This document shows, piece by piece, positions 1-64,000 of a stretch of 64,000 nucleotides of DNA; within the stretch, counting starts at the first letter, position 1, and each line of letters begins with the position of its first letter. The position numbers and the translations under genes are program-made. The notes beneath the pieces were generated by a model. The model saw only the letters and a list, made by a program, of their open reading frames with translations, was not told the DNA's origin and did not search any database. Source of the DNA: Eledone cirrhosa (taxonomy: Eukaryota); assembly GCA_964016885.1 (NCBI GenBank), contig OZ024740.1, forward strand, positions 353,958,001-354,022,000. The letters run 5' to 3'.

Positions 1-1065
1 GCTTTTGGTATAACGATCGAACAAGGTAGCCATTTCGTCAACAGGTTTTCTGTTCTCAACCGTCTACCGGGTTCCAACGAAGTAGCAGTGAAGTAACTAC
101 CCTACGTGGTTACTCTGCAAGGAAGGTAACCCCGGTTTTTGGCGGGTGCATTCAAAATGTGTAAAGGAATTGCAAAAAATTGCAAAAACTGCACAAATCG
201 AAGTAAGCTCTCGACCGGGTTGTTTTTAAATAAACTTGAGCAATTAATCAGTTAATAGAATTGTCTAATTGAATTAACTAATTAATTGCTATAATTGCTA
301 GGCCCGGGAGATTAATACAAATATAATTTCAGCGAGATCGTATTTCGGCGGTGCCAAAAACAAAACGAAATGCAATCTTCGAGATATGCCGGCAAACAAT
401 CAATGGTCTAAAAAAAAACTAGAACAATTATATATATATAAAAACAAAATTATCTGTCACTAATATACTTGGACATCTCAACGAAAAAATGGGCATCAAA
501 TCAGAGAAGCATTTAAACATAGTTTATCGAATGCCAAAACATCCATTCTGTTTGATATTTGCTGCACCTTGAGTATTGAGTTAAAATAGACGAGTATAAT
601 TGGATGCTATTTCTAGCGTCAATACGAATCCGTCATATTTTCCTGATACAATCCATAGTCATTTTGTGTTCGAACGAGGGACGTATTATTGACACCACGC
701 TGTTTCAAGAAGGACGAGATCCGTATACTATCTATTGAATATTTTCATACTTCCAAATAATCCCCCTGATAAAGGAATTGTCTTAAGTTGGGAAGAAAAT
801 TAATATTGTTTCCTAATTTCAGTAACTGCAGATAGGGAGACGATATAGCAAAAATATGTAAAACATTCCAAAACTTCTGCATCTAAAAACTGCATATGCG
901 CATGCACACATATAACTCAAAACATACACATCCAGACATACAATAACATCCATACATATCTACCTAGTTGATATTGTGTAAATTCCAATGAAAGAGTTTT
1001 GTATCTACGTTAGAAACCAACTGTCTCTATTGGTAAACATTTGTAGAATTATAAAACCAGAAGAA

Positions 1066-1218
1066 CATACATACATACATACACACATACATACATACAT
1101 ACATACATACATACATACATACATACATACATACATACATACATACATACATACATACATACATACATACATACATACATACATACATACATACATACAT
1201 ACATACATACATACATAC
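1066..1218. repeat. (CATA)n microsatellite
   Basis: Long ACAT tandem run; source of the spurious YIHT/MYVC ORFs. Confidence 0.95.
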
Positions 1219-2061
1219 GTACGTACTTATGTATATCAGATAAACGAAGTAATGAAGATTAACGATTAATTTCTGTTTCATAACCTTCGAAATTTAGTAA
1301 AGACAGGTCAAAGTAATGTAATACCTTACATTTATATATCAAAATGTCTCCATGTTGAATATTTCCTTCAGACTTGGTGTTGTCGGATCGCATCATTGTA
1401 TTTACGCTTCGTTTAAGATTTAAAGACAGCGAGTTTATTTCTCTCATTTTTATTTCATATGTTATTTGTGTGTTTGCTGTTAGACTCGTATACTTATTTA
1501 TCTCGTATATTTTTTCGATATATTGAAAATATGAAGGCATATTTATGTTTACCAATCAAACATATTTATCTTACGGAAATATATTAAAACGCTGTTATTT
1601 ATAGTGTTTTACGTTTCACGATCAATGTTATCTACTAAGCGTTGAGGAAACATACTCAGTACTAGGGAAAATAAATAGACATTGTTGTGAAACCTTATTA
1701 TTTCTCTCATTCAACATAGTGAGTTATCAAAATAATTGGTGCCCCTCCTTTTCTATTTAATGTATTTGCATGATTGGTAGCGAACTTCTTTGTATGTCCT
1801 TACTTAAATTAGGAAATCTATTTTTTACTACTGGGCAAAATAAATGTTTCATATTTTTAATATGTAAAATGTTGCTCTTTAACAATTAACTTGGGGATTG
1901 TATGCGGCTCAAAGATAATTGATATCGCGTATGCTCATATAACTATGCATTATATTTAAAAGGAAATTACTTGAAAAATGAAATTTATTAAAATGCTTTC
2001 CCACACATATTATTTAATAACATAATTCGTTTCAATATGGAGTTGCTTTAACATTTAGTAG

Positions 2062-2202
2062 TACAATGGCACAAAGCCTCAAATTAGGGGGAGGAATTAT
2101 ATCAACTCTAGTAATTATATGGTTCGATATTTTATCGACTAGAGACGGATGAAAATGCAATTGATTTCAGTCGAGATTTGGACACTGAAGGTAATGAAAT
2201 GG
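2062..2202 (-). mobile_element. Degenerate tRNA-derived SINE (family A), abutting (CA)n/(TA)n
   Basis: ggcacaaagcc...tttatcgac...ggatgaaa...gagatttg resembles the reverse complement of the family A consensus at 44807-44991. Confidence 0.5.
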
Positions 2203-2331
<129 letters not shown>

Positions 2332-2633
2332 GGTGTAAATCGAAGTTTTAGCTGTTGTGCAGCAAGTACTATTCGATTTGTTTGAGGCAATGATAAAGTA
2401 CTCAATGGATCGAAAGTTTAAAATATTAGGTTGAGTAAAACACAACAGTTATAAAGTGTGACACTAAGAAAACCAACCGAAGGCACCGGCTATACACATA
2501 GCAAAACTATGATAGACACAGAAAGGTTAACATGCCATCTCTGATTGATTATAATCGATAAAATCTCAGATAAGTTTCTGAGGCCCTTGGAAGTTATATA
2601 ACAAGTTCTATAATGCACAATCAATCGATCAAT

Positions 2634-2712
<79 letters not shown>

Positions 2713-2832
2713 CTGAGTTTTTCGAATATTAATAATAATATTCGATTCGTTTACAATTATGCAAACAGCCTCTTTTATGTCATGTCAGTAGAATGGGCCC
2801 CTCATTCCTGCTCTTGTGTTGGCATGTAAACA

Positions 2833-2882
2833 GAACTGCAGACACTAATGTTTCTGGGTATTACCCTTCATCAGAACAGTTC
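2833..2882 (-). ncRNA. Type I hammerhead ribozyme
   Basis: Minus strand reads GAACUGUU-CUGAUGA-A GGGU AAU ACCC A-GAAA-CA UUAG UG-UC^-UGCAGUUC. Helices I, II and III all pair; GUC cleavage triplet. Confidence 0.8.
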
Positions 2883-2944
2883 ACTGTTCACCTGCCAACA
2901 GTCAGAGCTAGTGAAAATATATGGTATTTTCTAAAATATACAGT

Positions 2945-3043
2945 GACTGATTGGCTTGATTTGCATATCAGCAGACTGGCTGATCAGTCAGATCTGCATA
3001 TTAGCAGACCCACCGATCAGCCAGATTTGCATTTCAGCAGACC
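2945..3043 (-). promoter_or_regulatory. Three 33-bp tandem repeats each carrying an octamer(-like) motif
   Basis: ATTTGCAT 2959-2966, ATCTGCAT 2992-2999, ATTTGCAT 3025-3032 (ATGCAAAT on minus), upstream of the hammerhead. Confidence 0.6.
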
Positions 3044-3319
3044 GTAAGGAAAACTGGAGTCTTTTAAGAATATATATTTACTTTAACGGTTTCAGGGTTC
3101 TTATGATTATCAAAAGTAAAATTGAGATGGAGTTCGAAAATTTTTTCTACAAAAAAAAAAAGTGGTTCGGATTGCTATTTGTTTAAAATGCAATTTTGTT
3201 ATTTGATAGCAGTCACGTGATTAGGTAAAGTAATTTTGCGCCAGAAAAAGTGGCTTAAATTGCTATTAGCGATTTTATTGGTTTGTGACAGTAATTTTTG
3301 CGCCAAAGATGGGTGGTCA

Positions 3320-3508
3320 GAAAAAGAAAGAAGAAAAGAAAAAATTGAGTGTTATGGTTCAGTGGGTATAGCTAATGACAAAGTCAAATTTTAAGGTGTA
3401 TGGCTTAAACAAATACCAAATTAAGCCAGACACCTTAAAATTTGACTTTGTCATTAATCATATTCACTGAACTATAACACTCCAATTTTTCTTTCCTTCT
3501 TATTTTTC
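3320..3508. repeat. Imperfect inverted repeat / hairpin (~88-bp arms, 12-nt loop)
   Basis: ...aatgacaaagtcaaattttaaggtgtatggcttaa / ttaagccagacaccttaaaatttgactttgtcatt... Confidence 0.9.
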
Positions 3509-3740
3509 GAAGTTTCTGTTGTTGGATTTCAAATATTAAGTAGTGAAAAGTTGTATTCCAGTGACGAAAGAAGCTTCTTGGAGTGATCTTCATTAGCTAA
3601 GAAGAGATTTGGTATCTGGTACTGACTGATATATTAATATAAGCATGAGTGTGCATTGAGTGGATGTGTTCTACGTTGTTCATTGGTCTGAAAAATTATA
3701 AACACTAATGAAGTAATTACATGGCATTTGATTATTATTA

Positions 3741-3880
3741 TTCAAATCCCGCCGAGGTTGACTTTGCCTTTCATCCTTACGGGGTCGATAAAATAAAGTA
3801 CCAGTAATGCACTGGGTAATTGCTGGCCTTGTGCCTAAAGTAGAAACAATTATTATTTTTATCATTATTATTATTGTTAT
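3741..3880 (+). mobile_element. tRNA-derived SINE family A, 5'-truncated, (TTA)n tail
   Basis: ttcaaatcccgccgagg (B-box remnant) + tttgcctttcatccttacggggtcgataaaataaagtaccag core + gtagaaacaattattatt; many copies in window. Confidence 0.85.
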
Positions 3881-3890
3881 TATGTTAAAT

Positions 3891-4120
3891 TAGCCACTAA
3901 AATTAGAAGCCCAGTTGGTTAGAATTTGAGATACTGTTGAAAAAGGTTATCGGTAGTCACCATTTTGAAATTCCAAGATGGCCGTCACAGACACCTTGAA
4001 AAAAATGGCAACATTGGTGTTTGGATTCAGTATGTCCTAAAGTTTTCCAAAATGTATAGTTTTGCTAATCTCCAAGAAATCTGAACGAAAGTACCAATCG
4101 TTACATTATGAACTTGGCTA
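3891..4120. mobile_element. Possible non-autonomous DNA transposon
   Basis: Short inverted ends TAGCCA...TGGCTA; no TSD seen. Confidence 0.25.
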
Positions 4121-4496
4121 TAAGGATGAGCATTATAGTACGTTAATATACAACGTTTGGTTGACAGAATTCGTAAGAATTTAAAAGAATCGAATAATTC
4201 AGAAGATTGCCCTGCAATTTGAAGTGAGCTATGTGTGTGTGTCTGTGTTTTTCTGTGAATAGGTGCGTGGCTCTTAGTGTATGTGTCGTGTTTGTGTGTG
4301 TGTGTATGTGTTTTAGTGTCTTTATTCTTAGTGCCGTGTGAGTGTGTGTAGGTTGTTTCTGTGTGTATGTATTAAGAGTGCGTGTGTGTGATTGAGTGCG
4401 TTTGCAGTTGTTATCAGTGTGCGTAGAGAAGGGGTGTGTGTGAGTTTGTATGTGTATTTATGTGTATGTATGTAAGCTTGAGTGGCTAGCTGGATT

Positions 4497-4635
<139 letters not shown>

Positions 4636-4904
4636 CATATGAGAGATCCAAAAACTGTATTCCGTGAGTATGTGAGTTGGAATGGTGTATATTTTATTCG
4701 TGCAGCTGCTGCTGCTGATGCTGCTGATGATGATGATGATAATGTGTGTGTGTATGTGTGTGTGTGTGTGCGTGTGTACATCTATGAGACTTATCAGTAC
4801 GTTCGTTATATTACGTTTCCATTAAAGAATATTTATCAATACATTAGGACAAATTAAAATGTATTTAAATGCACATATGTATATATATATATATATAATA
4901 TATT

Positions 4905-4962
<58 letters not shown>

Positions 4963-5250
4963 TGTGTATAAATATATATATATATATATATAGATACTAC
5001 AGTTATCTTTTAAATGTTAGTTTACGTAAAATTATACAACCATACAGACAAAAGAAGAAAAACACAAAGCATACTTTCGGACAATTGATCAGTCAGTGAA
5101 TCATTTCTACAAGTAATTGGGTTGGTTTTTAGAATTTTTTTAAAAACATTTATGACAGTCAAATCACTAAAAGCAAATTCGACATGTTTTTATTGAAAAG
5201 CAAATGACTTTGTCTTCTCTTTTGTATCTATCTCTGTGTTTATTTGTTTC

Positions 5251-5697
<447 letters not shown>

Positions 5698-6340
5698 ATG
5701 CATTATACTATACATACATAAAACCATATATACGCACATACATATATAGACTACATGCATACATACGAACATACATATACATACCTAGGAGTAAAGGTGG
5801 GTAGAGGAATGCAATAAAACCACAAAAGAAGGAAAAGACGAAGTCAAAAGATAAGAGAGGATTTAAAAGTAGATATAGATTTGTGATAAAATTTAAATTA
5901 ACTTATTATCTCATATCATTTATTTATCCCTTTATTTTGTCACTTTTCATATTTTTCAGAATAATTTTTTGTTTGTTTGTTTATCTTTTTTTATTTTCGT
6001 TATTATTTTATATGTATATATTTTGTTTATTTCTTTTTTTTTATTTATTTATTTATTTATTTATCATTTATTTATTTATTTATTTATTTATTTATTCATT
6101 GCTATTTTTATATGAAGTGGTGGGAGAGGTCTCAATCAGATTTCTGTCATGAACCGAATGTTTTAACATTTAACTAGCCGACATTAATATTTGATGTCGG
6201 CATGATGAATACCTAATTTATTTTTATTTTTAATATTATTTCGACATGTTTCATATTTCTAAAATATTCACAGTTACATTAATTAACCAATTATATCACT
6301 GATGACTATTTCATTATATTTATCAATACAATTTTTCTTT

Positions 6341-6346
6341 TTATTA

Positions 6347-6437
<91 letters not shown>
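6341..6437. repeat. (TTA)n microsatellite
   Basis: Direct inspection. Confidence 0.95.
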
Positions 6438-6439
<2 letters not shown>

Positions 6440-6681
6440 GAAGAGTGGTTTAAAAAGTAATCGAACAACTCTAAATGCGACTGATGTTTCAGATGATATA
6501 AATAATAGCTAGTCATTAAACTGAATATGCAATCGATATTTTAAGAAGAAAATTCCGGAATCCACTTCTAGAGACACATAAGGATGCTTCGAATTTGGAC
6601 AACAATACGAAAGTTGCAGAAATACACAAACACATATATACAAACATACACGCCTGCATATATGTACATATATTATATAAA

Positions 6682-6844
<163 letters not shown>

Positions 6845-7031
6845 ATATATGTATCTATATGTGTGCGTGTGTATGTGTTTGTGTGTGTGTACAAAATGTA
6901 GGTAGAAAATGAAGAGAAAGAAAGAAGAAAAAATAGTAAATTTAAACGTAGTAAACGTAAAATGAGGAAAAGAGAATACGTATGAAAGATATTAATTTGG
7001 AAGAAAATATGATTTAGAAACAGAAAGGAAT

Positions 7032-7325
7032 GGACCCCAGTCGGTTTCGATGATGAGTATTCCAGTTCTTTAATCAACGGAACAATCTGTTCATGAAATT
7101 AACACATTAATCTAAGCATTCCACAAGAAGGTGTACTCATAAATCAATTCTCAAGGAGATTCAGCATGCCGATGTGTGACATGGCCGGTCCTTTGAATTA
7201 AATGTACAGTCGAACCCAGAGGCTTCCGAACAGATTCCAATTACCTAATTTCATTTACACAGCATGTGTCAACACAGGGCTAAAGTAACTAACACATGTC
7301 CAAGATCCTACACTGGAGACCATAG
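7032..7325 (-). mobile_element. tRNA-derived SINE family B (CORE-SINE-like), degenerate
   Basis: Reverse complement matches the split copy at 22430-22556/23041-23258 (ctgaatctcc, aatttcatga, gttccgttgat blocks). Confidence 0.65.
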
Positions 7326-7349
7326 ATATAAAAAGAAAAGGATAAGATG

Positions 7350-7540
7350 ACATTTACTTTCAGTACACAGCCAGTAATTAATTGGGTAGGTGGATGGTGA
7401 TTAAATCGATCACAGTACTGGACGCCGGAATGATGAAAGTTAAACTCGGTAGCACTTGAACTTAGACCGTAAAGCGCCGGAGCAAATATTGTAAAGGTAT
7501 TTATCTGATTTCCTAGCAAGTCTGCCAATTCAACACCCTT
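7350..7540 (-). mobile_element. SINE family A, degenerate
   Basis: cttgaactt (B-box revcomp), ctgccaattc head remnant. Confidence 0.5.
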
Positions 7541-7633
7541 CAAACGAAAGAAAATTTAGAAGATATAGAGAGGAATGACAGAAATAACTTAAGATAGAAA
7601 TGAAAGCAATAAAATTATGGAAAGAAAACGAAC

Positions 7634-7843
7634 AATGGTTTCTAATTTAGGCACAAAACCAACAGTTTTGAGGGAAGGGGAAAGTCGATTATATCGAACT
7701 CAGTAATTTACTGGTATTTTATTTTATCGATTCTGGAAGGTTGAAATGCAAAGTTGACCATCACGAGATTTGAAGCTGAGACATAGGAGCCGTAACGAAA
7801 TACCGTAATACATTTCATCTGATGCACTAACGATACTGCCAAT
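7634..7843 (-). mobile_element. SINE family A, near full length
   Basis: gtttcta..ggcacaa..tttactggta..ttttatcga..gcaaagttgacc..gatttgaa..cgatactgccaa. Confidence 0.75.
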
Positions 7844-8749
7844 ACAAGAAAAAAGAATAACACAAAAAGGGGAAATTCTAACAGAATATAGACGAGAGAG
7901 AGAGGGGGAGATAGAAAGAAAAGAAGATAAGGAGGAAAGAAAAAGGAAAGAGAACCGTAAAGAAAAGCGCTGGGAGACAAAAGTGACGAAAAGAACTGAG
8001 AAAGAAAAGTAAAAAGAAAAGTTAAAAAAATACGGCAGGAAAAAGAAGGGGGTGTCAGGGAGAGTGAGAGTAAGAGAGGGGAAAGGGGAGAGGAAGAAAG
8101 TTAAATGACTGGAAAAGAAGAAAAGTAGCTTGAATATGTAAAAAATCTGTAGAAAAAACTGAGAGACAAAGATTGAAAATGATACAAGAAAAAAAATTAA
8201 GGTGTTTGAGAGAGTGAGAGTGGGGAAGAGATATTAAGAATGAAGCAAACAAAGATTGATAGAGATAGAGTGTGGGGAGGTAAGAGAGAGAAAGAAACGA
8301 ATAAATAATATAAAATAAAATGTAGTTTAGCCCTTGGTCAGATTCTTCAGCCTTGACCTTTCAGTTATTTAGACAAACATATTGTATCTATGACTAATTT
8401 ACACAATATGTTTGGAAAACGTTTGTCGAACGACGACACAGAAACCATAATATTGGTATGATAGCTATAAACGTCCAACATTTTATGTGTGTTGAAGTGA
8501 AAATTGGGATATTAATGTATAATGAGGTGTGTGAAGTAGCTACAAGTAAGGATCAAAACTGGTACCGAAACTCGAATCACCGAAAGCTGTCTTTTTAGTC
8601 AATGTCATTAACTTTAACCATGATCCGCCAAGGTGGTATGGGAGCGTTTTGATACAGCCTGGTGGAGCGCATTCCTCTTCGACACATGTCATTAACTACA
8701 AGTAAATATATTACTGTTCATTCTTAACCACAAAAGGATAATGTTGAAC

Positions 8750-9030
8750 CTAGCTGGATTTATACTGTCTCCTTTTTGGCTGTAAAATCTGTCCAGCGAT
8801 ACTGCCCAGCGACATTTTAACCACATGTCCATAATATCGGACCCGTGATCTCTTAATTCGGAGAAATAACGGTTCTGTTTGAGTGATTCTCTGATCTCCG
8901 AGCTACGCATTCCATCGAATAACGTTACTCCAAAGACCCTTTGGAAGAAACCCATTTCGGTCGCATGTATACGCGATCGTTTCTTTCATTACCAAAGATT
9001 TATGATCATATGTAAGAATTTGCTGAAATA
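8750..9030 (-). mobile_element. RTE-clade LINE 3' fragment
   Basis: MGFFQRVFGVTLFDGMRSSEIRESL and RYYGHV-like motif; homologous to 34555-34955. Confidence 0.7.
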
Positions 9031-9139
9031 CCGATTTGATTATAGCAAGTTTGGCGTTTACATCTACCTCCATTTTTTGTCTGATGTCCGAATACTAATG
9101 CTGGCGTTTTACAGCGTCAGTTCCTGGAATTAATCGGCC

Positions 9140-9333
9140 GGGGTACAAACACACCGAGCATTATAATAAATGTTCGGTGAATCCATACGTACATATATAT
9201 ATGTGTGCATGTATGTATATATATATACATACTACTGTACGTCTGTATACATATATGTATGTACGTATGCATACTTATATTTAAGTAACAGCCGTACTAA
9301 GAGTGAGCAATGAAATTTCGTTTCATTTTTTCT

Positions 9334-9335
<2 letters not shown>
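9140..9335 (+). mobile_element. Partial copy of the 456-bp retrozyme-like family (31.5-32.6 kb)
   Basis: Shares cattataataaatgttcg, ctactgtacgtctgtatac, ccgtactaagagtgag..aatgaaatttcgtttcatt. Confidence 0.8.
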
Positions 9336-9375
<40 letters not shown>

Positions 9376-9385
9376 TTATATATAT

Positions 9386-9605
9386 ATATTTATTAAAATA
9401 ACAGATTAAGATTTAAGCAAAGAATCGCTGCTTTCCCCCTTAACGGGATCTTCAGAAGATCCCGTTAAGGGTGAAAGCAGCGATTCTTTGCTTAAACTTT
9501 AATCTGGTATTTTAATAAATATTTTCTCTACGGTTCTTATATATTTGATATATATTTATCCTTATCGAGCCCTATTTGGATTTTAGTCTTTTAATTTATT
9601 ATTAT

Positions 9606-9610
<5 letters not shown>
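9386..9610. repeat. Fold-back hairpin (68-bp arms, 1-nt loop) in a dispersed repeat with a hammerhead-like core
   Basis: Arms 9386-9453/9455-9522; minus strand reads CUGAAGA U CCC GUUAA GGG G GAAA; other pieces of the family at 11160-11270, 11755-11813 and 34027-34111. Confidence 0.8.
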
Positions 9611-9642
<32 letters not shown>

Positions 9643-9839
9643 AGTGGAAGCTTAGTAAAATCGAAGCTTTGGCTGTGGCCAAGCAAAGTCGACCTACAAT
9701 AAGGAATGAGTAGCAAAGCACTCCTTAGAGTAATAACATTACGTTTAAATAGCTTGACAAATTGAAAATTGCGGTAGGCAAAACCCAACCATACAATACC
9801 AAAACAACGAAAGAACTAATGAGATTAAAACAGACCTGG

Positions 9840-9881
<42 letters not shown>

Positions 9882-9934
9882 CGTTTCTGAATTTGTTTAG
9901 CAAGATTCTTTATCTGAAAATGTGTGTTGAAACC

Positions 9935-10618
9935 GATATTGTTATACTTTGGGAGGGTCATGTTGCCAATAAGAAACACACGCACCAGTTGCTTTCACTT
10001 CAATTTATTATAATAAATTTATAAATTTCCGGTTGGTTGGTTGGTTCCACAACCAGATGGTTGTTTATATATTGTCAAAGTTCTTTCATCACACATTCTG
10101 TGACCTCTTCAGTGACTGGGGATTCTTTTCTTTGTTTTTGTGCCTCTCCTTTGTTCTGCGCTACGCCATCTTGTTTCTCTGTGTGTGTTGTGTGCTCAGT
10201 CTGCGCATGCGCCACATCCGGGTGTCTGTGTGTGTTTATATTCGTTTATTTATTTGTTTATTTACACGTTACTGGTTGGTTGTTTGTTCTATGTGCGTGT
10301 GTGTTTTCATTTTGTCCTTAATTGTAAGTTGTGATGTTGCTGTTCCACTCATGTTTTCTATTTAATTTTGGTTGTAATTCTTTTATGTTTATTGCCTCTG
10401 TGATTTGTCTAAACATTGCGTCTTTTCTGTGTGTAGATTCTATTTTTATTTCTATGTTCTTTAATTTACCCTTATGTTCTATTTCAGCATGTTGGTAGAG
10501 TACAGATGATTCTTTACTATCTTGAAGGTCTCGCCAGTGTTCATTTATTCGCGCCTCTACACTACGAGCTGTCTCACCTATGTACACTATATTTTTATCT
10601 CCCAAAGTATAACAATAT
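9935..10618 (-). mobile_element. 5'-truncated Penelope-like element (GIY-YIG C-terminus + pseudo-LTR)
   Basis: ORF 10318-10605 VYIGETARS...EH...H...RQITEAINI..LNRKHEWN; closely similar to 27002-27670. Confidence 0.85.
10074..10116 (-). ncRNA. Minimal type I hammerhead ribozyme in PLE pseudo-LTR
   Basis: GUCA-CUGAAGA-G GUCACA gaaug UGUGAU-GAAA-G AA C-UU^-UGAC. Confidence 0.7.
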
Positions 10619-10663
10619 ATATATATATATATTTGTCCAGGTCTGTTTTAAACCTCATTAGTT

Positions 10664-10730
<67 letters not shown>

Positions 10731-10732
<2 letters not shown>

Positions 10733-11141
10733 ATGTATATATAATGTATTTTGCAATACACTTTATGCTTAATTAAAAGCATTTTGAAGACCGTAAGCTA
10801 TTGTTTTAAAGTAGTGACAAATTCACTTACTTTGATCTCAGCAAACAGGGGAGATAAGCCGACAAGTCTTGTTTCGCTTTGGTTGAAGCTTATCAAGGCT
10901 AACTACCCCTCCTGTCTACCGAGATCACTGATGTTATATTCTTATAGAAATCTAGTAAGTAATCAGGAGCTGATTATGCAGAGCGGTTGTTGGTCAGGCA
11001 GAAATTAAAAATTAGAATTGGAGCTCTGAAATAGCAATATATATATGGATCTATATATAATGTATTTTGCAATACACTTTATGCTTAATTAAAAGCATTT
11101 TGAAGACCGTAAGCTATTGTTTTAAAGTAGTGACAAATTCA
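10731..11141 (-). mobile_element. 316-bp retrozyme-like unit with 95-bp terminal direct repeat
   Basis: 10731-10825 repeated at 11047-11141; non-coding; central hammerhead; bounded by (TA)n. Confidence 0.7.
10857..10900 (-). ncRNA. Type I hammerhead ribozyme, U3-A8 core variant
   Basis: AGCC-UUGAUAA-GCUU caacca AAGC-GAAA-CAAG a CUUG-UC^-GGCU; helix I extends through 10834-10926 (gatctc/gagatc). Confidence 0.75.
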
Positions 11142-11268
11142 TGCAATACATATATATATATAGTAATAATAATAAATTTGAAGACTAAAATCCAAAGAGG
11201 GCTAGATAAGGATAAATATATATCAAATATATAAGAACCGTAGAGCAAATATTTATTAAAATAACAGA

Positions 11269-11361
11269 TTTGCCTTTCATCCTTATGGGGTCGATAAAAT
11301 AAAGTACCAGTAATGCACTGGGATAATTGCTGGCCTTGTGCCAAAAGTAGAAACAATTATT
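11269..11361 (+). mobile_element. SINE family A 3' half
   Basis: tttgcctttcatcctta.ggggtcgataaaataaagtaccag...gtagaaacaattatt. Confidence 0.85.
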
Positions 11362-11580
11362 TGGAGCGGTAAAAAACAATTACACGCAAAGACAAAACCA
11401 CGTTTATGGTATAAAAGAAGTCGTAGACTAATATTCTATTAGGTGGTTCATGGAGACGTTCTCTGGCAATGAACGGAAAAAACGAAGAAAATACGTCATT
11501 ATGTGGAGCGGGGAGAACAATTGCACGCAAAGACAAAACCACGTAAATGGTATAACTGAAATCGTAGACTAAAATTCTAA
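11362..11580. repeat. Diverged direct repeat (~77 bp, period ~142 bp)
   Basis: tggagcgg...aacaatt.cacgcaaagacaaaaccacgt..atggtataa...tcgtagacta..attcta occurs twice. Confidence 0.85.
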
Positions 11581-11642
11581 CTAGGAAACCGAATGATTCT
11601 CGGCTTCAGAGTTAAGAATAAAGTAAATATATATATATATAA

Positions 11643-11751
<109 letters not shown>

Positions 11752-11809
11752 GTATATATATTTATTAAAATAACAGATTAAAGTTTAAGCAAAGAATCGC
11801 TGCTTTCAC

Positions 11810-11862
<53 letters not shown>

Positions 11863-12914
11863 TCATATGCAAGCCTAGTTTTCTACAATACTTATAAAGG
11901 AAAAATATATTTGTTTTTTTTCTGTTATTTTCATATAATTAGACAGGCCTTAAATTTAAAGTGAACATTGTAACTGGATAATTGTGAAAGAATTGTCATG
12001 TTCACATTTGAATTGATGCTGGCCGTGAAGTGAACATGCATCAACTGAAAAATGAAGCTTGGTCGTTATATTGACTCACCCAGTAGGTAACTGTTTCTCT
12101 TCAGTATACGCTGCATAAATAAAATAATAGTTAAAGAGAATGTGAGTGCAATGGTGGATAACAGTAAAAAGAACGAATAAAAGACAAACTAAAATTATAC
12201 AATAGAGAAAAAGATAATCAATATGAAAGAGAAACAAGATCAGACGATAGAAATGAAAATGAAAATAACAAAGGGGAAGAGATAAATAGAAAGCAAAGGA
12301 GTGAAAGCGGAAGAAAAGAAAAGAAGCATAAAAAGAAAAAGAAAATACAGACAGAAGAAAATATAAGAAATATAAAAGGAGTGATAGAAAAAGAGGAGAA
12401 AACAGATAAATAAAAGGTCAAAGGATAAAAAAGGGAAGGAAAAAAAGGAAGGAAACGCAAAAAATAAAAAATACAGGAAGTAAAATAGATATTCAGAAAG
12501 AGAACGAGAAAAGAGAAAAGAAAGCAAACACTGAGGAAAGAAAGAGAAATTAAAGTAGAAAGACAAAACAGAAAAGGAATGTGGATAAAAGAAAGCTAAG
12601 AAGTAAAATTCAAGTACGAGGAAGCAACAAAAACGTATGAAGAAACCGTAATGGCTCTCTGAAAGGATTCTGTAAAAGAGAAATGAAGTGATGTGGATTT
12701 ATGGTTGGTCACCATGAGAACATACAACTGCAAGTGTAACGGAACTAGTCAATGCAGCAATCTGATTGAAATATACGAATTATCTCTCAATAAGCTTCTG
12801 CAGCTTCTAGTCGTGTGGACGTGGGCCAGTTCCAAGTTCGATCCTTGTATGCAGATCCGTTATCATCATCATTATTATCATCATCATCATATCATTCTTC
12901 TTCTTATTATTATT

Positions 12915-13052
12915 CTGAGTTCAAATCCCGCCGAGGTTGACTTTGCCTTTCATCCTTACGGGGTCGATAAAGTAAAGTACCAGTAATGGACTGGGTATTT
13001 GCTGGCCTTGTGCCTAAAGTAGAAACAATTATTATTATTATTATTATTATTA
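12915..13052 (+). mobile_element. SINE family A with (TTA)n tail
   Basis: ctgagttcaaatcccgccgagg...gtagaaacaattattatt. Confidence 0.85.
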
Positions 13053-14818
13053 CTTGTTTGTTGAAATGAATATCAAGCCACTACCTGCAGCCTCAGATAT
13101 TCATGGCGTATCGGAGGGTTCTTGCTGTTCCAAACAAGCATGCCTTTTGAAGCGTTCCAAAAAGCGTGAAGGGGCCAATTTTCTTTAACCATCCCTGGAA
13201 ACTTTTTGAGATAGTCCCTAGTGCGCCTATGACAATCGGGATCACCTTGACTTCATGGCAGTTCCAAATCCTTTTTACCTCCCACTTTAAGTCCTGGTAT
13301 CGGTTAATTTTCTCCCTCTCCTTCTCTTGCACTCTCGTGTCGAATGGGCAGGTCACATCCACAATCAGGCACGATCTTTTTTCTTTGTCCAAAACCACCA
13401 GATCAGGTCTATTGTGTTCCAGTTTCTTGTCCGTCTGTATCCTAAAATCCCACAGCACCTTCACCTGATCGTTTTCTATCACCGCCTCTGGCTTATGCTC
13501 ATACCACTTCTCAGAATGTGGTAAATTGTTTACTTTGCATAGGTGCCAGTGGATCACCCTGCCCATCACATCATGTCTCCAGCCCTTATAGTGAGTCTGG
13601 GCTAGGTGTTTACACTCGGATACAATGTGAGCCACAGTCTCCTCTCTCTCTCCACAGATCCTGCACAGTGGGCTAGCCTCCTCCTTGTAAATGTGGTGTT
13701 TCAACCACTTCGTTTTGAGGGCCTGCTCCTGCGCAGCCATTAACATTCCTTCTGTAGCCTTTTTAAGGTCTCCTCTTTTCAACCACTTCCATGTCTGTGG
13801 ATCTCTGAATTCAGTTTTCTCAAAGAAGGTACTATGAAGGGATTTTTCCTGAAGGCTGCTCTTTCTCTTTGATGTTATTTCCTCCTTGGACATCCCCAGG
13901 TCTATTGTCCTCTCCTTCAGTACAGTTCTGAGCATTGGCTCCTTACTACCAGTCACGTATTTGTGTAGGTTGTTTTTCTCCATCTGAACACAGTCCTCTA
14001 TGCTGATAATACCTCTTCCACCTTCAGATCTCCTTAAGTAGAGTCTATCGACATCACTCCTCTTGTGGAACATGTTGTAGATAGTCAATAGCTTCCTAGT
14101 CTTCCTATCCATTTCTTTTTGTTCAGCAACATTCCATCTCAGAATTCCCTCACTGTACCTAATAATAGACACAGCTCGGGAATTTACTGCACTTATGGCA
14201 TTCCTACTGTTCAGATGTGACTTTAATACGCTCCTTACTCTCCGAATGTATTCAGTTCTTATCAATTCCTTCATTTTTTTGTTCTTGATGTCATCAGCCT
14301 CCAGAACACCCAAATACTTGTATCCTTCTTCAGTGTCAATTTCCTTTATCATCTCACCTGTTGGTACCTGGATTCCGTTACTTCTGCTCAATTTACGCCT
14401 CTTCATCACAAGGACTCCACACTTACTAATACCAAATTGCATACATATATCATTGCTGAAAATACGGACAGTGTCAACAAGCACATCCAACTCCTTCTCA
14501 CTCTTCCCGAAGAGCTTAAGATCGTCCATGAAGAGGAGGTGATTGATGGTAAGCCCTCCCTTTCCCAACCTGTATCCTGCTCTCACTTTTCGCAGTACAC
14601 TGGTCAGGGACATCAGGGCAAAGACAAACAACAGAGGGTCTAGTGTCCTGTCCTTCAGTACAATTCTGAGCATTGGCTCCTTACTATCAGTCACGTATTT
14701 GTGTAGGTTGTTTTTCTCCATCTGAACACAGTCCTCTATGCTGATAAGACCTCTTCCACCTTCAGATCTCCTTAAGTAGAGTCTATCGACATCACTCCTC
14801 TTGTGGCACATGTTGTAG

Positions 14819-14820
<2 letters not shown>
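13053..14820 (-). mobile_element. R4/Dong-clade non-LTR retrotransposon, 5'-truncated (RT C-half + CCHC + restriction-like endonuclease)
   Basis: HLLFMDDLKL, YKYLGVLE, CRIC..ETVAHIVSEC, RHD, RPDLVVLD..IVDV..KEREKINRY, IVIGALG; flanked on both sides by (TAA)n. Confidence 0.92.
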
Positions 14821-14863
<43 letters not shown>

Positions 14864-14872
14864 GTTGTTATT

Positions 14873-15061
14873 ACTCTTTGAGTCTCAGTCATTGATGTTA
14901 TTTAACTGGAAAGTTTGTTGAGATGAATATCAAGCCACTACCTGCAGCCTCAGATATTCAGGACGTATCGGAGGGTTCTTGCTGTTCCCAGCAAGCATGC
15001 CTTTTGAAGCGTTCCAAAAAGCGTGAAGGGGCCAATTTTCTTTAACCATCCCTGGAAACTT
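14873..15061 (-). mobile_element. Second R4/Dong 3' end with longer 3' UTR and (TAA)n tail
   Basis: 14914-15061 nearly identical to 13056-13204. Confidence 0.88.
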
Positions 15062-16012
15062 AGCTCTGACAATGCAATCTTCGTGTTTCGCATTGAAGAA
15101 ATGGTCTAATGCCATTCTCGCCGCTAGCACGTCAGTTGCAATGCCACTACCAATAGCCTCGTCTAGCTTATCTACCAACTCCCCCTCCTTTCTATTTTTC
15201 TCTAACGCTACTTCTTTGCTAAACTCTATCGACATTACTCTAATCTCTCTTTTGAGAGCCCCCCACCATCTATTGTTGACGACTCCCCCTGTCAACTTTT
15301 TATTAACTAAATTGTTGACCTGGTCCCTGTAAGCCTTACGTGCCGGAAATGACAGGTTTAGCTTCCAGTAACCAGGTCCCAACCTACGCGTCTTATCTAG
15401 GTCGACCATACAGATCACAAACTTGTGATCTGAATAGGCGACCGTTTCAAAACGTTGACAGCTTACACTATTTCTGTCTATTTTCCTAATGAATATCCTG
15501 TCTATATACGATCTAGATGACCCTATGCGGTTAGCCCAGGTCCACACTGGTGCATTAGGGAAATCTAGTCGGTACCTGTCAGACAGTTGGAACTGGCTGA
15601 TCAGGTTCTTGAGGCTTTTGCACCCCCCGCTCCTATCGGATACTCCCACACAGTCCCAGCGTGCGTCTAAGATGCCGTTCCAGTCCCCCGCTAACAGTAA
15701 AGGGCGAGACATACCCAGAAAGGCTTCCAGGCGTCTAAAGAAGTCCGGCCGTCCTGCCCCAGTAGGAGCATAGACGGCCACCAGTCTAAAAGCACCACCT
15801 TCGTTATTGTTCACGTCCAGGACCACCAACTTCCCGTCCGGGTCCCGGAAGATCGACCTTACCTCGAGATCCGGGCCTTTCCTAAACAGCACTGCCACCC
15901 CGCCTCCCATTCCCGGCCGACTAACAGATGCAAAGATCTGATAGTCGTTGAAAATGGGGGCTAGTGCGCGTGTGTCGGAAATCCTGGTCTCGCTGACGGC
16001 AATTACATCCAT
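15062..16012 (-). mobile_element. Tx1/L1-group ORF2 fragment (AP endonuclease)
   Basis: DVIAVSET, GGGVAVLF, VYAP, LAGDWN, SYIDRIF, SDHK, GPGYWKLN motifs. Confidence 0.9.
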
Positions 16013-16310
16013 TTCTAATGTGCAGGTCTGATGATGTGGGTATTAATCATAATGCTCCTATTACCACAAGGATAGTGTTTGTGGTCATCCTCCACATGCG
16101 GTTGATCTCTATTTTCAGGTCTGGGTGATGGTTGTACCATTTTCCTCAGTTTTCAGATCATAAAACCTGCACATTACGCAGTGTAAGTATTGTCGCACTC
16201 TATCATGCCTCGTTTTATATTCCTGGGCAGTTTATGCCTTGCAGCTTGAAACCAAGTGATCAATTGTTTCAACATGATCATCACAGAATCGACAGTCAGT
16301 AAATATGTGT
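16013..16310 (-). mobile_element. Degenerate R4/Dong fragment of a different subfamily
   Basis: Minus-strand translation CRFCDDHVETIDHLVSSC..YKTRHDRV..WYNHHP // DLKIEINRMW..VVIGAL. Confidence 0.7.
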
Positions 16311-16669
16311 TCATTAAGGCAATTTCCCATCAATCAAAATGAAAGATTAACAATCGACAACATAATAGTGATCAGGGCAAATACATGTGATAAATGACAC
16401 CACGGGATACGAAGATTGTTGAGGTCTTTCGATAAAACAACAAGATTGAAAGAGAAAGAGGATAAAACATAGGAGAGGGAGAAACAAAAAGGGGAGCAAA
16501 ACAGTGTAGTAGAGAGCATATTATCCTGTCTTTTGTTTGTCTCAGTCGAAAAAACTTAATATTTATCTTTTGTGGGTTTTTTTTTATTACTGCAACATCC
16601 CCTAATAGGGATTTTAGAATAACTAATGGCATCACTGAATGCTGGTGATAATGTCGTCTATCGACGAAA

Positions 16670-16847
16670 TTGGCACACGGCCAACAATTATCCCAGTACA
16701 TAACTGGTACTTTATTTTATCGACCCCGTAAGGATGAGAGGCAAAGTTAACCTCGACGGAACTTGAACTCAGATCATAAAGGACCGTAACCATATGCTGC
16801 AAAGCATGGCATCCGACCTTCTACCGATACTGCCAATCCACCGCCCT
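16670..16847 (-). mobile_element. SINE family A, full-length head
   Basis: Reverse complement closely matches 44807-44991. Confidence 0.85.
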
Positions 16848-17107
16848 CAGCTACCAAATAATAGCTGATGAAAGAACCCTATATTTACATCTGACGTTTT
16901 TGTTTCTTCCAAAGCCTGATACATGTTCATTACCCTCTATGCTTATTTTTCTTTTAATATGTGGACTAACGCTCGTAGGATTTGTTCTACATTATCTCTG
17001 TGTACTTCTGTTTCCTATCAACGACTCTCTTTTTGTCACCTTTAATCTCGCAATTTCTTTTTCTTTTCTGTTTTTCTCTATGCGAACTATTGTCTGTATT
17101 TCTCAAC

Positions 17108-17181
<74 letters not shown>

Positions 17182-17225
17182 ATACACTACACACACGCAC
17201 ACGCACACGCACACGCACGCACACA

Positions 17226-17291
<66 letters not shown>
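17108..17291. repeat. (CT)n(TA)n(CA)n compound microsatellite
   Basis: Direct inspection. Confidence 0.95.
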
Positions 17292-17785
17292 CGCATATTT
17301 CTCTCACTCTCCCTTTCTCTCTAGTTCTCTACTGCGCTCCATTCCTTGCAATTTTGCCTTCTCAAATACCTACCCCCTCTCATACTCCTATCATTTCCCG
17401 ACTTCGATTCACTGCAGATCATCTCGCCTTCTTACTCTATGTACTATTTCATCCTTTATGTTCAAAGACCATTTGTTCAAACACTTATCATTATGTACTT
17501 TCTTCACCAGTGTTACTTTTGTGCACTATCGTCCAGGGTTTTGCTTTGCTTGTTTTGTTTCATTTCAGTCTGTTTGATATCCTTTCATGCTGCCTATACA
17601 CATTGTCCCGTTTTTTTGTATGTCTCAATCGAAAGACCTCAATATTAATCATTTGTTGTGATCCTATCTTTACTACAACATTCCCTAGCAGCAATTTTTA
17701 TAGCTACTGGTAGTGGGAGTCAAACTTGCCTTTATAGTGAACTGGTAAAAATCCAGGATATGTAGGTATATATGCATGCAAGCAG

Positions 17786-17816
<31 letters not shown>

Positions 17817-17867
17817 TGTATGTATGTATGTATGTATGTATGTATGTATGTATGTATGTATGTATGT

Positions 17868-18320
17868 CAGGTCGCTCTCGAGTGCTACTGGTAACATGTA
17901 ACCCAGTACAACCTGTCTCATGGTCGGGTCGTCGGCGATTAAATCAGCAACCCCACCAAGCTAGCTTGGTGAGGAGTGTTATATTTGGGATGAAATACAA
18001 GACCCAGCAATGGGTGGAGGAACTCAGCAGAGTCAACAGCCATCCAAATAGTTTTTTTTTTGCACCTGGGAGTGAAAGGCTCCCAGTTGTTGTCACAACA
18101 CCTTTCTAAGAGAGGGAAACTCTGAAAAGAAACCTGCGGCTTCGGAAGTATCCGATGATGTTGAGCAGTTCCCCTTTTCGGATAGTGTTTTCGATGCTCA
18201 GAGAGTGGGATTGATCAAGTGCAAGGCCTTTCTCCACTTAAAAAACCTTCAAAGCACAGGTATTATTTGTTCAGGATATGTTACAGGTTCATGTGGGTTG
18301 GCCGTAGCCTAAAAATGAAC
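17868..18320 (+). mobile_element. Possible RTE-like LINE 5' UTR region following (TATG)n
   Basis: GC-richer structured island with ctaagagagggaaactctga..aaacct motif reminiscent of RTE 5' UTRs; no ORF. Confidence 0.3.
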
Positions 18321-18469
18321 GAAACTCTATAATCTGACAAACGATTGCAATACTCTTAGCAGAGTTTGCAGCCATCATGTATGTATGTTTGTATGCATGT
18401 TCTTTTGGTTTCTAACATAGACACAAGAATCTTTCATTGGAATTTAGACAATATCAACTAAGTAAACAC

Positions 18470-20280
18470 GTACGACGCATGCTTGCGCCTCCCCTGCTAG
18501 ACCATCGATGACAAGTGCCTACCTTGTCGCTAACACCTTGACCAAAATGTCAAACTCTACATTTAGTAGAGTTACGGACCTCACATGATCAATAAAGTCC
18601 CCCTTGTTCAGGTCCTTTCACAGTAGCACCACTATACTCCTCGGCTCACAGAACTGGGATCTCTCCCGTTCTGTTACCAGTTGCAGTAGACGTCTGCCAA
18701 GAAGACACCAAACAAATTTGGCATGTAAGCGTAAAGCTTCTAGATCATCTAAACCGGTGACTTACCACTCGTGCAGTTAGGCATCACCTCCAGTATTTCA
18801 GCGGCTGTTATCGGCTTTTCACAACACGTCAACTCAGTGGCCGTGAGCCACGGCAGTCCTTAGAAGCAGACACAGTAGGCCATTTCATGATCCGACCCAC
18901 CACCGCTCCCGAACAGTTGAGCGAAGTATTGCTGAAAAGCCGCATACATGTGCTTGGGATGAAATAGCATGGACTCGTCGTGCTCGGCCAAAGGCCAGAT
19001 TGTGAATTTGTAGGCACGGTGTGCTTGGGATGAAGTGGTATGCAGACACGATGTACCTCTGCCACACGAGCCTAATTAACGGCTTTCATCTCCTCGTGTC
19101 TAAGAGCACACATCTAGCTCTGAAAAAGCTGCCTTGGTGCTTTGCGTTGAAGAATTGATCGAGAACCAATCTCGCGACAAGCTTGTCTGTGCCGTTTCGT
19201 CTAAACTCCTTTTCTAATTTTCTACCTAGCTCTCCCTTTAGTTTAGTTTTCTCTGTTGTTACTTCCTTTACAAAACCTTATCGATTCTACTCTAATCACC
19301 TTTTTCAGGACTAACCACCATTTGATGCTGACGATAGCCCCTGTCAACACCCACTTAGCTAATTCACTAATCTGGTCACTGTATGTTTTGAGTCCTGGAA
19401 AGGGTGCATTCATCTTCCAGTAACCGGGTCCCTGTTAATCAAGCCTATCTATGTTGACTATAAAGATCACAAATTTGTGGTCTGTGTAGTCAATTACGTG
19501 TGGACAGCCTATGCTAGCCTTATCTACTTTCCTACAGAATACCTTATCCAGATACGATCTGGATGACCCGATGCACTTTATCCATGTCCACATTGGCAGA
19601 CTCGGGAAAGCCAGTCGATACCTGTCAGACAGTTGGGGGTGCATGCGATACTTTTACACTTTTCTCCTCTATCTACTATCCCCACACAGTCCCAGCGTGC
19701 GTCTAAGCATAGTTCACTTACACTAAAAAGGGAGACATCCCTGTAAAAGATCTCCAGGCATCTGAAGAAACGAGGCATTCCTGCCACTGTTGGGGCATAG
19801 ACGACCTCTAGCCTAAATAAATAGCTTTCGCTACTGATCACGCCCACCACCAAATTACTTTCTGGGTCCAGGCAGATAGTTTTAATTGTGAAATCCAAGC
19901 TTTTTCGAAAAAACACCACAATTCCGCCTCAAGATCTCGGATGACTTGGGGATACGTACACTTCGTAGGCACCGAAAATGGGGCCAAAGGCTCGTGTCAG
20001 AAATTTTGGTCTGACTGATAGCCTCCACATCTATATTCGCTAACTCGAGATCGTTGAGCAAGAGCCTTGCTTCTATGTGCAGTTACACTACCTATCCTGA
20101 ATGAGACCATATTCGATGAAGAGGAGGAGGAAAGGTGAGAAGGACCATTTACCTCAACCCCACGGAGGGAGGACGGTTGATCTGTCCCTGTGGCCAATTG
20201 AAAGCATCTCCACAACAATGTCGGTGTGTATCCTTTTAGATATCGTTCCCTAACAATCTCCAATAGCATCAGAGAAATTT
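18470..20280 (-). mobile_element. Degenerate Tx1/L1-group element (ORF1 end, APE, RT start)
   Basis: MVSFRIGS, VYAPTVAG..FFR, SRSYLDKVF, TDHKFV, YWKMN, and TLLNVEFDILVKVLATR RT motif; homologous to 15062-16012. Confidence 0.8.
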
Positions 20281-20864
20281 TATTTTAGGTTTGTGTATGT
20301 TTATTGGTCTCTTGTAATTATTTTAATGTGTGTGGGTAGTTCGATTGTTTTGTGGGTTAGTAGGTCTTTTTTTTTTGTAAAGTTGGTGTTGTGCTGTATA
20401 TGGTTAATTAGTTTTCTATTGTTTGTGTCTATTATTGTACAATATATGAAGTTTGTGTATTATTGTTGGGTTTGCGTTTGTTGTTGTTGTGGGTGCTCGT
20501 TGGATTGTGTTGGAATTGTTGTTGGGGCATGTAGTGTTGGTGGTGTTGGTAGTGATGATGGCGAGGCTTGTGTGGGTATTGGTGTTAGTTGCCTAACCAC
20601 CTTACTTTTTTTCTTTCACTTTCGGCCTCTTCTTTTTTTTTTTGAGGGCGAAGACAGGGAGTGTTTTTTTGTTTTTTTTTCTTATAGAACACGGCTTGCT
20701 ACCCCTTACCCTCGTCACAATCCATTTCCAACGCTGTAACCTCAGGGAGGAGATTTGCTCCCTCCTGGACTCACTTTGCAGTCGCGGAATAGGCAGTTGA
20801 GAGATCATATGTGGTCAGAATATCTAAGGTAAAAATCGCAGGATAGATGTTACGTGTAAAACCA

Positions 20865-21027
20865 ATCGGCAGCAGGCCCAAGAGTAGACCTTGAGCATGA
20901 TGGTTGGATAACATCCATGACATTCGCTGGTCTCGCTTGAAGAAGAAGAAGAAGAAGAAGAAGAAGAAGAAGAAGAAGAAGAAGAAGAAGAAGAAGAAGA
21001 AGAAGAAGAAGAAGAAGAAGAAGAAGA
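20865..21027 (+). mobile_element. RTE 3' fragment running into (GAA)n
   Basis: gatggttggataacatccatga..gctggtctcgcttg matches 34555-34955; (GAA)n 20939-21027. Confidence 0.65.
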
Positions 21028-21237
21028 ACGGCGATGATCACCATCATGTTAAATATCGGCTAAACAGTATGAAAGAAAACAAAATAGTGTACATATGGAT
21101 AAAGTTTTTCATTATATTTATTACTATATTATTGGTACTTTAATTCATACATATTTATATGTGTGTGTGTTTACATTTATATATATGCAAGTACATTGTA
21201 TCATATATCAATGGAAATATATATGTACACACACACC

Positions 21238-21359
<122 letters not shown>

Positions 21360-22429
21360 TCTATAGAAATCATCTTTTCAGACTAATTCTACTTCAGTTC
21401 AGTAAGCTGGCAATATTGCCTCGTGTTAAAAATTTAGTAAAAAAAAAAAAAAACAGGTTTACTATCACAAGTGGTGTCTATCTGAATCGTGCGTGACTAT
21501 CCAATTCGTGGTCCTGTCACGCGCTGTACTAGGCCATCAGTTGAAATTGTGTGAATAATTATTGCAAAGAAATACAACTGCAACGTTAAGAATAACAAAA
21601 AATATAAGAAGAACGTTAACAACTTCTTAGTTTCTGAAAAGCACGTAAACATGATTACAACTAAAATCGTGAGATTTTCACGACGCTATCGATGTAACAT
21701 AGGTGATAAGTCCCGGGTTAAGAACGTCCATTACTTTGGTTCGATTGCCAACAGCAACCTTCTGATATATACTCCCAACCTCATCAAATGTAGCTAAAAA
21801 TCAAGAAATGAAATCTATATATAGTAAATGTCTCTATATATTAACATGCTAAGAGAGTACAACAACGGAAGACTTGAGTGGAAGGAAAGACCTCCTTCAC
21901 GAAACTCGGCCATTACTTGACCTCTCTACATTTTCGTGTAGTGGTGAGTAGATAATTGCCAGTGTACAGCAATATAAATTGATGATTGACAGTATTATTT
22001 CTATGTTTGGGAAGTACTTTGTATGGAAACAGTATATGTTAAAGCAGACATTCGGACCTGTCAACTCTCCCCATCCGGCGGGGAGATCTCCCACCCACTT
22101 TCGAGAAAATGGGTTTAGCTCTCATTATGTAAACCCCACCCCCCTCTATTTGCCTCATTTCTTCCCGTTTTAAGGTAATTTTTTTCGTGGTACTCCCTGT
22201 TTGGGGTTTTAGAGTTTGGCAGGTCTGGACATTGTTAGATTATAAATCTCATATGATAGATTTATTTGATTTCCTTTTGATTATGAACTATAACAATATA
22301 TTAAATTCAATGTACTTCAATATATCACTGATATATATTTTATTAACATTTCGTGATATAATTAAGTGCACCAATGATTATGGGCTCACAATTAAATTAA
22401 ATGTAGAATCTGGGTAAGATATGTCGTAA

Positions 22430-23258
22430 GTTTGTGGACACATCATGACCAAATGGTCAAGAGAATAGCTTCACAATGATAAGGTTCCAGGTTCCATCTT
22501 ACTGCGGGATATCTTGGTCAAGTGTCACTTACCATAACGTCAGTTTAATGCATGACTTTTTTTTTCGGCCACAAACCTCAGTACTGCAGCTCGCTATGCT
22601 GAGGAGAGGAAGATAAACAGATACCGGGGATTGTTTGGCCGCTTCCTCTTCGCATCGGTTACCGTCGAGACCTCAGGCGTACTTAGACTCCGTACTGCCG
22701 AGCTCCTCTGCAAGATCAGAACATCGGTGGCTCGTCTGAGCAAGGAGCCGCATCTCGCGATGGGGTGGCTGTTGCAGAAGGTGTCACGGGAATGCTTTTG
22801 CTGCCTTGTCCGCGGGGCGCAGCCCCATTACCGCCGCGCCCTAGGCCCAGAACCCATCATCCTCCCCACCACATTCTTCTGCAACACTAGACCCCTTACC
22901 GTTCCCTTCCTTTTCCGTTTTTTATATTTTCCTATTTTCCATTCCATTCTTTCTTCTCAATCTATTTTTTTTCTTTCTGTATTAAATTGTTTTTACTATT
23001 ATAAACATCAATTTAGTACTGTAAATAAACTGCTTTAAAACTATGAAATTGGGTAGACATTAATTGGAAGCCCGCCGGATGGACTGTACTTGTAATTCAA
23101 AGACCTACTCTTGACACTTGCTGTGTCACACTGAATCTCCCCGAAAATACATTAATGATACTTGTGTGTGGAATGTGCAGCCTGTTGTTAATTTCATGAG
23201 CAGGCTGTTCCATTGATCGAACGTGTGGAACACTTATCGTAGAAATCGACGGAGGTGC
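22430..23258 (+). mobile_element. SINE family B split by a CRE insertion (22430-22556 and 23041-23258)
   Basis: tRNA-like head (tgaccaaatggt..ggttccatc), ttggtcaagtgtc CORE-like block, resumes gggtagac..gaagccc after the insert. Confidence 0.65.
22565..23040 (+). mobile_element. CRE-clade-like non-LTR retrotransposon 3' end
   Basis: TAARYAEERKINRY..FLFASVTVETSG..WLLQKVS / GNAFAAL (restriction-like endonuclease C-terminus); pyrimidine-rich UTR, AATAAA, short A tail. Confidence 0.7.
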
Positions 23259-23849
23259 ATTCCATATCCATAATTGTTCATACCTACGGTATTTACAAAT
23301 ACTTTCATTTTTATCAGTAACAAGTACTTTTATTACTGTAAATACACCAACGTTGTGTCAAATCAAGATAGTGATTAATTATAATTTAATTTATTGTTAG
23401 GGAATAACGAGATGCATATAAAACTCCTAACATTTATGCTTAACCACCACGAGATATCTATATCTCTTCCAGGTTGGAATTCAAACTGGTTCACAGAGAA
23501 TCTGTTCTGCTCTACAAACGTCCCTTCATAAGAGCTGTAGATACAATGAAACATTTATCAGTTCGCTTCCCTTTCTAGAAAGAGGGGCCAAGCCTTCTTC
23601 GTATCACATCCTACCGGCTTAGAGAGATTATATATAGTAATTCTAGAATCTAGAATTACCGTGTATCTAGAATCTAAATTCACTAATTCTGAGTGTATAT
23701 CTATATACATACATTCTCATTTGATATTAGATGTAGACATGTATATAATCACATGCATATGTGTGTGTATGTATTGTATATATGTCATCTTGAGAGTGTA
23801 TTGTAAGTCTCTATCTCTCTCTCTGAGAGCATCTATGCTACGTACATAG

Positions 23850-24450
23850 ATTACCGAATCCCAAATCGGTTATTGACTCTATTGTTAAGGGGTATACTCA
23901 AGAATCTTCAGGCCGTTGTCTAATGAAGATATTTGAACATCACCACCTGATATAATAATGGAGCTTTAACTAGATCTGGTTATAGTGAGAAAATATCTTA
24001 TACCCCTATCCCTTATATTATAAACCTTATAAAATTACGGATGTGATTACTAGTAATTCTGTTAATAAAATTAAAATTAAAATAACAATAGATATAATGA
24101 ATATAGGAACAAAAATGATATCTATAAACCACTTGAATCTCACCATTCTTCTAACTGTAATAAAGTAGATAATCCGGTAAATGTTAATCCCAGTAACCTG
24201 AATATGAATAATGATCTGCTTACCAACCCTCAGTCCTTTGTATATTCAGACTCTGATAATGTTTACCTATATTATGATATTTTACACACTTTGAATAGTC
24301 AATCCCACTTCAGATGTAGTTAATAAACTTAGCCGAAATCCTTCTAATAACATTACCTATAAATCTCAATATTATGCTGCTAAATAACCACACTGTAAGC
24401 GTAAAAGTCGTCGATGTGACACGGCGTTGTTTAATCCACTTTACTCTGAT
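23850..24450 (+). mobile_element. Degenerate Penelope-like RT thumb/linker fragment
   Basis: PKSVIDSIVKG..ALTRSGYSEKISY..RKSRR..FNPLYS, homologous to 57570-58080. Confidence 0.6.
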
Positions 24451-24454
24451 CTAC

Positions 24455-24675
24455 CTGTTAGCCATGCTTGCCCTAGCAAGAATCTCAGTGTCTGGAACGA
24501 ATGTGTTCCAGCTTATTTTGAGTATATGCCGGAAGCACTTCTGTTGAAACTGCTCCAACATGTCAACATACCGTGTGTACAACGTCCATGTTTCAGATGA
24601 ATACAATAGTACGGAGAGTACAAATGAGACGTATATCTTAGTCTCCAATACCTACGAATGCCCACATTTCCACTA
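24455..24675 (-). mobile_element. RTE-clade LINE fragment
   Basis: VLSVLLYSSETWTLY..LEQFQQKCFRHILKISW..VPDTEIL. Confidence 0.8.
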
Positions 24676-25623
24676 CTGGTCTACTTAATCAGACTCACCT
24701 GGTCTCCATAAGCAGCAACAAATCGGAAATCTTTATCACTAGAATCGTACCTATATATCAATGACAGTATCCTCATACTATATTGTTTTGTTGTTATTGC
24801 TTTTATTATTTTTGTTCTCTTTTGTTGTGTTGATGTTTGTTGTTTTTTTTTCTTGGTATATGACAAAAATTTAGTGGAAATAAATACAATTGGTATCTTT
24901 TTCAACAGGATTATGAAGGAAAGTGAAAAGGTTTCAGTAAGCTACGAGAGCTCACCTCCATACTGATCATCAAACAATGCCGTCCATAATCAAACTATAA
25001 TTATAATATAATTTTCATTGATCTCGTGTGTGGCTAACTATGGAAATACAGTATAAACGTGACAGTTTATTACGATGGAGTTTATATACACTGGAATCCA
25101 TACTTACGAGTAGAATTCTATTGTTGTTTTGGTAGTGATGATGGTCATAGTGGTTTTGTTTTAGCTTTAAGTACGTAGGATTATATTTCGTTTGCAATAC
25201 TTTTGAAGTAAGCGGTGTGACAATAGTAACATCGAATATTTGAAATTTGATCCGGGTTCATATGTTATTTTAATTGCTTTTGGCAATTTCCACTTTTTCT
25301 CTCCGAAAATATTCTATACTTCCTATTCACTGGAATCCAATTGGTCATCTTCTCCCTCCTCTCTCTTTTGTTTCCTTCTCTTTCAATCATTCACTCACTG
25401 TTGTTTCTTTCCTTTCTTTAGTTTCTCTATTTCTCTCAGATAAAACTATCAGATCTCCGACCAGTTAGATGACTGGCAGTACTAGAGGATTCACAGACCA
25501 TGGTGAGGTGGTTTATCTTGGTTGGAGACTAGTAATACAATCTGATTGGAATATGTGCTGGCTCGGAAAATCCTAATTTTGGAGGTGAAAACGCAATTAA
25601 GAGAGGACTGGGTGTTGCTATAA

Positions 25624-26017
25624 TCTTTATATATATAAAAGCGAGGATGTGTGTGTCTGTGTACAACTTTGGATACCTAAGGCTTTTACAATTACCAACC
25701 GAATTTGACCAAATTTTCTGTGCACGTTGCACAGGTCGCTAAGATGGTCACAGCACAAACATTTTTCCAATCGACCCACGTTGAGCAATAAAAAATCGAT
25801 ATCAAAATTATCGGTAGCAAAATTTATGTAAGGGAGATAACCAACTTTATTGACAATCCTTATGAAAAAAATGGTGATAACCAACTTTATTGACAACCCT
25901 TATAAAGAGACTGCTTATTTTGACAGGTTGGGGACAAATAATGTTCTTCTTTTACTTCCTAGCTGTATATTCTTAGCATAATTTCAAACCCCGAGCAACG
26001 CCGGGTAAATCTGCTAG
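25624..26017 (+). mobile_element. Non-autonomous Helitron
   Basis: A|TC 5' end, subterminal hairpin cccgagcaacgccggg, 3' CTAG|T; internal 28-bp duplication. Confidence 0.8.
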
Positions 26018-26384
26018 TACTAACTAAAGATTAAAATAGTAAATGATTCTACCTCTAGTTATTGTTGCTTCGGAGCTATCAAGATTGAGAACCTCAGAAA
26101 AAGATAGGTGTTCTTAATACATGAGATAAACGTTCTTAATGCACGACTAGAAATAACTCCTTAGTTGGCGCTCGTGAAAGATAGTAAAACAAAGACCGCA
26201 GAGAATTTAAGAGAGCTTTGCAGATGATAAGTATTTTCAGGCCGTGAAAGGGAAGGTCAGTCTTTGTGATGTAATCTTTGGTTTGATGAGGATATGCGTT
26301 AACCTGGAGAGATCCTCAGTAGGGGTGAGTTCTAGTAAATGTAACTGTTCATGTATGTATGTTCATATATAGATACCGACGGGA

Positions 26385-26700
26385 TAATAATTATTTCTAC
26401 ATTTGGCACAAGGCCAGCAATTTGGGAGAGGGAGAAGTCGATTAAATCGAATCCAGTGCATTACTGGTACTTTATTTCATCGACCCCGTAAAATAAAGCA
26501 CCAGTAATGCACTGAGGTTGATTTAATCGACCTTTCCCTACCCCTAATAATTGTTTCTACTTTTGGCACAAGAAAAGCAATTACCCATTGCATTACTGGT
26601 GCTTTATTTTATCGACCCCGTAAGGACGAGAGGCAAGGTTAACCTCGGCGAACTTTGAACTCAGAACTTAAAGGCCATAACTCTATGCTGCAAAGCATGG
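26385..26700. mobile_element. Cluster of three SINE family A pieces (-,+,-)
   Basis: 26385-26490 (-), 26490-26545 (+), 26546-26700 (-). Confidence 0.8.
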
Positions 26701-26963
26701 TGGCTGAAGCACTAGTGATATTGCTAAGTATAGCATTTGTGTATTGTTGAAAGAGGAATAATACCGCAGGAGGATGTTTTCGAAATCTTTGTATATGAAG
26801 TAAGAGGCGGTTTGTTGTCAGATGTTTTGCTTGCATATCGGTATCGCTAGGATGTGTAATGTTCAGGAGGAACGAAGGGTATTATCATGTGTTGGTGCGG
26901 ACTGAATGGTGCATTGCTAAAATAGTAGTGAGGACACACAAATTGGAAAGTGTTACTGAGATG

Positions 26964-27001
<38 letters not shown>

Positions 27002-27007
<6 letters not shown>

Positions 27008-30000
27008 ATACTTTGGGAAGGTCATGTTGCCAATAAGAAACACACGCACCAGTTGCTTTCACTCCAATTTATTATAAATTTTTAAAAAAAATTTTTAATT
27101 TTTATAAATTTCCGGTTGGTTGGTTGGTTCCACAACAGGACGGTTGTTCATATATTGTCAAAGTTCTTTCGTCACGCATTCTATGACCTCTTCAGTGACT
27201 GGGGATTCTTTTCTTTGTTTTGTGCCTCTCCTTTCTTCTGTCCTACGCCATCTTGTTTTTGTGTGTTGTGTGCTTAGTTTGCGCATGTGTTACATCCGGG
27301 TGTCTGTGTGTGTTTTTATTTGTTTATTTATTTGTTTATTTACATGTTACTGGTTGGTTGTTTGTTCTATGTGTGTGTTTTCATTTTGTCCTTAATTGTA
27401 AGTTGTGATGTTGCTATTCCATTCATGTTTTCTATTTAATTTTGGTTGGAGTTTATTTATGTTTATTGCCTCTGTGATTTGTCTAAACATTGCGTCTTTT
27501 CTGTGTGTAGATTTTATTTTTATTTCTATGTTCTCTAATTTGCCCTTATGTTCTATTTTAGCATGTTGGTGGAATATTGATGATTCATTACTATCTTGAA
27601 GCTCTCGCCAGTGTTCATTTAACCGTTCTCCTATACTACGAGCTGTCTCACCTATGTACACTATATTTTTATCTTTACATTGTCCTTCAGTACTATGTTT
27701 CTAGTTTTACAGTTAATATGGGGGTTTGGTTTACAGATTATGCATTTCTTATCTATACAGGCGGGTCTTTGAAAAGGGTATGTATTACTAATAAGTGTTT
27801 TTATGAAGGTACCTTGTCTTTCTACTATCTTAATATTAAGATTAAGTTTATCTAGGGCCCTTCTAAATTTGTAAGCTAATTCACCTCTAGGGTTGTATTG
27901 ATGAACATTACACTCTGGTATTTATTGCTATCATATCATGAGTTTATTCTATTAACCTTATTCCTAGTTCTTTCTATTCTATTCCAAAATTTGCTCCTAT
28001 ACAAGGGCAGGTCCCATTTGTATCATTATTTACCATTTTTTCCCATTTGGTTCTGGCTCCTCTATATACTCTGATTTTATCTCTCTGATTGTAACCAGAG
28101 AACTGCATACGGTGGATGAAGTGTTGTATGTGTCTCTCTAGTTCTTTGGGGTTGCACATGCGGGACACGTTTCTCATCACCCGTACTAAATCCGCAATCA
28201 GTATGTTGATTTTGCTGTGATCCGAAACAGCTGAGTTTCGGTGGATCAGATATTTGGAAGTCATGGGTTTGGCATAATGGGAATGGAGGATTTGTTTTTG
28301 TTATTAATGGTTTCTAACCAGAGCTCTGTGTCTAGTACAGGCAATCGATGGTTGGGGTGTTTGCTTGGGTAGTCTATAGTAACTCTAATACTGTGGTGGA
28401 TGGAGTTATTTGCTGGATGCTTTCCATGGTGTTTTTCTCTAATTCCTGACTGTTCTCTAGTGGGGGTGTTTTTACTACGATGTTTATATCATCAACGTAG
28501 CGAGAGTACATTATCAGGGTTAAGAGGTTGCTGTCTTCTAATTGTTCTTTAAGTTTATTGTCCCACCATACCATGAATAGGTTAGCTATGTCACCTGCAA
28601 TGTTAACACCAATGGCTGCTCCCTCCTCTTGGGCACATGTTTTTCCATTAAATTTGAACATATGTTCCTTAAGGGTTAGTTTTATACTGGCCCCCACCGC
28701 ATGTGCAATCATTTTCTTTAGTTCATCGTAGTTTTCGGGGGTCCGTATGGCTCTGGTCCACCCGTTCCATCTTTCTGTGTGGATTTTCTTGGCCATTGAG
28801 GTAATGGTAGGTGGTCTGCCTCTTGCTGGTCTTGTGGAGCAGAGGTTGCTAAGGTCATACGTATCTAGATATTCATTACAATAAGTAAGTTTAAGTAGGA
28901 GTCTCAGCTCACTGGTATCAATCCCACGGAATTCAACATTGCTCTCACTGATCATTTCTACGCATTTCTCCACAGCAAAATCCACGTCAATGGATGGATA
29001 TAGGGACACAACATCCATACTACCTATTATACAGTCTGTTAGGTCCCTAGATCGGTTATTTTCGCTGATTCTGCTGAGGAGGTCCTCCGTGCTGTCACAT
29101 ATATCCGGGGACATTTCAATGATGGGGCGTATGATCAGGGAGAGGAAGTAGGACAGTCTGTAGTTACTAGCAATGTTAGCTCCACAGACTGGCCGTGTTG
29201 GTGGTCCTGTGACTGGGTCACTGTTCGTCTTATGGTCTTTTCGAAGCCCATACAACGCTGGCACGTCATTGTTCCAGGCCTGGTAGTTGTTGGCAGTCCG
29301 TTTATTGGGCTGCATTATGTTTTTCCACATCATCATATGAGCATTGAGGGTTTTCTCCCTATCCTCATGCTCTTGTGGTGTTGCATTGCCTGGATGTAGT
29401 TTGACAGACTGTCAACCGACATTCTGCCAGACTTGTCTGTTGGAAAGCATACAATTTCCCCATTACGCGAGCGCTGCATGAGCTTACGCAAGCCATTTGC
29501 AGATTTTTCTCTCAGTTGCTGGGCCTCCATTCTATTTTGCTTCTTGCTATACTGTTCTATAATATTTCTAAGTTTAGATCTAGCTATACTAAATTGTGCT
29601 TCTGTTTGTTGATCGACCTGCGACGGCAATTGCGTGCGTTTGTTAAAAGCTAAAGTCCTGCCGTGGACTCGTCGCAGGTCGAAGGACATATCCGAAGGGT
29701 TATAAAAAGTAGAATTCCAAGCTGCTGCTTTATGTGTACTATTGCTGTTGTTATTGCTAGTTGTGTTGTTTCTATTTCTATTTTCACCAACAGCCTCATG
29801 GTTGTTTCTATGTCTCTCATTATTACTCCTGTCTCTTTCCTCTGGCTCATTGTTATTATCTACTCTATTGTGTGTCTGTGTGTTCGTCCTAGTTATTTTC
29901 TCTGTCAGTATCGGTAGTCTCCCTTCTTATTTCAATCCCATTACCTTCCCTTACTTCTATGTTACTGTCATTATCTGTTTTCTGTGTCTGTGTGTCTGTT

Positions 30001-30700
30001 AAGATTGTGGTGGTGGTGAGAGGCATACAATGTGTGTATTGTTGTTGTTGATGTGTGTTGTTATTATTGTTGTGTGTGTTGTTGTTGTTATTGCTGTTTG
30101 TGTCTGTGTCTGTGTCTGTTGTTGTTGTTTCTGAGTATGTTATTATTGTTGTTGTGTGTTGTTGTTGTTAGTTGTTTTTGTCTGTGTGTCTGTTGTTGTT
30201 GGGATGTGCGTGTGTGTGCGTATGTTGTTACTTTTGTTTTTGTTTTTGTTGTTGTTTTTGAGGCTCCAATGTAATTTGGTAAATGATTTTTCTATTTCTG
30301 ACAAGCATCTTATCATATTTACCTTATTATATGTGGCATATTTAGGTGAGAGCTGTAATATGGATAGTTCGTCAGGGTCTACTGTAGTGTTGTTGTATAT
30401 ATTTGTGTTGTTGTTGTTGAATTCATCCGTTAATGAGATGCCGGCCATGTTTATACCATCAATCCTCTTTGGATATTTATCTCTATTCTCTGAAGTTTCT
30501 TAGTTTAGTTTCATCTGTTTGAGCCACTTTAATTTCTTGTTAAAGTGTTTGTTGCATTCTTGATGATGTAATTTTTTTCCTCACGTATAATGTTTAAGTA
30601 TTGTAATTTTTCTCTTGGTGTGGTGATCTTAGTTATTTCTTGTATTAGGTTACGCTTATGTTTTTCTTGATGACTTAATTCCCTGTAAATCTTCTTTTTT
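27002..30700 (-). mobile_element. Near full-length, frameshifted Penelope-like element (RT + Cys-rich linker + GIY-YIG), possibly Naiad-type
   Basis: ALYGLRKDHK, TRPVC, SMDVVSLYPSI, GAAIG..GDIANLFM, YSRYVDD, PLYR..W, CxxxxCxxC..C, YIGETARS, LNRKHEW. Confidence 0.88.
27157..27199 (-). ncRNA. Minimal type I hammerhead ribozyme in PLE pseudo-LTR
   Basis: GUCA-CUGAAGA-G GUCAU...GUGAC-GAAA-GAAC-UU^-UGAC; helix II pairing largely retained despite substitutions vs 10074-10116. Confidence 0.7.
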
Positions 30701-30772
30701 ATTTATTTATTTATATATATATCAATTAAAAAGTTATTTGTCTCTAATACTTAGATTTCTAATGAATTATCA

Positions 30773-30806
<34 letters not shown>

Positions 30807-31139
30807 GCACACGTACTTACACACATATACATAATACATATATATATATATATAAAATAAGTATGTCAAACATTTTAAATTTGGCTTCGTTTATTATATA
30901 TTCTCTGCTATATATATTTAAGTAACAGCTATTATTCGCTGTGACCTCATCAGGCAGTACGAATTAATATAGAAAAAAAAGGTAAACATGTTGTTGAAAT
31001 GTGTTCTACTCTGTCAATTCATCGATATGTCCAGCTCCTGGTGTGTTGTTAGTCTTCCGAGGAACTGGAATCATATATATATATATAAGTATGCACGCGT
31101 ACACATATATATATATATATATAGATATATATATAAGTA

Positions 31140-31480
31140 TGCACACAGATATATACATATGTACGCATGGGTTATATCGAACATTAATAATAATGTTCAA
31201 TTCGTTTGTAAATAAACGGCCCGATTTGAAGCCATGCCGTGTCGGTGACCGATCATCACCTGTTTGTCCAAAACTGGTTTTGAGGAATAATCAACACATT
31301 TCTGGGCCATTACCCTTTATCAGGACTGTATAACTCTGCCAATCTGTTGAACGGTTGGAAATATATAGTAATTTCTTAAGTACACATCGGCTGAGTAGCC
31401 TCATTTGCATACCGAGCGAGTTACAGCTGGCCTTGCCGAATATTAAATATAAAATTAGAATTTTATTTCTCGCCCTAGCG
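31140..31480 (-). mobile_element. Diverged relative of the 456-bp retrozyme-like family
   Basis: Octamer 31403-31410, hammerhead remnant 31287-31329 (CUGAUAA A GGGU AAUG GCCC A GAAA), shared gaacatt..aatgttc hairpin. Confidence 0.7.
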
Positions 31481-31494
31481 TGTGTGTGTATGGT

Positions 31495-31534
31495 ATGTAC
31501 TAGTTTCAAGCTTGTTAGCTATCGTCAGCACCGT
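31495..31534 (-). ncRNA. Hammerhead ribozyme (inverted copy, helix I 3' strand truncated)
   Basis: ACGGUG-CUGACGA-U AGCU AACA AGCU U-GAAA-CUAG-UA^-CAU. Confidence 0.7.
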
Positions 31535-31782
31535 ATACCCTTCTGCCAGATGGTTGAAAGTTCGAAAGTATATACTTTCCTTATGAAAATTAACGGCTGA
31601 GCCGCCTAATTTGCATATCGAGTGAGTTCAGTCGGCCAGGCGCACCGAAAACGATAAATGGAATAGAATGAAACGAACTTTCATTTCTCACTCTTAGTAC
31701 GGCACTTACTTAAATAGGAAAGTATATACTTAATAAGGAAAGTATATACTTTCGAACGTTCAACCATCTGGCAGAAGGGTAT

Positions 31783-31825
31783 ACGGTGCTGACGATAGCT
31801 AACAAGCTTGAAACTAGTACATCGT
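31783..31825 (+). ncRNA. Minimal type I hammerhead ribozyme
   Basis: ACGGUG-CUGACGA-U AGCU AACA AGCU U-GAAA-CUAG-UA^-CAUCGU; palindromic ACUAGU helix III. Confidence 0.85.
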
Positions 31826-32156
31826 TCCTGTGTCAGTGTTGAACAAAAAGGTGACGTGGTTGCTTTAACACCGTACGGCATAAATCAGGCTGTTCGTTTG
31901 TTTACAAACGAACAAAGCGAACATTATAATAAATGTTCGCTAAACTGATACGTACATATATATATATGTGTGCCTGTATGTATATATATACATGCTACTG
32001 TACGTATGTATACATATATGTATACATATATGTATGTACGTATACATGCATACTTACATTTAAGTAAGTGCCGTACTAAGAGTGAGAAATGAAATTTCGT
32101 TTCATTCTATTCCATTTATCGTTTTCGGTGCGCCTGGCCGACTGAACTCACTCGAT

Positions 32157-32209
32157 ATGCAAATTAGGCGGCTCAGCCGTTAATTTTCATAAGGAAAGTA
32201 TATACTTTC
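32157..32209 (+). promoter_or_regulatory. Octamer + TATA-like palindrome upstream of hammerhead
   Basis: ATGCAAAT 32157-32164; GAAAGTATATACTTTC 32194-32209. Confidence 0.5.
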
Positions 32210-32238
32210 GAACGTTCAACCATCTGGCAGAAGGGTAT

Positions 32239-32281
32239 ATGGTGCTGACGATAGCTAACAAGCTTGAAACTAGTACATCGT
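32239..32281 (+). ncRNA. Minimal type I hammerhead ribozyme (second tandem copy)
   Basis: AUGGUG-CUGACGA-UAGCUAACAAGCUU-GAAA-CUAG-UA^-CAUCGU. Confidence 0.85.
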
Positions 32282-32582
32282 TCCTGTGTCAGTGTTGAAC
32301 AAAAAGGTGACGGGGTTGCCTTAACACCGTACGGCATAAATCAGGCTGTCCGTTTGTTTACAAACGAACAAAGCGAACATTATAATAAATGTTCGCTAAA
32401 CTGATACGTACATGTATATATATATGTGTGCCTGTATGTATATATACATGCTACTGTACGTCTGTATACATATATGTATGTACGTATACATACATACTTA
32501 CATTTAAGTAAGTGCCGTATTAAGAGTGAGAAATGAAATTTCGTTTCATTCTATTCTATATATATATATATACATATATATA

Positions 32583-33628
32583 GCGGCTTCCCGCCTACAT
32601 TAGTAATCTTCTCTGGCTTCTTAATATTCTCTACCAGATACTTCGTCTTAATCTCATTCATTCTTAGCCCCACACTCATCGCGACACAGTCTCCACCTCC
32701 TGCATCAAATCCTCTGCCTCCTTCACTGTGTTTGTCACCAGAACTATGTCGTCGGTAAATTCAGCATCCGATATCTTTTTCGCTTTAACTCTCCTGCTCT
32801 GAGTCGGTGTTACAGTAAAGCCAGAGTCCTGGTGTTTCTCCAGCGCAAGGCACATACAATAGACCACTGCGATGATTAAAAGGGTAGGGAGCCAATGTAT
32901 CTCCCTGGAGCACTCCAGCAAGTATCTCAAAGAACTCTGTCATCCCATCAGGTGTAATGACTTGGTCTTTGGTGTTGGTGTAGAGCAGTGATATCAGGTT
33001 CACTATCTTCTTGGGATTCCATAAGCCTGTAAGATCTTCATCAGGCAGTGACGGTCCACTGGATGAGGACTTCCTGTATCTGGGAGTAAAGATTGGGAAT
33101 ATGGAAGATGATGTGGTCGAGAGGAAGAGCAAAGCCTGGGCCACAGCTTGAGATCGGTGTGGAAGTCGGCCCTTCATAAAGACCTGAAGATCCGTCTCTT
33201 CGTTGCTGTAGCGGAGTCTGTGCTGCTGTACGGGTCTGAGCCTTGGACACTTACCAAGAAACTCACTCAGATGGTGGATGGGTGCTACACGAGAATGCTG
33301 AGGATGGCTCTGAGCATTAATCAGTATACAGTAAGGATGAAGAACTCAGAGCTGTGCGGGAGCCTCCTAAAAGTCAGCTCGAAAGTGACACAGAGGAGAC
33401 TGAGGTTAGCTGGACATGCTCACCGACATCCAGAGTTGACACTGCACTCAGTGCTCCTGTGAGAGCCCCTGCATGGACACACTGGAAGAGGAAGACCGAG
33501 ATTAACATATGTTGATGCCCTAAGGACAGACACTGGTCTGTTGGAGACGCAGGACATGGCAGCGATAATGAGGGACAGAGACCACTGGAGAGAACTCGTC
33601 CATGGATCTCGGGAATTTTGCCCGCCCT
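32583..33628. mobile_element. RTE-clade LINE with 5' inversion, inserted in (TA)n
   Basis: Minus part 32583-33062 (VDRH..GVLQGDTLAP..FTDD..GGKPL) continues as plus part 33062-33628 (EDFLYLG..LLYGSEPW..RRLRLAGH..GRPR). Confidence 0.85.
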
Positions 33629-33725
33629 ATATATATATATATATATATAATTGTTGTGGGATTCTTAAAGCGTCCGTATGCGGTAGGCCGTTTGAGCACT
33701 AGGTGATCTTACAGAGCAGAGTATA

Positions 33726-33998
33726 ATATCACATAAGAAACAGAGAATCAGTGGTGCGACAAATTAAAATTTATTAGACATATTACAATCGTTTATCTGG
33801 CGACCAGCTCGAGGCACGATCGATGCGATGAAACTCTGCTTCGAATGATCGAGATGTATCTGAGGATCTTGCGATTTCAGAGTCAGGTTCGATCATCGCA
33901 TCGTTCGTGCCTCGAGCTGGTCGCCAGAGAAACGATTGTAATATGTCTAATAAATTTTAATTCGTCACACCACTGATTCTCTGTTTCTTATGTGATAT
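33726..33998. repeat. Inverted repeat (~105-bp arms, ~63-bp spacer)
   Basis: 33726-33830 vs 33894-33998. Confidence 0.92.
33852..33948 (+). ncRNA. Type I hammerhead ribozyme with long helix II
   Basis: AGAUGUAU-CUGAGGA-UCUuGCGA...UCGCcAGA-GAAA-C GAUU G-UA^-AUAUGUCU, immediately followed by AATAAA. Confidence 0.78.
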
Positions 33999-34112
33999 CT
34001 ATCGCTCTCTCTCTATATATATATATAGTAATAATAATAAATTTGAAGACTAAAATCCAAAGAGGGCTCGATAAGGATAAATATATATCAAATATATAAG
34101 AACCGTAGAGCA

Positions 34113-34405
34113 TAAAAGGTAAACGAAATAACAACACAATCGGTACAGTATATGGAAAGGATATATTAGGTTAACGCTTGATATAGCAGGAAGAGAGTCT
34201 TAACGTTTCAGACGCTAGTCCTTCATCAGAAGAAAGAGAAATAAGATAGATTGAGGGGACGGAGGGGTGGAAAAAATGTCTTCAGATAAAAATAACATGT
34301 ACATTCATGTTGACACCTCTTGCAAAACTGTTGGTGCTGGCGTTTTGTGTATGATTTATTTTTTTAGAAAAGAAGCTGTGAGCAAATGTGTATGTGTGTG
34401 TGTGT
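34113..34405 (-). mobile_element. Solo PLE pseudo-LTR (family of 45000-47643) with hammerhead 34198-34233
   Basis: Reverse complement aligns with ~47360-47643; UCUU-CUGAUGA-A GGAC UAGC GUCU-GAAACGUUA^AGA. Confidence 0.8.
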
Positions 34406-34554
34406 TTTGTTGGTCTGTATAAGCTGTAAAAGTGTGTGCTTCTGACCATAACAGAGCCATAGGAATCTGGGGGATATATACGATTGTTTATATAAAATCA
34501 ATTTTATATCAGTGATTTATAATGATATAATTATTTGTTTTATATTCTTTTTTT

Positions 34555-34955
34555 TTTCTTCTTCGCCCACTTATTCCGGAGAGAATTATGGGGGAAGAGT
34601 CCTCAAATACACCTTCCAACGGGTCCTTTCAGAAGTAACTGTCTCCAACTGTTTCGGCTGGACCCCCAAGCGAGACCAGCCAAGCTCATGAATGTTATCC
34701 AACCATCTTGCTCGGTTGGTTTTGCCCGTAAAACCTTGTCCAGCGATTATTTCATGGGCTATTCTAACCACATGCCCATAGTATCGGAGCTGTGATCTCT
34801 CAATTCGGAGAAGTAATTCGGCTCTATCTGGAGTAACTCTGATCTCCGAGTTACGCACTCTATAGAATAACGTTACTCCAAAGACCCTTCGGAAGAAACC
34901 AATTGCGACGGCTTGAATTCGTGATGGTATTCATTACCCAAGATTCATGACTATA
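34555..34955 (-). mobile_element. RTE-clade LINE 3' end
   Basis: RNSEIR..LRIERSQLRYYGHV..RWLDNI..; ends in a GAA/A-rich tail. Confidence 0.8.
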
Positions 34956-35719
34956 TGGTTGTTTTATATTCTATATTTTTAATTAGTTTTTCTTCCTCTA
35001 TACTCAGTAAGTGGCGCTGAAGTATTTGTCAAAAATGTATAATTTTTCCTTTTTATTTCTCTCTTTTTTCTTTTATTGGTGCATCTGAAAATAAAACGAT
35101 AAAATGTATTGCAAAGGAGTTCCCTCCCTTGACATATACAATTTCTATGAAATAACATATTGGATCATATTAAAATTCAGAGTTACTTCCCTTTGTTTAT
35201 TTGTTCTGTTTTGTTTAACGGAAACAGTTAAGTTTTCTGTTTCGTACACACGCGGGGTCCTGGGTACCACAAGCCACTGGAGAATCAGTTTTCATGCTGT
35301 GTATATCTGAAAAACCCTTCTGATTACACTTATTACATTGGAACGAAGTGAACACGATTGTGTCAGATGTTAAGATGTGAGTCGAAAGAGAAGGTCGTAC
35401 GGCAACGAAACACCTAGTGGCTACATGACTGAAATGAATGCTTTGTGTTTTCATTGATAATGTTTCAGTAAGATTAACTGTACTCTTTAATGCTATTAAG
35501 CAATTGGCTGGACTGTATAGTTTTCTATTCTAGAAATACCCCCCGATGACTGGATGTAAATTAGAAAATAATCGAAGGGATAAGCACGCAAACATCCTAC
35601 TTGTCTTAACGATGATGATTTTGCAACAAAAATCATAAAGCAGATTTTGTTAAACGAGAATTGAAAATTTTAGAATTGCTAAATTTATAAACTGACTATT
35701 TTTTATTAATATTTTGTTA

Positions 35720-35900
35720 GTTATTTCCAAATGTTTGTATTGGTTTGAGAATATTGTTGATTATTCTAGCAACAGTAACCCAAGCATATAAAAACAAATT
35801 GTTGTCTACCATATCTAAATTCATGATTTAACAAGACAGAGTATTATCTTAAGCATTATCAGAGATATCAACTTTTCTAGTCTTTCAAGATTTAAAAAAA
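35720..35900 (+). mobile_element. Possible hAT transposase C-terminal remnant
   Basis: FPNVCIGLRILLII.ATV followed by QDRV-like motif; highly decayed. Confidence 0.35.
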
Positions 35901-36299
35901 ATCGACATAAGCATAGATTTTATTTGTTTTCATTTCTTTTGCAAGGTAAAAAATAAAAACATATTATTGGAGAGACAAATTATCCCAGTTAAAAAAGGTC
36001 ATATATTTTTCAATACATATTTATTAAAATTCAAATTTCTGTTATGTTTTGGTTGTAATAATATAATATACATATATATAAAGCTCGTTGCCCTACAGCG
36101 ATTCTTCCAATGGCACTTCAACCACACTCAGTCATCTGCCTCATCATGAAAACAACTATATTTTGTTTAAGTATAGTCCCTTCACGGATGTATCGTATTA
36201 TTATTGATCAAGAAAGGTAATGCCATTGTGCTCTTTAGTATTGGATCAATCCGTAAAATCATATTATATATATACATGAGATTGAACTTGAATGGCAGC

Positions 36300-36580
36300 A
36301 ATGTTTTGTCAGCCATTGAAAGTCCATCTTCTGCTTTTTAACTCACTCATGTATATAATTAAGTGGCCCAGAATACAACCTCCCCAGCCTCTTCACAGAC
36401 TTCTCCGCTATTGTTGGACGTCAGCATAACTAGTGAAGTCAGTTGCCTATACTATGGAGATCAAGACTGAGAGAGAGCCACCACAAACAACAATGGTCCC
36501 AAGAATGTTCTCTGGGGGACATCACAAATTATTGTTTCCTTTGAGAGGGATCCACTAGCTGCGACAGCATGGCTTCTACC
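36300..36580 (-). mobile_element. CR1/L2-like RT fragment
   Basis: VPQRTFLGPLLFVVAL and TSYAD motifs. Confidence 0.6.
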
Positions 36581-36893
36581 AAATCCCCCAAAATACAAAA
36601 AAGGAAACACAAAAAGAAAAAAAAAACTCAACAAAGCACAAAATCACCCACAATGAAAAACGCAGACACCACCCACGCAAACACCTCTCCAATAACACCT
36701 GTTTTTTAAGAGGTCACGCAGCCACTTTCAATGGCTGACTTAACACACGTGTTTTTTCTCCTCAGACATATTCCGTTCTTTTCTCTTCTCCCTCTCTATC
36801 TAATCTTTTCCTATTATATCAAGCTTAAACTAATATGTTCCTTTATTTTACTGTATTGTTTGCTCTATACCAGTGTCACCAGACACTTTAGAA

Positions 36894-37234
36894 CAGAAAC
36901 AGAAGTTCTCTAACTGTTTGCACCCTCCATGACTTCGTAATAACTTCAGCGCCCCCAAACCTATTTACAGAGACTTTCCTACACACAAATTGTAAATGAT
37001 ATATAATAAATAAAATCGCTAATTTATATATAATATGTACAAATAAATATTATACATATTTTTCTTTACTATTGTTATATATATGTATTATTTGATATTT
37101 AATATATTATTATATCATATGTATACAATACTATAATGATATTATAAATAAGAAATTCATAGCGCCCCCCAGTGCCCCGCTGGACCTACTTAACGCCACT
37201 CGGGGAGCAGTAGCGCCCACATGGAGAACCTCTG
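36894..37234. mobile_element. hAT-type MITE
   Basis: TIR CAGAAGTTCTC (after a 6-bp stutter) / GAGAACCTCTG; 8-bp TSD CTTTAGAA at 36886-36893 and 37235-37242. Confidence 0.8.
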
Positions 37235-37282
37235 CTTTAGAAGATGGCCTATATAGTATATAGGCTATCTTAGTATGGAAAC

Positions 37283-37380
37283 AAACCTGCACTCGTTCAT
37301 GATCGGGGTAAGTTGATATACAGTATAGTATATACTATACTGCATATCAACTTACACCGATTATGAACGGGTGCAGGTTT
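37283..37380. repeat. 98-bp loopless palindrome (4 mismatches)
   Basis: aaacctgcac.cgttcat.atcgg.gtaagttgatat.cagtatagtat|atactatactg... Confidence 0.92.
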
Positions 37381-37932
37381 TTTTTGTTTTTAATCGAAAT
37401 AGGTCGAGGGTGAGTGAAGATTGAGAAACACTGCTCTATACTAATCCTTCATCATCAAACTGTAAACTCACAGGAATTCCTTTCACAACTCTACCTTCTT
37501 ACTACAGGTATCGACTGATGTTAGAGCTAAACATTAACAATATTTATCATACCAGTTTCAGAGGACTTGTGAAGATCACGGACACAGCTAATTACAATTG
37601 ACTTAAAACATGAAAAAATTTAAACTTTACCTTGTTTAGGGGTAATATCTTCCAATTATCCAATAAAGGACTTCTGAAAAAATCTGATCCAAGCTTTTGA
37701 TAGCATTTACGAATATATTCAAAATTAGGATATATGAAAGTATACAGCGGGAGACAATTACTTTCAGCCTTTAAAAGATAAACTTTAATCCATCCATCAT
37801 CTGAAAATACCTAAATATATATATATATAAAGTGACGAAACATAAGTCAATTGTATGAACACACAAATCCATACAGATGCGTATATATATGTATGTACAC
37901 ACAAGTGCGTATATATGTACAAAAGAGGACCC

Positions 37933-38367
37933 TTTAGGAAATAAATATCGGTGCACATGCAACATAATATAAAAGACAAAGAGTACTGGTGTGTGTGTGT
38001 GATAAAGTTTTACTTCATAGAAGTCAAAGGTGTATAAGGTAAAGGGTTGTTACCCGATGGCAATAATACCATTCTGAAGTTGGTAGAAATGTCTTGGCGC
38101 TCTCATCTCAGGCTGGTGAGCTGCATGGTGCTTGGTAACGAAAGGGTCGTCCAGCAAGAATCACCAGCTATGGTCGAAGATGTTACCACCTCAGGAATCA
38201 GGAGGCGAGAGAGAGATTTCGCGGTTAATCGCTCCTTTTATCTCTGTTGACCGGAAGTGACCACTAGGGAGTTTGGTCAATCCCACCAAAGGGAAGCAAC
38301 TCCACCTACTTCCTGTCTAGAGAACAGCGATTCTATTGTCGTGGCAGGGGAGGCAACTCTTACTACA
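37933..38367 (-). repeat. 3' LTR
   Basis: Matches 43564-43995 with about 6 substitutions and one 3-bp indel (counted by eye). Confidence 0.96.
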
Positions 38368-39149
38368 GTATCCCCCGCCAGATTTTTAAAACATAAAAAA
38401 TCGAAAGAAGCATGCATGGAGTAAGATGGCGAGCATGTAAGAGGCATGAAAAGTATGGTACAGAGTAATGGAAGTAAGAAAAGAGGTCAAAAGTTCAAAT
38501 GTACAAAATATAGTTCACAGGTGTGCAATCACATGACAGCAGGAAAGAAAGTGTGTTCCAGAGAATGAATGCAGGTGGTTTCTGTTCTGTGGTATATCGT
38601 GAAATTTCCAACCTCCGAATGGATTTTCTCACAGGAAGAGTGCTGCAAAAATAAATTCTCTGGCTTTGGTTGTTGGTGAAGCTGTGTTGATGTATTGCTG
38701 TTGCTGTTGCTGCTGCTGTATTGCTGTTGCTGCTGTATTGCTGTTGCTGTTATATTGCTGTTGCTGCTGAGTGAGCGTATTCGGTGTTTAAATTCACAGT
38801 AAAAAAAAAAATTTTCAGAAAAAATGAGTTGCGCAAAGTGCTAGAAATAGCAGCCGAAGTTGATGGTCGATGTTGAGAATGCGTTGACCTGGAAGGGTCA
38901 AGAGGCCAGCGACCAGAGAAATAAGCATTCTTAATAAATGCGCGGTTATCAACGGTAAATTTACATTGTAAATTTATAAACCGGCAAATAGAAGAATATA
39001 GCTTAAAATGTTCGTTGTAAAGGAAACGAAAAACATATATATACATCTAGTGAAATGGTAATGAGAGGTACATTGCAATACAATAAATCAATAAATAAGA
39101 ACAGCAAAAAAAAAAGAAAATATATATATATAAGGCTCCAATGGCCAGT

Positions 39150-42100
39150 TCACATAAAAATAGTTTGGCAGAACTTTTTGGGCCAGTGGACTCTCCGACC
39201 GGAACGGGTCGTAGTCTTGTATGTAGGTGAAGGTGGGGCAGAAGGAGCAGGTGTATGCACAATTGTGAAAGATTGGGGTATTTGTGGCTCGGGTGTATGA
39301 GCGTCATTGTGTGCCCTTTTCAGTCTATCCACCGAAATTGTCTCTCTGGACCCTTTAACGTCTACAGTGAAATGTTTGTCAGTGCGTGCTAACACACGGT
39401 AGGGTCCAGAGTATGGTTGTGTGAGGGGTGGTCTCACAGCATCGTTCCTTACGAACACATGGGTCCACGAGGCAATGTCCCTCGGGACCGCATGTTTTAC
39501 AGTTTGCTTCCTCGTATCCATCGGCGGCAGGTCCTGTAAATAAGAACGCAGACGGGATACGTAGGAAAGCAGATCTTGGAAAGCAAGATCAACAGGGGCA
39601 AGCATTTGCCTAGGCAACGCTAGAGGAGCACCGTAAATAAATTCGGCCGGGGAGAACCCAAGGTCCGCCTTTATTGATGACCGAATTCCTAATAACACAA
39701 TAGGAAGGTACTCGCTCCAACGTTGAGAGTCTGGATAGGCGCGAAGAGCGGCCTTTAATTGGCGGTGGAATCGTTCCACCATTCCATTTGAAGCAGGATG
39801 ATAGGCCGTGGTCCGAATCCGTTGAGCTTCAATTATTTTGGTGAGCTCAGAGAAGAGATGGGACTCGAATTGTCTACCGCGGTCTGTGGTGAGTGTAGTT
39901 GGTACCCCAAAGCGGGTAATTCACCATGATACCAGGGCACGTGCTACAGTCTCAGCAGTCATGTCTTGTAAAGGGATGGCTTCAGGCCATCGCGAAAAAC
40001 GATCGACACACGTCAATATGTAGGAATATCCACTGCTGAATGGCCAAGGTCCAACGATGTCAATGTGGATGTGTTGGAACCGGGCATCTGGAGTGGTGAA
40101 AGTACCCAGTGGAGTCCGGATGTGTCTATAGATCTTCGATTTCTGGCAAGCGATACAGGAACGGCAAAAAACAGCAATGTCGCGCCTCATATTAGGCCAG
40201 AAGAATCTGGCTGTTATGAGTTAAATTGTGGCAGCCGATCCTGGATGAGAAATGTTGTGCAGAGCCAGGAACACAATTCGACGGTGAGTCTCAGGAACAA
40301 GTGGTCGTGGTGCATCAGTGGATACATCACAAAGGATCTGCCTGTCGGTGGTGGACAAGGGCAGATATTTGAAAATGCAAGTCGCAAATTCGGTAGAAAG
40401 AGTGTCCAACGATTGGAGTGCAGGTTGGTCTGCAGCTAAACGACCTAAATCGATATCCTGGGATGACGAGATGGAGCTAATTGGCAAACGAGATAATGCG
40501 TCTGCAACTATGTTGTGCGAGCCAGCAATGTGCTGGATATCGTTTGTAAATTGTGAAACGTAGTCCAGGTGCCTTGTCTCTCTGGGCGAATATCTGTCGG
40601 CTTTGGCCCTCAAAGCGAAGGTCAACGGTTTGTGGTCGGTAAAAACCGTAAAATTTCTCCCCTCAAGGATATGAGAGAAATGTTTCACCGACAGATATAT
40701 GGCTAATAATTCCCGCCCAAACGTGCTATAACGCGTTTCTGCTGGTTTCAACTTCCTCGAGAAAAATGCCAAAGGTTGTTGGCTTTCAGCGTAAGACTGC
40801 TGTAAAACTGCACCCACAGCGGTATCAGATGCATCAACACAAAGCGAAAGCTTGGCCTCTGGTACCGGGTGGGCTAGCAAAGAAGAACTAGCGAGGGCTG
40901 TCTTGGCAGACTGGAAGTCCTGAAGCTGTCCTTGTGTCAAGGAAATGTCTTCATTCTTCTTACGACGTTTTTTTTAAATGTCAGTAAGGGAAGATAGCCA
41001 ATTAGCACAATGAGGAATGAAACGCCTATAGAAATTGATTAGGCCTAAGAAGTGACGCAACTGGTGAAGTGTAGTAGGCGGCGGTAACTCCTGTATGGCT
41101 TGAACTCGCTCAGGGAGCGGCCTTCGGCGTCGATGAGGTGGCCTAAAAAATGTAGGGAAGTGGAACCGAAAACACACTTTGCAGGATTCACGCGAACGCG
41201 GTAATCCTGAAGTCGCCGAAGTAAGAGAAGCATGTGGCGCATATGCTCTTCCGGAGAGGAACTAGCGACGAGAATATCGTCTATGTAAGCATAGACGAAG
41301 TCCAGACCACGCGTGACCTCGTCTATGAACCGCTGAAAAGTGCTAGCGGCGTTCCTGAGTCCGAAAGGCATGGTCAAAAATTCGAATGATCCGAAAGGGG
41401 TTGTAATTGCAGTTTTCGGAATATCCTCCTTCCTGACCGGAATTTGGTGGTAGGCTCGCACTAAATCTAACTTAGAAAAAATCTTACACCCCTGCAGTGA
41501 AGATGCAAAATCGTGGAGATGGGGAATGGGATACCTATCCGGGACGGTCATGGCATTTAACCTCCTATAATCCCCCGTGGGTCTCCAGTCGCCGGAAGTC
41601 TTGGGAACCATGTGTAACGGTGAAGCCCAAGGACTCGTAGATGGGCGAATAATGCCCAGCTGCAGCATATGGTCGAACTCGGACCGTGCTGCCTTTAATT
41701 TTTCCGTCGGTAAGCGGCGTGGGCGCGAAAACACTGGGGCACCGGTGGTGGAAACAAAATGTTCGGTCGAGTGTGTTGGGTCAGTGACTCGAAAATTTCC
41801 ATCCGTGAGCTCCGGGAAAGAACCCAGTAACGCATGGTAAGCGTCACCAGCGGCAGCGATAAAGAACACGGGGCTGACTATTGGGGCCTTGGCTTCCTGG
41901 CCATGAATTGAAAAGCCGGTGATGTTATCCACCAGGCGTTGGCCACGGACGTCCACAGTTAAAGAGAAGTTGTGGAGGAAATCCGCTCCTAAGATGGGAT
42001 ATGGCAAATCGGCAACCGTAAAAATCCACTTAAAATCCCTTCGAAGATTTAGGAATTTAAGAGGGAGCGAGATTTGCCCGTACGTCTTTATAGACGAGTG

Positions 42101-42295
42101 GTTAACTGCCTGCAGCGTGACAGATGACTCTATGGGGGTATCTTTCAGGCAATGGACCGGCCAGATACTACAGAAGGCTCCTGTATCCACGAGGAAACCT
42201 CTTCCGGATATTAGGTCCTTAATGAAGAAATGGCGGTTTGGTGGCTTTATGTTGAGGCCATCTGTCCCCATCAGAGGACCTCTTAAGCGTTTCCC
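39150..42295 (-). pseudogene. pol: Gypsy pol (protease, RT, RNase H, integrase) with stops/frameshifts
   Basis: [45 protein letters not shown]; split across ORFs 41045-42271, 40974-41177, 40221-40940, 39921-40190, 39150-39782. Confidence 0.93.
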
Positions 42296-43077
42296 GCCTT
42301 ATGATAGGAGCAAGGTTGCACGCAGTGCTTCGCGTTCTCCGCGAATCGCTCGTGGTACCAGCATAAGGCTGAACCAGGTGATTTGGACCGCCGTCTGAAA
42401 CTTTGCGATCTCCCGCGACTGCGGGAGCGCGAACAGCCACCACACAAGGCCTTCATCTTGTGGAGCTCCATGGTGAGCTCCTGAATGGACCTTTGCATCG
42501 CAATGATAGCCAAGCTATCTGTTGGTGCTGCCGCGTAGATCGCATGGCCGTGTGTGGCCCGAGCTGGGTGTTGAACAGCGGCGAGGGGGTCGCTGTCTCC
42601 GGCATTCGTCACCTCGAATATCTTGTCCGCCGATGAGGCAAGCTGCTCAACCGAGCTCGAATCCCTCATGGGGGCCAAAATTGCCTGTACGTTCGTCGGC
42701 AGGTGCGAAAAGAACAACTGCTTCAGCAGGGCAGTTTCCGCTGCAGACCCCTCCGTTAGGTCCTTCATCCGCCTAAGGAGGTTCGATGGTGTGCCATCCC
42801 CTATGTGCTCCAGGTGGACCAGAGCCCTAAATCTCTTCTCTGACGACTGTTCTGTCCGGCTGAGTATTTCAGCCTTCAGAGACGCGTACGACGACTCTGT
42901 CGTTGCCTCCAACACGAGGTCCTTGACCGCTGGGAGAATTGCCGGCGGAATGGCACTGAGGACCACAGAATGCTGTAGTTCCTCGTCGACTCTGTTCGCC
43001 CTGAAGAAAGCTTCTAATTGCGAGAACCACAACCTTACGTCGCCCGTGTACGTTGGCAGAACAGAGTGGGAAGCCAT
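42283..43077 (-). CDS. gag: Gypsy gag
   Basis: 264-aa ORF with [17 protein letters not shown] and C-terminal [12 protein letters not shown] motif. Confidence 0.88.
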
Positions 43078-43543
43078 TGGTATGCCGTAGTGATCTACCG
43101 TTTGGGAAAAATGTCTCTAAGGTAACAGTAAATGGAAACTAAAATCTTTCGTCAGAGCACTGAACCGGAAAACTAATGCATCCGGGACAGTGTGCGAACA
43201 AGCGATTACTTGAATGCTGTTATCTACGTTAATTTCGGGAGACCTAAAAACTCAACTAAAAAAAATCCAACATGGCGGACTATTTCGCGCCAAAACACTA
43301 TTTAAAGAGAAGAGAGACTCCATCTTGTCATCCTCATAAAAAAATTTTTTTTTTTTTTTTTTGCGAGAGAAGCGAAAGGCAGAAAAAGGAGAGAAAAGAG
43401 AATGGTGAAAACATTTATAGAATTGTGGTTTGTCTGCGTGTCAATAATTGTAGGTGTTATATTTTTCTCTTTTTTTTTTTTGTTTGTGTCTTATATCATA
43501 TCAGATACACCGTATACCATTTCCCATTGAAAAAAAAAATAAT

Positions 43544-43562
43544 ATCACGTCGGGGGTCACCA
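43544..43562 (-). promoter_or_regulatory. Primer binding site complementary to tRNA-Trp 3' end
   Basis: TGGTGACCCCCGACGTGAT, 1 nt after the 5' LTR. Confidence 0.85.
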
Positions 43563-43563
43563 C

Positions 43564-43995
43564 TTTAGGAAATAAATATCGGTGCACATGCAACATAATA
43601 TAAAAGACAAAGAGTACTGGTGTGTGTGTGTGATAAAGTTTTACTTCATAGAAGTCAAAGGTGTATAATGTAAAGGGTTGTCACCCGATGGCAATAATAC
43701 CATTCTGAAGTTGGTAGATATGTCTTGGCGCTCTCATCTCAGGCTGGTGAGCTGCATGGTGCTTGGTAACGAAAGGGTCGTCCAGCAAGAATCACCAGCT
43801 ATGGTCGAAGATGTTACCACTTCAGGAATCAGGAGGCGAGAGAGAGATTTCGCGGTTAATCGCTCTTTTTATCTCTGTTGACCGGAAGTGACCACTAGGG
43901 AGTTTGGTCAATCCCAAAGGGAAGCAACTCCACCTACTTCCTGTCTAGAGAACAGCGATTCGATTGTCGTGGCAGGGGAGGCAACTCTTACTACA
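43564..43995 (-). repeat. 5' LTR
   Basis: TGTAG...CCTAAA on minus strand. Confidence 0.96.
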
Positions 43996-44806
43996 ACCCC
44001 ATATTCAATTGTGGTTTTATCGACCACTATAGAAAATGAATGGTTAGGCCATTTTACTATTTTATTTACTCCAATTTAGAAATAGTATCAGAAGGCGATA
44101 GGCTGCGTTTAATGTCAATTGGATTGGAACAACAAGATCTAGTCGCAACAGTATGAACACAGAATATTTATTTATTGAAGAACATATTTTTCAATTGTGT
44201 TTGTGAATGTGAACAAGCAGAATACATTTGAACTTGTTAAGAGTACAAGGGTGTTTGCGGATAATACAATGTTACCTCTACTGGTTGTCAAGACATTATG
44301 GATGTCTAATATCCAGTTGGTAGATTAAACATAGCACTCTCTGTTTAGCCATATTTCGTGCCACGTGTCGCATGTTGGGGACAGCAAATTATTACGTGTT
44401 TCTGGTCTGAAACTATCTGCTCTACTAATTGCTTTCGGTTTTGGCACAATGCATTACTCATCCGATAGATAGCTGTATCGGATCGTTGACTGGCTAATAT
44501 TTAGGTGAGGTGAGTTAGTGCAACAGGAATCAACGCGTGTAAATTGACCTATTTATCTGTTCACTACATATTCCCTATGCTTCGATGATACCAGACTTCC
44601 CTTTGGAAGAAACAATTGTCAGCAAATAAATGTATTAAACTAAGATTTAATTGTTTTAACACTTTGTATCTCGGCTCTGTAAAACACTTGATAATTTGCA
44701 TTGAGCCTTTTGTCATACCGGTAACCGGCTAGTACTTAGTACTAGCCTCCATATTTATAATTGTATATTAAACATATATAAGTATAAATATTGTTATTAT
44801 TACTAT

Positions 44807-44991
44807 TTGGCAGTATCGGTAGAGGGCCGGATGCCATTCTTTGCAGCACAGTTACGTCCCTTTACGGATTGAGTTCAAATCCCGCCGAGGTTAACTTTGC
44901 CTTTCATCCTTACGGGGTCAATAAAATAAAGTACCAGTAATACACTGGGATAATTGCTGGCCTTGTGCTAAAAGTAGAAACAATTATTACT
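44807..44991 (+). mobile_element. SINE family A, near full length
   Basis: TGGCAGTATCGG A-box-like, GAGTTCAAATCC B-box, conserved core, TTA tail. Confidence 0.88.
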
Positions 44992-44999
44992 ATACCTGC

Positions 45000-47262
45000 G
45001 ACGAGTTCCGCACACGTGCCGAGATTGAAGGGTTCTTCCGTCGATTAAAGCTGAAAGCTTTTTTTCACGACACGCCATCATCGACACAGACGGATAACTT
45101 AACTCGTCTCAGTCACCGGCAATCACATTGGACGCCGAACTCTGGCCAGTTCAGCACCCTCGACTCCTTTGTCGATACTTTCCAGCTTACTGTGAATCGG
45201 TTCCGTTTCCACCAGCATTCTGGTCGCTCTAACATCACTCGAACTGAGCTCTCCGCTCTTCGCAACTTTCGGCGTCGCGATGACATTATCATCAAACCCG
45301 CTGACAAAGGTGACGCTGTGGTGGTTTGGAGCGCTGACCTCTATAGGGCTGAGGCTGTCCGCCAGCTTCACAATACCCATTTTTACCGCCCTTTATCCTC
45401 TGACCCTACTCCTGGCTACCAACAACTCGTGTCCTCCATCATCCACGAGCTCATCTCCTTCTCTCACCTACCCCCACAGCCACCAACATTATTGTACGCA
45501 CCTTTCGCACACCCACCATCTACTTCCTTCCCAAAATACACAAACAAAATAATCCTGGCCGTCCTATCGTTTCTGCGTACAACTGCCCCACCGAGATAAT
45601 TTCAGAATATTTAGTCACTCTCCTCGTCCCGTTGGTCGGCAATCTCCCCTCCCACATCCACGATACGAATCATGCCCTTAGACGCTTCAACTCTTTCTCC
45701 TTCCCTCCAGGTCCCTCCCGCCTTCTCTTTACCCTGGACATCACTTCTCTCTATACCGTCATCCCTCATGATGAGGGCCTCTGCAATCTCCAGCATTTTT
45801 TAGATTTACGCCCTACCTCTTACCCCAGCGCTATCACTCTTCTCCGTCTGGCTGAGCTTGTTCTCACCCTTAATGGATTTTCTTTTTCGGGTGAATTTTA
45901 CCAACAGGTCTCTGGGGTAGCGATGGGAACCAGAAAGAATCCAAACTATGCCCACTTGTTTGTTGGCTACGTCGAAGCCCAGATCTTCTCCCAGTACGCT
46001 GGACCGACTCCTGAGCTATACGGTCGTTATATCGACGACTGTATCGGCGCCACCTCTCTATCACGAGAACAGCTCGACTGTTTTCTTTCTTTTGTCCACT
46101 TTTTCCATCGTGCTCTCAATTTCACCGCCTCTGTCTACGATTCTTCTGTCGCTTTTCTAGATATCTCTCTATCTATTAATCACTCTCACCACACCCTCTC
46201 TACTTCCATCTACATTAAACCAACAGACTCTCAATATTACCTCGACTTCACCTCCTCCCATCCAACCCACACACAACACTCCATACCCTATTCCCAATTC
46301 CTCCGTCTTCGTCGACTCTGTAGCCAGGACGACGATTTCGAAACCCATTCCCTTCGCATGGCTTCCTGCTTCATCCAGCGTGGAAATCCCCCCCCCCCCA
46401 CCTTGATCCAAGCTGCTCTCACCCATGCCAGTGAAACAGACCGCACCACAGCCCTCTCACCTCACCCCCGCCCTTCCAACAACCGTGTTCCTTTCCCTCT
46501 CACCTACCACCCTACCACTCCGTTCCTTCCGTATCCTCTCTTCTGACCCCGTCACTTCTCGTTTTTTTTCCAAACCCACCCATTACTGCTTTTAAGAGCA
46601 CCCGCAACCTCCGCGACCTCCTGGTTCGCAGTTCCTTTTCGTCCTCTCCCACGACTCCACCCGGCTCTCATCCTTGTTCCCGTTCCCGCTGCAACACTTG
46701 TCCCTTTATTTCCACCCTCACCACTCTTACAGGCCCTAACGGGTCTTTCCGTATCCGCCATTCCTTCACCTGCACATCCACCCACGTTGTCTATGCCCTC
46801 CGGTGTTCCCTTTGCGGGTCTTTATATATCGGACAAACGGGACGCCGTATGGCGGACCATTTTGCCGAACACTTGAGGGACATACGACTCGGTTTGGATA
46901 CTCCTGTCGCCCGTCATTTCTGTTCTCCTGGTCATTCTTCCCTACATGTTTCAGTCCTGGGTGTCCTTTTACATCATGGATCACAGGCCTCGCGCACCAG
47001 GACTAAAAGTCTGATTCACCGCCTTGGGTCCTATTCCCCTCTTGGATTCAACTCACCTCCCCAATTTCTCTAATACTCCGTCCATTATCACACCTAGATT
47101 CCTATCGCTTTCTCTTGATCATTAGCAGCTTCTCTTACAACCAATACATGCCGATACACACCCTTATATTAACATACTTTTGCTCCTAGCTTCGTATTTA
47201 CATGCACATACACTCTTTTACTCACATATACACACACATTTCTTAGCTTCGTACAGACCCAT

Positions 47263-47305
<43 letters not shown>

Positions 47306-47641
47306 TGCTCAAGTATAGCTCTTTTTACAAAACGTTTTTTTTTCATTTCAGGTAGACGAACTCCATCATGCACTTTTCTAAAAAAACTAATCATACACAA
47401 AATGCCAGCACCAAGAGTTTTGAAAGAGATGTCAACAGGAATGGACCTGTTATTTTTATCTAAAGACATTTTTTCCAATCCACCCAGCCCATCCCCTCAA
47501 TCTATTTTATTTCTCATTCTTTCTTCTGATGAAAGCCTAGCGTCCGAAACGTTAAGACCCTCTTCCTGCTATACCATGTGTTAATCTAATATATACCTTC
47601 CATATACTGTACCGATTGTGTTGTTATTTCTGTTTACCTTT

Positions 47642-47643
<2 letters not shown>
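45000..47643 (+). mobile_element. Penelope-like element (Neptune-like), frameshifted, with 3' pseudo-LTR
   Basis: IIKPADKG, TLDITSLYT, GVAMGT, RYIDD, FLDI, KPTDS..SSHP, VVYALRC..LYIGQT..FAEH; ends at (TA)n. Confidence 0.92.
47522..47557 (+). ncRNA. Minimal hammerhead (helix II damaged)
   Basis: UCUU-CUGAUGA-aagccuagcgucc-GAAACGUUA^AGA; intact version at 34198-34233. Confidence 0.55.
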
Positions 47644-47689
<46 letters not shown>

Positions 47690-47691
<2 letters not shown>

Positions 47692-48233
47692 AAAGAATAG
47701 AGGTGTAACACACAAGTTATTATATATTGGTAAACGGAATAGAAAATGCTGACAAATTGTTCACAGTGAAAAATAGTTTAATTAGGAATAAATGAGAATT
47801 AGTAATTGTATTGGTTAGTATTCAGTTTTGGTTTTAAGTTTTACCGGTTGCGCATTTCTAAATGCTTTTCAAAAATAATTTTGAGATAGAGCGTCCGTGA
47901 TGTTTGCTCTGATCTGATTAGTTTTGGGAATTCTACCTGTTTTTAGGTAAAAAAAAGTGGCTCCAGCGCTATTAAAATTGGATTTTGCGCCAATTCGTGT
48001 TGCAAAAATTCTTGTGGTCAAAACAATTTTGATTGGTCGGTAGAGGTCATGTGAATGTAAAAAATTGATTTTGCGCCAAGACTGAGAAATGACTCTTTCA
48101 CAACAAATATGTGTGTGTGTGTGTGTGTGTGTGTGTAGTAGTAGTAGTAGTAAAGTGTTCGTTGTTGTGATAATGGTTAGCAGGGATGTGTGTGCGAACC
48201 GCAGCCTGTTGACAGTTCAAATGCCTATTAAGA

Positions 48234-48326
<93 letters not shown>

Positions 48327-51269
48327 CAGAGTAATTCGTGGTAGAGGGATGGTCAGTAGGAATATGTCTGTAAGTGAGTGAGGGATATTTTAACATGTTA
48401 AAAGATATTTTTCAGCTCTTGTCTTATACGGAGAAGTGTGTGTGCGTGTGTGTGTGTAGCAGAGTAATTCGTGGTAGAGGGATGGTCAGTAGGAATGTGT
48501 CTGTAAGTGAGTGGGGGATATTTTAACATGTTAAAAGATATTTTTCAGCTCTTGTCTTATACGGAGAAGTGTGTGTGTGTGTGTGTGTGTATAAGTCTCT
48601 TTGTATGTTAATGTACGCGTGTGTATGTGTGTGTGTGAGAGAATGTGTGTGTGTGTGTGGACCAGTATTTTTTTCCTGGTAAAATGGTGTACATTATTCG
48701 ATATTTTCAGTAAAATCGATTCTCTCAATAGAACATCAAAAACCTTAACAATAAAAGGCGTGAAATGATATTCACTATATATATATATACATATATTCAC
48801 TATATATATATATATTTTTTTTTTTGTGTTGCACCATAGAACATGTGTGTTTACGTATGTCATTGTGTTTATATGTGGGTAGAGATGTGTGCTGATGTAG
48901 GTATGTATGTTGACGTGTGTATGTTGTGGGTTCGTCTTAGGGAGAAGTGTTTAGACGGAGTCCGTATTTATTAATAAAGTAAGATTCCTTGTTGATGCGC
49001 TGGGTGTGGGTGGCATTACCTTTAAATTTGTAGAGGGGAAAGATTCTGAAGTTGGGATGATTTTGGGCGGCACAGGTATCAATGTGTTCACTCAGTGGTA
49101 TTTTCCTGTATTCCCGTATTTTAATTTGGGATCTGTGGACAGTCATGCGTTGGCGGAGGCTGTTTTTGGTCTGGCCTATGTATTGTTCTCGACAACCTGA
49201 GCAAGTTAATACATATATTAGATTTTCCGATGCACATGTGAAATTGTGTTTTACTATAAAACGTTGTCCTTCTTTGAAATAGAATTCCGAACCCTCTATT
49301 AGGTTGATGCAAATGCCACAGCTGGGTCTATCGCATTTTTTTACTGTGGGTTTCGTTGTTGTGGTTGGCAGTACTTTGGCATGTGTTAGGAACGTTTTCA
49401 TTGACTTAGATTGTCTTTTGCTCTTTATAATATCGTGTGTTCGTAGGATTTGGTTCATTCTATGGTCCTTTTTCAACACAGGGATGTTCTGGAGGATGGT
49501 GTCAAAGGCCTCATTGTTGAGGGGGTTGTGTGTGGAGATGTATGGAAGAGCTTTTAGTTTCGGTTGATTTACTTTAGGGTGTCTAAGGTCCTGGGTACTG
49601 AATTTTAGGGCACGTTGGATTCCATTGTCAATTAGTGATGCAGGGTAGTCCCTGCCTATGAGTGTGTCTTTTAGTTCTTGTAGCCGTAAGTAGCAGGTGT
49701 TTTTATAGTACAGATTCTCTTGGCTAAGTTGTAGGGAATATTAATTTTAACGTGTCTAGGGTGGCAAGAGTTGAAAGGAAGATATTGCTTGGAGTCTGTG
49801 GGCTTGTAGTATATGTCTGTTTCTATTTTTTTGTTATGGATCTTAATGAGGATGTCGAGGAAGGGGAGTTGTTGATGGCTGTATTCCATTGTGAAGTTAA
49901 TATTCGTGTTGAGCCCATTTATAAGGGTGTGAAATTCTTTAAGTTTTTCGATGGTTTCGTGCCAAAGAATGAAGCAGTCATCTAGATATCGCTTCCAGTT
50001 CCTTTCTATGTGTAAGTGGAGAGTGTTTCCAAATTTGTTTAGGACTTTAGTGTAGAGGGTGATTTCCAGGTATCCCATGACTAGGTTGGCATAAGTGGGG
50101 GCTGTTTTCGTTCCCATAGCGGTCCCAGATTTCTGCCTGTAGGGTTTGTTATTGAAAACGAAGTAATTGTTCTCCAAGATGAATTTGAGTCCCTCTATCA
50201 CGAATTCTTTTTTGATGCGTTGTGGGAGTTCATTGTGGTAATTATCCAGCCAGAATTGGATAGCTTCTATTCCTAGGTTGTGGAGGATGTTGGAGTATAG
50301 GTTGACTACATCGAACGTCACTAGTAGGGTTTGTTCAGAAAGTGGCATATTAGGGAGGTGATTGAGCATATCTAGGTCGTCCCTTATATAGCTTTTGATG
50401 TGTTTGAGAAAGGGCTTGAGAAGGGTATCAATGAAGTTGCTAAGGCGGTGGGTTTCGCAAACGGGGCCTGCTATTATAGGTCTTAATTTGAGATCATTGG
50501 GTGAGGGGACATTGATGACTATGTTTGTGGCTTGCTTGCATGCCTTACTTATTAATTCGCTTTTATGTACTTTAGGGATACCGTAGAAAAGGCTGGATTT
50601 ACTTGTGAAGTCTGTGATGACGCTGAATTCCTTGTTAGTGAGTCCTTCTTTGTATTGGTTGATTAGAGATTTTAGGTTTCTCATAATTTCTGTTGATTGT
50701 AGTGTTCAGCCTTTTCGTAGTATGTTTCGTTTTCCAAAGTGGAGAGCGCTAAGTTGATATAGAATTCTGTCTCCATTAGGACTACTGTACTAGCTTTATC
50801 AGCCTCTTTAATTGTAATGGTTCTGTCGGTTTTTAATCTATTTAATTCTTCCCATTCTTTCTTGTTGAGGTTTGGCTTGTGTTTTTGTCTGTGCAAGTGT
50901 TGGTAAGGAAAGTTTGTGATGTGTTCACAGAATTCGTCCAGGATTTTATTTCTACCTTTTGATGGGGTGTAATTGCTTCTATTTCTGGCTAATGATTCAT
51001 CCTCATTGTACTGGTCGAATAGTTGTTCACTGAGTCGTAACTTTCTACAGAAGTCTGTGATGTCTTCCTTCATTTCATAGTAGTTAGGACGTAGTGGGGG
51101 TCGGTGTGAATTTAAGACCTTTGGAGAGTAAGTTGATAAGGTTGGGTGTTGGTTCTGCACTAGTAAGATTGATAATTTTTATTACTATCGGTTTCTCCTC
51201 CCTGTCTTGTGTTATTTTGTTTGCCTGTATCTGTGTGCTGTGTCTAAAAAATGATTGGGGTAGAGGGGT

Positions 51270-51347
<78 letters not shown>

Positions 51348-51539
51348 TCTTAATAGGCATTTGAACTGTCAACAGGCTGCGGTTCGCACACACATCCCTG
51401 CTAACCATTATCACAACAACGAACACTTTACTACTACTACTACTACTACACACACACACACACACACACACATATTTGTTGTGAAAGAGTCATTTCTCAG
51501 TCTTGGCGCAAAATCAATTTTTTACATTCAGATGACCTC
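47690..51539 (-). mobile_element. Penelope-like element (Neptune-like) with inverted terminal copy
   Basis: RT 49671-51160 (FDVVNLY, GTAMGT, RYLDD, KPTDS), GIY-YIG 48937-49479 (LIYVLTC..YIGQT); 48043-48310 inverted at 51272-51539; 132-bp tandem duplication 48325-48568. Confidence 0.92.
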
Positions 51540-51902
51540 GGGAATATATTTTAACAACAGTGGATTTATAAATTTATAGATTTATAGATCTTCATTTAAA
51601 TTAAGAAAGAAAATTGAGAGGTGGTTTATAGAAATAAAAGTCAACAATGAGAATGAAAACAATAGGATGGCGTGTTAGATATTATTGATTGTTTGAATTT
51701 GCTGAACAAGTATTGGCATGTAGGCAGGCAGTTGTACAAAGAAAGTAGTTAAATTTAATGCAAATTAGTTTCTTCTTTAACATGTCCTCTAGACCAGCGG
51801 CCAACAACCTCGTTTTGTAATGGCCTGTCTTTTTGAAAGTTTTGTTTTACAATATTAACGGCTTAGTTAAGGACGAGAGAACCAAACAAAATATCTGTAG
51901 TG

Positions 51903-52567
51903 AGAAGGCTGTGAGTTCGAATCACGTCGGCGGTCACCATTTGTAGTGGATAAATGTATTATTTTCGGGATGATAAAAAGAATAATGCCAGAATTGTGAT
52001 GTTAACAATGTTTATTTTACAATAACAATATTCACTTGGTACATTGAGTAATAATATTTATGACAGGATTTATCACTACATTATTTGCTGGCTAGCTACT
52101 TCGAGCTACCGTGTGTGCATGTATCAATACGACGATACAATATGACAGGGAGACGGAAGAATAGATGAAGCGTAGATGTAAACAATATGTAACTTACTAT
52201 GTGTGTATGTGTGTGTGTCTATTCTTAGTATACGTTATTCGTCTCAAGGACTGCTGCTTCGTGGTCTCTTGTCTGTTGGCATAGTCCGTGGCCGAGGTGA
52301 GAGCCAGTGAGGCCAGGAGAGTAGGTAGAGTAAAAGTGAATTGGCTACATCGTTATTCTCTCTAGGACTATTGCTTCGATCTGGCTGCTGGGTTCCCCAA
52401 GTCCTCATATTTATAATAATGCTATAACTAGAAGGATGTGTATATGGGGTTGAGTTTTGATCAGCCATGTGGATAGCGTCTCTCAGGAAGCTGGGGTCAT
52501 GAGACAAGTGGTATGTACGTTTATCATCCTGGTCTTTTCACAAGACAATGGTAGGAACCTCCCAACA
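51903..52567 (-). mobile_element. Probable orphan LTR (51942-52567) with extended tRNA-Trp-like PBS (51903-51939)
   Basis: Minus strand TGTTGG...CCACTACA aa TGGTGACCGCCGACGTGATTCGAACTCACAGCCTTCT. Confidence 0.6.
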
Positions 52568-52729
52568 ATAGGTATTTCTAGAAGCGAGAAACCTCAGATT
52601 CGGTTTCGAATCTTCGCCGGTAAAACATAGGAGTATTCCGTTACATATCAGTCATAAGTGTGTGTTGAACCTCTGTTGATTCCAAAGACCGTGTGTTCTA
52701 GTTCTTCAAACAAAGAATCACAGGTACAA

Positions 52730-52855
52730 CTATTTACCAGGTGAGTGAACTGGAGTAACGTGAAATAAAGTGTCTTGCTCAAGGGAAAATGTACCACCTG
52801 GAATCGAACTCACGATATTACAATCTCATTCCTTAATCAATAAGCCACGTACCTA
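52730..52855 (-). mobile_element. tRNA-derived SINE (third family) 5' part
   Basis: ggaatcgaactc B-box revcomp; aagtgtcttgctcaagg CORE-like block. Confidence 0.6.
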
Positions 52856-52916
52856 TATAGTCAGAACTGCCACAAATTGTTTAACGAACACAACGTCATT
52901 ATCACTTACAGCTGTG

Positions 52917-53330
52917 AAGGTGGTTTGGCAGAATCAATAGAGGGTTTACGGCATATATTTCTACTCTTTACATCGAGTTCAAATCCCGCCGTCGTCATCT
53001 TTACCTTTTATCATTCCGAGGTCAATAAATTAACGTACTGGGGTCGATATAATTGACTTTCTTCTATCCCCAAATGTCTGGCTTTGCGTCAATATTACAA
53101 ATCGTTCAGGGCTGCGGAGTGGCAGAATTGTTAGTGTCGGACAAAATGTTTTGTGGCATTTAGTTAAGGCCCTTTACGTTCTGTGTTGAAATCTTGCCGG
53201 GGTCAACTTGGTTTTTCACCCCTCGGGATCGATAATATAAAGCACTAGTCAAATACTGGGATCGGATTAATCGACCCTCCCTTCCGTTAAAATTGTTAGC
53301 ATTGTACTTACATTAGAAACTATTATTATT
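52917..53330 (+). mobile_element. Two tandem degenerate SINE family A copies
   Basis: 52917-53103 and 53110-53330, each with tggcagaat head, B-box and core. Confidence 0.7.
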
Positions 53331-53614
53331 TACAGCTGTGATTGTAAACCTGAGAGCCGGCCTCAACATCTTTAAAAAAGTCAAATGTAACATCTGAGTA
53401 ATAAAAAATGCTCGACGAAAGCAATTATTTACGAAGTGACGGTAAAATCTCTTGTGGATAGCAATGAAACAATATCTAAAAACTATCTAATATTGGTATA
53501 AGCAAAGGCAGCTTTAAAGGCTGAACTACGAAGACAGGAATGCTAGAGCTTTATTCTGATATTTTATCGAGATGCAGCACGTGCTTTTTTAAAAAACCAG
53601 AATTAGTTAATTAG

Positions 53615-53698
53615 ATAATATTTCTAATTTAGACACAAATTCAGCAGTTTACAAGGAGGAAAAAGTCGATTATGCAGAGTTCAGTATTTTACTGGTAC
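53615..53698 (-). mobile_element. SINE family A 3' fragment
   Basis: tttctaatttag.cacaa..aagtcgatta..ttactggtac. Confidence 0.55.
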
Positions 53699-54850
53699 CG
53701 TAAACTTTCAAAGATTTTAGTCAATTTTGCACCTTATATGCCGCATAGCTAAATATGTTGACAGATGTTGCTAATATAGAAATAATTCAAAGAAGCCCTA
53801 TTATATGCAACTTTTGTCAAAAGTTTGTAAACATATCTTAATTCGTTATATAGTTATATAGTTATTGACATTATATTTAGTCTTCAAAGTAGCCCCACGT
53901 CGGGCTACTTTGAATACTAAACATAACTATACATTACAAAGTAAAAGTTATATGTATAAGACATTTTATTGATATTTTGATTGAAGTAAGTATAAATTTT
54001 ACAGAAATTATGACAAAAAAGAATATTTAATCATACATGCGACTAATGGGGTGATATAATTGATTACACTTCAAAACAATTTTCAAGAAGTGTGAAATAC
54101 AGGGGTGGTGGAAGCATTTCTGAATTGATGGGGCCAAACTTGGACAATTTAGTTGTAGCGATTAGTTTAGCTCTTTGCACCCTAAAGTGGTCAGAAAACA
54201 AGATATGTGATAAACATTACAAGTACATAAATTGAAGCGCATATCCAGACAGATGTGTGTTTTGGTAGTGCTTCGATTAATACCCCCCCCCCCTTTCTGC
54301 CTCTCTGTATATATATATATACACACCCACACATATATATATATTGGGTGTGTCTGCATTATACTTTCACTATTGAGACCTGTTGTAAAAAAACAAACAA
54401 ATTCACAATCGTATCTGTCAAAAATTAGTTTCACTTTTGAGACCGCCCGTCTTGACGTATGCCGGCTATTGGTGAGCTTTGTTACTCTCATGTTTCACCT
54501 GCGCACTCACAGGATCACCAGTCTTGTTTGGTGAGTACGCAGGTGAGACTCCAGAGTACAAGGCTTAGCCATAATAAATGAATATTTAAAGTCAACTTCG
54601 GAATTGAGTTTTCATTCTTACGTCCGTCAATAATTCACGTACTCTCAGGTCTTGAATAATCGTCCCACCGCCCGCTTATTAATTTGTCAGATTGTTTTCC
54701 ACACACACCCCGGTTTTTATTCCACCACCCGTTTCTCTACAATACTAAGCGGTAAAATAGTAACTTTTGTTCTCGTAAAGACACGTAAGTAAACAAACTG
54801 AAGCTATTACAACGAGACATATATTCTAAGGGCTCGACATTATATGAATA

Positions 54851-54966
54851 TTCTGAGTTCAAATCCCGCCGAGGTTAACTTTGCCTTTCATCATTACGGG
54901 GTCGATAAAATAAAGTACCAGTAATACACTGGGTAATTGCTGGCCTTGTGCCTAACGTAGAAACAA
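54851..54966 (+). mobile_element. SINE family A
   Basis: ttctgagttcaaatcccgccgagg...gtagaaacaa. Confidence 0.85.
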
Positions 54967-55059
54967 GTATATGTATGTATCTATCTAAAAAGAGAAAGAC
55001 GAAGAATTATAGAGCTAGATCGTTAAATCGCCTAATGCTGTCCCTAGGGCATAGAAAAT

Positions 55060-55203
55060 ATGAAATTTGTTTTTGCCCAGAACACTCCCTGAAACAAGTA
55101 TTACATGTGTAAAGTTTGAAAACAGTCGGTTGGGTGGTTCTCGAGTTTTAGGGATTCGAACTCACACACACACACAGACAGACATCCTCAGTTTTATATA
55201 GAT
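55060..55203 (-). mobile_element. Helitron-like non-autonomous element 5' end
   Basis: Minus A|TCTATATAAAACTGAGGATGTCTGTCTGTGTG resembles the start of 25624-26017. Confidence 0.5.
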
Positions 55204-56472
55204 AGATAGATTTCTATTTATTGCCACTAGGGCGCAAAAGAAGGGGCCAAATACAAGGGGGGAGTTTACACAAAAAGGCGAGTAAAGAAAACAAATAACA
55301 AATATAAAATTAACAATAAAGTCCTCAATAGGGAGGGGGCGTTTGGGGGGTCGCACACACCCCCGAAAAAAGTGTACAACCCCTTCTCCTCAGGAGCACA
55401 GAGAGAGGGTGCTCCCTCGTTCCTTCCTCTTTTCCACCTTCAGGCTGATGTAGAGAGAAGGCCCATTCACACGGGCATTTCTCGCCACTTTCACCCACCT
55501 TTCATAAAAACGACTGGGGTTGAGCATCTCTCTCTCCATCCTGATCCTTCTTCCGAAATGATATCGGAAGAAACGGATCAATTGTTTGCCAGAGAGAAAG
55601 GTGCCTGACCTGAGTCCTTTCAGACGCGTCCACCATACAACCTCTTTCACCATGGCTATTACGCACAGAAACACCGCCTCTCCTTCATTTTTGAAGGGGG
55701 GAGGTGGCTTAATCGTTACAATGGCCTCGGTTATCAACCGGGTCGGTCCCACCCGTGATAGCAGTCGTTCGACATAGCCCCACAAATCGGCTACGCCCGA
55801 GCAGTGTACCAATGCGTGTGCATCAGTTTCCTCGTCGCACACGCATCTGGGACATTCTTTTTGGCGGGGTCCCTACCCGGGCGCCCGTGTCTGTAGAACT
55901 TTTCTCGAACGGGTAGAGCCCCTCGGTAGCACTGCCAGGTCAGGGACTTCTGGAAGTTGTCCATAGGTCCTGGGCTGAATGTCCTACCGAACAGGCTGGC
56001 CAGTTCGTCTTCCTCCATGTCTAGGGCTTCTCCGAGAGCGTCGTCGCACTTGCTGCGTACCAGCCCTCTATAGAATGTCGCGGTGGAGTCTCCACTGATA
56101 ACCGGGTCCGCCTGCCAGAGGGCCGTGAGCGCCTGGGCACACTCAGTGTGCCAGGCGCCCAGTTTTCTCGGTCTTTGCTTGACCCAGGATTGCAGCTCGG
56201 TGAGTGAGACGAGTCTGGGAAAGGTTCGTCTCACACACGGGGCCCACACCGGTTGACCGGTGAGGAATACGTGGAGGTGCCGTAGCCTTAATGTGTGTTT
56301 ACGCATCATTAGCCACGGCATCCCCAGCCCTCCTTTGGAAGGGTGTTGACAGCAGATGGATCTCCTCACCAAAGGAGTCCGCTTCTTCCAAAGGAATTGG
56401 AAGTGCGCGCTCCATCTTGGCGAGGGTTTTCCTTGGGCAAGGCACGACGGTCAGGCGGTAGTAGATGACGGA
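55200..56472 (-). mobile_element. Tx1/L1-group 3' end
   Basis: PSKGGLGMP, WQCYRGALPV, CPRC..EETDAHALVHC zinc finger, AATAAA + (TCTA)n tail. Confidence 0.88.
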
Positions 56473-59400
56473 CGATTGATTACTCCTTCATTGCCTTTAT
56501 TGGTAGGTGACGCGCGTTTCGCCACTGATCAGCTCAAGGTTCGATCTGTATCGATCCTACCCGACTCAATAATCGGCGACTCGACGGACCCTTTAAATTC
56601 TATAAGAAAATGAATACATGCTATGTGGTAAAGACAGAATTTCAAGAGTTTGACAATATGAGTTGTTTTGATTGGTGGGAAGGATCAAAGGGATGTACTG
56701 GCCTGTAGTGTATGTGGGGGTGGATGTGATGGTGAGATGTTGGTGACGGGTTGGTGGATGAGATGGGCTGTGGTGTGGTGGTGGCGGGTTGGCTTTGGCC
56801 TGTAGTGTATGTGGGGGTGGATGTGATGATAAGATGGTGGTGATGGTCGCTTACTGGGATGGGCTGTGGTGTGAGGTTAGTGGGTTGTCGGTAGACGGGT
56901 TGGCGTGCGTGGGGTGTGGTTGTAGTGTTGTTGTTTATGGTAGTGGCGTGTGTGGTGGTGTGGTGGATGTGTTGGTGGTGTCGAGTCCTTGGGAAGATAC
57001 ATACCTAGATACTCTTAGTCTGACAAATACATTGTATATATATACATATATGTGTATACATGCGCCCACACATATCCACACACACATATATATCCATATG
57101 CATATATACACACATGTATGTGCATGCGCGCGTGTGGATATATATAGAGAGAGTGGGGGAGTATCGGTGGGCGTGGCGTAGGACAAAGATGGAGGGAAGG
57201 TGAAAGTCAATGGAGATGGTGTTATACATATAGACATACACATACATACACACATACGGATATGCGCACATACACGTTCACACACGTATACATAAACATA
57301 CACCTACACACACACGTATACACACACATACACATACACACCGCTTATACAGTGACGATGCCCTACTATTGACCCGTGGACTCAATGGTAGCCAATTAGA
57401 TAGACTACACAAAAGACTTAGGTACATCTTTAAGACCCAAGGATTAGCGGTAAAAATTGAACCTAACAGTAGGACAGTAAACTTTTTAGATGTCGCCCTA
57501 GAATTAGACTCAGGCCTCTACCGTCCATACCACAAACCTAATGAAAATCTTAAATACGTCAACAGCACTCCAACCACCCAAGGAGCATAATTAACTCAAT
57601 AGTTAAAAGCGTCTCCAATAGAGTGTCCACCCTGTCGGCTAATAGACATATCTTCAACCAGCACGCGGAATACTACAACTCTGCACTTGAAAACGCTGGT
57701 TACATTGAGAATATTTCTTACATCGACCCAAATAGAACCGTAACGCCGCTAAACATAACCGGACCCTTAGAAACGAACATAGAAGAAATCTCCACGCCTA
57801 GGACAAATAATAACCTAAAACCTCCGTAGCCGGCAGGGCAGCCAGCGTCGCACACAACTGTCAAGGAGATAAAGCCATACTCTCCAACCCCAATAAGGAC
57901 TCCGACTATCGCACACGTTTGCGTAGCAATAGAGACAAAAGACATAACGCCAATAGATTACTTGGAACCCCTATGACACATACGCCTGACCAAAACACAC
58001 ACAAACTACCTCCCAACCACAAAAACCTCACTAAACACCGCAGAAACCGAAGTAGACCTGTCACATGGTATTCTATACACATCGCCACCAATATACCGGG
58101 AACCTTCTTCAGGGCTCTCGAACAATCTTTTCCACGCACACATAAATACCACAAGCTCTTCAATAGACACACTGTAAAATTCTCTTTCTGCACAGCACCA
58201 AATCTAGGCCACATAATAGCACACACTAATAGGACAAAAATACGAAAACACATGGTTGCCCCACAACAAACCACCACCACAACCCAGAACGAAACCACAC
58301 ACACAACACAACACAACAACCCACACACCAGACCCACACCACATGACACCAACCGCCAACGTGCCACCACACCGGTTACACCCAACTGCAACTGTTAAAA
58401 AAAGGGGCTGAATGCCCACTAAACGGGGAGTGCCTCGTTAAAAACATTGTTTACCGGTGTGATGTCACAGCCGATAATAAGGAGTACTCATATATAGGTG
58501 CGACATCCACTACGTTTAAGGAGCGCTGGTATAACCACAGATGCTCCTTTAAACATAGGCTGAAACGATCCCAAACCAGACTGGCCGATTTGATCTGGGA
58601 CCTCAAGGACAGAAATATCGAACCCCAGACCTCGTGGTCAGTGAAAAGACGCGTGGCACAACTCCCCAGTGACAGAAACCACTGCAGGTTATGCCTGGCT
58701 GAGGCGGCGGAAATAATTAAATTAAAATCTGCCATAAACTATAGTTCGGACATAATTGTCAATTGCAGACACACCAGGCTGAACACTTTTTCCGCACAAA
58801 CATTCGGGGGAGGGCCGCGCACTAACTATGACCCAGCATAATAATAATCACCTCTGCCCCGTCTCACCATCGCCCATCTCAGTGAATTTATTTTATTGTA
58901 TTGCATGTAACCATTTGTAAGCCCGTATTTTGTATATCATGTCGCTTACATCACCCCCACCAAAAATCACATTACCATGCACCCCTCATCCTTGCAACAT
59001 TGTGTTCTATCTGCCCTCTCTGTCAGGTTTTACCTTGCAAACCATAGTAACATCTGATCCTGTAAATATAATGTCGATCATATCACACCATCGCCACCAC
59101 CACCACAGCACACATCGTCATATTATTCCCCCATGATCCCTCTGTCTACCCTAACCTACAACCCCACGCTAAATCCGACCCTGTAAATGTACTGTCGCCC
59201 ACACCACCACCGCCACCACTAGATACATCCACATACTTCAACAATCATTAACATCATTAACATCATCAACACATATCATCCCTCACTCCCAAATCGACTG
59301 TGTTATAGCCGCCCCCTGTCTGCCTTACTCTGTAACCCACCGTAATTTCTGATCATGTAATCATTTTGTCGAACATATTGTGGTTGGAAATACCCACACA

Positions 59401-61335
59401 TATCACCCAGCAGCACCACCATGACCACAACACACATCGCTTATACGTCCATAAACTCGTTTCCCCCGCGTTCCCTATGTCACCTTTTCACCAGTAACCC
59501 ATCGTATTATTCGATCCTGTATATTTTTGTCGCTCACAACTCCACCACTACCACCACAAGACACAACTCCATACTTCATCAACACCGCCAACGCATACCT
59601 CCCCTCTCAAACCAACGCAAGTGTATGTGTCTGTGTGTAAGTATTTTTTTTTATATACACGTACGTGCGTGTATGCATATATATATATATTTTTTTTCCA
59701 AATTGAGGGATGAGCATTTTAAACTTTATTTTATCATGAGTTAAGGCTCTATTGATTTTTCCCTTGATTTCACTAAATTCTGTTGGATGAATCTATATCC
59801 TGATTCTTTTGAATTGAGTTTGAATTATTTTCCCCACATCTTACGTTAACTATTTTCCCATTTTGACGCTATAGTCACTTATATATTATGGAATACTGTG
59901 TGCTTCTTGCTCATAATAATTTCTATACTTTTCATTTATACTTTTCATTTATATATATGTATAACACCATCTCCATTGACTTTCACCTTCCCTCCATCTT
60001 TGTCCTACGCCACCCACACCGATACTCCCCCACTCTCTCTATATATATATCCACACGCGCGCATGCACATACATGTGTGTATATATGCATATGGTTTATA
60101 TATGTGTGTGTGGATATGTGTGGGCGCGGGTGAGTGTGTGTTTGTAGGTGTGTACGTGTGTGTATATGTCAGTATATATGCGCGTGTATACACATATATA
60201 TATATGTATATATATATACAAGGTATTTGTCAGACTAAGAGTGTGTAGTGACCTACATTCCGCGGGCTCACATACATTCTCTGTGCGTGATTTGGCTCAG
60301 TTCAGCCAATCAGCGCCAGTAGAAGAGGATGTATCCCTACACGCCCTGAGGAAAAAATTCCCCGCGAAGATTTGAAGAATCTGTCTCTTGTACCAGGAAC
60401 TTCGAACCAGCAACACGCATAATGTAACGGTGAGATTTTGCACCCTAGCCTCACCGGCTTTCCGGCGCAATGGCACATTCCCTTTTGTAACCTCTTTTTA
60501 TATGTAACTTCAACCATATAAGTTAACAAACATTGTTTGTGCTACATCAAAAATAAACACACATTTCATCTCTAATTTCTGCTGTTGAAATCATTATTAT
60601 GTTACTCGTGTCTCAATAACATCTATAATCCATGCTGCTGGAATTGGCGACCTGACGAAAGGAATATTGTAAATACAAAGATGGTAAATAGATCGAGGGA
60701 CCTTCCCTCACGTCTATGTCGACAAGACAATCCAACGAGAATACTATCATTCTACTACACTGTCAACTCACGAACCCATACTGCCACACTGCTAAAAGTG
60801 TCTAGGTATGTATCTTCCCAAGGATTCGACACCACCAACACACCCACCACACCACCAACACATCCACCACACCACCACACACGCCACTACCATAAACAAC
60901 AACACCACAACCACACCCCACACACGCCAACCCGTCTACCGACAACCCACTAACCTCACCCCACAGCCCATCCCAGTAAGCGACCCTCACCACCATCTTA
61001 TCATCACATCCACCCCCACATACACTACAGGCCAAAGCCAACCCGCCACCACCACACCACAGCCCATCTCATCCACCGACCCGTCACCAACATCTCACCA
61101 TCACATCCACCCCCACATACACTAAAGGCCAGTACATCCCTTTGATCCTTCCCACCAATCAAAACAACTCATATTGTCAAACTCTGTATTTCATTTTCTT
61201 ACAGCATTTTAAAGGGTCCGTCGAGCCGCCGATTATTGAGCCGGGTAGGATCGATACAGATCGAACCTTGAGCTGATCAGTGGCAAAACGCGCGTCACCT
61301 ACCAATAAATGCAATGAAGGAGTAATCAATCGTCC
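56470..61335 (+). mobile_element. 5'-truncated Penelope-like element with inverted pseudo-LTR
   Basis: RT from 57342 (LYSDD, VNFLDV, YHKPN, SNHP), CNC..CPLNGEC..IVY..YIG GIY-YIG to 58841; 56470-57232 is an inverted copy of 59955-60243 + 60797-61335. Confidence 0.88.
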
Positions 61336-61486
61336 TTGTTATCCTTTCAATATATTACACTCTGTATAGCTCTACACCTCATCACAGAAGTGAACCTAAA
61401 CATCGAGTGCTCTCCCGGGTGAACCTCCAGTAACTCCAAGTTACACCCCCTGGATATATATATATACTTCATGCAGAGGCATCACT

Positions 61487-61642
<156 letters not shown>

Positions 61643-61707
61643 CGTAAAATAAGAAAATATTTTTAAAAAAAAATTTTTTTTTAAATTTTTTACTTACTTA
61701 AATTTTC

Positions 61708-61789
61708 ACTCCAACTAATTAGTTTCTGCAATGGGATAAAGACAGTTACGTAATCCAACTGTCGAGAATTCATTGCGTCATCAGGGAGT
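61708..61789 (-). ncRNA. Type I hammerhead ribozyme (inverted copy)
   Basis: Reverse complement of 62390-62471. Confidence 0.85.
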
Positions 61790-62389
61790 CTATTCTCAGT
61801 TAAGTCTCCAGGCAATGCGCGGACACTGGCGGCTCATATAAAAATAATAATAATTCGGTAGATCGAACAGCTTGCGAGGACTGGATTCTATGTACCGAAA
61901 TTCTCACTGCTTCAAGTCAAATGGCCGATTCTAAAGAATCAATCAATTTTTTTTTTTTAAATATTTTCTTATTTTACGTCTTTTATATTATTGTTCTGCA
62001 TTCTCCTGCATTGAACCACCTAGGTACTATGACATAACCTGTGTATTTGCTAGCATGGGCGTGCATCTGTGCGCTTATGTTAGTTGATATATTAAATTAT
62101 CTATATTTATCTCCAAATCACTGATTTGTCGAGCAAACTTGCCAAAACCACTTCTAAAAAAATTTTTTTTGGGGTGTTAGTAGGCGTCAGTCATCTTACC
62201 ATCCCATTCCTTCTAACTAGCCTCTGTGTCACGTGATTGATTCTTTAGAATCGGCCATTTGACTTGAAGCAGTGAGAATTTCGGTACATAGAATCCAGTC
62301 CTCGCAAGCTGTTCGATCTACCGAATTATTATTATTTTTATATGAGCCGCCAGTGTCCGCGCATTGCCTGGAGACTTAACTGAGAATAG

Positions 62390-62471
62390 ACTCCCTGATG
62401 ACGCAATGAATTCTCGACAGTTGGATTACGTAACTGTCTTTATCCCATTGCAGAAACTAATTAGTTGGAGT
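62390..62471 (+). ncRNA. Type I hammerhead ribozyme with extended helix II
   Basis: ACUCC-CUGAUGA-C GCAAUG..GACAGUU/AACUGUC..CAUUGC A-GAAA-CUA AU UAG-UU^-GGAGU. Confidence 0.88.
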
Positions 62472-62657
62472 GAAAATTTAAGTAAGTAAAAAATTTAAAA
62501 AAAAATTTTTTTTTTTAAATATTTTCTTATTTTACGTCTTTTATATTATTGTTCTGCATTCTCCTGCATTGAACCACCTAGGTACTATGACATAACCTGT
62601 GTATTTGCTAGCATGGGCGTGCATCTGTGCGCTTATGTTAGTTGATATATTAAATTA

Positions 62658-62700
<43 letters not shown>

Positions 62701-62798
62701 CTTTGTCTTTTCCTTATGCATTCAAACGGCTCGCATAAGCAAAAGACAGACAAACAAACAGAGACAAAGAATTTTATATATAGAGAGATAATCTATTA

Positions 62799-64000
62799 CA
62801 GTGGTACCTTGAATTACAAGTGTCCCAACTAACCAGTTTTTCGAGATACGAGCCGTCTCTCGACCGATTTTTTGCTTTGAGTTACGAGCTAAAATTAGGG
62901 TTACGAGCTAAAATTAGGGTTACGAGCCAGCTTAAGGTACCCTACCTCTAGTTGGCGTAGCGACCACCACAGTGAACGCTGTAACATCCGCCCAGCATCC
63001 CATGGGTCCGAAGAAAGTGAGCACGAAGGACAGTGCTGAGAAGAAGCGGATGATGTGCATTGAATTAAAGAAATAAATTATTGAAAAACGACTATGGTAT
63101 GCGTGTAGTCGACTTGGCGAAGCAGTACGAGCGTAGCACTTTTATAATCTACACCATACTGAAGCAGGAGTCGAAAAAGGCTATAATGCTAAGGGAGTTA
63201 AAATAATTTCTAAACAGCGGACATCTATCCATGAAAATATGGAAAAACTGCTGAGAGTGTGGTTTACGGAGAAGCAGCTCGCAGGAGATACCGTGACGGA
63301 GACTATAATCTGTGTGAAGGCACGAGCTATTTACGCTGATTTACTGCAGCAGACCCCAGGTACTTCGACGGACGAGCTGTTTAAAGCCAGTCGGGGCTTG
63401 TTTGAGCATTTTAAAAAGAGTACCAGCATTCACTCCGTTGTCAGACATGGTGAGGCAGCGAGTGCGGATATGAGGGCAGCTGAGGATTAACTCAAAACTT
63501 TTGCCGGAATTATAGCAGCCAAAGGATACATACCTCAGCAAGACTTCAACTGTGACGAGACAGGACGTTTTGGGAAGAAGATGCCAAGGAGGACTTATAT
63601 AACGCAGTGGAGAAGAGGATGCCAGGCCACAAACCATGAAGGATAGGCTAACCCTCGCACTGTGTGCCAATGCGAGCGGCGACTGCAAAATTAAGCCGCT
63701 GCTCGTTTATCATTCGGAAAACCCCAGAGCCTTTAAGTCTCATAAGATTCTGAAAGAAAAGACTGCAGGTTATGTGGATGGCAAACCCGAGGGTGTCGGT
63801 CACCAGGCAATCCTTTGTGGAGTGGGTGAATTTGGTCTTTGGTCTTGATGTTAAGAAATATCCAGGAAAATAACCTACCGTTGCAAGCCCTTCTCGTCCT
63901 GGACAATGCACCTGCTCACCCACCTAACCTCGAAGATGACATCCCGGAAGAGTTCAAGTTTATAAAGGTTCTCTACCTTCCACCCAACACCACACCTATC
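62799..64000 (+). mobile_element. Tigger/pogo DNA transposon (TIGD1-like), disrupted transposase, runs off window
   Basis: TA|CAGTGGTACCTTG TIR; ATG 63002 MGPKK; MEKLL..W, FKASRG, HGEAASAD, NCDETG, KDRLTL..CANASG, LDNAPAHP, LPPNTT. Confidence 0.92.

What the first reader, a model, noticed from the sequence alone, without database searches (positions are those of the whole stretch)
2833..3043. Hammerhead preceded by a triplicated octamer cassette
Seen: minus strand reads ATGCAAAT-caagCCAATcag...ttagaaaataccatatattttc...TTGGCAG...CTGATGA, with the proximal octamer about 92 bp upstream of the core. The octamer unit is amplified as three 33-bp repeats. Helix II (A GGGU..CCC A) matches the remnant at 31287-31329. 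Inference: promoter amplification in a ribozyme-bearing element.
Basis: partly seen in the sequence, partly recalled or inferred. Interest (0 to 1): 0.7.

Follow-up and report, generated by a model that had tools for sequence, protein, structure and literature searches.

The report
Ribozyme repeat with tripled borrowed promoter
This is one truncated copy of an abundant non-coding repeat with a hammerhead motif (predicted to cut its own RNA), whose upstream block matches the signal in front of the host's own U6-type RNA genes and likely works as a built-in promoter; the block is tripled in this one family, and the extra copies are likely passengers rather than a stronger promoter.

Summary
Window 2707-3042 (minus) is a solo, 5'-truncated copy of a high-copy family (A; unit about 435 bp) with a type I hammerhead fold, supported by covariation across three related families. 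Copies show Penelope-type insertion marks. The 'octamer' is part of a 13-base element found at -76 to -79 in 7 of 7 host U6, U6atac, MRP and tRNA-Sec promoters. The next motif (TCAG) and the TATA sit at the spacing of the host's U1/U2 promoters, so the unit likely carries a borrowed small-RNA promoter; the polymerase is unresolved.

'Promoter amplification' is weakly supported. Three units is the family's fixed state (32 of 49 copies; shorter ones look like scattered deletions). Only the proximal unit is spaced to the TATA, units 1 and 2 fold into a 20-pair hairpin, and the younger, more abundant family C has one unit. The CCAAT box is private to this copy. 31287-31329 is a separate family (B) with its own element.

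Precedent: newt satellite 2. No RNA data were available. The scan noted the single-unit system before, elsewhere in this genome.

The parts
2707..3042 (-). Solo, 5'-truncated copy of retrozyme family A (unit positions 47-391 of about 434), no tail, ending in a (CA)n/(TA)n microsatellite
   Evidence: 92.6% identical to the L007 unit
2958..3043 (-). 33-bp array, three octamer-bearing units; the family's majority state
3025..3032 (-). Distal octamer (unit 1); no TATA at host spacing
2992..2999 (-). Middle unit, variant ATGCAGAT, lying in the hairpin stem
2976..3024 (-). Inverted repeat between units 1 and 2 (arms 3024-3004 and 2997-2976, loop 3003-2998), about 20 pairs
   Evidence: (z -6.2 for the window copy)
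2955..2967 (-). Proximal 13-base element containing the octamer; matches the -77 element of host U6/U6atac/MRP/tRNA-Sec promoters (12.3 bits in this copy, 16.7 in the family majority)
2950..2954 (-). CCAAT, a private change from family CCGAT; not a family feature
   Evidence: 4 of 49 copies
2943..2950 (-). TCAGTCAC, matching the -57 motif of host U1/U2/U4/U5 promoters (14.8 bits in the family majority)
2914..2923 (-). TATA-like box, 30 bases before the predicted start
2893..2893 (-). Predicted transcription start (A of TGGC|A; 2893-2889 by the two host geometries); not shown
   Evidence: inference
2819..2898 (-). Type I hammerhead with extended helix I: helix I 2880-2875/2840-2835, core 2874-2868, helix II 2866-2856, GAAA 2854-2851, helix III 2851-2842, predicted cut 2841/2840. 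This copy has a U-U mismatch next to the cut site; the family has A-A at the base of helix II
2707..2818 (-). 3' part of the unit with hairpins shared by families A, B and C
31161..31460 (-). Family B copy: single element at 31410, TATA-like box, hammerhead with mutated core (CTGATAA) at 31323
31495..31650 (-). Family C, inverted partial copy with single element at 31616
31771..32416 (+). Family C partial tandem: a partial unit (31771-31960) and a fuller unit with single element at 32157

Best explanation
The stretch is a truncated copy of a non-coding hammerhead repeat (a non-LTR retrozyme) that likely carries a borrowed host small-RNA promoter inside its unit, and the 33-bp triplet is a family-wide duplication of that promoter's upstream block in which likely only the proximal unit works. 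Inferred cycle: a tandem source copy is transcribed from about 20 bases before the ribozyme core. Read-through into the next unit and cutting at both hammerheads would release a unit of about 435 nt that contains the promoter. The unit would be circularised by a host ligase and copied into microsatellites by a Penelope-type reverse transcriptase and endonuclease. Polymerase: I put Pol III with leaky termination at about 0.5 and Pol II at about 0.4. The triplet likely arose once in the source element by slippage or fold-back and was carried along; its hairpin may help the RNA fold. The window copy has one ribozyme and no partner unit, so it is predicted to be a dead end.
For: Shown: hammerhead core and helices, 95% of 120 cells paired, 16 cells changed on both sides, 0 of 500 shuffles as high. 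Copy number: 2,250 candidates, 622 exact matches to a 37-base core stretch. Penelope-type marks: 45 of 136 sampled places have an adjacent inverted copy; in 35 of 39 scored the roughly 35-base tail is on one end only, in 4 on both, in 0 on neither; 16 of 136 have a direct partial tandem. describes these marks for Penelope-like elements. Host match: 7 of 7 Pol III small-RNA promoters carry TATG[CG][AT]AAT[TG]AG at -76 to -79 with TATA at -30/-31; none of 9 U1/U2 promoters scores above 3.1 bits. Families A, B and C score 16.7, 19.4 and 19.8 bits, inside or just above the leave-one-out range 12.7-19.0. Relative to TGGC|A, all three place TCAG at -56/-57 and TATA at -30, as U1/U2 do. Triplet: 32 of 49 copies have about 3 units, 8 have 2, 8 have 1, 1 has 4; shorter copies have different breakpoints and do not cluster on the tree. 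No extra unit in 20 of 20 B and 20 of 20 C copies.
Against: No transcript, start site or cleavage was observed. Element-to-TATA spacing is 42-45 bases against 46-48 in all 7 host Pol III promoters. The TCAG match is strong only in A (14.8 bits; B 6.1, C -0.7). The distal host motif ACCTCCCTT (about -260 in 10 of the 16 promoters scanned) has no match at the expected place in any family. T-runs of 5 or more lie inside the unit in 34 of 39 family A junctions and 5 of 12 family C tandem units, which Pol III would have to read through. No T4 depletion downstream of the start (P 0.41-0.63). No clear pile-up of copy 5' ends at the predicted start. Rfam finds no hammerhead here, and the free fold prefers another pairing of the core by 4.4 kcal/mol. 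No autonomous partner sharing the 3' part was found in the window; the genome was not searched for one. The host profiles rest on only 7 and 9 promoters.
Confidence: 0.68

Rival explanations
1. Promoter amplification: the extra units act as enhancer-like binding sites for a POU/Oct or SNAPc-type factor and raised family A's transcription.
For: Each 33-bp unit copies both host motifs; unit 1 still scores 13.1 bits (Pol III profile) and 10.5 bits (Pol II profile). Three units stayed the majority state. 33 bp is about three helical turns (inference). Octamer sites act as distal enhancers of human snRNA genes (PMC9652321). Raw octamer decay is lower than flanks, 3.2% against 5.7%, p = 0.014.
Against: The raw decay difference disappears at A/T sites (3.1% against 3.4%) and the proximal octamer is not better kept. 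The middle unit is degraded in the way that perfects the hairpin. Family C has one unit, is younger (top hits 97-98% identical against 93-95%) and fills 89 of the first 100 rows against 11 for A (counted by eye; exact matching favours young families).
Confidence: 0.2
2. The triplet was kept for RNA structure: the 20-pair hairpin and its flanking pairings stabilise the circular RNA or keep the promoter region from disturbing the ribozyme.
For: Hairpin z -7.9 (family majority) and -6.2 (window); the circular L007 unit folds at z -9.2 with the cassette as one long rod; retrozyme circles are described as highly self-paired (PMC7229834).
Against: B and C spread without such a hairpin. A fold-back origin gives the hairpin without any selection. 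No compensatory changes could be tested within one family.
Confidence: 0.2
3. The upstream block is not a working promoter: the units are transcribed by read-through from neighbouring genes or elements, and the motif is kept for another reason, such as binding by the reverse transcriptase or a host protein.
For: Spacing differs from host Pol III promoters by 1-6 bases and the distal host motif is missing; no expression data.
Against: A 13-base near-identity with 7 of 7 host promoters, plus TCAG and TATA at host positions, kept across families only 38.5% identical in three-way alignment, is hard to explain otherwise.
Confidence: 0.12

Closest known systems
Newt satellite 2 (Coats, Zhang and Epstein 1994; not held; seen only as cited in PMC2220036, and PMC6765202)
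   Same: Hammerhead-bearing tandem unit with an internal snRNA-type promoter, transcribed by Pol II according to the citing papers. That its promoter includes an octamer and a PSE is recalled, not read.
   Different: Here the upstream element matches the host's Pol III class and lies 73 bases before the predicted start; one family triplicates it; copies are mostly dispersed partial or inverted dimers; transcription is untested.
Metazoan non-LTR retrozymes (Cervera and de la Pena 2020, PMC7229834; abstract, passages and part 4 of 6 read)
   Same: Type I hammerhead in a short non-coding unit, tandem copies, thousands per genome, Penelope-like elements proposed as the mobiliser; a mismatch at the base of helix II is also described for axolotl HHR_Amex2.
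   Different: Unit of 430-500 bp is above their 170-400 nt; the term search found no octamer, no cephalopod and no endogenous promoter analysis in the main text; circles are not shown here.
Retrozymes as non-autonomous Penelope-like elements (Li, Clavereau and Pollet 2026, 10.64898/2026.07.22.740005; abstract, term search and section 14 read)
   Same: Penelope link; here supported by inverted 5'-truncated partners and a one-sided tail.
   Different: Their main text has 0 hits for promoter, octamer, snRNA, octopus and cephalopod. They show homology to autonomous pLTRs, which was not found here within the window.
Schistosome Sm-alpha hammerhead repeats (as summarised in PMC6765202; Ferbeyre 1998 not held)
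   Same: Promoter followed by hammerhead; Pol III; tandem copies needed because single copies lose the ability to propagate.
   Different: Their promoter is a tRNA-type internal one (recalled); here it resembles the gene-external U6 type.
Type 3 Pol III and Pol II snRNA promoters (PMC9652321, passages read)
   Same: Upstream element plus TATA at about -30.
   Different: The repeat combines the host's Pol III-class element with the host's Pol II-class TCAG at Pol II spacing, a combination seen in none of the host genes examined, and lacks the distal element.

Membership tests
Type I hammerhead ribozyme | Core C3-A9, G12-A14, A15.1-U16.1, NUH cut site, open helix I | tested here: met
   CTGATGA 2874-2868, GAAA 2854-2851, GTC 2843-2841; intact core in 24 of 47 copies that span it
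Type I hammerhead ribozyme | Helices I-III kept by compensatory change | tested here: met
   95% of 120 cells paired, 4 of 12 pairs change on both sides; slid controls 22-39%; rows are related, so cells overcount events
Type I hammerhead ribozyme | G10.1-C11.1 pair at the base of helix II | tested here: not met
   A-A in families A and B, U-U in C; a U-U variant is described in axolotl
Type I hammerhead ribozyme | Match to an Rfam hammerhead model | tested here: not met
   none at E up to 1 (window) or 5 (local)
Type I hammerhead ribozyme | Self-cleavage | not testable with these tools
   Indirect only: copy 5' ends are about twice as dense just 3' of the cut site (16 of 50 events, p = 0.017), which a reverse transcriptase stalling at helix I would also give
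Metazoan non-LTR retrozyme | Short non-coding unit with one type I hammerhead, in tandem copies | tested here: met
   A: 441-base cut-to-cut unit in L007, mostly partial dimers; C: arrays with periods 456-502; no ORF of 150 aa or more at 2707-3042
Metazoan non-LTR retrozyme | Abundant linear and circular monomer RNA | not testable with these tools
   no RNA holder listed
Penelope-like element mobilisation | Inverted 5'-truncated partner, partial tandem, 30-40 bp tail on one end | tested here: met
   45 of 136 inverted, 16 of 136 direct, tail on one end in 35 of 39; features as described
Penelope-like element mobilisation | Shared pLTR with an autonomous RT + GIY-YIG element | tested here: inconclusive
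   RT and GIY-YIG frames lie in the window but share no 3' sequence with A, B or C; genome not searched for a partner
Host type 3 Pol III promoter | 13-base element TATG[CG][AT]AAT[TG]AG | tested here: met
   A 16.7, B 19.4, C 19.8 bits; 4 of the window's top 5 sites are these repeats
Host type 3 Pol III promoter | Element-to-TATA spacing 46-48 | tested here: not met
   42-45 in A, B, C
Host type 3 Pol III promoter | Distal ACCTCCCTT near -260 | tested here: not met
   also not found in some host genes (U6atac, MRP, tRNA-Sec L257)
Host Pol II snRNA promoter | TCA[GA]T at -55 to -58, TATA-like near -30, pyrimidine-A start | tested here: inconclusive
   Positions met in A, B, C; sequence match strong in A only; the AATTA motif near -90 is absent
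Host snRNA-type promoter (either class) | Transcription start and factor binding | not testable with these tools
   no RNA or ChIP data

The most novel reading that the evidence does not exclude
These retrozymes built a hybrid promoter that no examined host gene has: the U6-class upstream element moved about 4 bases closer and joined to the U1/U2-class core, recruiting the small-RNA machinery while letting the polymerase read through T-tracts to make circle precursors. Family A then multiplied the whole 33-bp block into an enhancer that doubles as an RNA hairpin. More than 20,000 such cassettes, against about a hundred chance sites, could compete with host small-RNA genes for their factor.
Probability: 0.22. 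Interest if true: 0.75.

Novelty: new variant of a known kind. Interest (0 to 1): 0.5.

Why it matters
Animal retrozymes are reported as heavily transcribed, but the papers read here do not say what drives them, apart from the newt and schistosome cases. This genome offers a precise, testable answer: a host small-RNA promoter block with a predicted start base, and natural one-, two- and three-unit variants for a dose test. It also defines the host's two small-RNA promoter classes, which is of practical use for guide-RNA expression. The triplication itself is probably a minor family quirk.

Tried and rejected
Expression: no RNA holder listed. The three listed runs are contigs of one sample of unrecorded kind; laid on L007 they showed thousands of diverse family contigs and no start or end; uninformative. 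Rfam: no hammerhead at the site. CCAAT box as a family element: rejected (4 of 49). Octamer constraint within family A: the raw signal (p = 0.014) vanishes at base-matched A/T sites. One- or two-unit subfamilies: rejected, no clustering on a poorly resolved tree (1 of 46 branches well supported). T4 depletion as a Pol III sign: not significant. Pile-up of copy 5' ends at the predicted start: 4 of 70 at unit positions 186-202 in one sample and 7 of 70 by the list for the other; confounded with helix I arms; inconclusive. RNA-editing scars in family A: A>G 30 of 2832 against T>C 35 of 2558, p = 0.32. Dropped before the promoter profiles: 9 of 12 U6 and 8 of 9 U6atac upstream regions shown, which lacked both element and TATA and looked like retrocopies; near-identical array members of U1, U2 and U6. 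Only 49 of 136 places had both anchors for the unit count. Papers not held: Coats 1994, Ferbeyre 1998, Cremisi 1992, Denti 2000. PMC13652810 (passages) had nothing on the topic. Supplements were not read; those of PMC7229834 and the 2026 preprint may list cephalopod retrozymes.

Full report
Observation. The minus strand holds ATGCAAAT at 3032 and 2966 and ATGCAGAT at 2999, 33 bases apart, then a TATA-like tract (2923-2914), TTGGCAG (2898) and CTGATGA (2874), 92 bases from the proximal octamer. Tandem Repeats Finder gives period 33, 2.6 copies, 81% matches. The window lies in a 3.0-Gb genome of 1,796 contigs. Earlier AI notes call it a cephalopod; I did not test that.

The ribozyme. 2898-2819 reads as a type I hammerhead: helix I (6 pairs, extended by two further stems), core, 4-pair helix II, 3-pair helix III and a GUC cut site at 2841/2840. 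Across 10 distinct rows from three families, 95% of 120 cells pair and 16 cells change on both sides; slid controls pair 22-39%. Against it: Rfam reports no hammerhead, the base of helix II is A-A rather than G-C, the free fold prefers another core pairing by 4.4 kcal/mol, and this copy has a private U-U mismatch beside the cut. Cleavage is predicted, not shown.

The element. The stretch belongs to family A: 2,250 candidates and 622 exact matches to a core stretch. The unit is about 435 bp. I sampled 136 distinct places by two exact patterns that lie downstream of the cassette. Of these, 45 have an adjacent inverted copy pointing outwards and 16 a direct partial tandem. The roughly 35-base tail is on exactly one end in 35 of 39 scored cases. 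These are the marks described for Penelope-like elements (10.1101/2021.04.23.441226, passages). The window copy runs 3042-2707, lacks its 5' end, tail and partner, and ends in a microsatellite. RT and GIY-YIG frames occur in the window but share no 3' sequence with the repeat.

Two sister families. The 'remnant' at 31287-31329 belongs to family B (2,813 candidates), and 31616 and 32157 to family C (2,188 candidates). Each has one octamer, 87 or 88 bases before the core; no extra unit was seen in 20 B and 20 C copies. The three majority sequences are 38.5% identical in three-way alignment, and TATGCAAAT is the longest invariant run.

What the octamer is. I pulled the host's own small-RNA genes. 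Seven distinct Pol III promoters (three U6, U6atac, MRP, two tRNA-Sec) all carry TATG[CG][AT]AAT[TG]AG at -76 to -79 and TATA at -30/-31. Nine U1/U2 promoters lack it and carry TCA[GA]T at -56 to -58; 4 of 6 U4/U5 regions carry that motif too. U6 and U6atac hits without element and TATA were set aside as likely retrocopies (9 of 12 and 8 of 9). On the Pol III profile A, B and C score 16.7, 19.4 and 19.8 bits (leave-one-out range 12.7-19.0; 99.99th background percentile 9.8). Relative to the A of the conserved TGGC|A, all three place TCAG at -56/-57, TATA at -30 and the element at -72/-73. So the repeats join the Pol III-class element to Pol II-class geometry. Genome-wide the 13-mer occurs 26,415 times against 104 for the reversed control, and 20,644 are followed by a hammerhead core start.

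Which polymerase. For Pol III: the element is specific to that class and is the best-kept motif. For Pol II: spacing to the TATA is 42-45 rather than 46-48; T-runs of 5 or more sit inside the unit in 34 of 39 A junctions and 5 of 12 C units; and newt satellite 2 is reported as Pol II. In plants spacing sets polymerase choice (PMC9652321). T4 depletion was not significant. I leave this at about 0.5 against 0.4.

The triplication. Among 49 copies with both anchors, 32 have about three units, 8 two, 8 one and 1 four. Shorter copies break at different points and do not cluster on the tree, which is poorly resolved. Three units is therefore the source state and the rest look like independent losses. 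Only the proximal unit has a TATA at a workable distance; the distal two score 13.1 and 7.3 bits. Units 1 and 2 form a hairpin of about 20 pairs (z -6.2 in the window), and the middle unit's departure from the octamer is what pairs in the stem. Octamer sites decay less than flanks in raw counts (19 of 600 against 105 of 1,850, p = 0.014) but equally at A/T sites, and the proximal one shows 10 of 200; this is what neutral decay of dead copies gives and says little about the source element. Family C, with one unit, is younger and fills 89 of the first 100 rows. The CCAAT box is private to 4 of 49 copies. An enhancer role for the distal units is not excluded.

Mechanism. Shown: sequence, fold potential, family structure, insertion marks, match to host promoter motifs. 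Inferred: transcription from a tandem source copy, read-through, double cleavage, circularisation and Penelope-driven insertion, following the model of PMC7229834 (part 4 of 6). Most copies reach upstream of the predicted start (47 of 70 in one sample), which requires a template containing the promoter, such as a circle or multimer. 5' ends are about twice as dense just 3' of the cut site (p = 0.017), but stalling at helix I would give the same.

Known or new. Retrozymes and their Penelope link are in print, and an internal snRNA-type promoter is known for newt satellite 2 (the paper itself was not held). Seven library searches found no description of a cephalopod retrozyme, of a U6-class element inside a retrozyme, or of its multiplication; supplements and most subscription papers were not seen. 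The scan's earlier notes describe the single-unit system in other parts of this genome; none of the notes shown described the triplet, and the sequence look-up returned nothing. My reading was formed before those look-ups. Verdict: new variant of a known kind, interest 0.5.

Noticed in passing
L031-L041, L077, L081-L085, L135-L140, L257, L258, L291-L296: The host's small-RNA promoters split into two very different classes: Pol III genes with TATGCAAATTAG near -77, Pol II genes with AATTA near -90 and TCAGT near -57; both have a TATA-like box near -30 and many share ACCTCCCTT near -260.
   Followed up: partly
L256:1390-1500: The RNase P RNA gene has the Pol II-class TCAGT and the distal motif but no Pol III-class element, so it may be a Pol II gene here. 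SRP genes (L299, L300) have neither proximal motif.
   Followed up: no
window 10840-10910 minus: Weak Rfam match to Hammerhead_HH9 (25 bits, E 0.071) in a long hairpin, with a degenerate upstream block and TATA-like box; possibly a fourth family.
   Followed up: no
window 9432-9476: Palindrome that reads as a hammerhead-like core on both strands.
   Followed up: no
window 34206-34229 minus, 47526-47549 plus (approx.), 10084-10112 minus, 27167-27195 minus: Further minimal hammerhead-like cores; the one near 47.5 kb lies just after a reverse-transcriptase frame and looks like a Penelope terminal repeat (recognised by eye).
   Followed up: no
window 48937-50705 minus, 45404-47073 plus, 58347-58841 plus, 28374-29411 minus: Broken Penelope-like frames: RVT_1 and GIY-YIG matches, mostly below Pfam's cut-off.
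   Followed up: partly
window 39150-43116 minus; 13093-16042 minus: A broken LTR-type retrotransposon (RVT_1 E 5e-35) and LINE-like frames.
   Followed up: no
families B and C (window 31290-31300, 32265-32275): Helix III is a short palindrome, the form reported to cleave as dimers, while family A has a 3-pair helix III with a tetraloop.
   Followed up: partly
window 9144-9197 plus: Short 3' fragment of a family B/C unit beside a microsatellite.
   Followed up: no
L008, L012, L028, L062, L063, L086: Another short repeat is inserted again and again at about unit position 355-370, inside the AT-rich 3' hairpin of family A.
   Followed up: no
L141: A U6atac-like copy is joined directly to an inverted family A cassette.
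   Followed up: no

Follow-up and report, generated by a model that had tools for sequence, protein, structure and literature searches.

How are the hammerhead repeats of Eledone cirrhosa transcribed and mobilised, and how does a new copy come to carry a promoter? The question is raised by positions 31287..32281 of a 64,000-nucleotide stretch of contig OZ024740.1 (the window), where a first-pass annotation had described a promoter/ribozyme module of octamer, TATA-like box, TGGCAG and hammerhead core. The layout it reported was reproduced. The distance from ATGCAAAT to the core is 88 nt in the first element (32157(+) to 32245), 87 nt in the second (31410(-) to 31323) and 92 nt in the third (2966(-) to 2874). 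TCAG, a box resembling TATATA and TGGCAG lie in between, and the helices differ by family. The assembly is 3.0 Gb in size, and the window is AT-rich, with many microsatellites and Penelope-type fragments.

The interval and its surroundings hold a family B copy on the minus strand, an inverted partial copy of family A and a family A array of 1.8 units. The array (31730..32563, +) is a head-to-tail arrangement of about 1.8 units of a 456-bp monomer, truncated at its 5' end within the promoter and running at its 3' end, tail site 2, into (TA)n. Its octamer ATGCAAAT occupies 32157..32164 (+), -72 from the predicted +1, followed by a PSE-like core, TCAGCCGTT (YCAG-N4-T), at 32173..32181 (+; -56), a TATA-like box at 32199..32204 (+; -30) and TGGCAG at 32225..32230 (+). 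The last of these contains a predicted C|A initiator, which would place +1 at 32229, and is also the 5' strand of a helix that pairs with a downstream TGTCAG. The type I hammerhead that follows (32239..32281, +) has a 6-bp helix I, a 4-bp helix II, a palindromic helix III (ACTAGT) and a GUA triplet, with a predicted cut after 32275; the first hammerhead of the array (31783..31825, +; core 31789), a possible dimer partner, lies 456 nt upstream. A 3' hairpin common to families A, B and C is found at 32372..32397 (+; z -6.3), and a tail bounded by two fixed 3'-end sites at 32054..32119 (+), with site 1 at 32061 and site 2 at 32119. The inverted partial A copy (31495..31713, -) consists of promoter and hammerhead (octamer 31616, core 31528) and stops 3 nt beyond the predicted cleavage site. 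The B copy (31065..31479, -; lower boundary approximate) is older, with an octamer at 31410, TCAG at 31394, TATATA at 31367, a decayed core at 31323 (CTGATAA...GAAAT), the hairpin and a microsatellite tail. The family C copy (2700..3045, -; boundaries approximate) has an octamer at 2966, TCAGTCACT at 2950, a CATATA box, a core at 2874, a GUC triplet and an extended helix I, and ends at site 1 into (CA)n. Its octamer+TCAGT unit is present three times with a 33-bp period (2958-3043, -), and one of the repeats, TCAGTGGAT, resembles a U2 cluster promoter. Beyond the three modules first listed, the window thus contains a further octamer at 3032 within the 33-bp triplication, an octamer at 31616(-) with core 31528(-) and a core at 31789(+); its remaining four octamers (49307, 51758, 44701 and 1771) are without such a module. 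Also observed were a 3' fragment of an A-type copy with hairpin and microsatellite tail (9145-9277, +), gag/pol/integrase-like frames of the LTR-retrotransposon type (39150-43116, -) and RTE/LINE-like fragments (13093-16042 and 32785-33345).

Families A, B and C are homologous along their whole length, from promoter to tail, and are therefore not independent examples. Their ribozymes are type I hammerheads with a CUGANGA/GAAA core, three helices and an NUH triplet, which is GUA in A, GUU in B and GUC in C. Helix I comprises 6-8 bp and helix II 4 bp, and helix III is very short and, in A and B, palindromic. The base of helix II is U-U in A and A-A in B and C instead of G-C; the G10.1-C11.1 pair is absent from all three, and an Rfam scan of the window gave no match at the gathering threshold. 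These are variant ribozymes whose cleavage is predicted. The core is intact in 73 of 87 units of A, 20 of 31 of B and 27 of 39 of C. Among the intact units the helix I and II pairs are kept, though their sequences differ by family, in 70-73 of 73 (A), 17-20 of 20 (B) and 22-27 of 27 (C). The isolated ribozymes fold no better than shuffled sequences (z 0.7, -1.7 and 0.2). The form resembles the canonical metazoan hammerhead, which is described as cleaving as a dimer (PMC4209133), and a preprint reports that eight of nine predicted frog retrozymes failed to cleave in vitro (bioRxiv 10.64898/2026.07.22.740005). TGGCAG, which the first-pass annotation had read mainly as a promoter motif, has a downstream pairing partner in 75 of the 77 units of A, 24 of the 28 of B and 29 of the 32 of C. 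This helix spans +1 and would therefore form only in read-through or circular RNA.

The elements have a GC content of 0.31-0.38, lack an LTR structure and contain no open reading frame of at least 120 aa. Judged by these features they are very probably non-LTR retrozymes, a class already known (PMC7229834); with a snRNA-type promoter in a newt hammerhead repeat also in print (PMC2220036), the earlier description of an undescribed system does not stand. The enrichment of octamers upstream of hammerheads that it anticipated was borne out genome-wide: ATGCAAAT-N74-88-CTGANGA-N12-18-GAAA was matched 22,513 times and its reversed control 7 times; for a tighter four-motif pattern the counts were 783 and 0. 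Such counts reflect repeat amplification, not independent origins. A 24-nt pattern from the body of family A was matched exactly 28,289 times in the genome; family B yielded 2,407 first-look candidates, and the best other copies are 87-90% identical. Arrays of A reach 10 units, while B and C occur mostly as single or partial copies.

A pattern combining the host promoter motifs with half a hammerhead core (1,610 matches versus 307 for the control) exposed three further families, D, E and F. Family D (3,189 body matches) and family E have no octamer; in family F (1,806 candidates) an octamer stands 8 nt before the core, as in A, B and C. Exact 310-bp head-to-head arrays of E are 100% identical on several chromosomes (L396-L410, L349); E is the youngest family and is likely mobile now. 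Where a hammerhead could be recognised in body-anchored units, the core stands 77-81 nt ahead of it in four of four E, five of eight D and five of 11 F units; the search expression detected no core in 22 of the 30 loci of D and 4 of the 15 of F. The agreement is partly built in, because the six families have a common ancestry and the motifs were part of the pattern by which D-F were retrieved.

The snRNA promoters of the same genome served as the reference. The Pol II set comprised 15 distinct U1, U2, U4 and U5 promoters, reduced by similarity from 53 loci (L051-L134, L313-L320), and the Pol III set five genes (three U6 types, U6atac and RNase MRP; L031-L033, L210, L215). They form two compact classes, both with a TATA-like box. 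All 15 Pol II promoters have [TC]CAG[TC] at -55 to -58, 14 have a TATA-like box near -30 and 11 have AATTAAWT at -88 to -91; an octamer within 300 nt was found in one only. The class consensus is YCAGY-N3-T at -57 with a box at -30; AATTAAWT at -90 is common but not constant. In all five Pol III genes ATG(C/G)(A/T)AAT.AG lies at -76 to -78 and TATA at -30, and none has the TCAG core. As a by-product, both snRNA promoter classes of the lineage are now defined.

The elements match the first class in geometry. With +1 inferred at the A of TGGC|AG, octamer, core and box lie at -72/-56/-30 in A, -73/-57/-30 in B and -74/-58/-31 in C, the loci measured having been retrieved with promoter-containing queries. 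The interval from core to TATA is 26-27 nt across the six families and 26-29 nt in the hosts, and the T eight nt past the core start, which was not used for anchoring, is present in six of six families and 15 of 15 host promoters. A Fisher test of the agreement between families and hosts gave P 0.004; since core and TATA had served to anchor both sets, the value is partly circular, the +8 T being exempt. None of 17 frequent variants of family A falls in the motifs (P 0.02). AATTAAWT of the host Pol II promoters was not seen in the elements.

A matrix trained on the 15 host promoters only was then scored over about 128,000 window positions. It ranked the C copy first, the B copy about sixth and the A copy in the top 0.75%, and within its own element the A copy ranked first of 430 positions; the four window octamers outside the elements scored at background. 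Family A, the largest, matches the matrix weakest (TCAGC, score -3.6). Leave-one-out scores of the host promoters themselves ranged from -5.8 to 29.7, and at held-out U11 and U3 loci the matrix peaked at -56/-57 in six of eight, with scores of -2.8 to -3.9 versus -3.6 for A. The core TCAGTCACT is common to family C and one U2 promoter.

We consider it quite probable, from this comparison of sequences, that the elements carry a Pol II snRNA-type promoter with its start at the predicted A. The placement of an snRNA-type promoter just 5' of helix I in the first-pass annotation agrees with this, since TCAG core, box and predicted +1 match the host Pol II geometry. The octamer, which it had treated as defining, is missing from D and E and from the 300 nt examined in 14 of the 15 host Pol II promoters. 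The key motif of the module, by the host comparison, is the one written there as 'tcag.c'. We take the octamer of A, B, C and F to be an optional activator element 8 nt ahead of the core, comparable to that of the host Pol III genes.

A U6-type (Pol III type 3) promoter, in which octamer, PSE and TATA would drive a short RNA ending at T runs, had been the first reading and was demoted after the comparison with host U1/U2/U4/U5, U6atac and MRP genes. The extended octamer with TATA at -30 does characterise five of five host Pol III genes, as against an octamer in one of 15 Pol II genes, and B and the host RNase MRP gene share ATGCAAATGAGGC. In A monomers, moreover, runs of T4-T7 are absent for about 300 nt after +1 and clustered just before the next promoter. 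However, the octamer of A, B and C stands about 4 nt closer to +1 (72-74 nt) than that of the host Pol III genes (76-78 nt), none of which has TCAG; the octamer is missing from D and from the very young E, both of which have T4-T5 runs within the body; and the promoter would be missing from a short RNA, yet propagated copies include it and extend through T6-T7 runs, and their 5' ends do not accumulate at +1. We regard a U6-type promoter as improbable. In flies, counted from the start of PSEA, PSEB occupies positions 30-37 and TATA positions 34-41, so that the promoter classes are described as separated by a 4-nt offset (PMC1761439), as is the octamer here from that of the host Pol III genes. 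By its sequence, then, the promoter has a core and spacing of the Pol II type and an octamer that resembles host Pol III genes, and the A promoter may be used by both polymerases.

The motifs might instead be relics or RNA-folding motifs, with the mobile RNA supplied by host read-through of intronic or intergenic copies. The families are homologous, TGGCAG is explained by its pairing, the monomer including the promoter region folds strongly (z -9.5, inflated by palindromic microsatellites) and the 5' ends of copies give no start-site signal. Against this, the positions fixed over the six families (YCAG, the +8 T, TATA and the spacing) are those fixed in the host snRNA genes while the spacers vary, and the youngest family, E, still has the motifs in arrays that are identical throughout. 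A relic is quite improbable on this evidence, and the Pol II snRNA-type promoter remains the preferred reading.

If transcription would start within each unit, the next question is how the RNA re-enters the genome, and here the 3' ends of arrays are informative. They fall into two clusters 39-58 nt apart, which account for 46 of 51 ends in A, 17 of 22 in B and 32 of 33 in C, a few rows being cut by the end of the retrieved segment. The two sites are used by 20 and 26 of the 51 A ends, 8 and 9 of the 22 B ends and 20 and 12 of the 33 C ends. Ends run into a dinucleotide repeat, mostly (TA)n, in 38 of 51 (A), 6 of 22 (B) and 26 of 33 (C) cases. Loose ends at 32119 in public contigs agree; of four contig sets, three gave coverage and possibly derive from the same sample, and the fourth, from another organism, gave none. 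Partial tandems, inverted 5'-truncated copies and AT-microsatellite targets also occur in the elements. For Penelope-like elements, inverted truncated copies have been described (PMC8557442), and in an anole element of this kind the tail lies between two reverse-transcription start sites (PMC11167929). From these ends the elements are likely to be non-autonomous and mobilised by a Penelope-type enzyme, for which the genome offers a candidate.

A candidate active Penelope-type element at L305:4299-7948 (+) has two overlapping frames, an upstream one of 455 aa (no Pfam match) followed by one of 784 aa (RT+GIY-YIG). Its family occurs as a 4.7-kb tandem unit with many identical 784-aa frames and is apparently active, and a decayed copy lies in the window at 48937-51178 (-). 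The cysteine linker suggests the label 'Neptune-like'. In this family too, copies terminate at either of two sites, separated by 42 nt, and run into (TA)n. The first end, CATTTTCTATTCCGTTTAC, is similar to site 2 of family A, CATTCTATTCCATTTAT, over about 25 nt; the best match of the CATTTTCTATTCCGTTTAC end in the A monomer falls exactly at site 2, a score that 4 of 300 null sequences reach (A1 only). As the window contains a second element with a similar end, the resemblance may be a property of the clade. The terminal region of the active family contained no match to the hammerhead, octamer or core at 25 loci, which makes the family a candidate for the enzyme, not for the source of the promoter. 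No autonomous partner contiguous with the repeats was found in 120 loci, and no pLTR homologous to the repeats in the active family or the window fragments. Nearby Penelope fragments were considered as the partner and proved to be separate insertions in the four loci inspected. An element at L142, L143 and L163, which we take to be Nematis-like, is represented by three copies that start at nearly the same internal point, which suggests a deleted subfamily. Hammerhead-like cores also occur in the window at 47526(+), 34229(-), 27195(-) and 10112(-), some of them adjoining Penelope-type frames; none of the four has an octamer or PSE-like core at the offset seen in the elements.

These Penelope-type sequences bear on a further alternative, in which the repeats would use an ordinary mRNA-type Pol II promoter like that of a Penelope pLTR and the snRNA likeness would be incidental. 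TATA at -30 and a Y|A initiator are generic, and Penelope pLTRs are described as containing promoters (PMC6765202). Such a promoter leaves unexplained the position of the core at exactly -56 to -58 and the matrix ranks, and neither the four Penelope-type cores of the window nor the 25 active-element loci have an octamer or a match at the offset. We consider an mRNA-type promoter very improbable compared with the snRNA-type one.

An snRNA promoter lies outside its own transcript, so only RNA that crosses the promoter of the next unit can pass it on. The first-pass annotation had proposed that one monomer drives the next, and the logic of the arrangement fits. Units within arrays are more alike than units from different loci (divergence 0.037 in 106 pairs within loci versus 0.091 in 1,423 pairs between loci), and the nearest neighbour was in the same locus for 39 of 56 units and in another for 17. 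At L196, all seven units, one of them inverted, share five variants absent from the other sampled loci. Microsatellite length nevertheless varies between the units of one young array. The 5' ends of 100 body-anchored A units did not pile up at +1 or at the cut site. In 45 of these units a 5' end fell within 225 nt, at evenly scattered positions, four of them near +1 and one at the cut site, counts in which seven rows are affected by a faulty A2 reference (four counted as continuing, three falsely ending at -127). The 3' end lies near the cleavage site in one of 128 A cores, the inverted copy of the window (31495-31498, -); this end looks as if primed from a cleaved RNA end.

A repeatedly copied monomer template explains both the homogeneity and the evenly spread 5' ends best, and on these patterns we think it reasonably probable that the template is a circular monomer; homogeneous source arrays or local duplication are possible origins of the homogeneity. 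A version that keeps the promoter as proposed and dispenses with the circle would have linear, uncut multimers as the template and arrays arising from template jumps or DNA duplication. It differs from the favoured explanation in one step, and the weights given to the two overlap. The anole element offers a precedent, as in vitro it did not depend on ribozyme cleavage and used mainly RNA that had not been processed (PMC11167929), and both the single end near the cut site and the microsatellite variation within a young array are consistent with it. It accounts less well for the variants shared by all L196 units including the inverted one, for the lack of an excess of 5' ends at +1 and for the maintenance of catalytic cores and compensatory helices, and we hold it to be unlikely.

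Taken jointly, then, a host-type Pol II promoter, cleavage, circularisation and Penelope-type insertion of retrozymes probably explain the locus. Pol II would transcribe each unit from the A of TGGC|AG, and the ribozymes, probably as dimers, would cut the RNA into monomers that circularise. A Penelope-type enzyme would then reverse-transcribe the RNA into (TA)n sites. The cut-to-cut monomer contains the promoter, and rolling reverse transcription of the circle would rebuild multimers. The genome allows this explanation to be put as exact predictions: at which nucleotide transcription starts, which 9-bp core is used and how the motifs are spaced, where the circle is joined, and which enzyme, present in intact copies, is the candidate. 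It also contains families, E and young A, that look currently active. The explanation bears on how animal retrozymes are transcribed and mobilised. If true, a retroelement can inherit a promoter that lies outside its transcript, and one genome holds more than 30,000 dispersed SNAPc-type sites.

Among known systems, non-LTR retrozymes are closest in form. Like these elements, they are described as short tandems, of 150-450 bp in print, with GC below 45%, a type I hammerhead and a short palindromic helix III, with no LTR or ORF and a strongly self-paired monomer; axolotl HHR_Amex2 even has the U-U mismatch at the base of helix II found in A (PMC7229834). The monomers here measure 310 bp in E and 420-556 bp in A, depending on the microsatellite, and the 456-bp A monomer of the window is slightly above the published range. 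Self-cleavage of retrozymes gives linear and circular monomer RNA (PMC7229834), as would be predicted for the elements here. The main text of that paper names no promoter of the elements, only T7, in contrast to the host-matched snRNA-type promoter and Penelope-type ends described here. Non-LTR retrozymes have been proposed to be non-autonomous Penelope derivatives, an argument made from frog pLTR similarity and not from insertion ends, in an accessible text that does not mention promoter, snRNA, octamer or octopus (bioRxiv 10.64898/2026.07.22.740005). In the literature searched, from which most subscription papers fall outside, no snRNA-type promoter was found in an invertebrate retrozyme, nor were these families. 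A squid genome is reported to have 235 Rfam hammerheads (PMC6962438), and the main text of an octopus repeat annotation does not mention 'hammerhead' (PMC13282606).

Non-autonomous Penelope-like elements share partial tandems, an inverted 5'-truncated copy, an optional tail and AT-rich microsatellite targets (PMC8557442, PMC11167929, bioRxiv 10.64898/2026.07.22.740005), with a tail of 30-40 nt in print against 39-58 nt here. In Schistosoma Sm-alpha the promoter likewise precedes the hammerhead in tandem and the upstream unit transcribes the next, but Sm-alpha is described as Pol III-transcribed (PMC6765202) and the match here is to Pol II snRNA promoters. Other retroposons are linked to snRNA genes or to SNAP50/TBP (PMC4494074, PMC8190864). 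SINEU elements have snRNA sequence without the upstream promoter (Kojima 2015, PMC4494074), whereas the elements here have the promoter without the snRNA; in trypanosomatids, the 77 nt of Pr77 form an internal promoter that goes with a ribozyme of the HDV type (PMC8190864). Kojima's account, as far as its accessible text goes, places snRNA promoters upstream and reports no internal one (PMC4494074). An external promoter of this kind is not self-inherited, which is the problem that a circle would solve.

Newt satellite 2 is a close parallel in transcription, being a tandem hammerhead repeat for which Pol II transcription is reported, with a promoter of the snRNA type lying within the repeat (PMC2220036, PMC6765202). 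It belongs to another phylum and is likened here by description; in the elements of E. cirrhosa the promoter uses the host's own core together with a TATA-like box and an octamer that is only 8 nt away, and insertion is dispersed, with Penelope-type ends. We put forward a wider reading only tentatively, as a doubtful one. Animal retrozymes would be mimics of snRNA genes, and the role of hammerhead and circle would be to transmit an external SNAPc promoter, which an ordinary SINE is unable to inherit, with newt satellite 2 and the six-family superfamily as two instances of a general rule. The promoter would be a chimera of Pol II core and spacing with a Pol III octamer, and the tens of thousands of copies would still be spread by an active Penelope-type element with two ORFs, family A having a 3' end that imitates its own. 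What the present comparison adds to a class already known is the documentation, in its sequences, of an snRNA-type promoter and Penelope-type ends in retrozymes.
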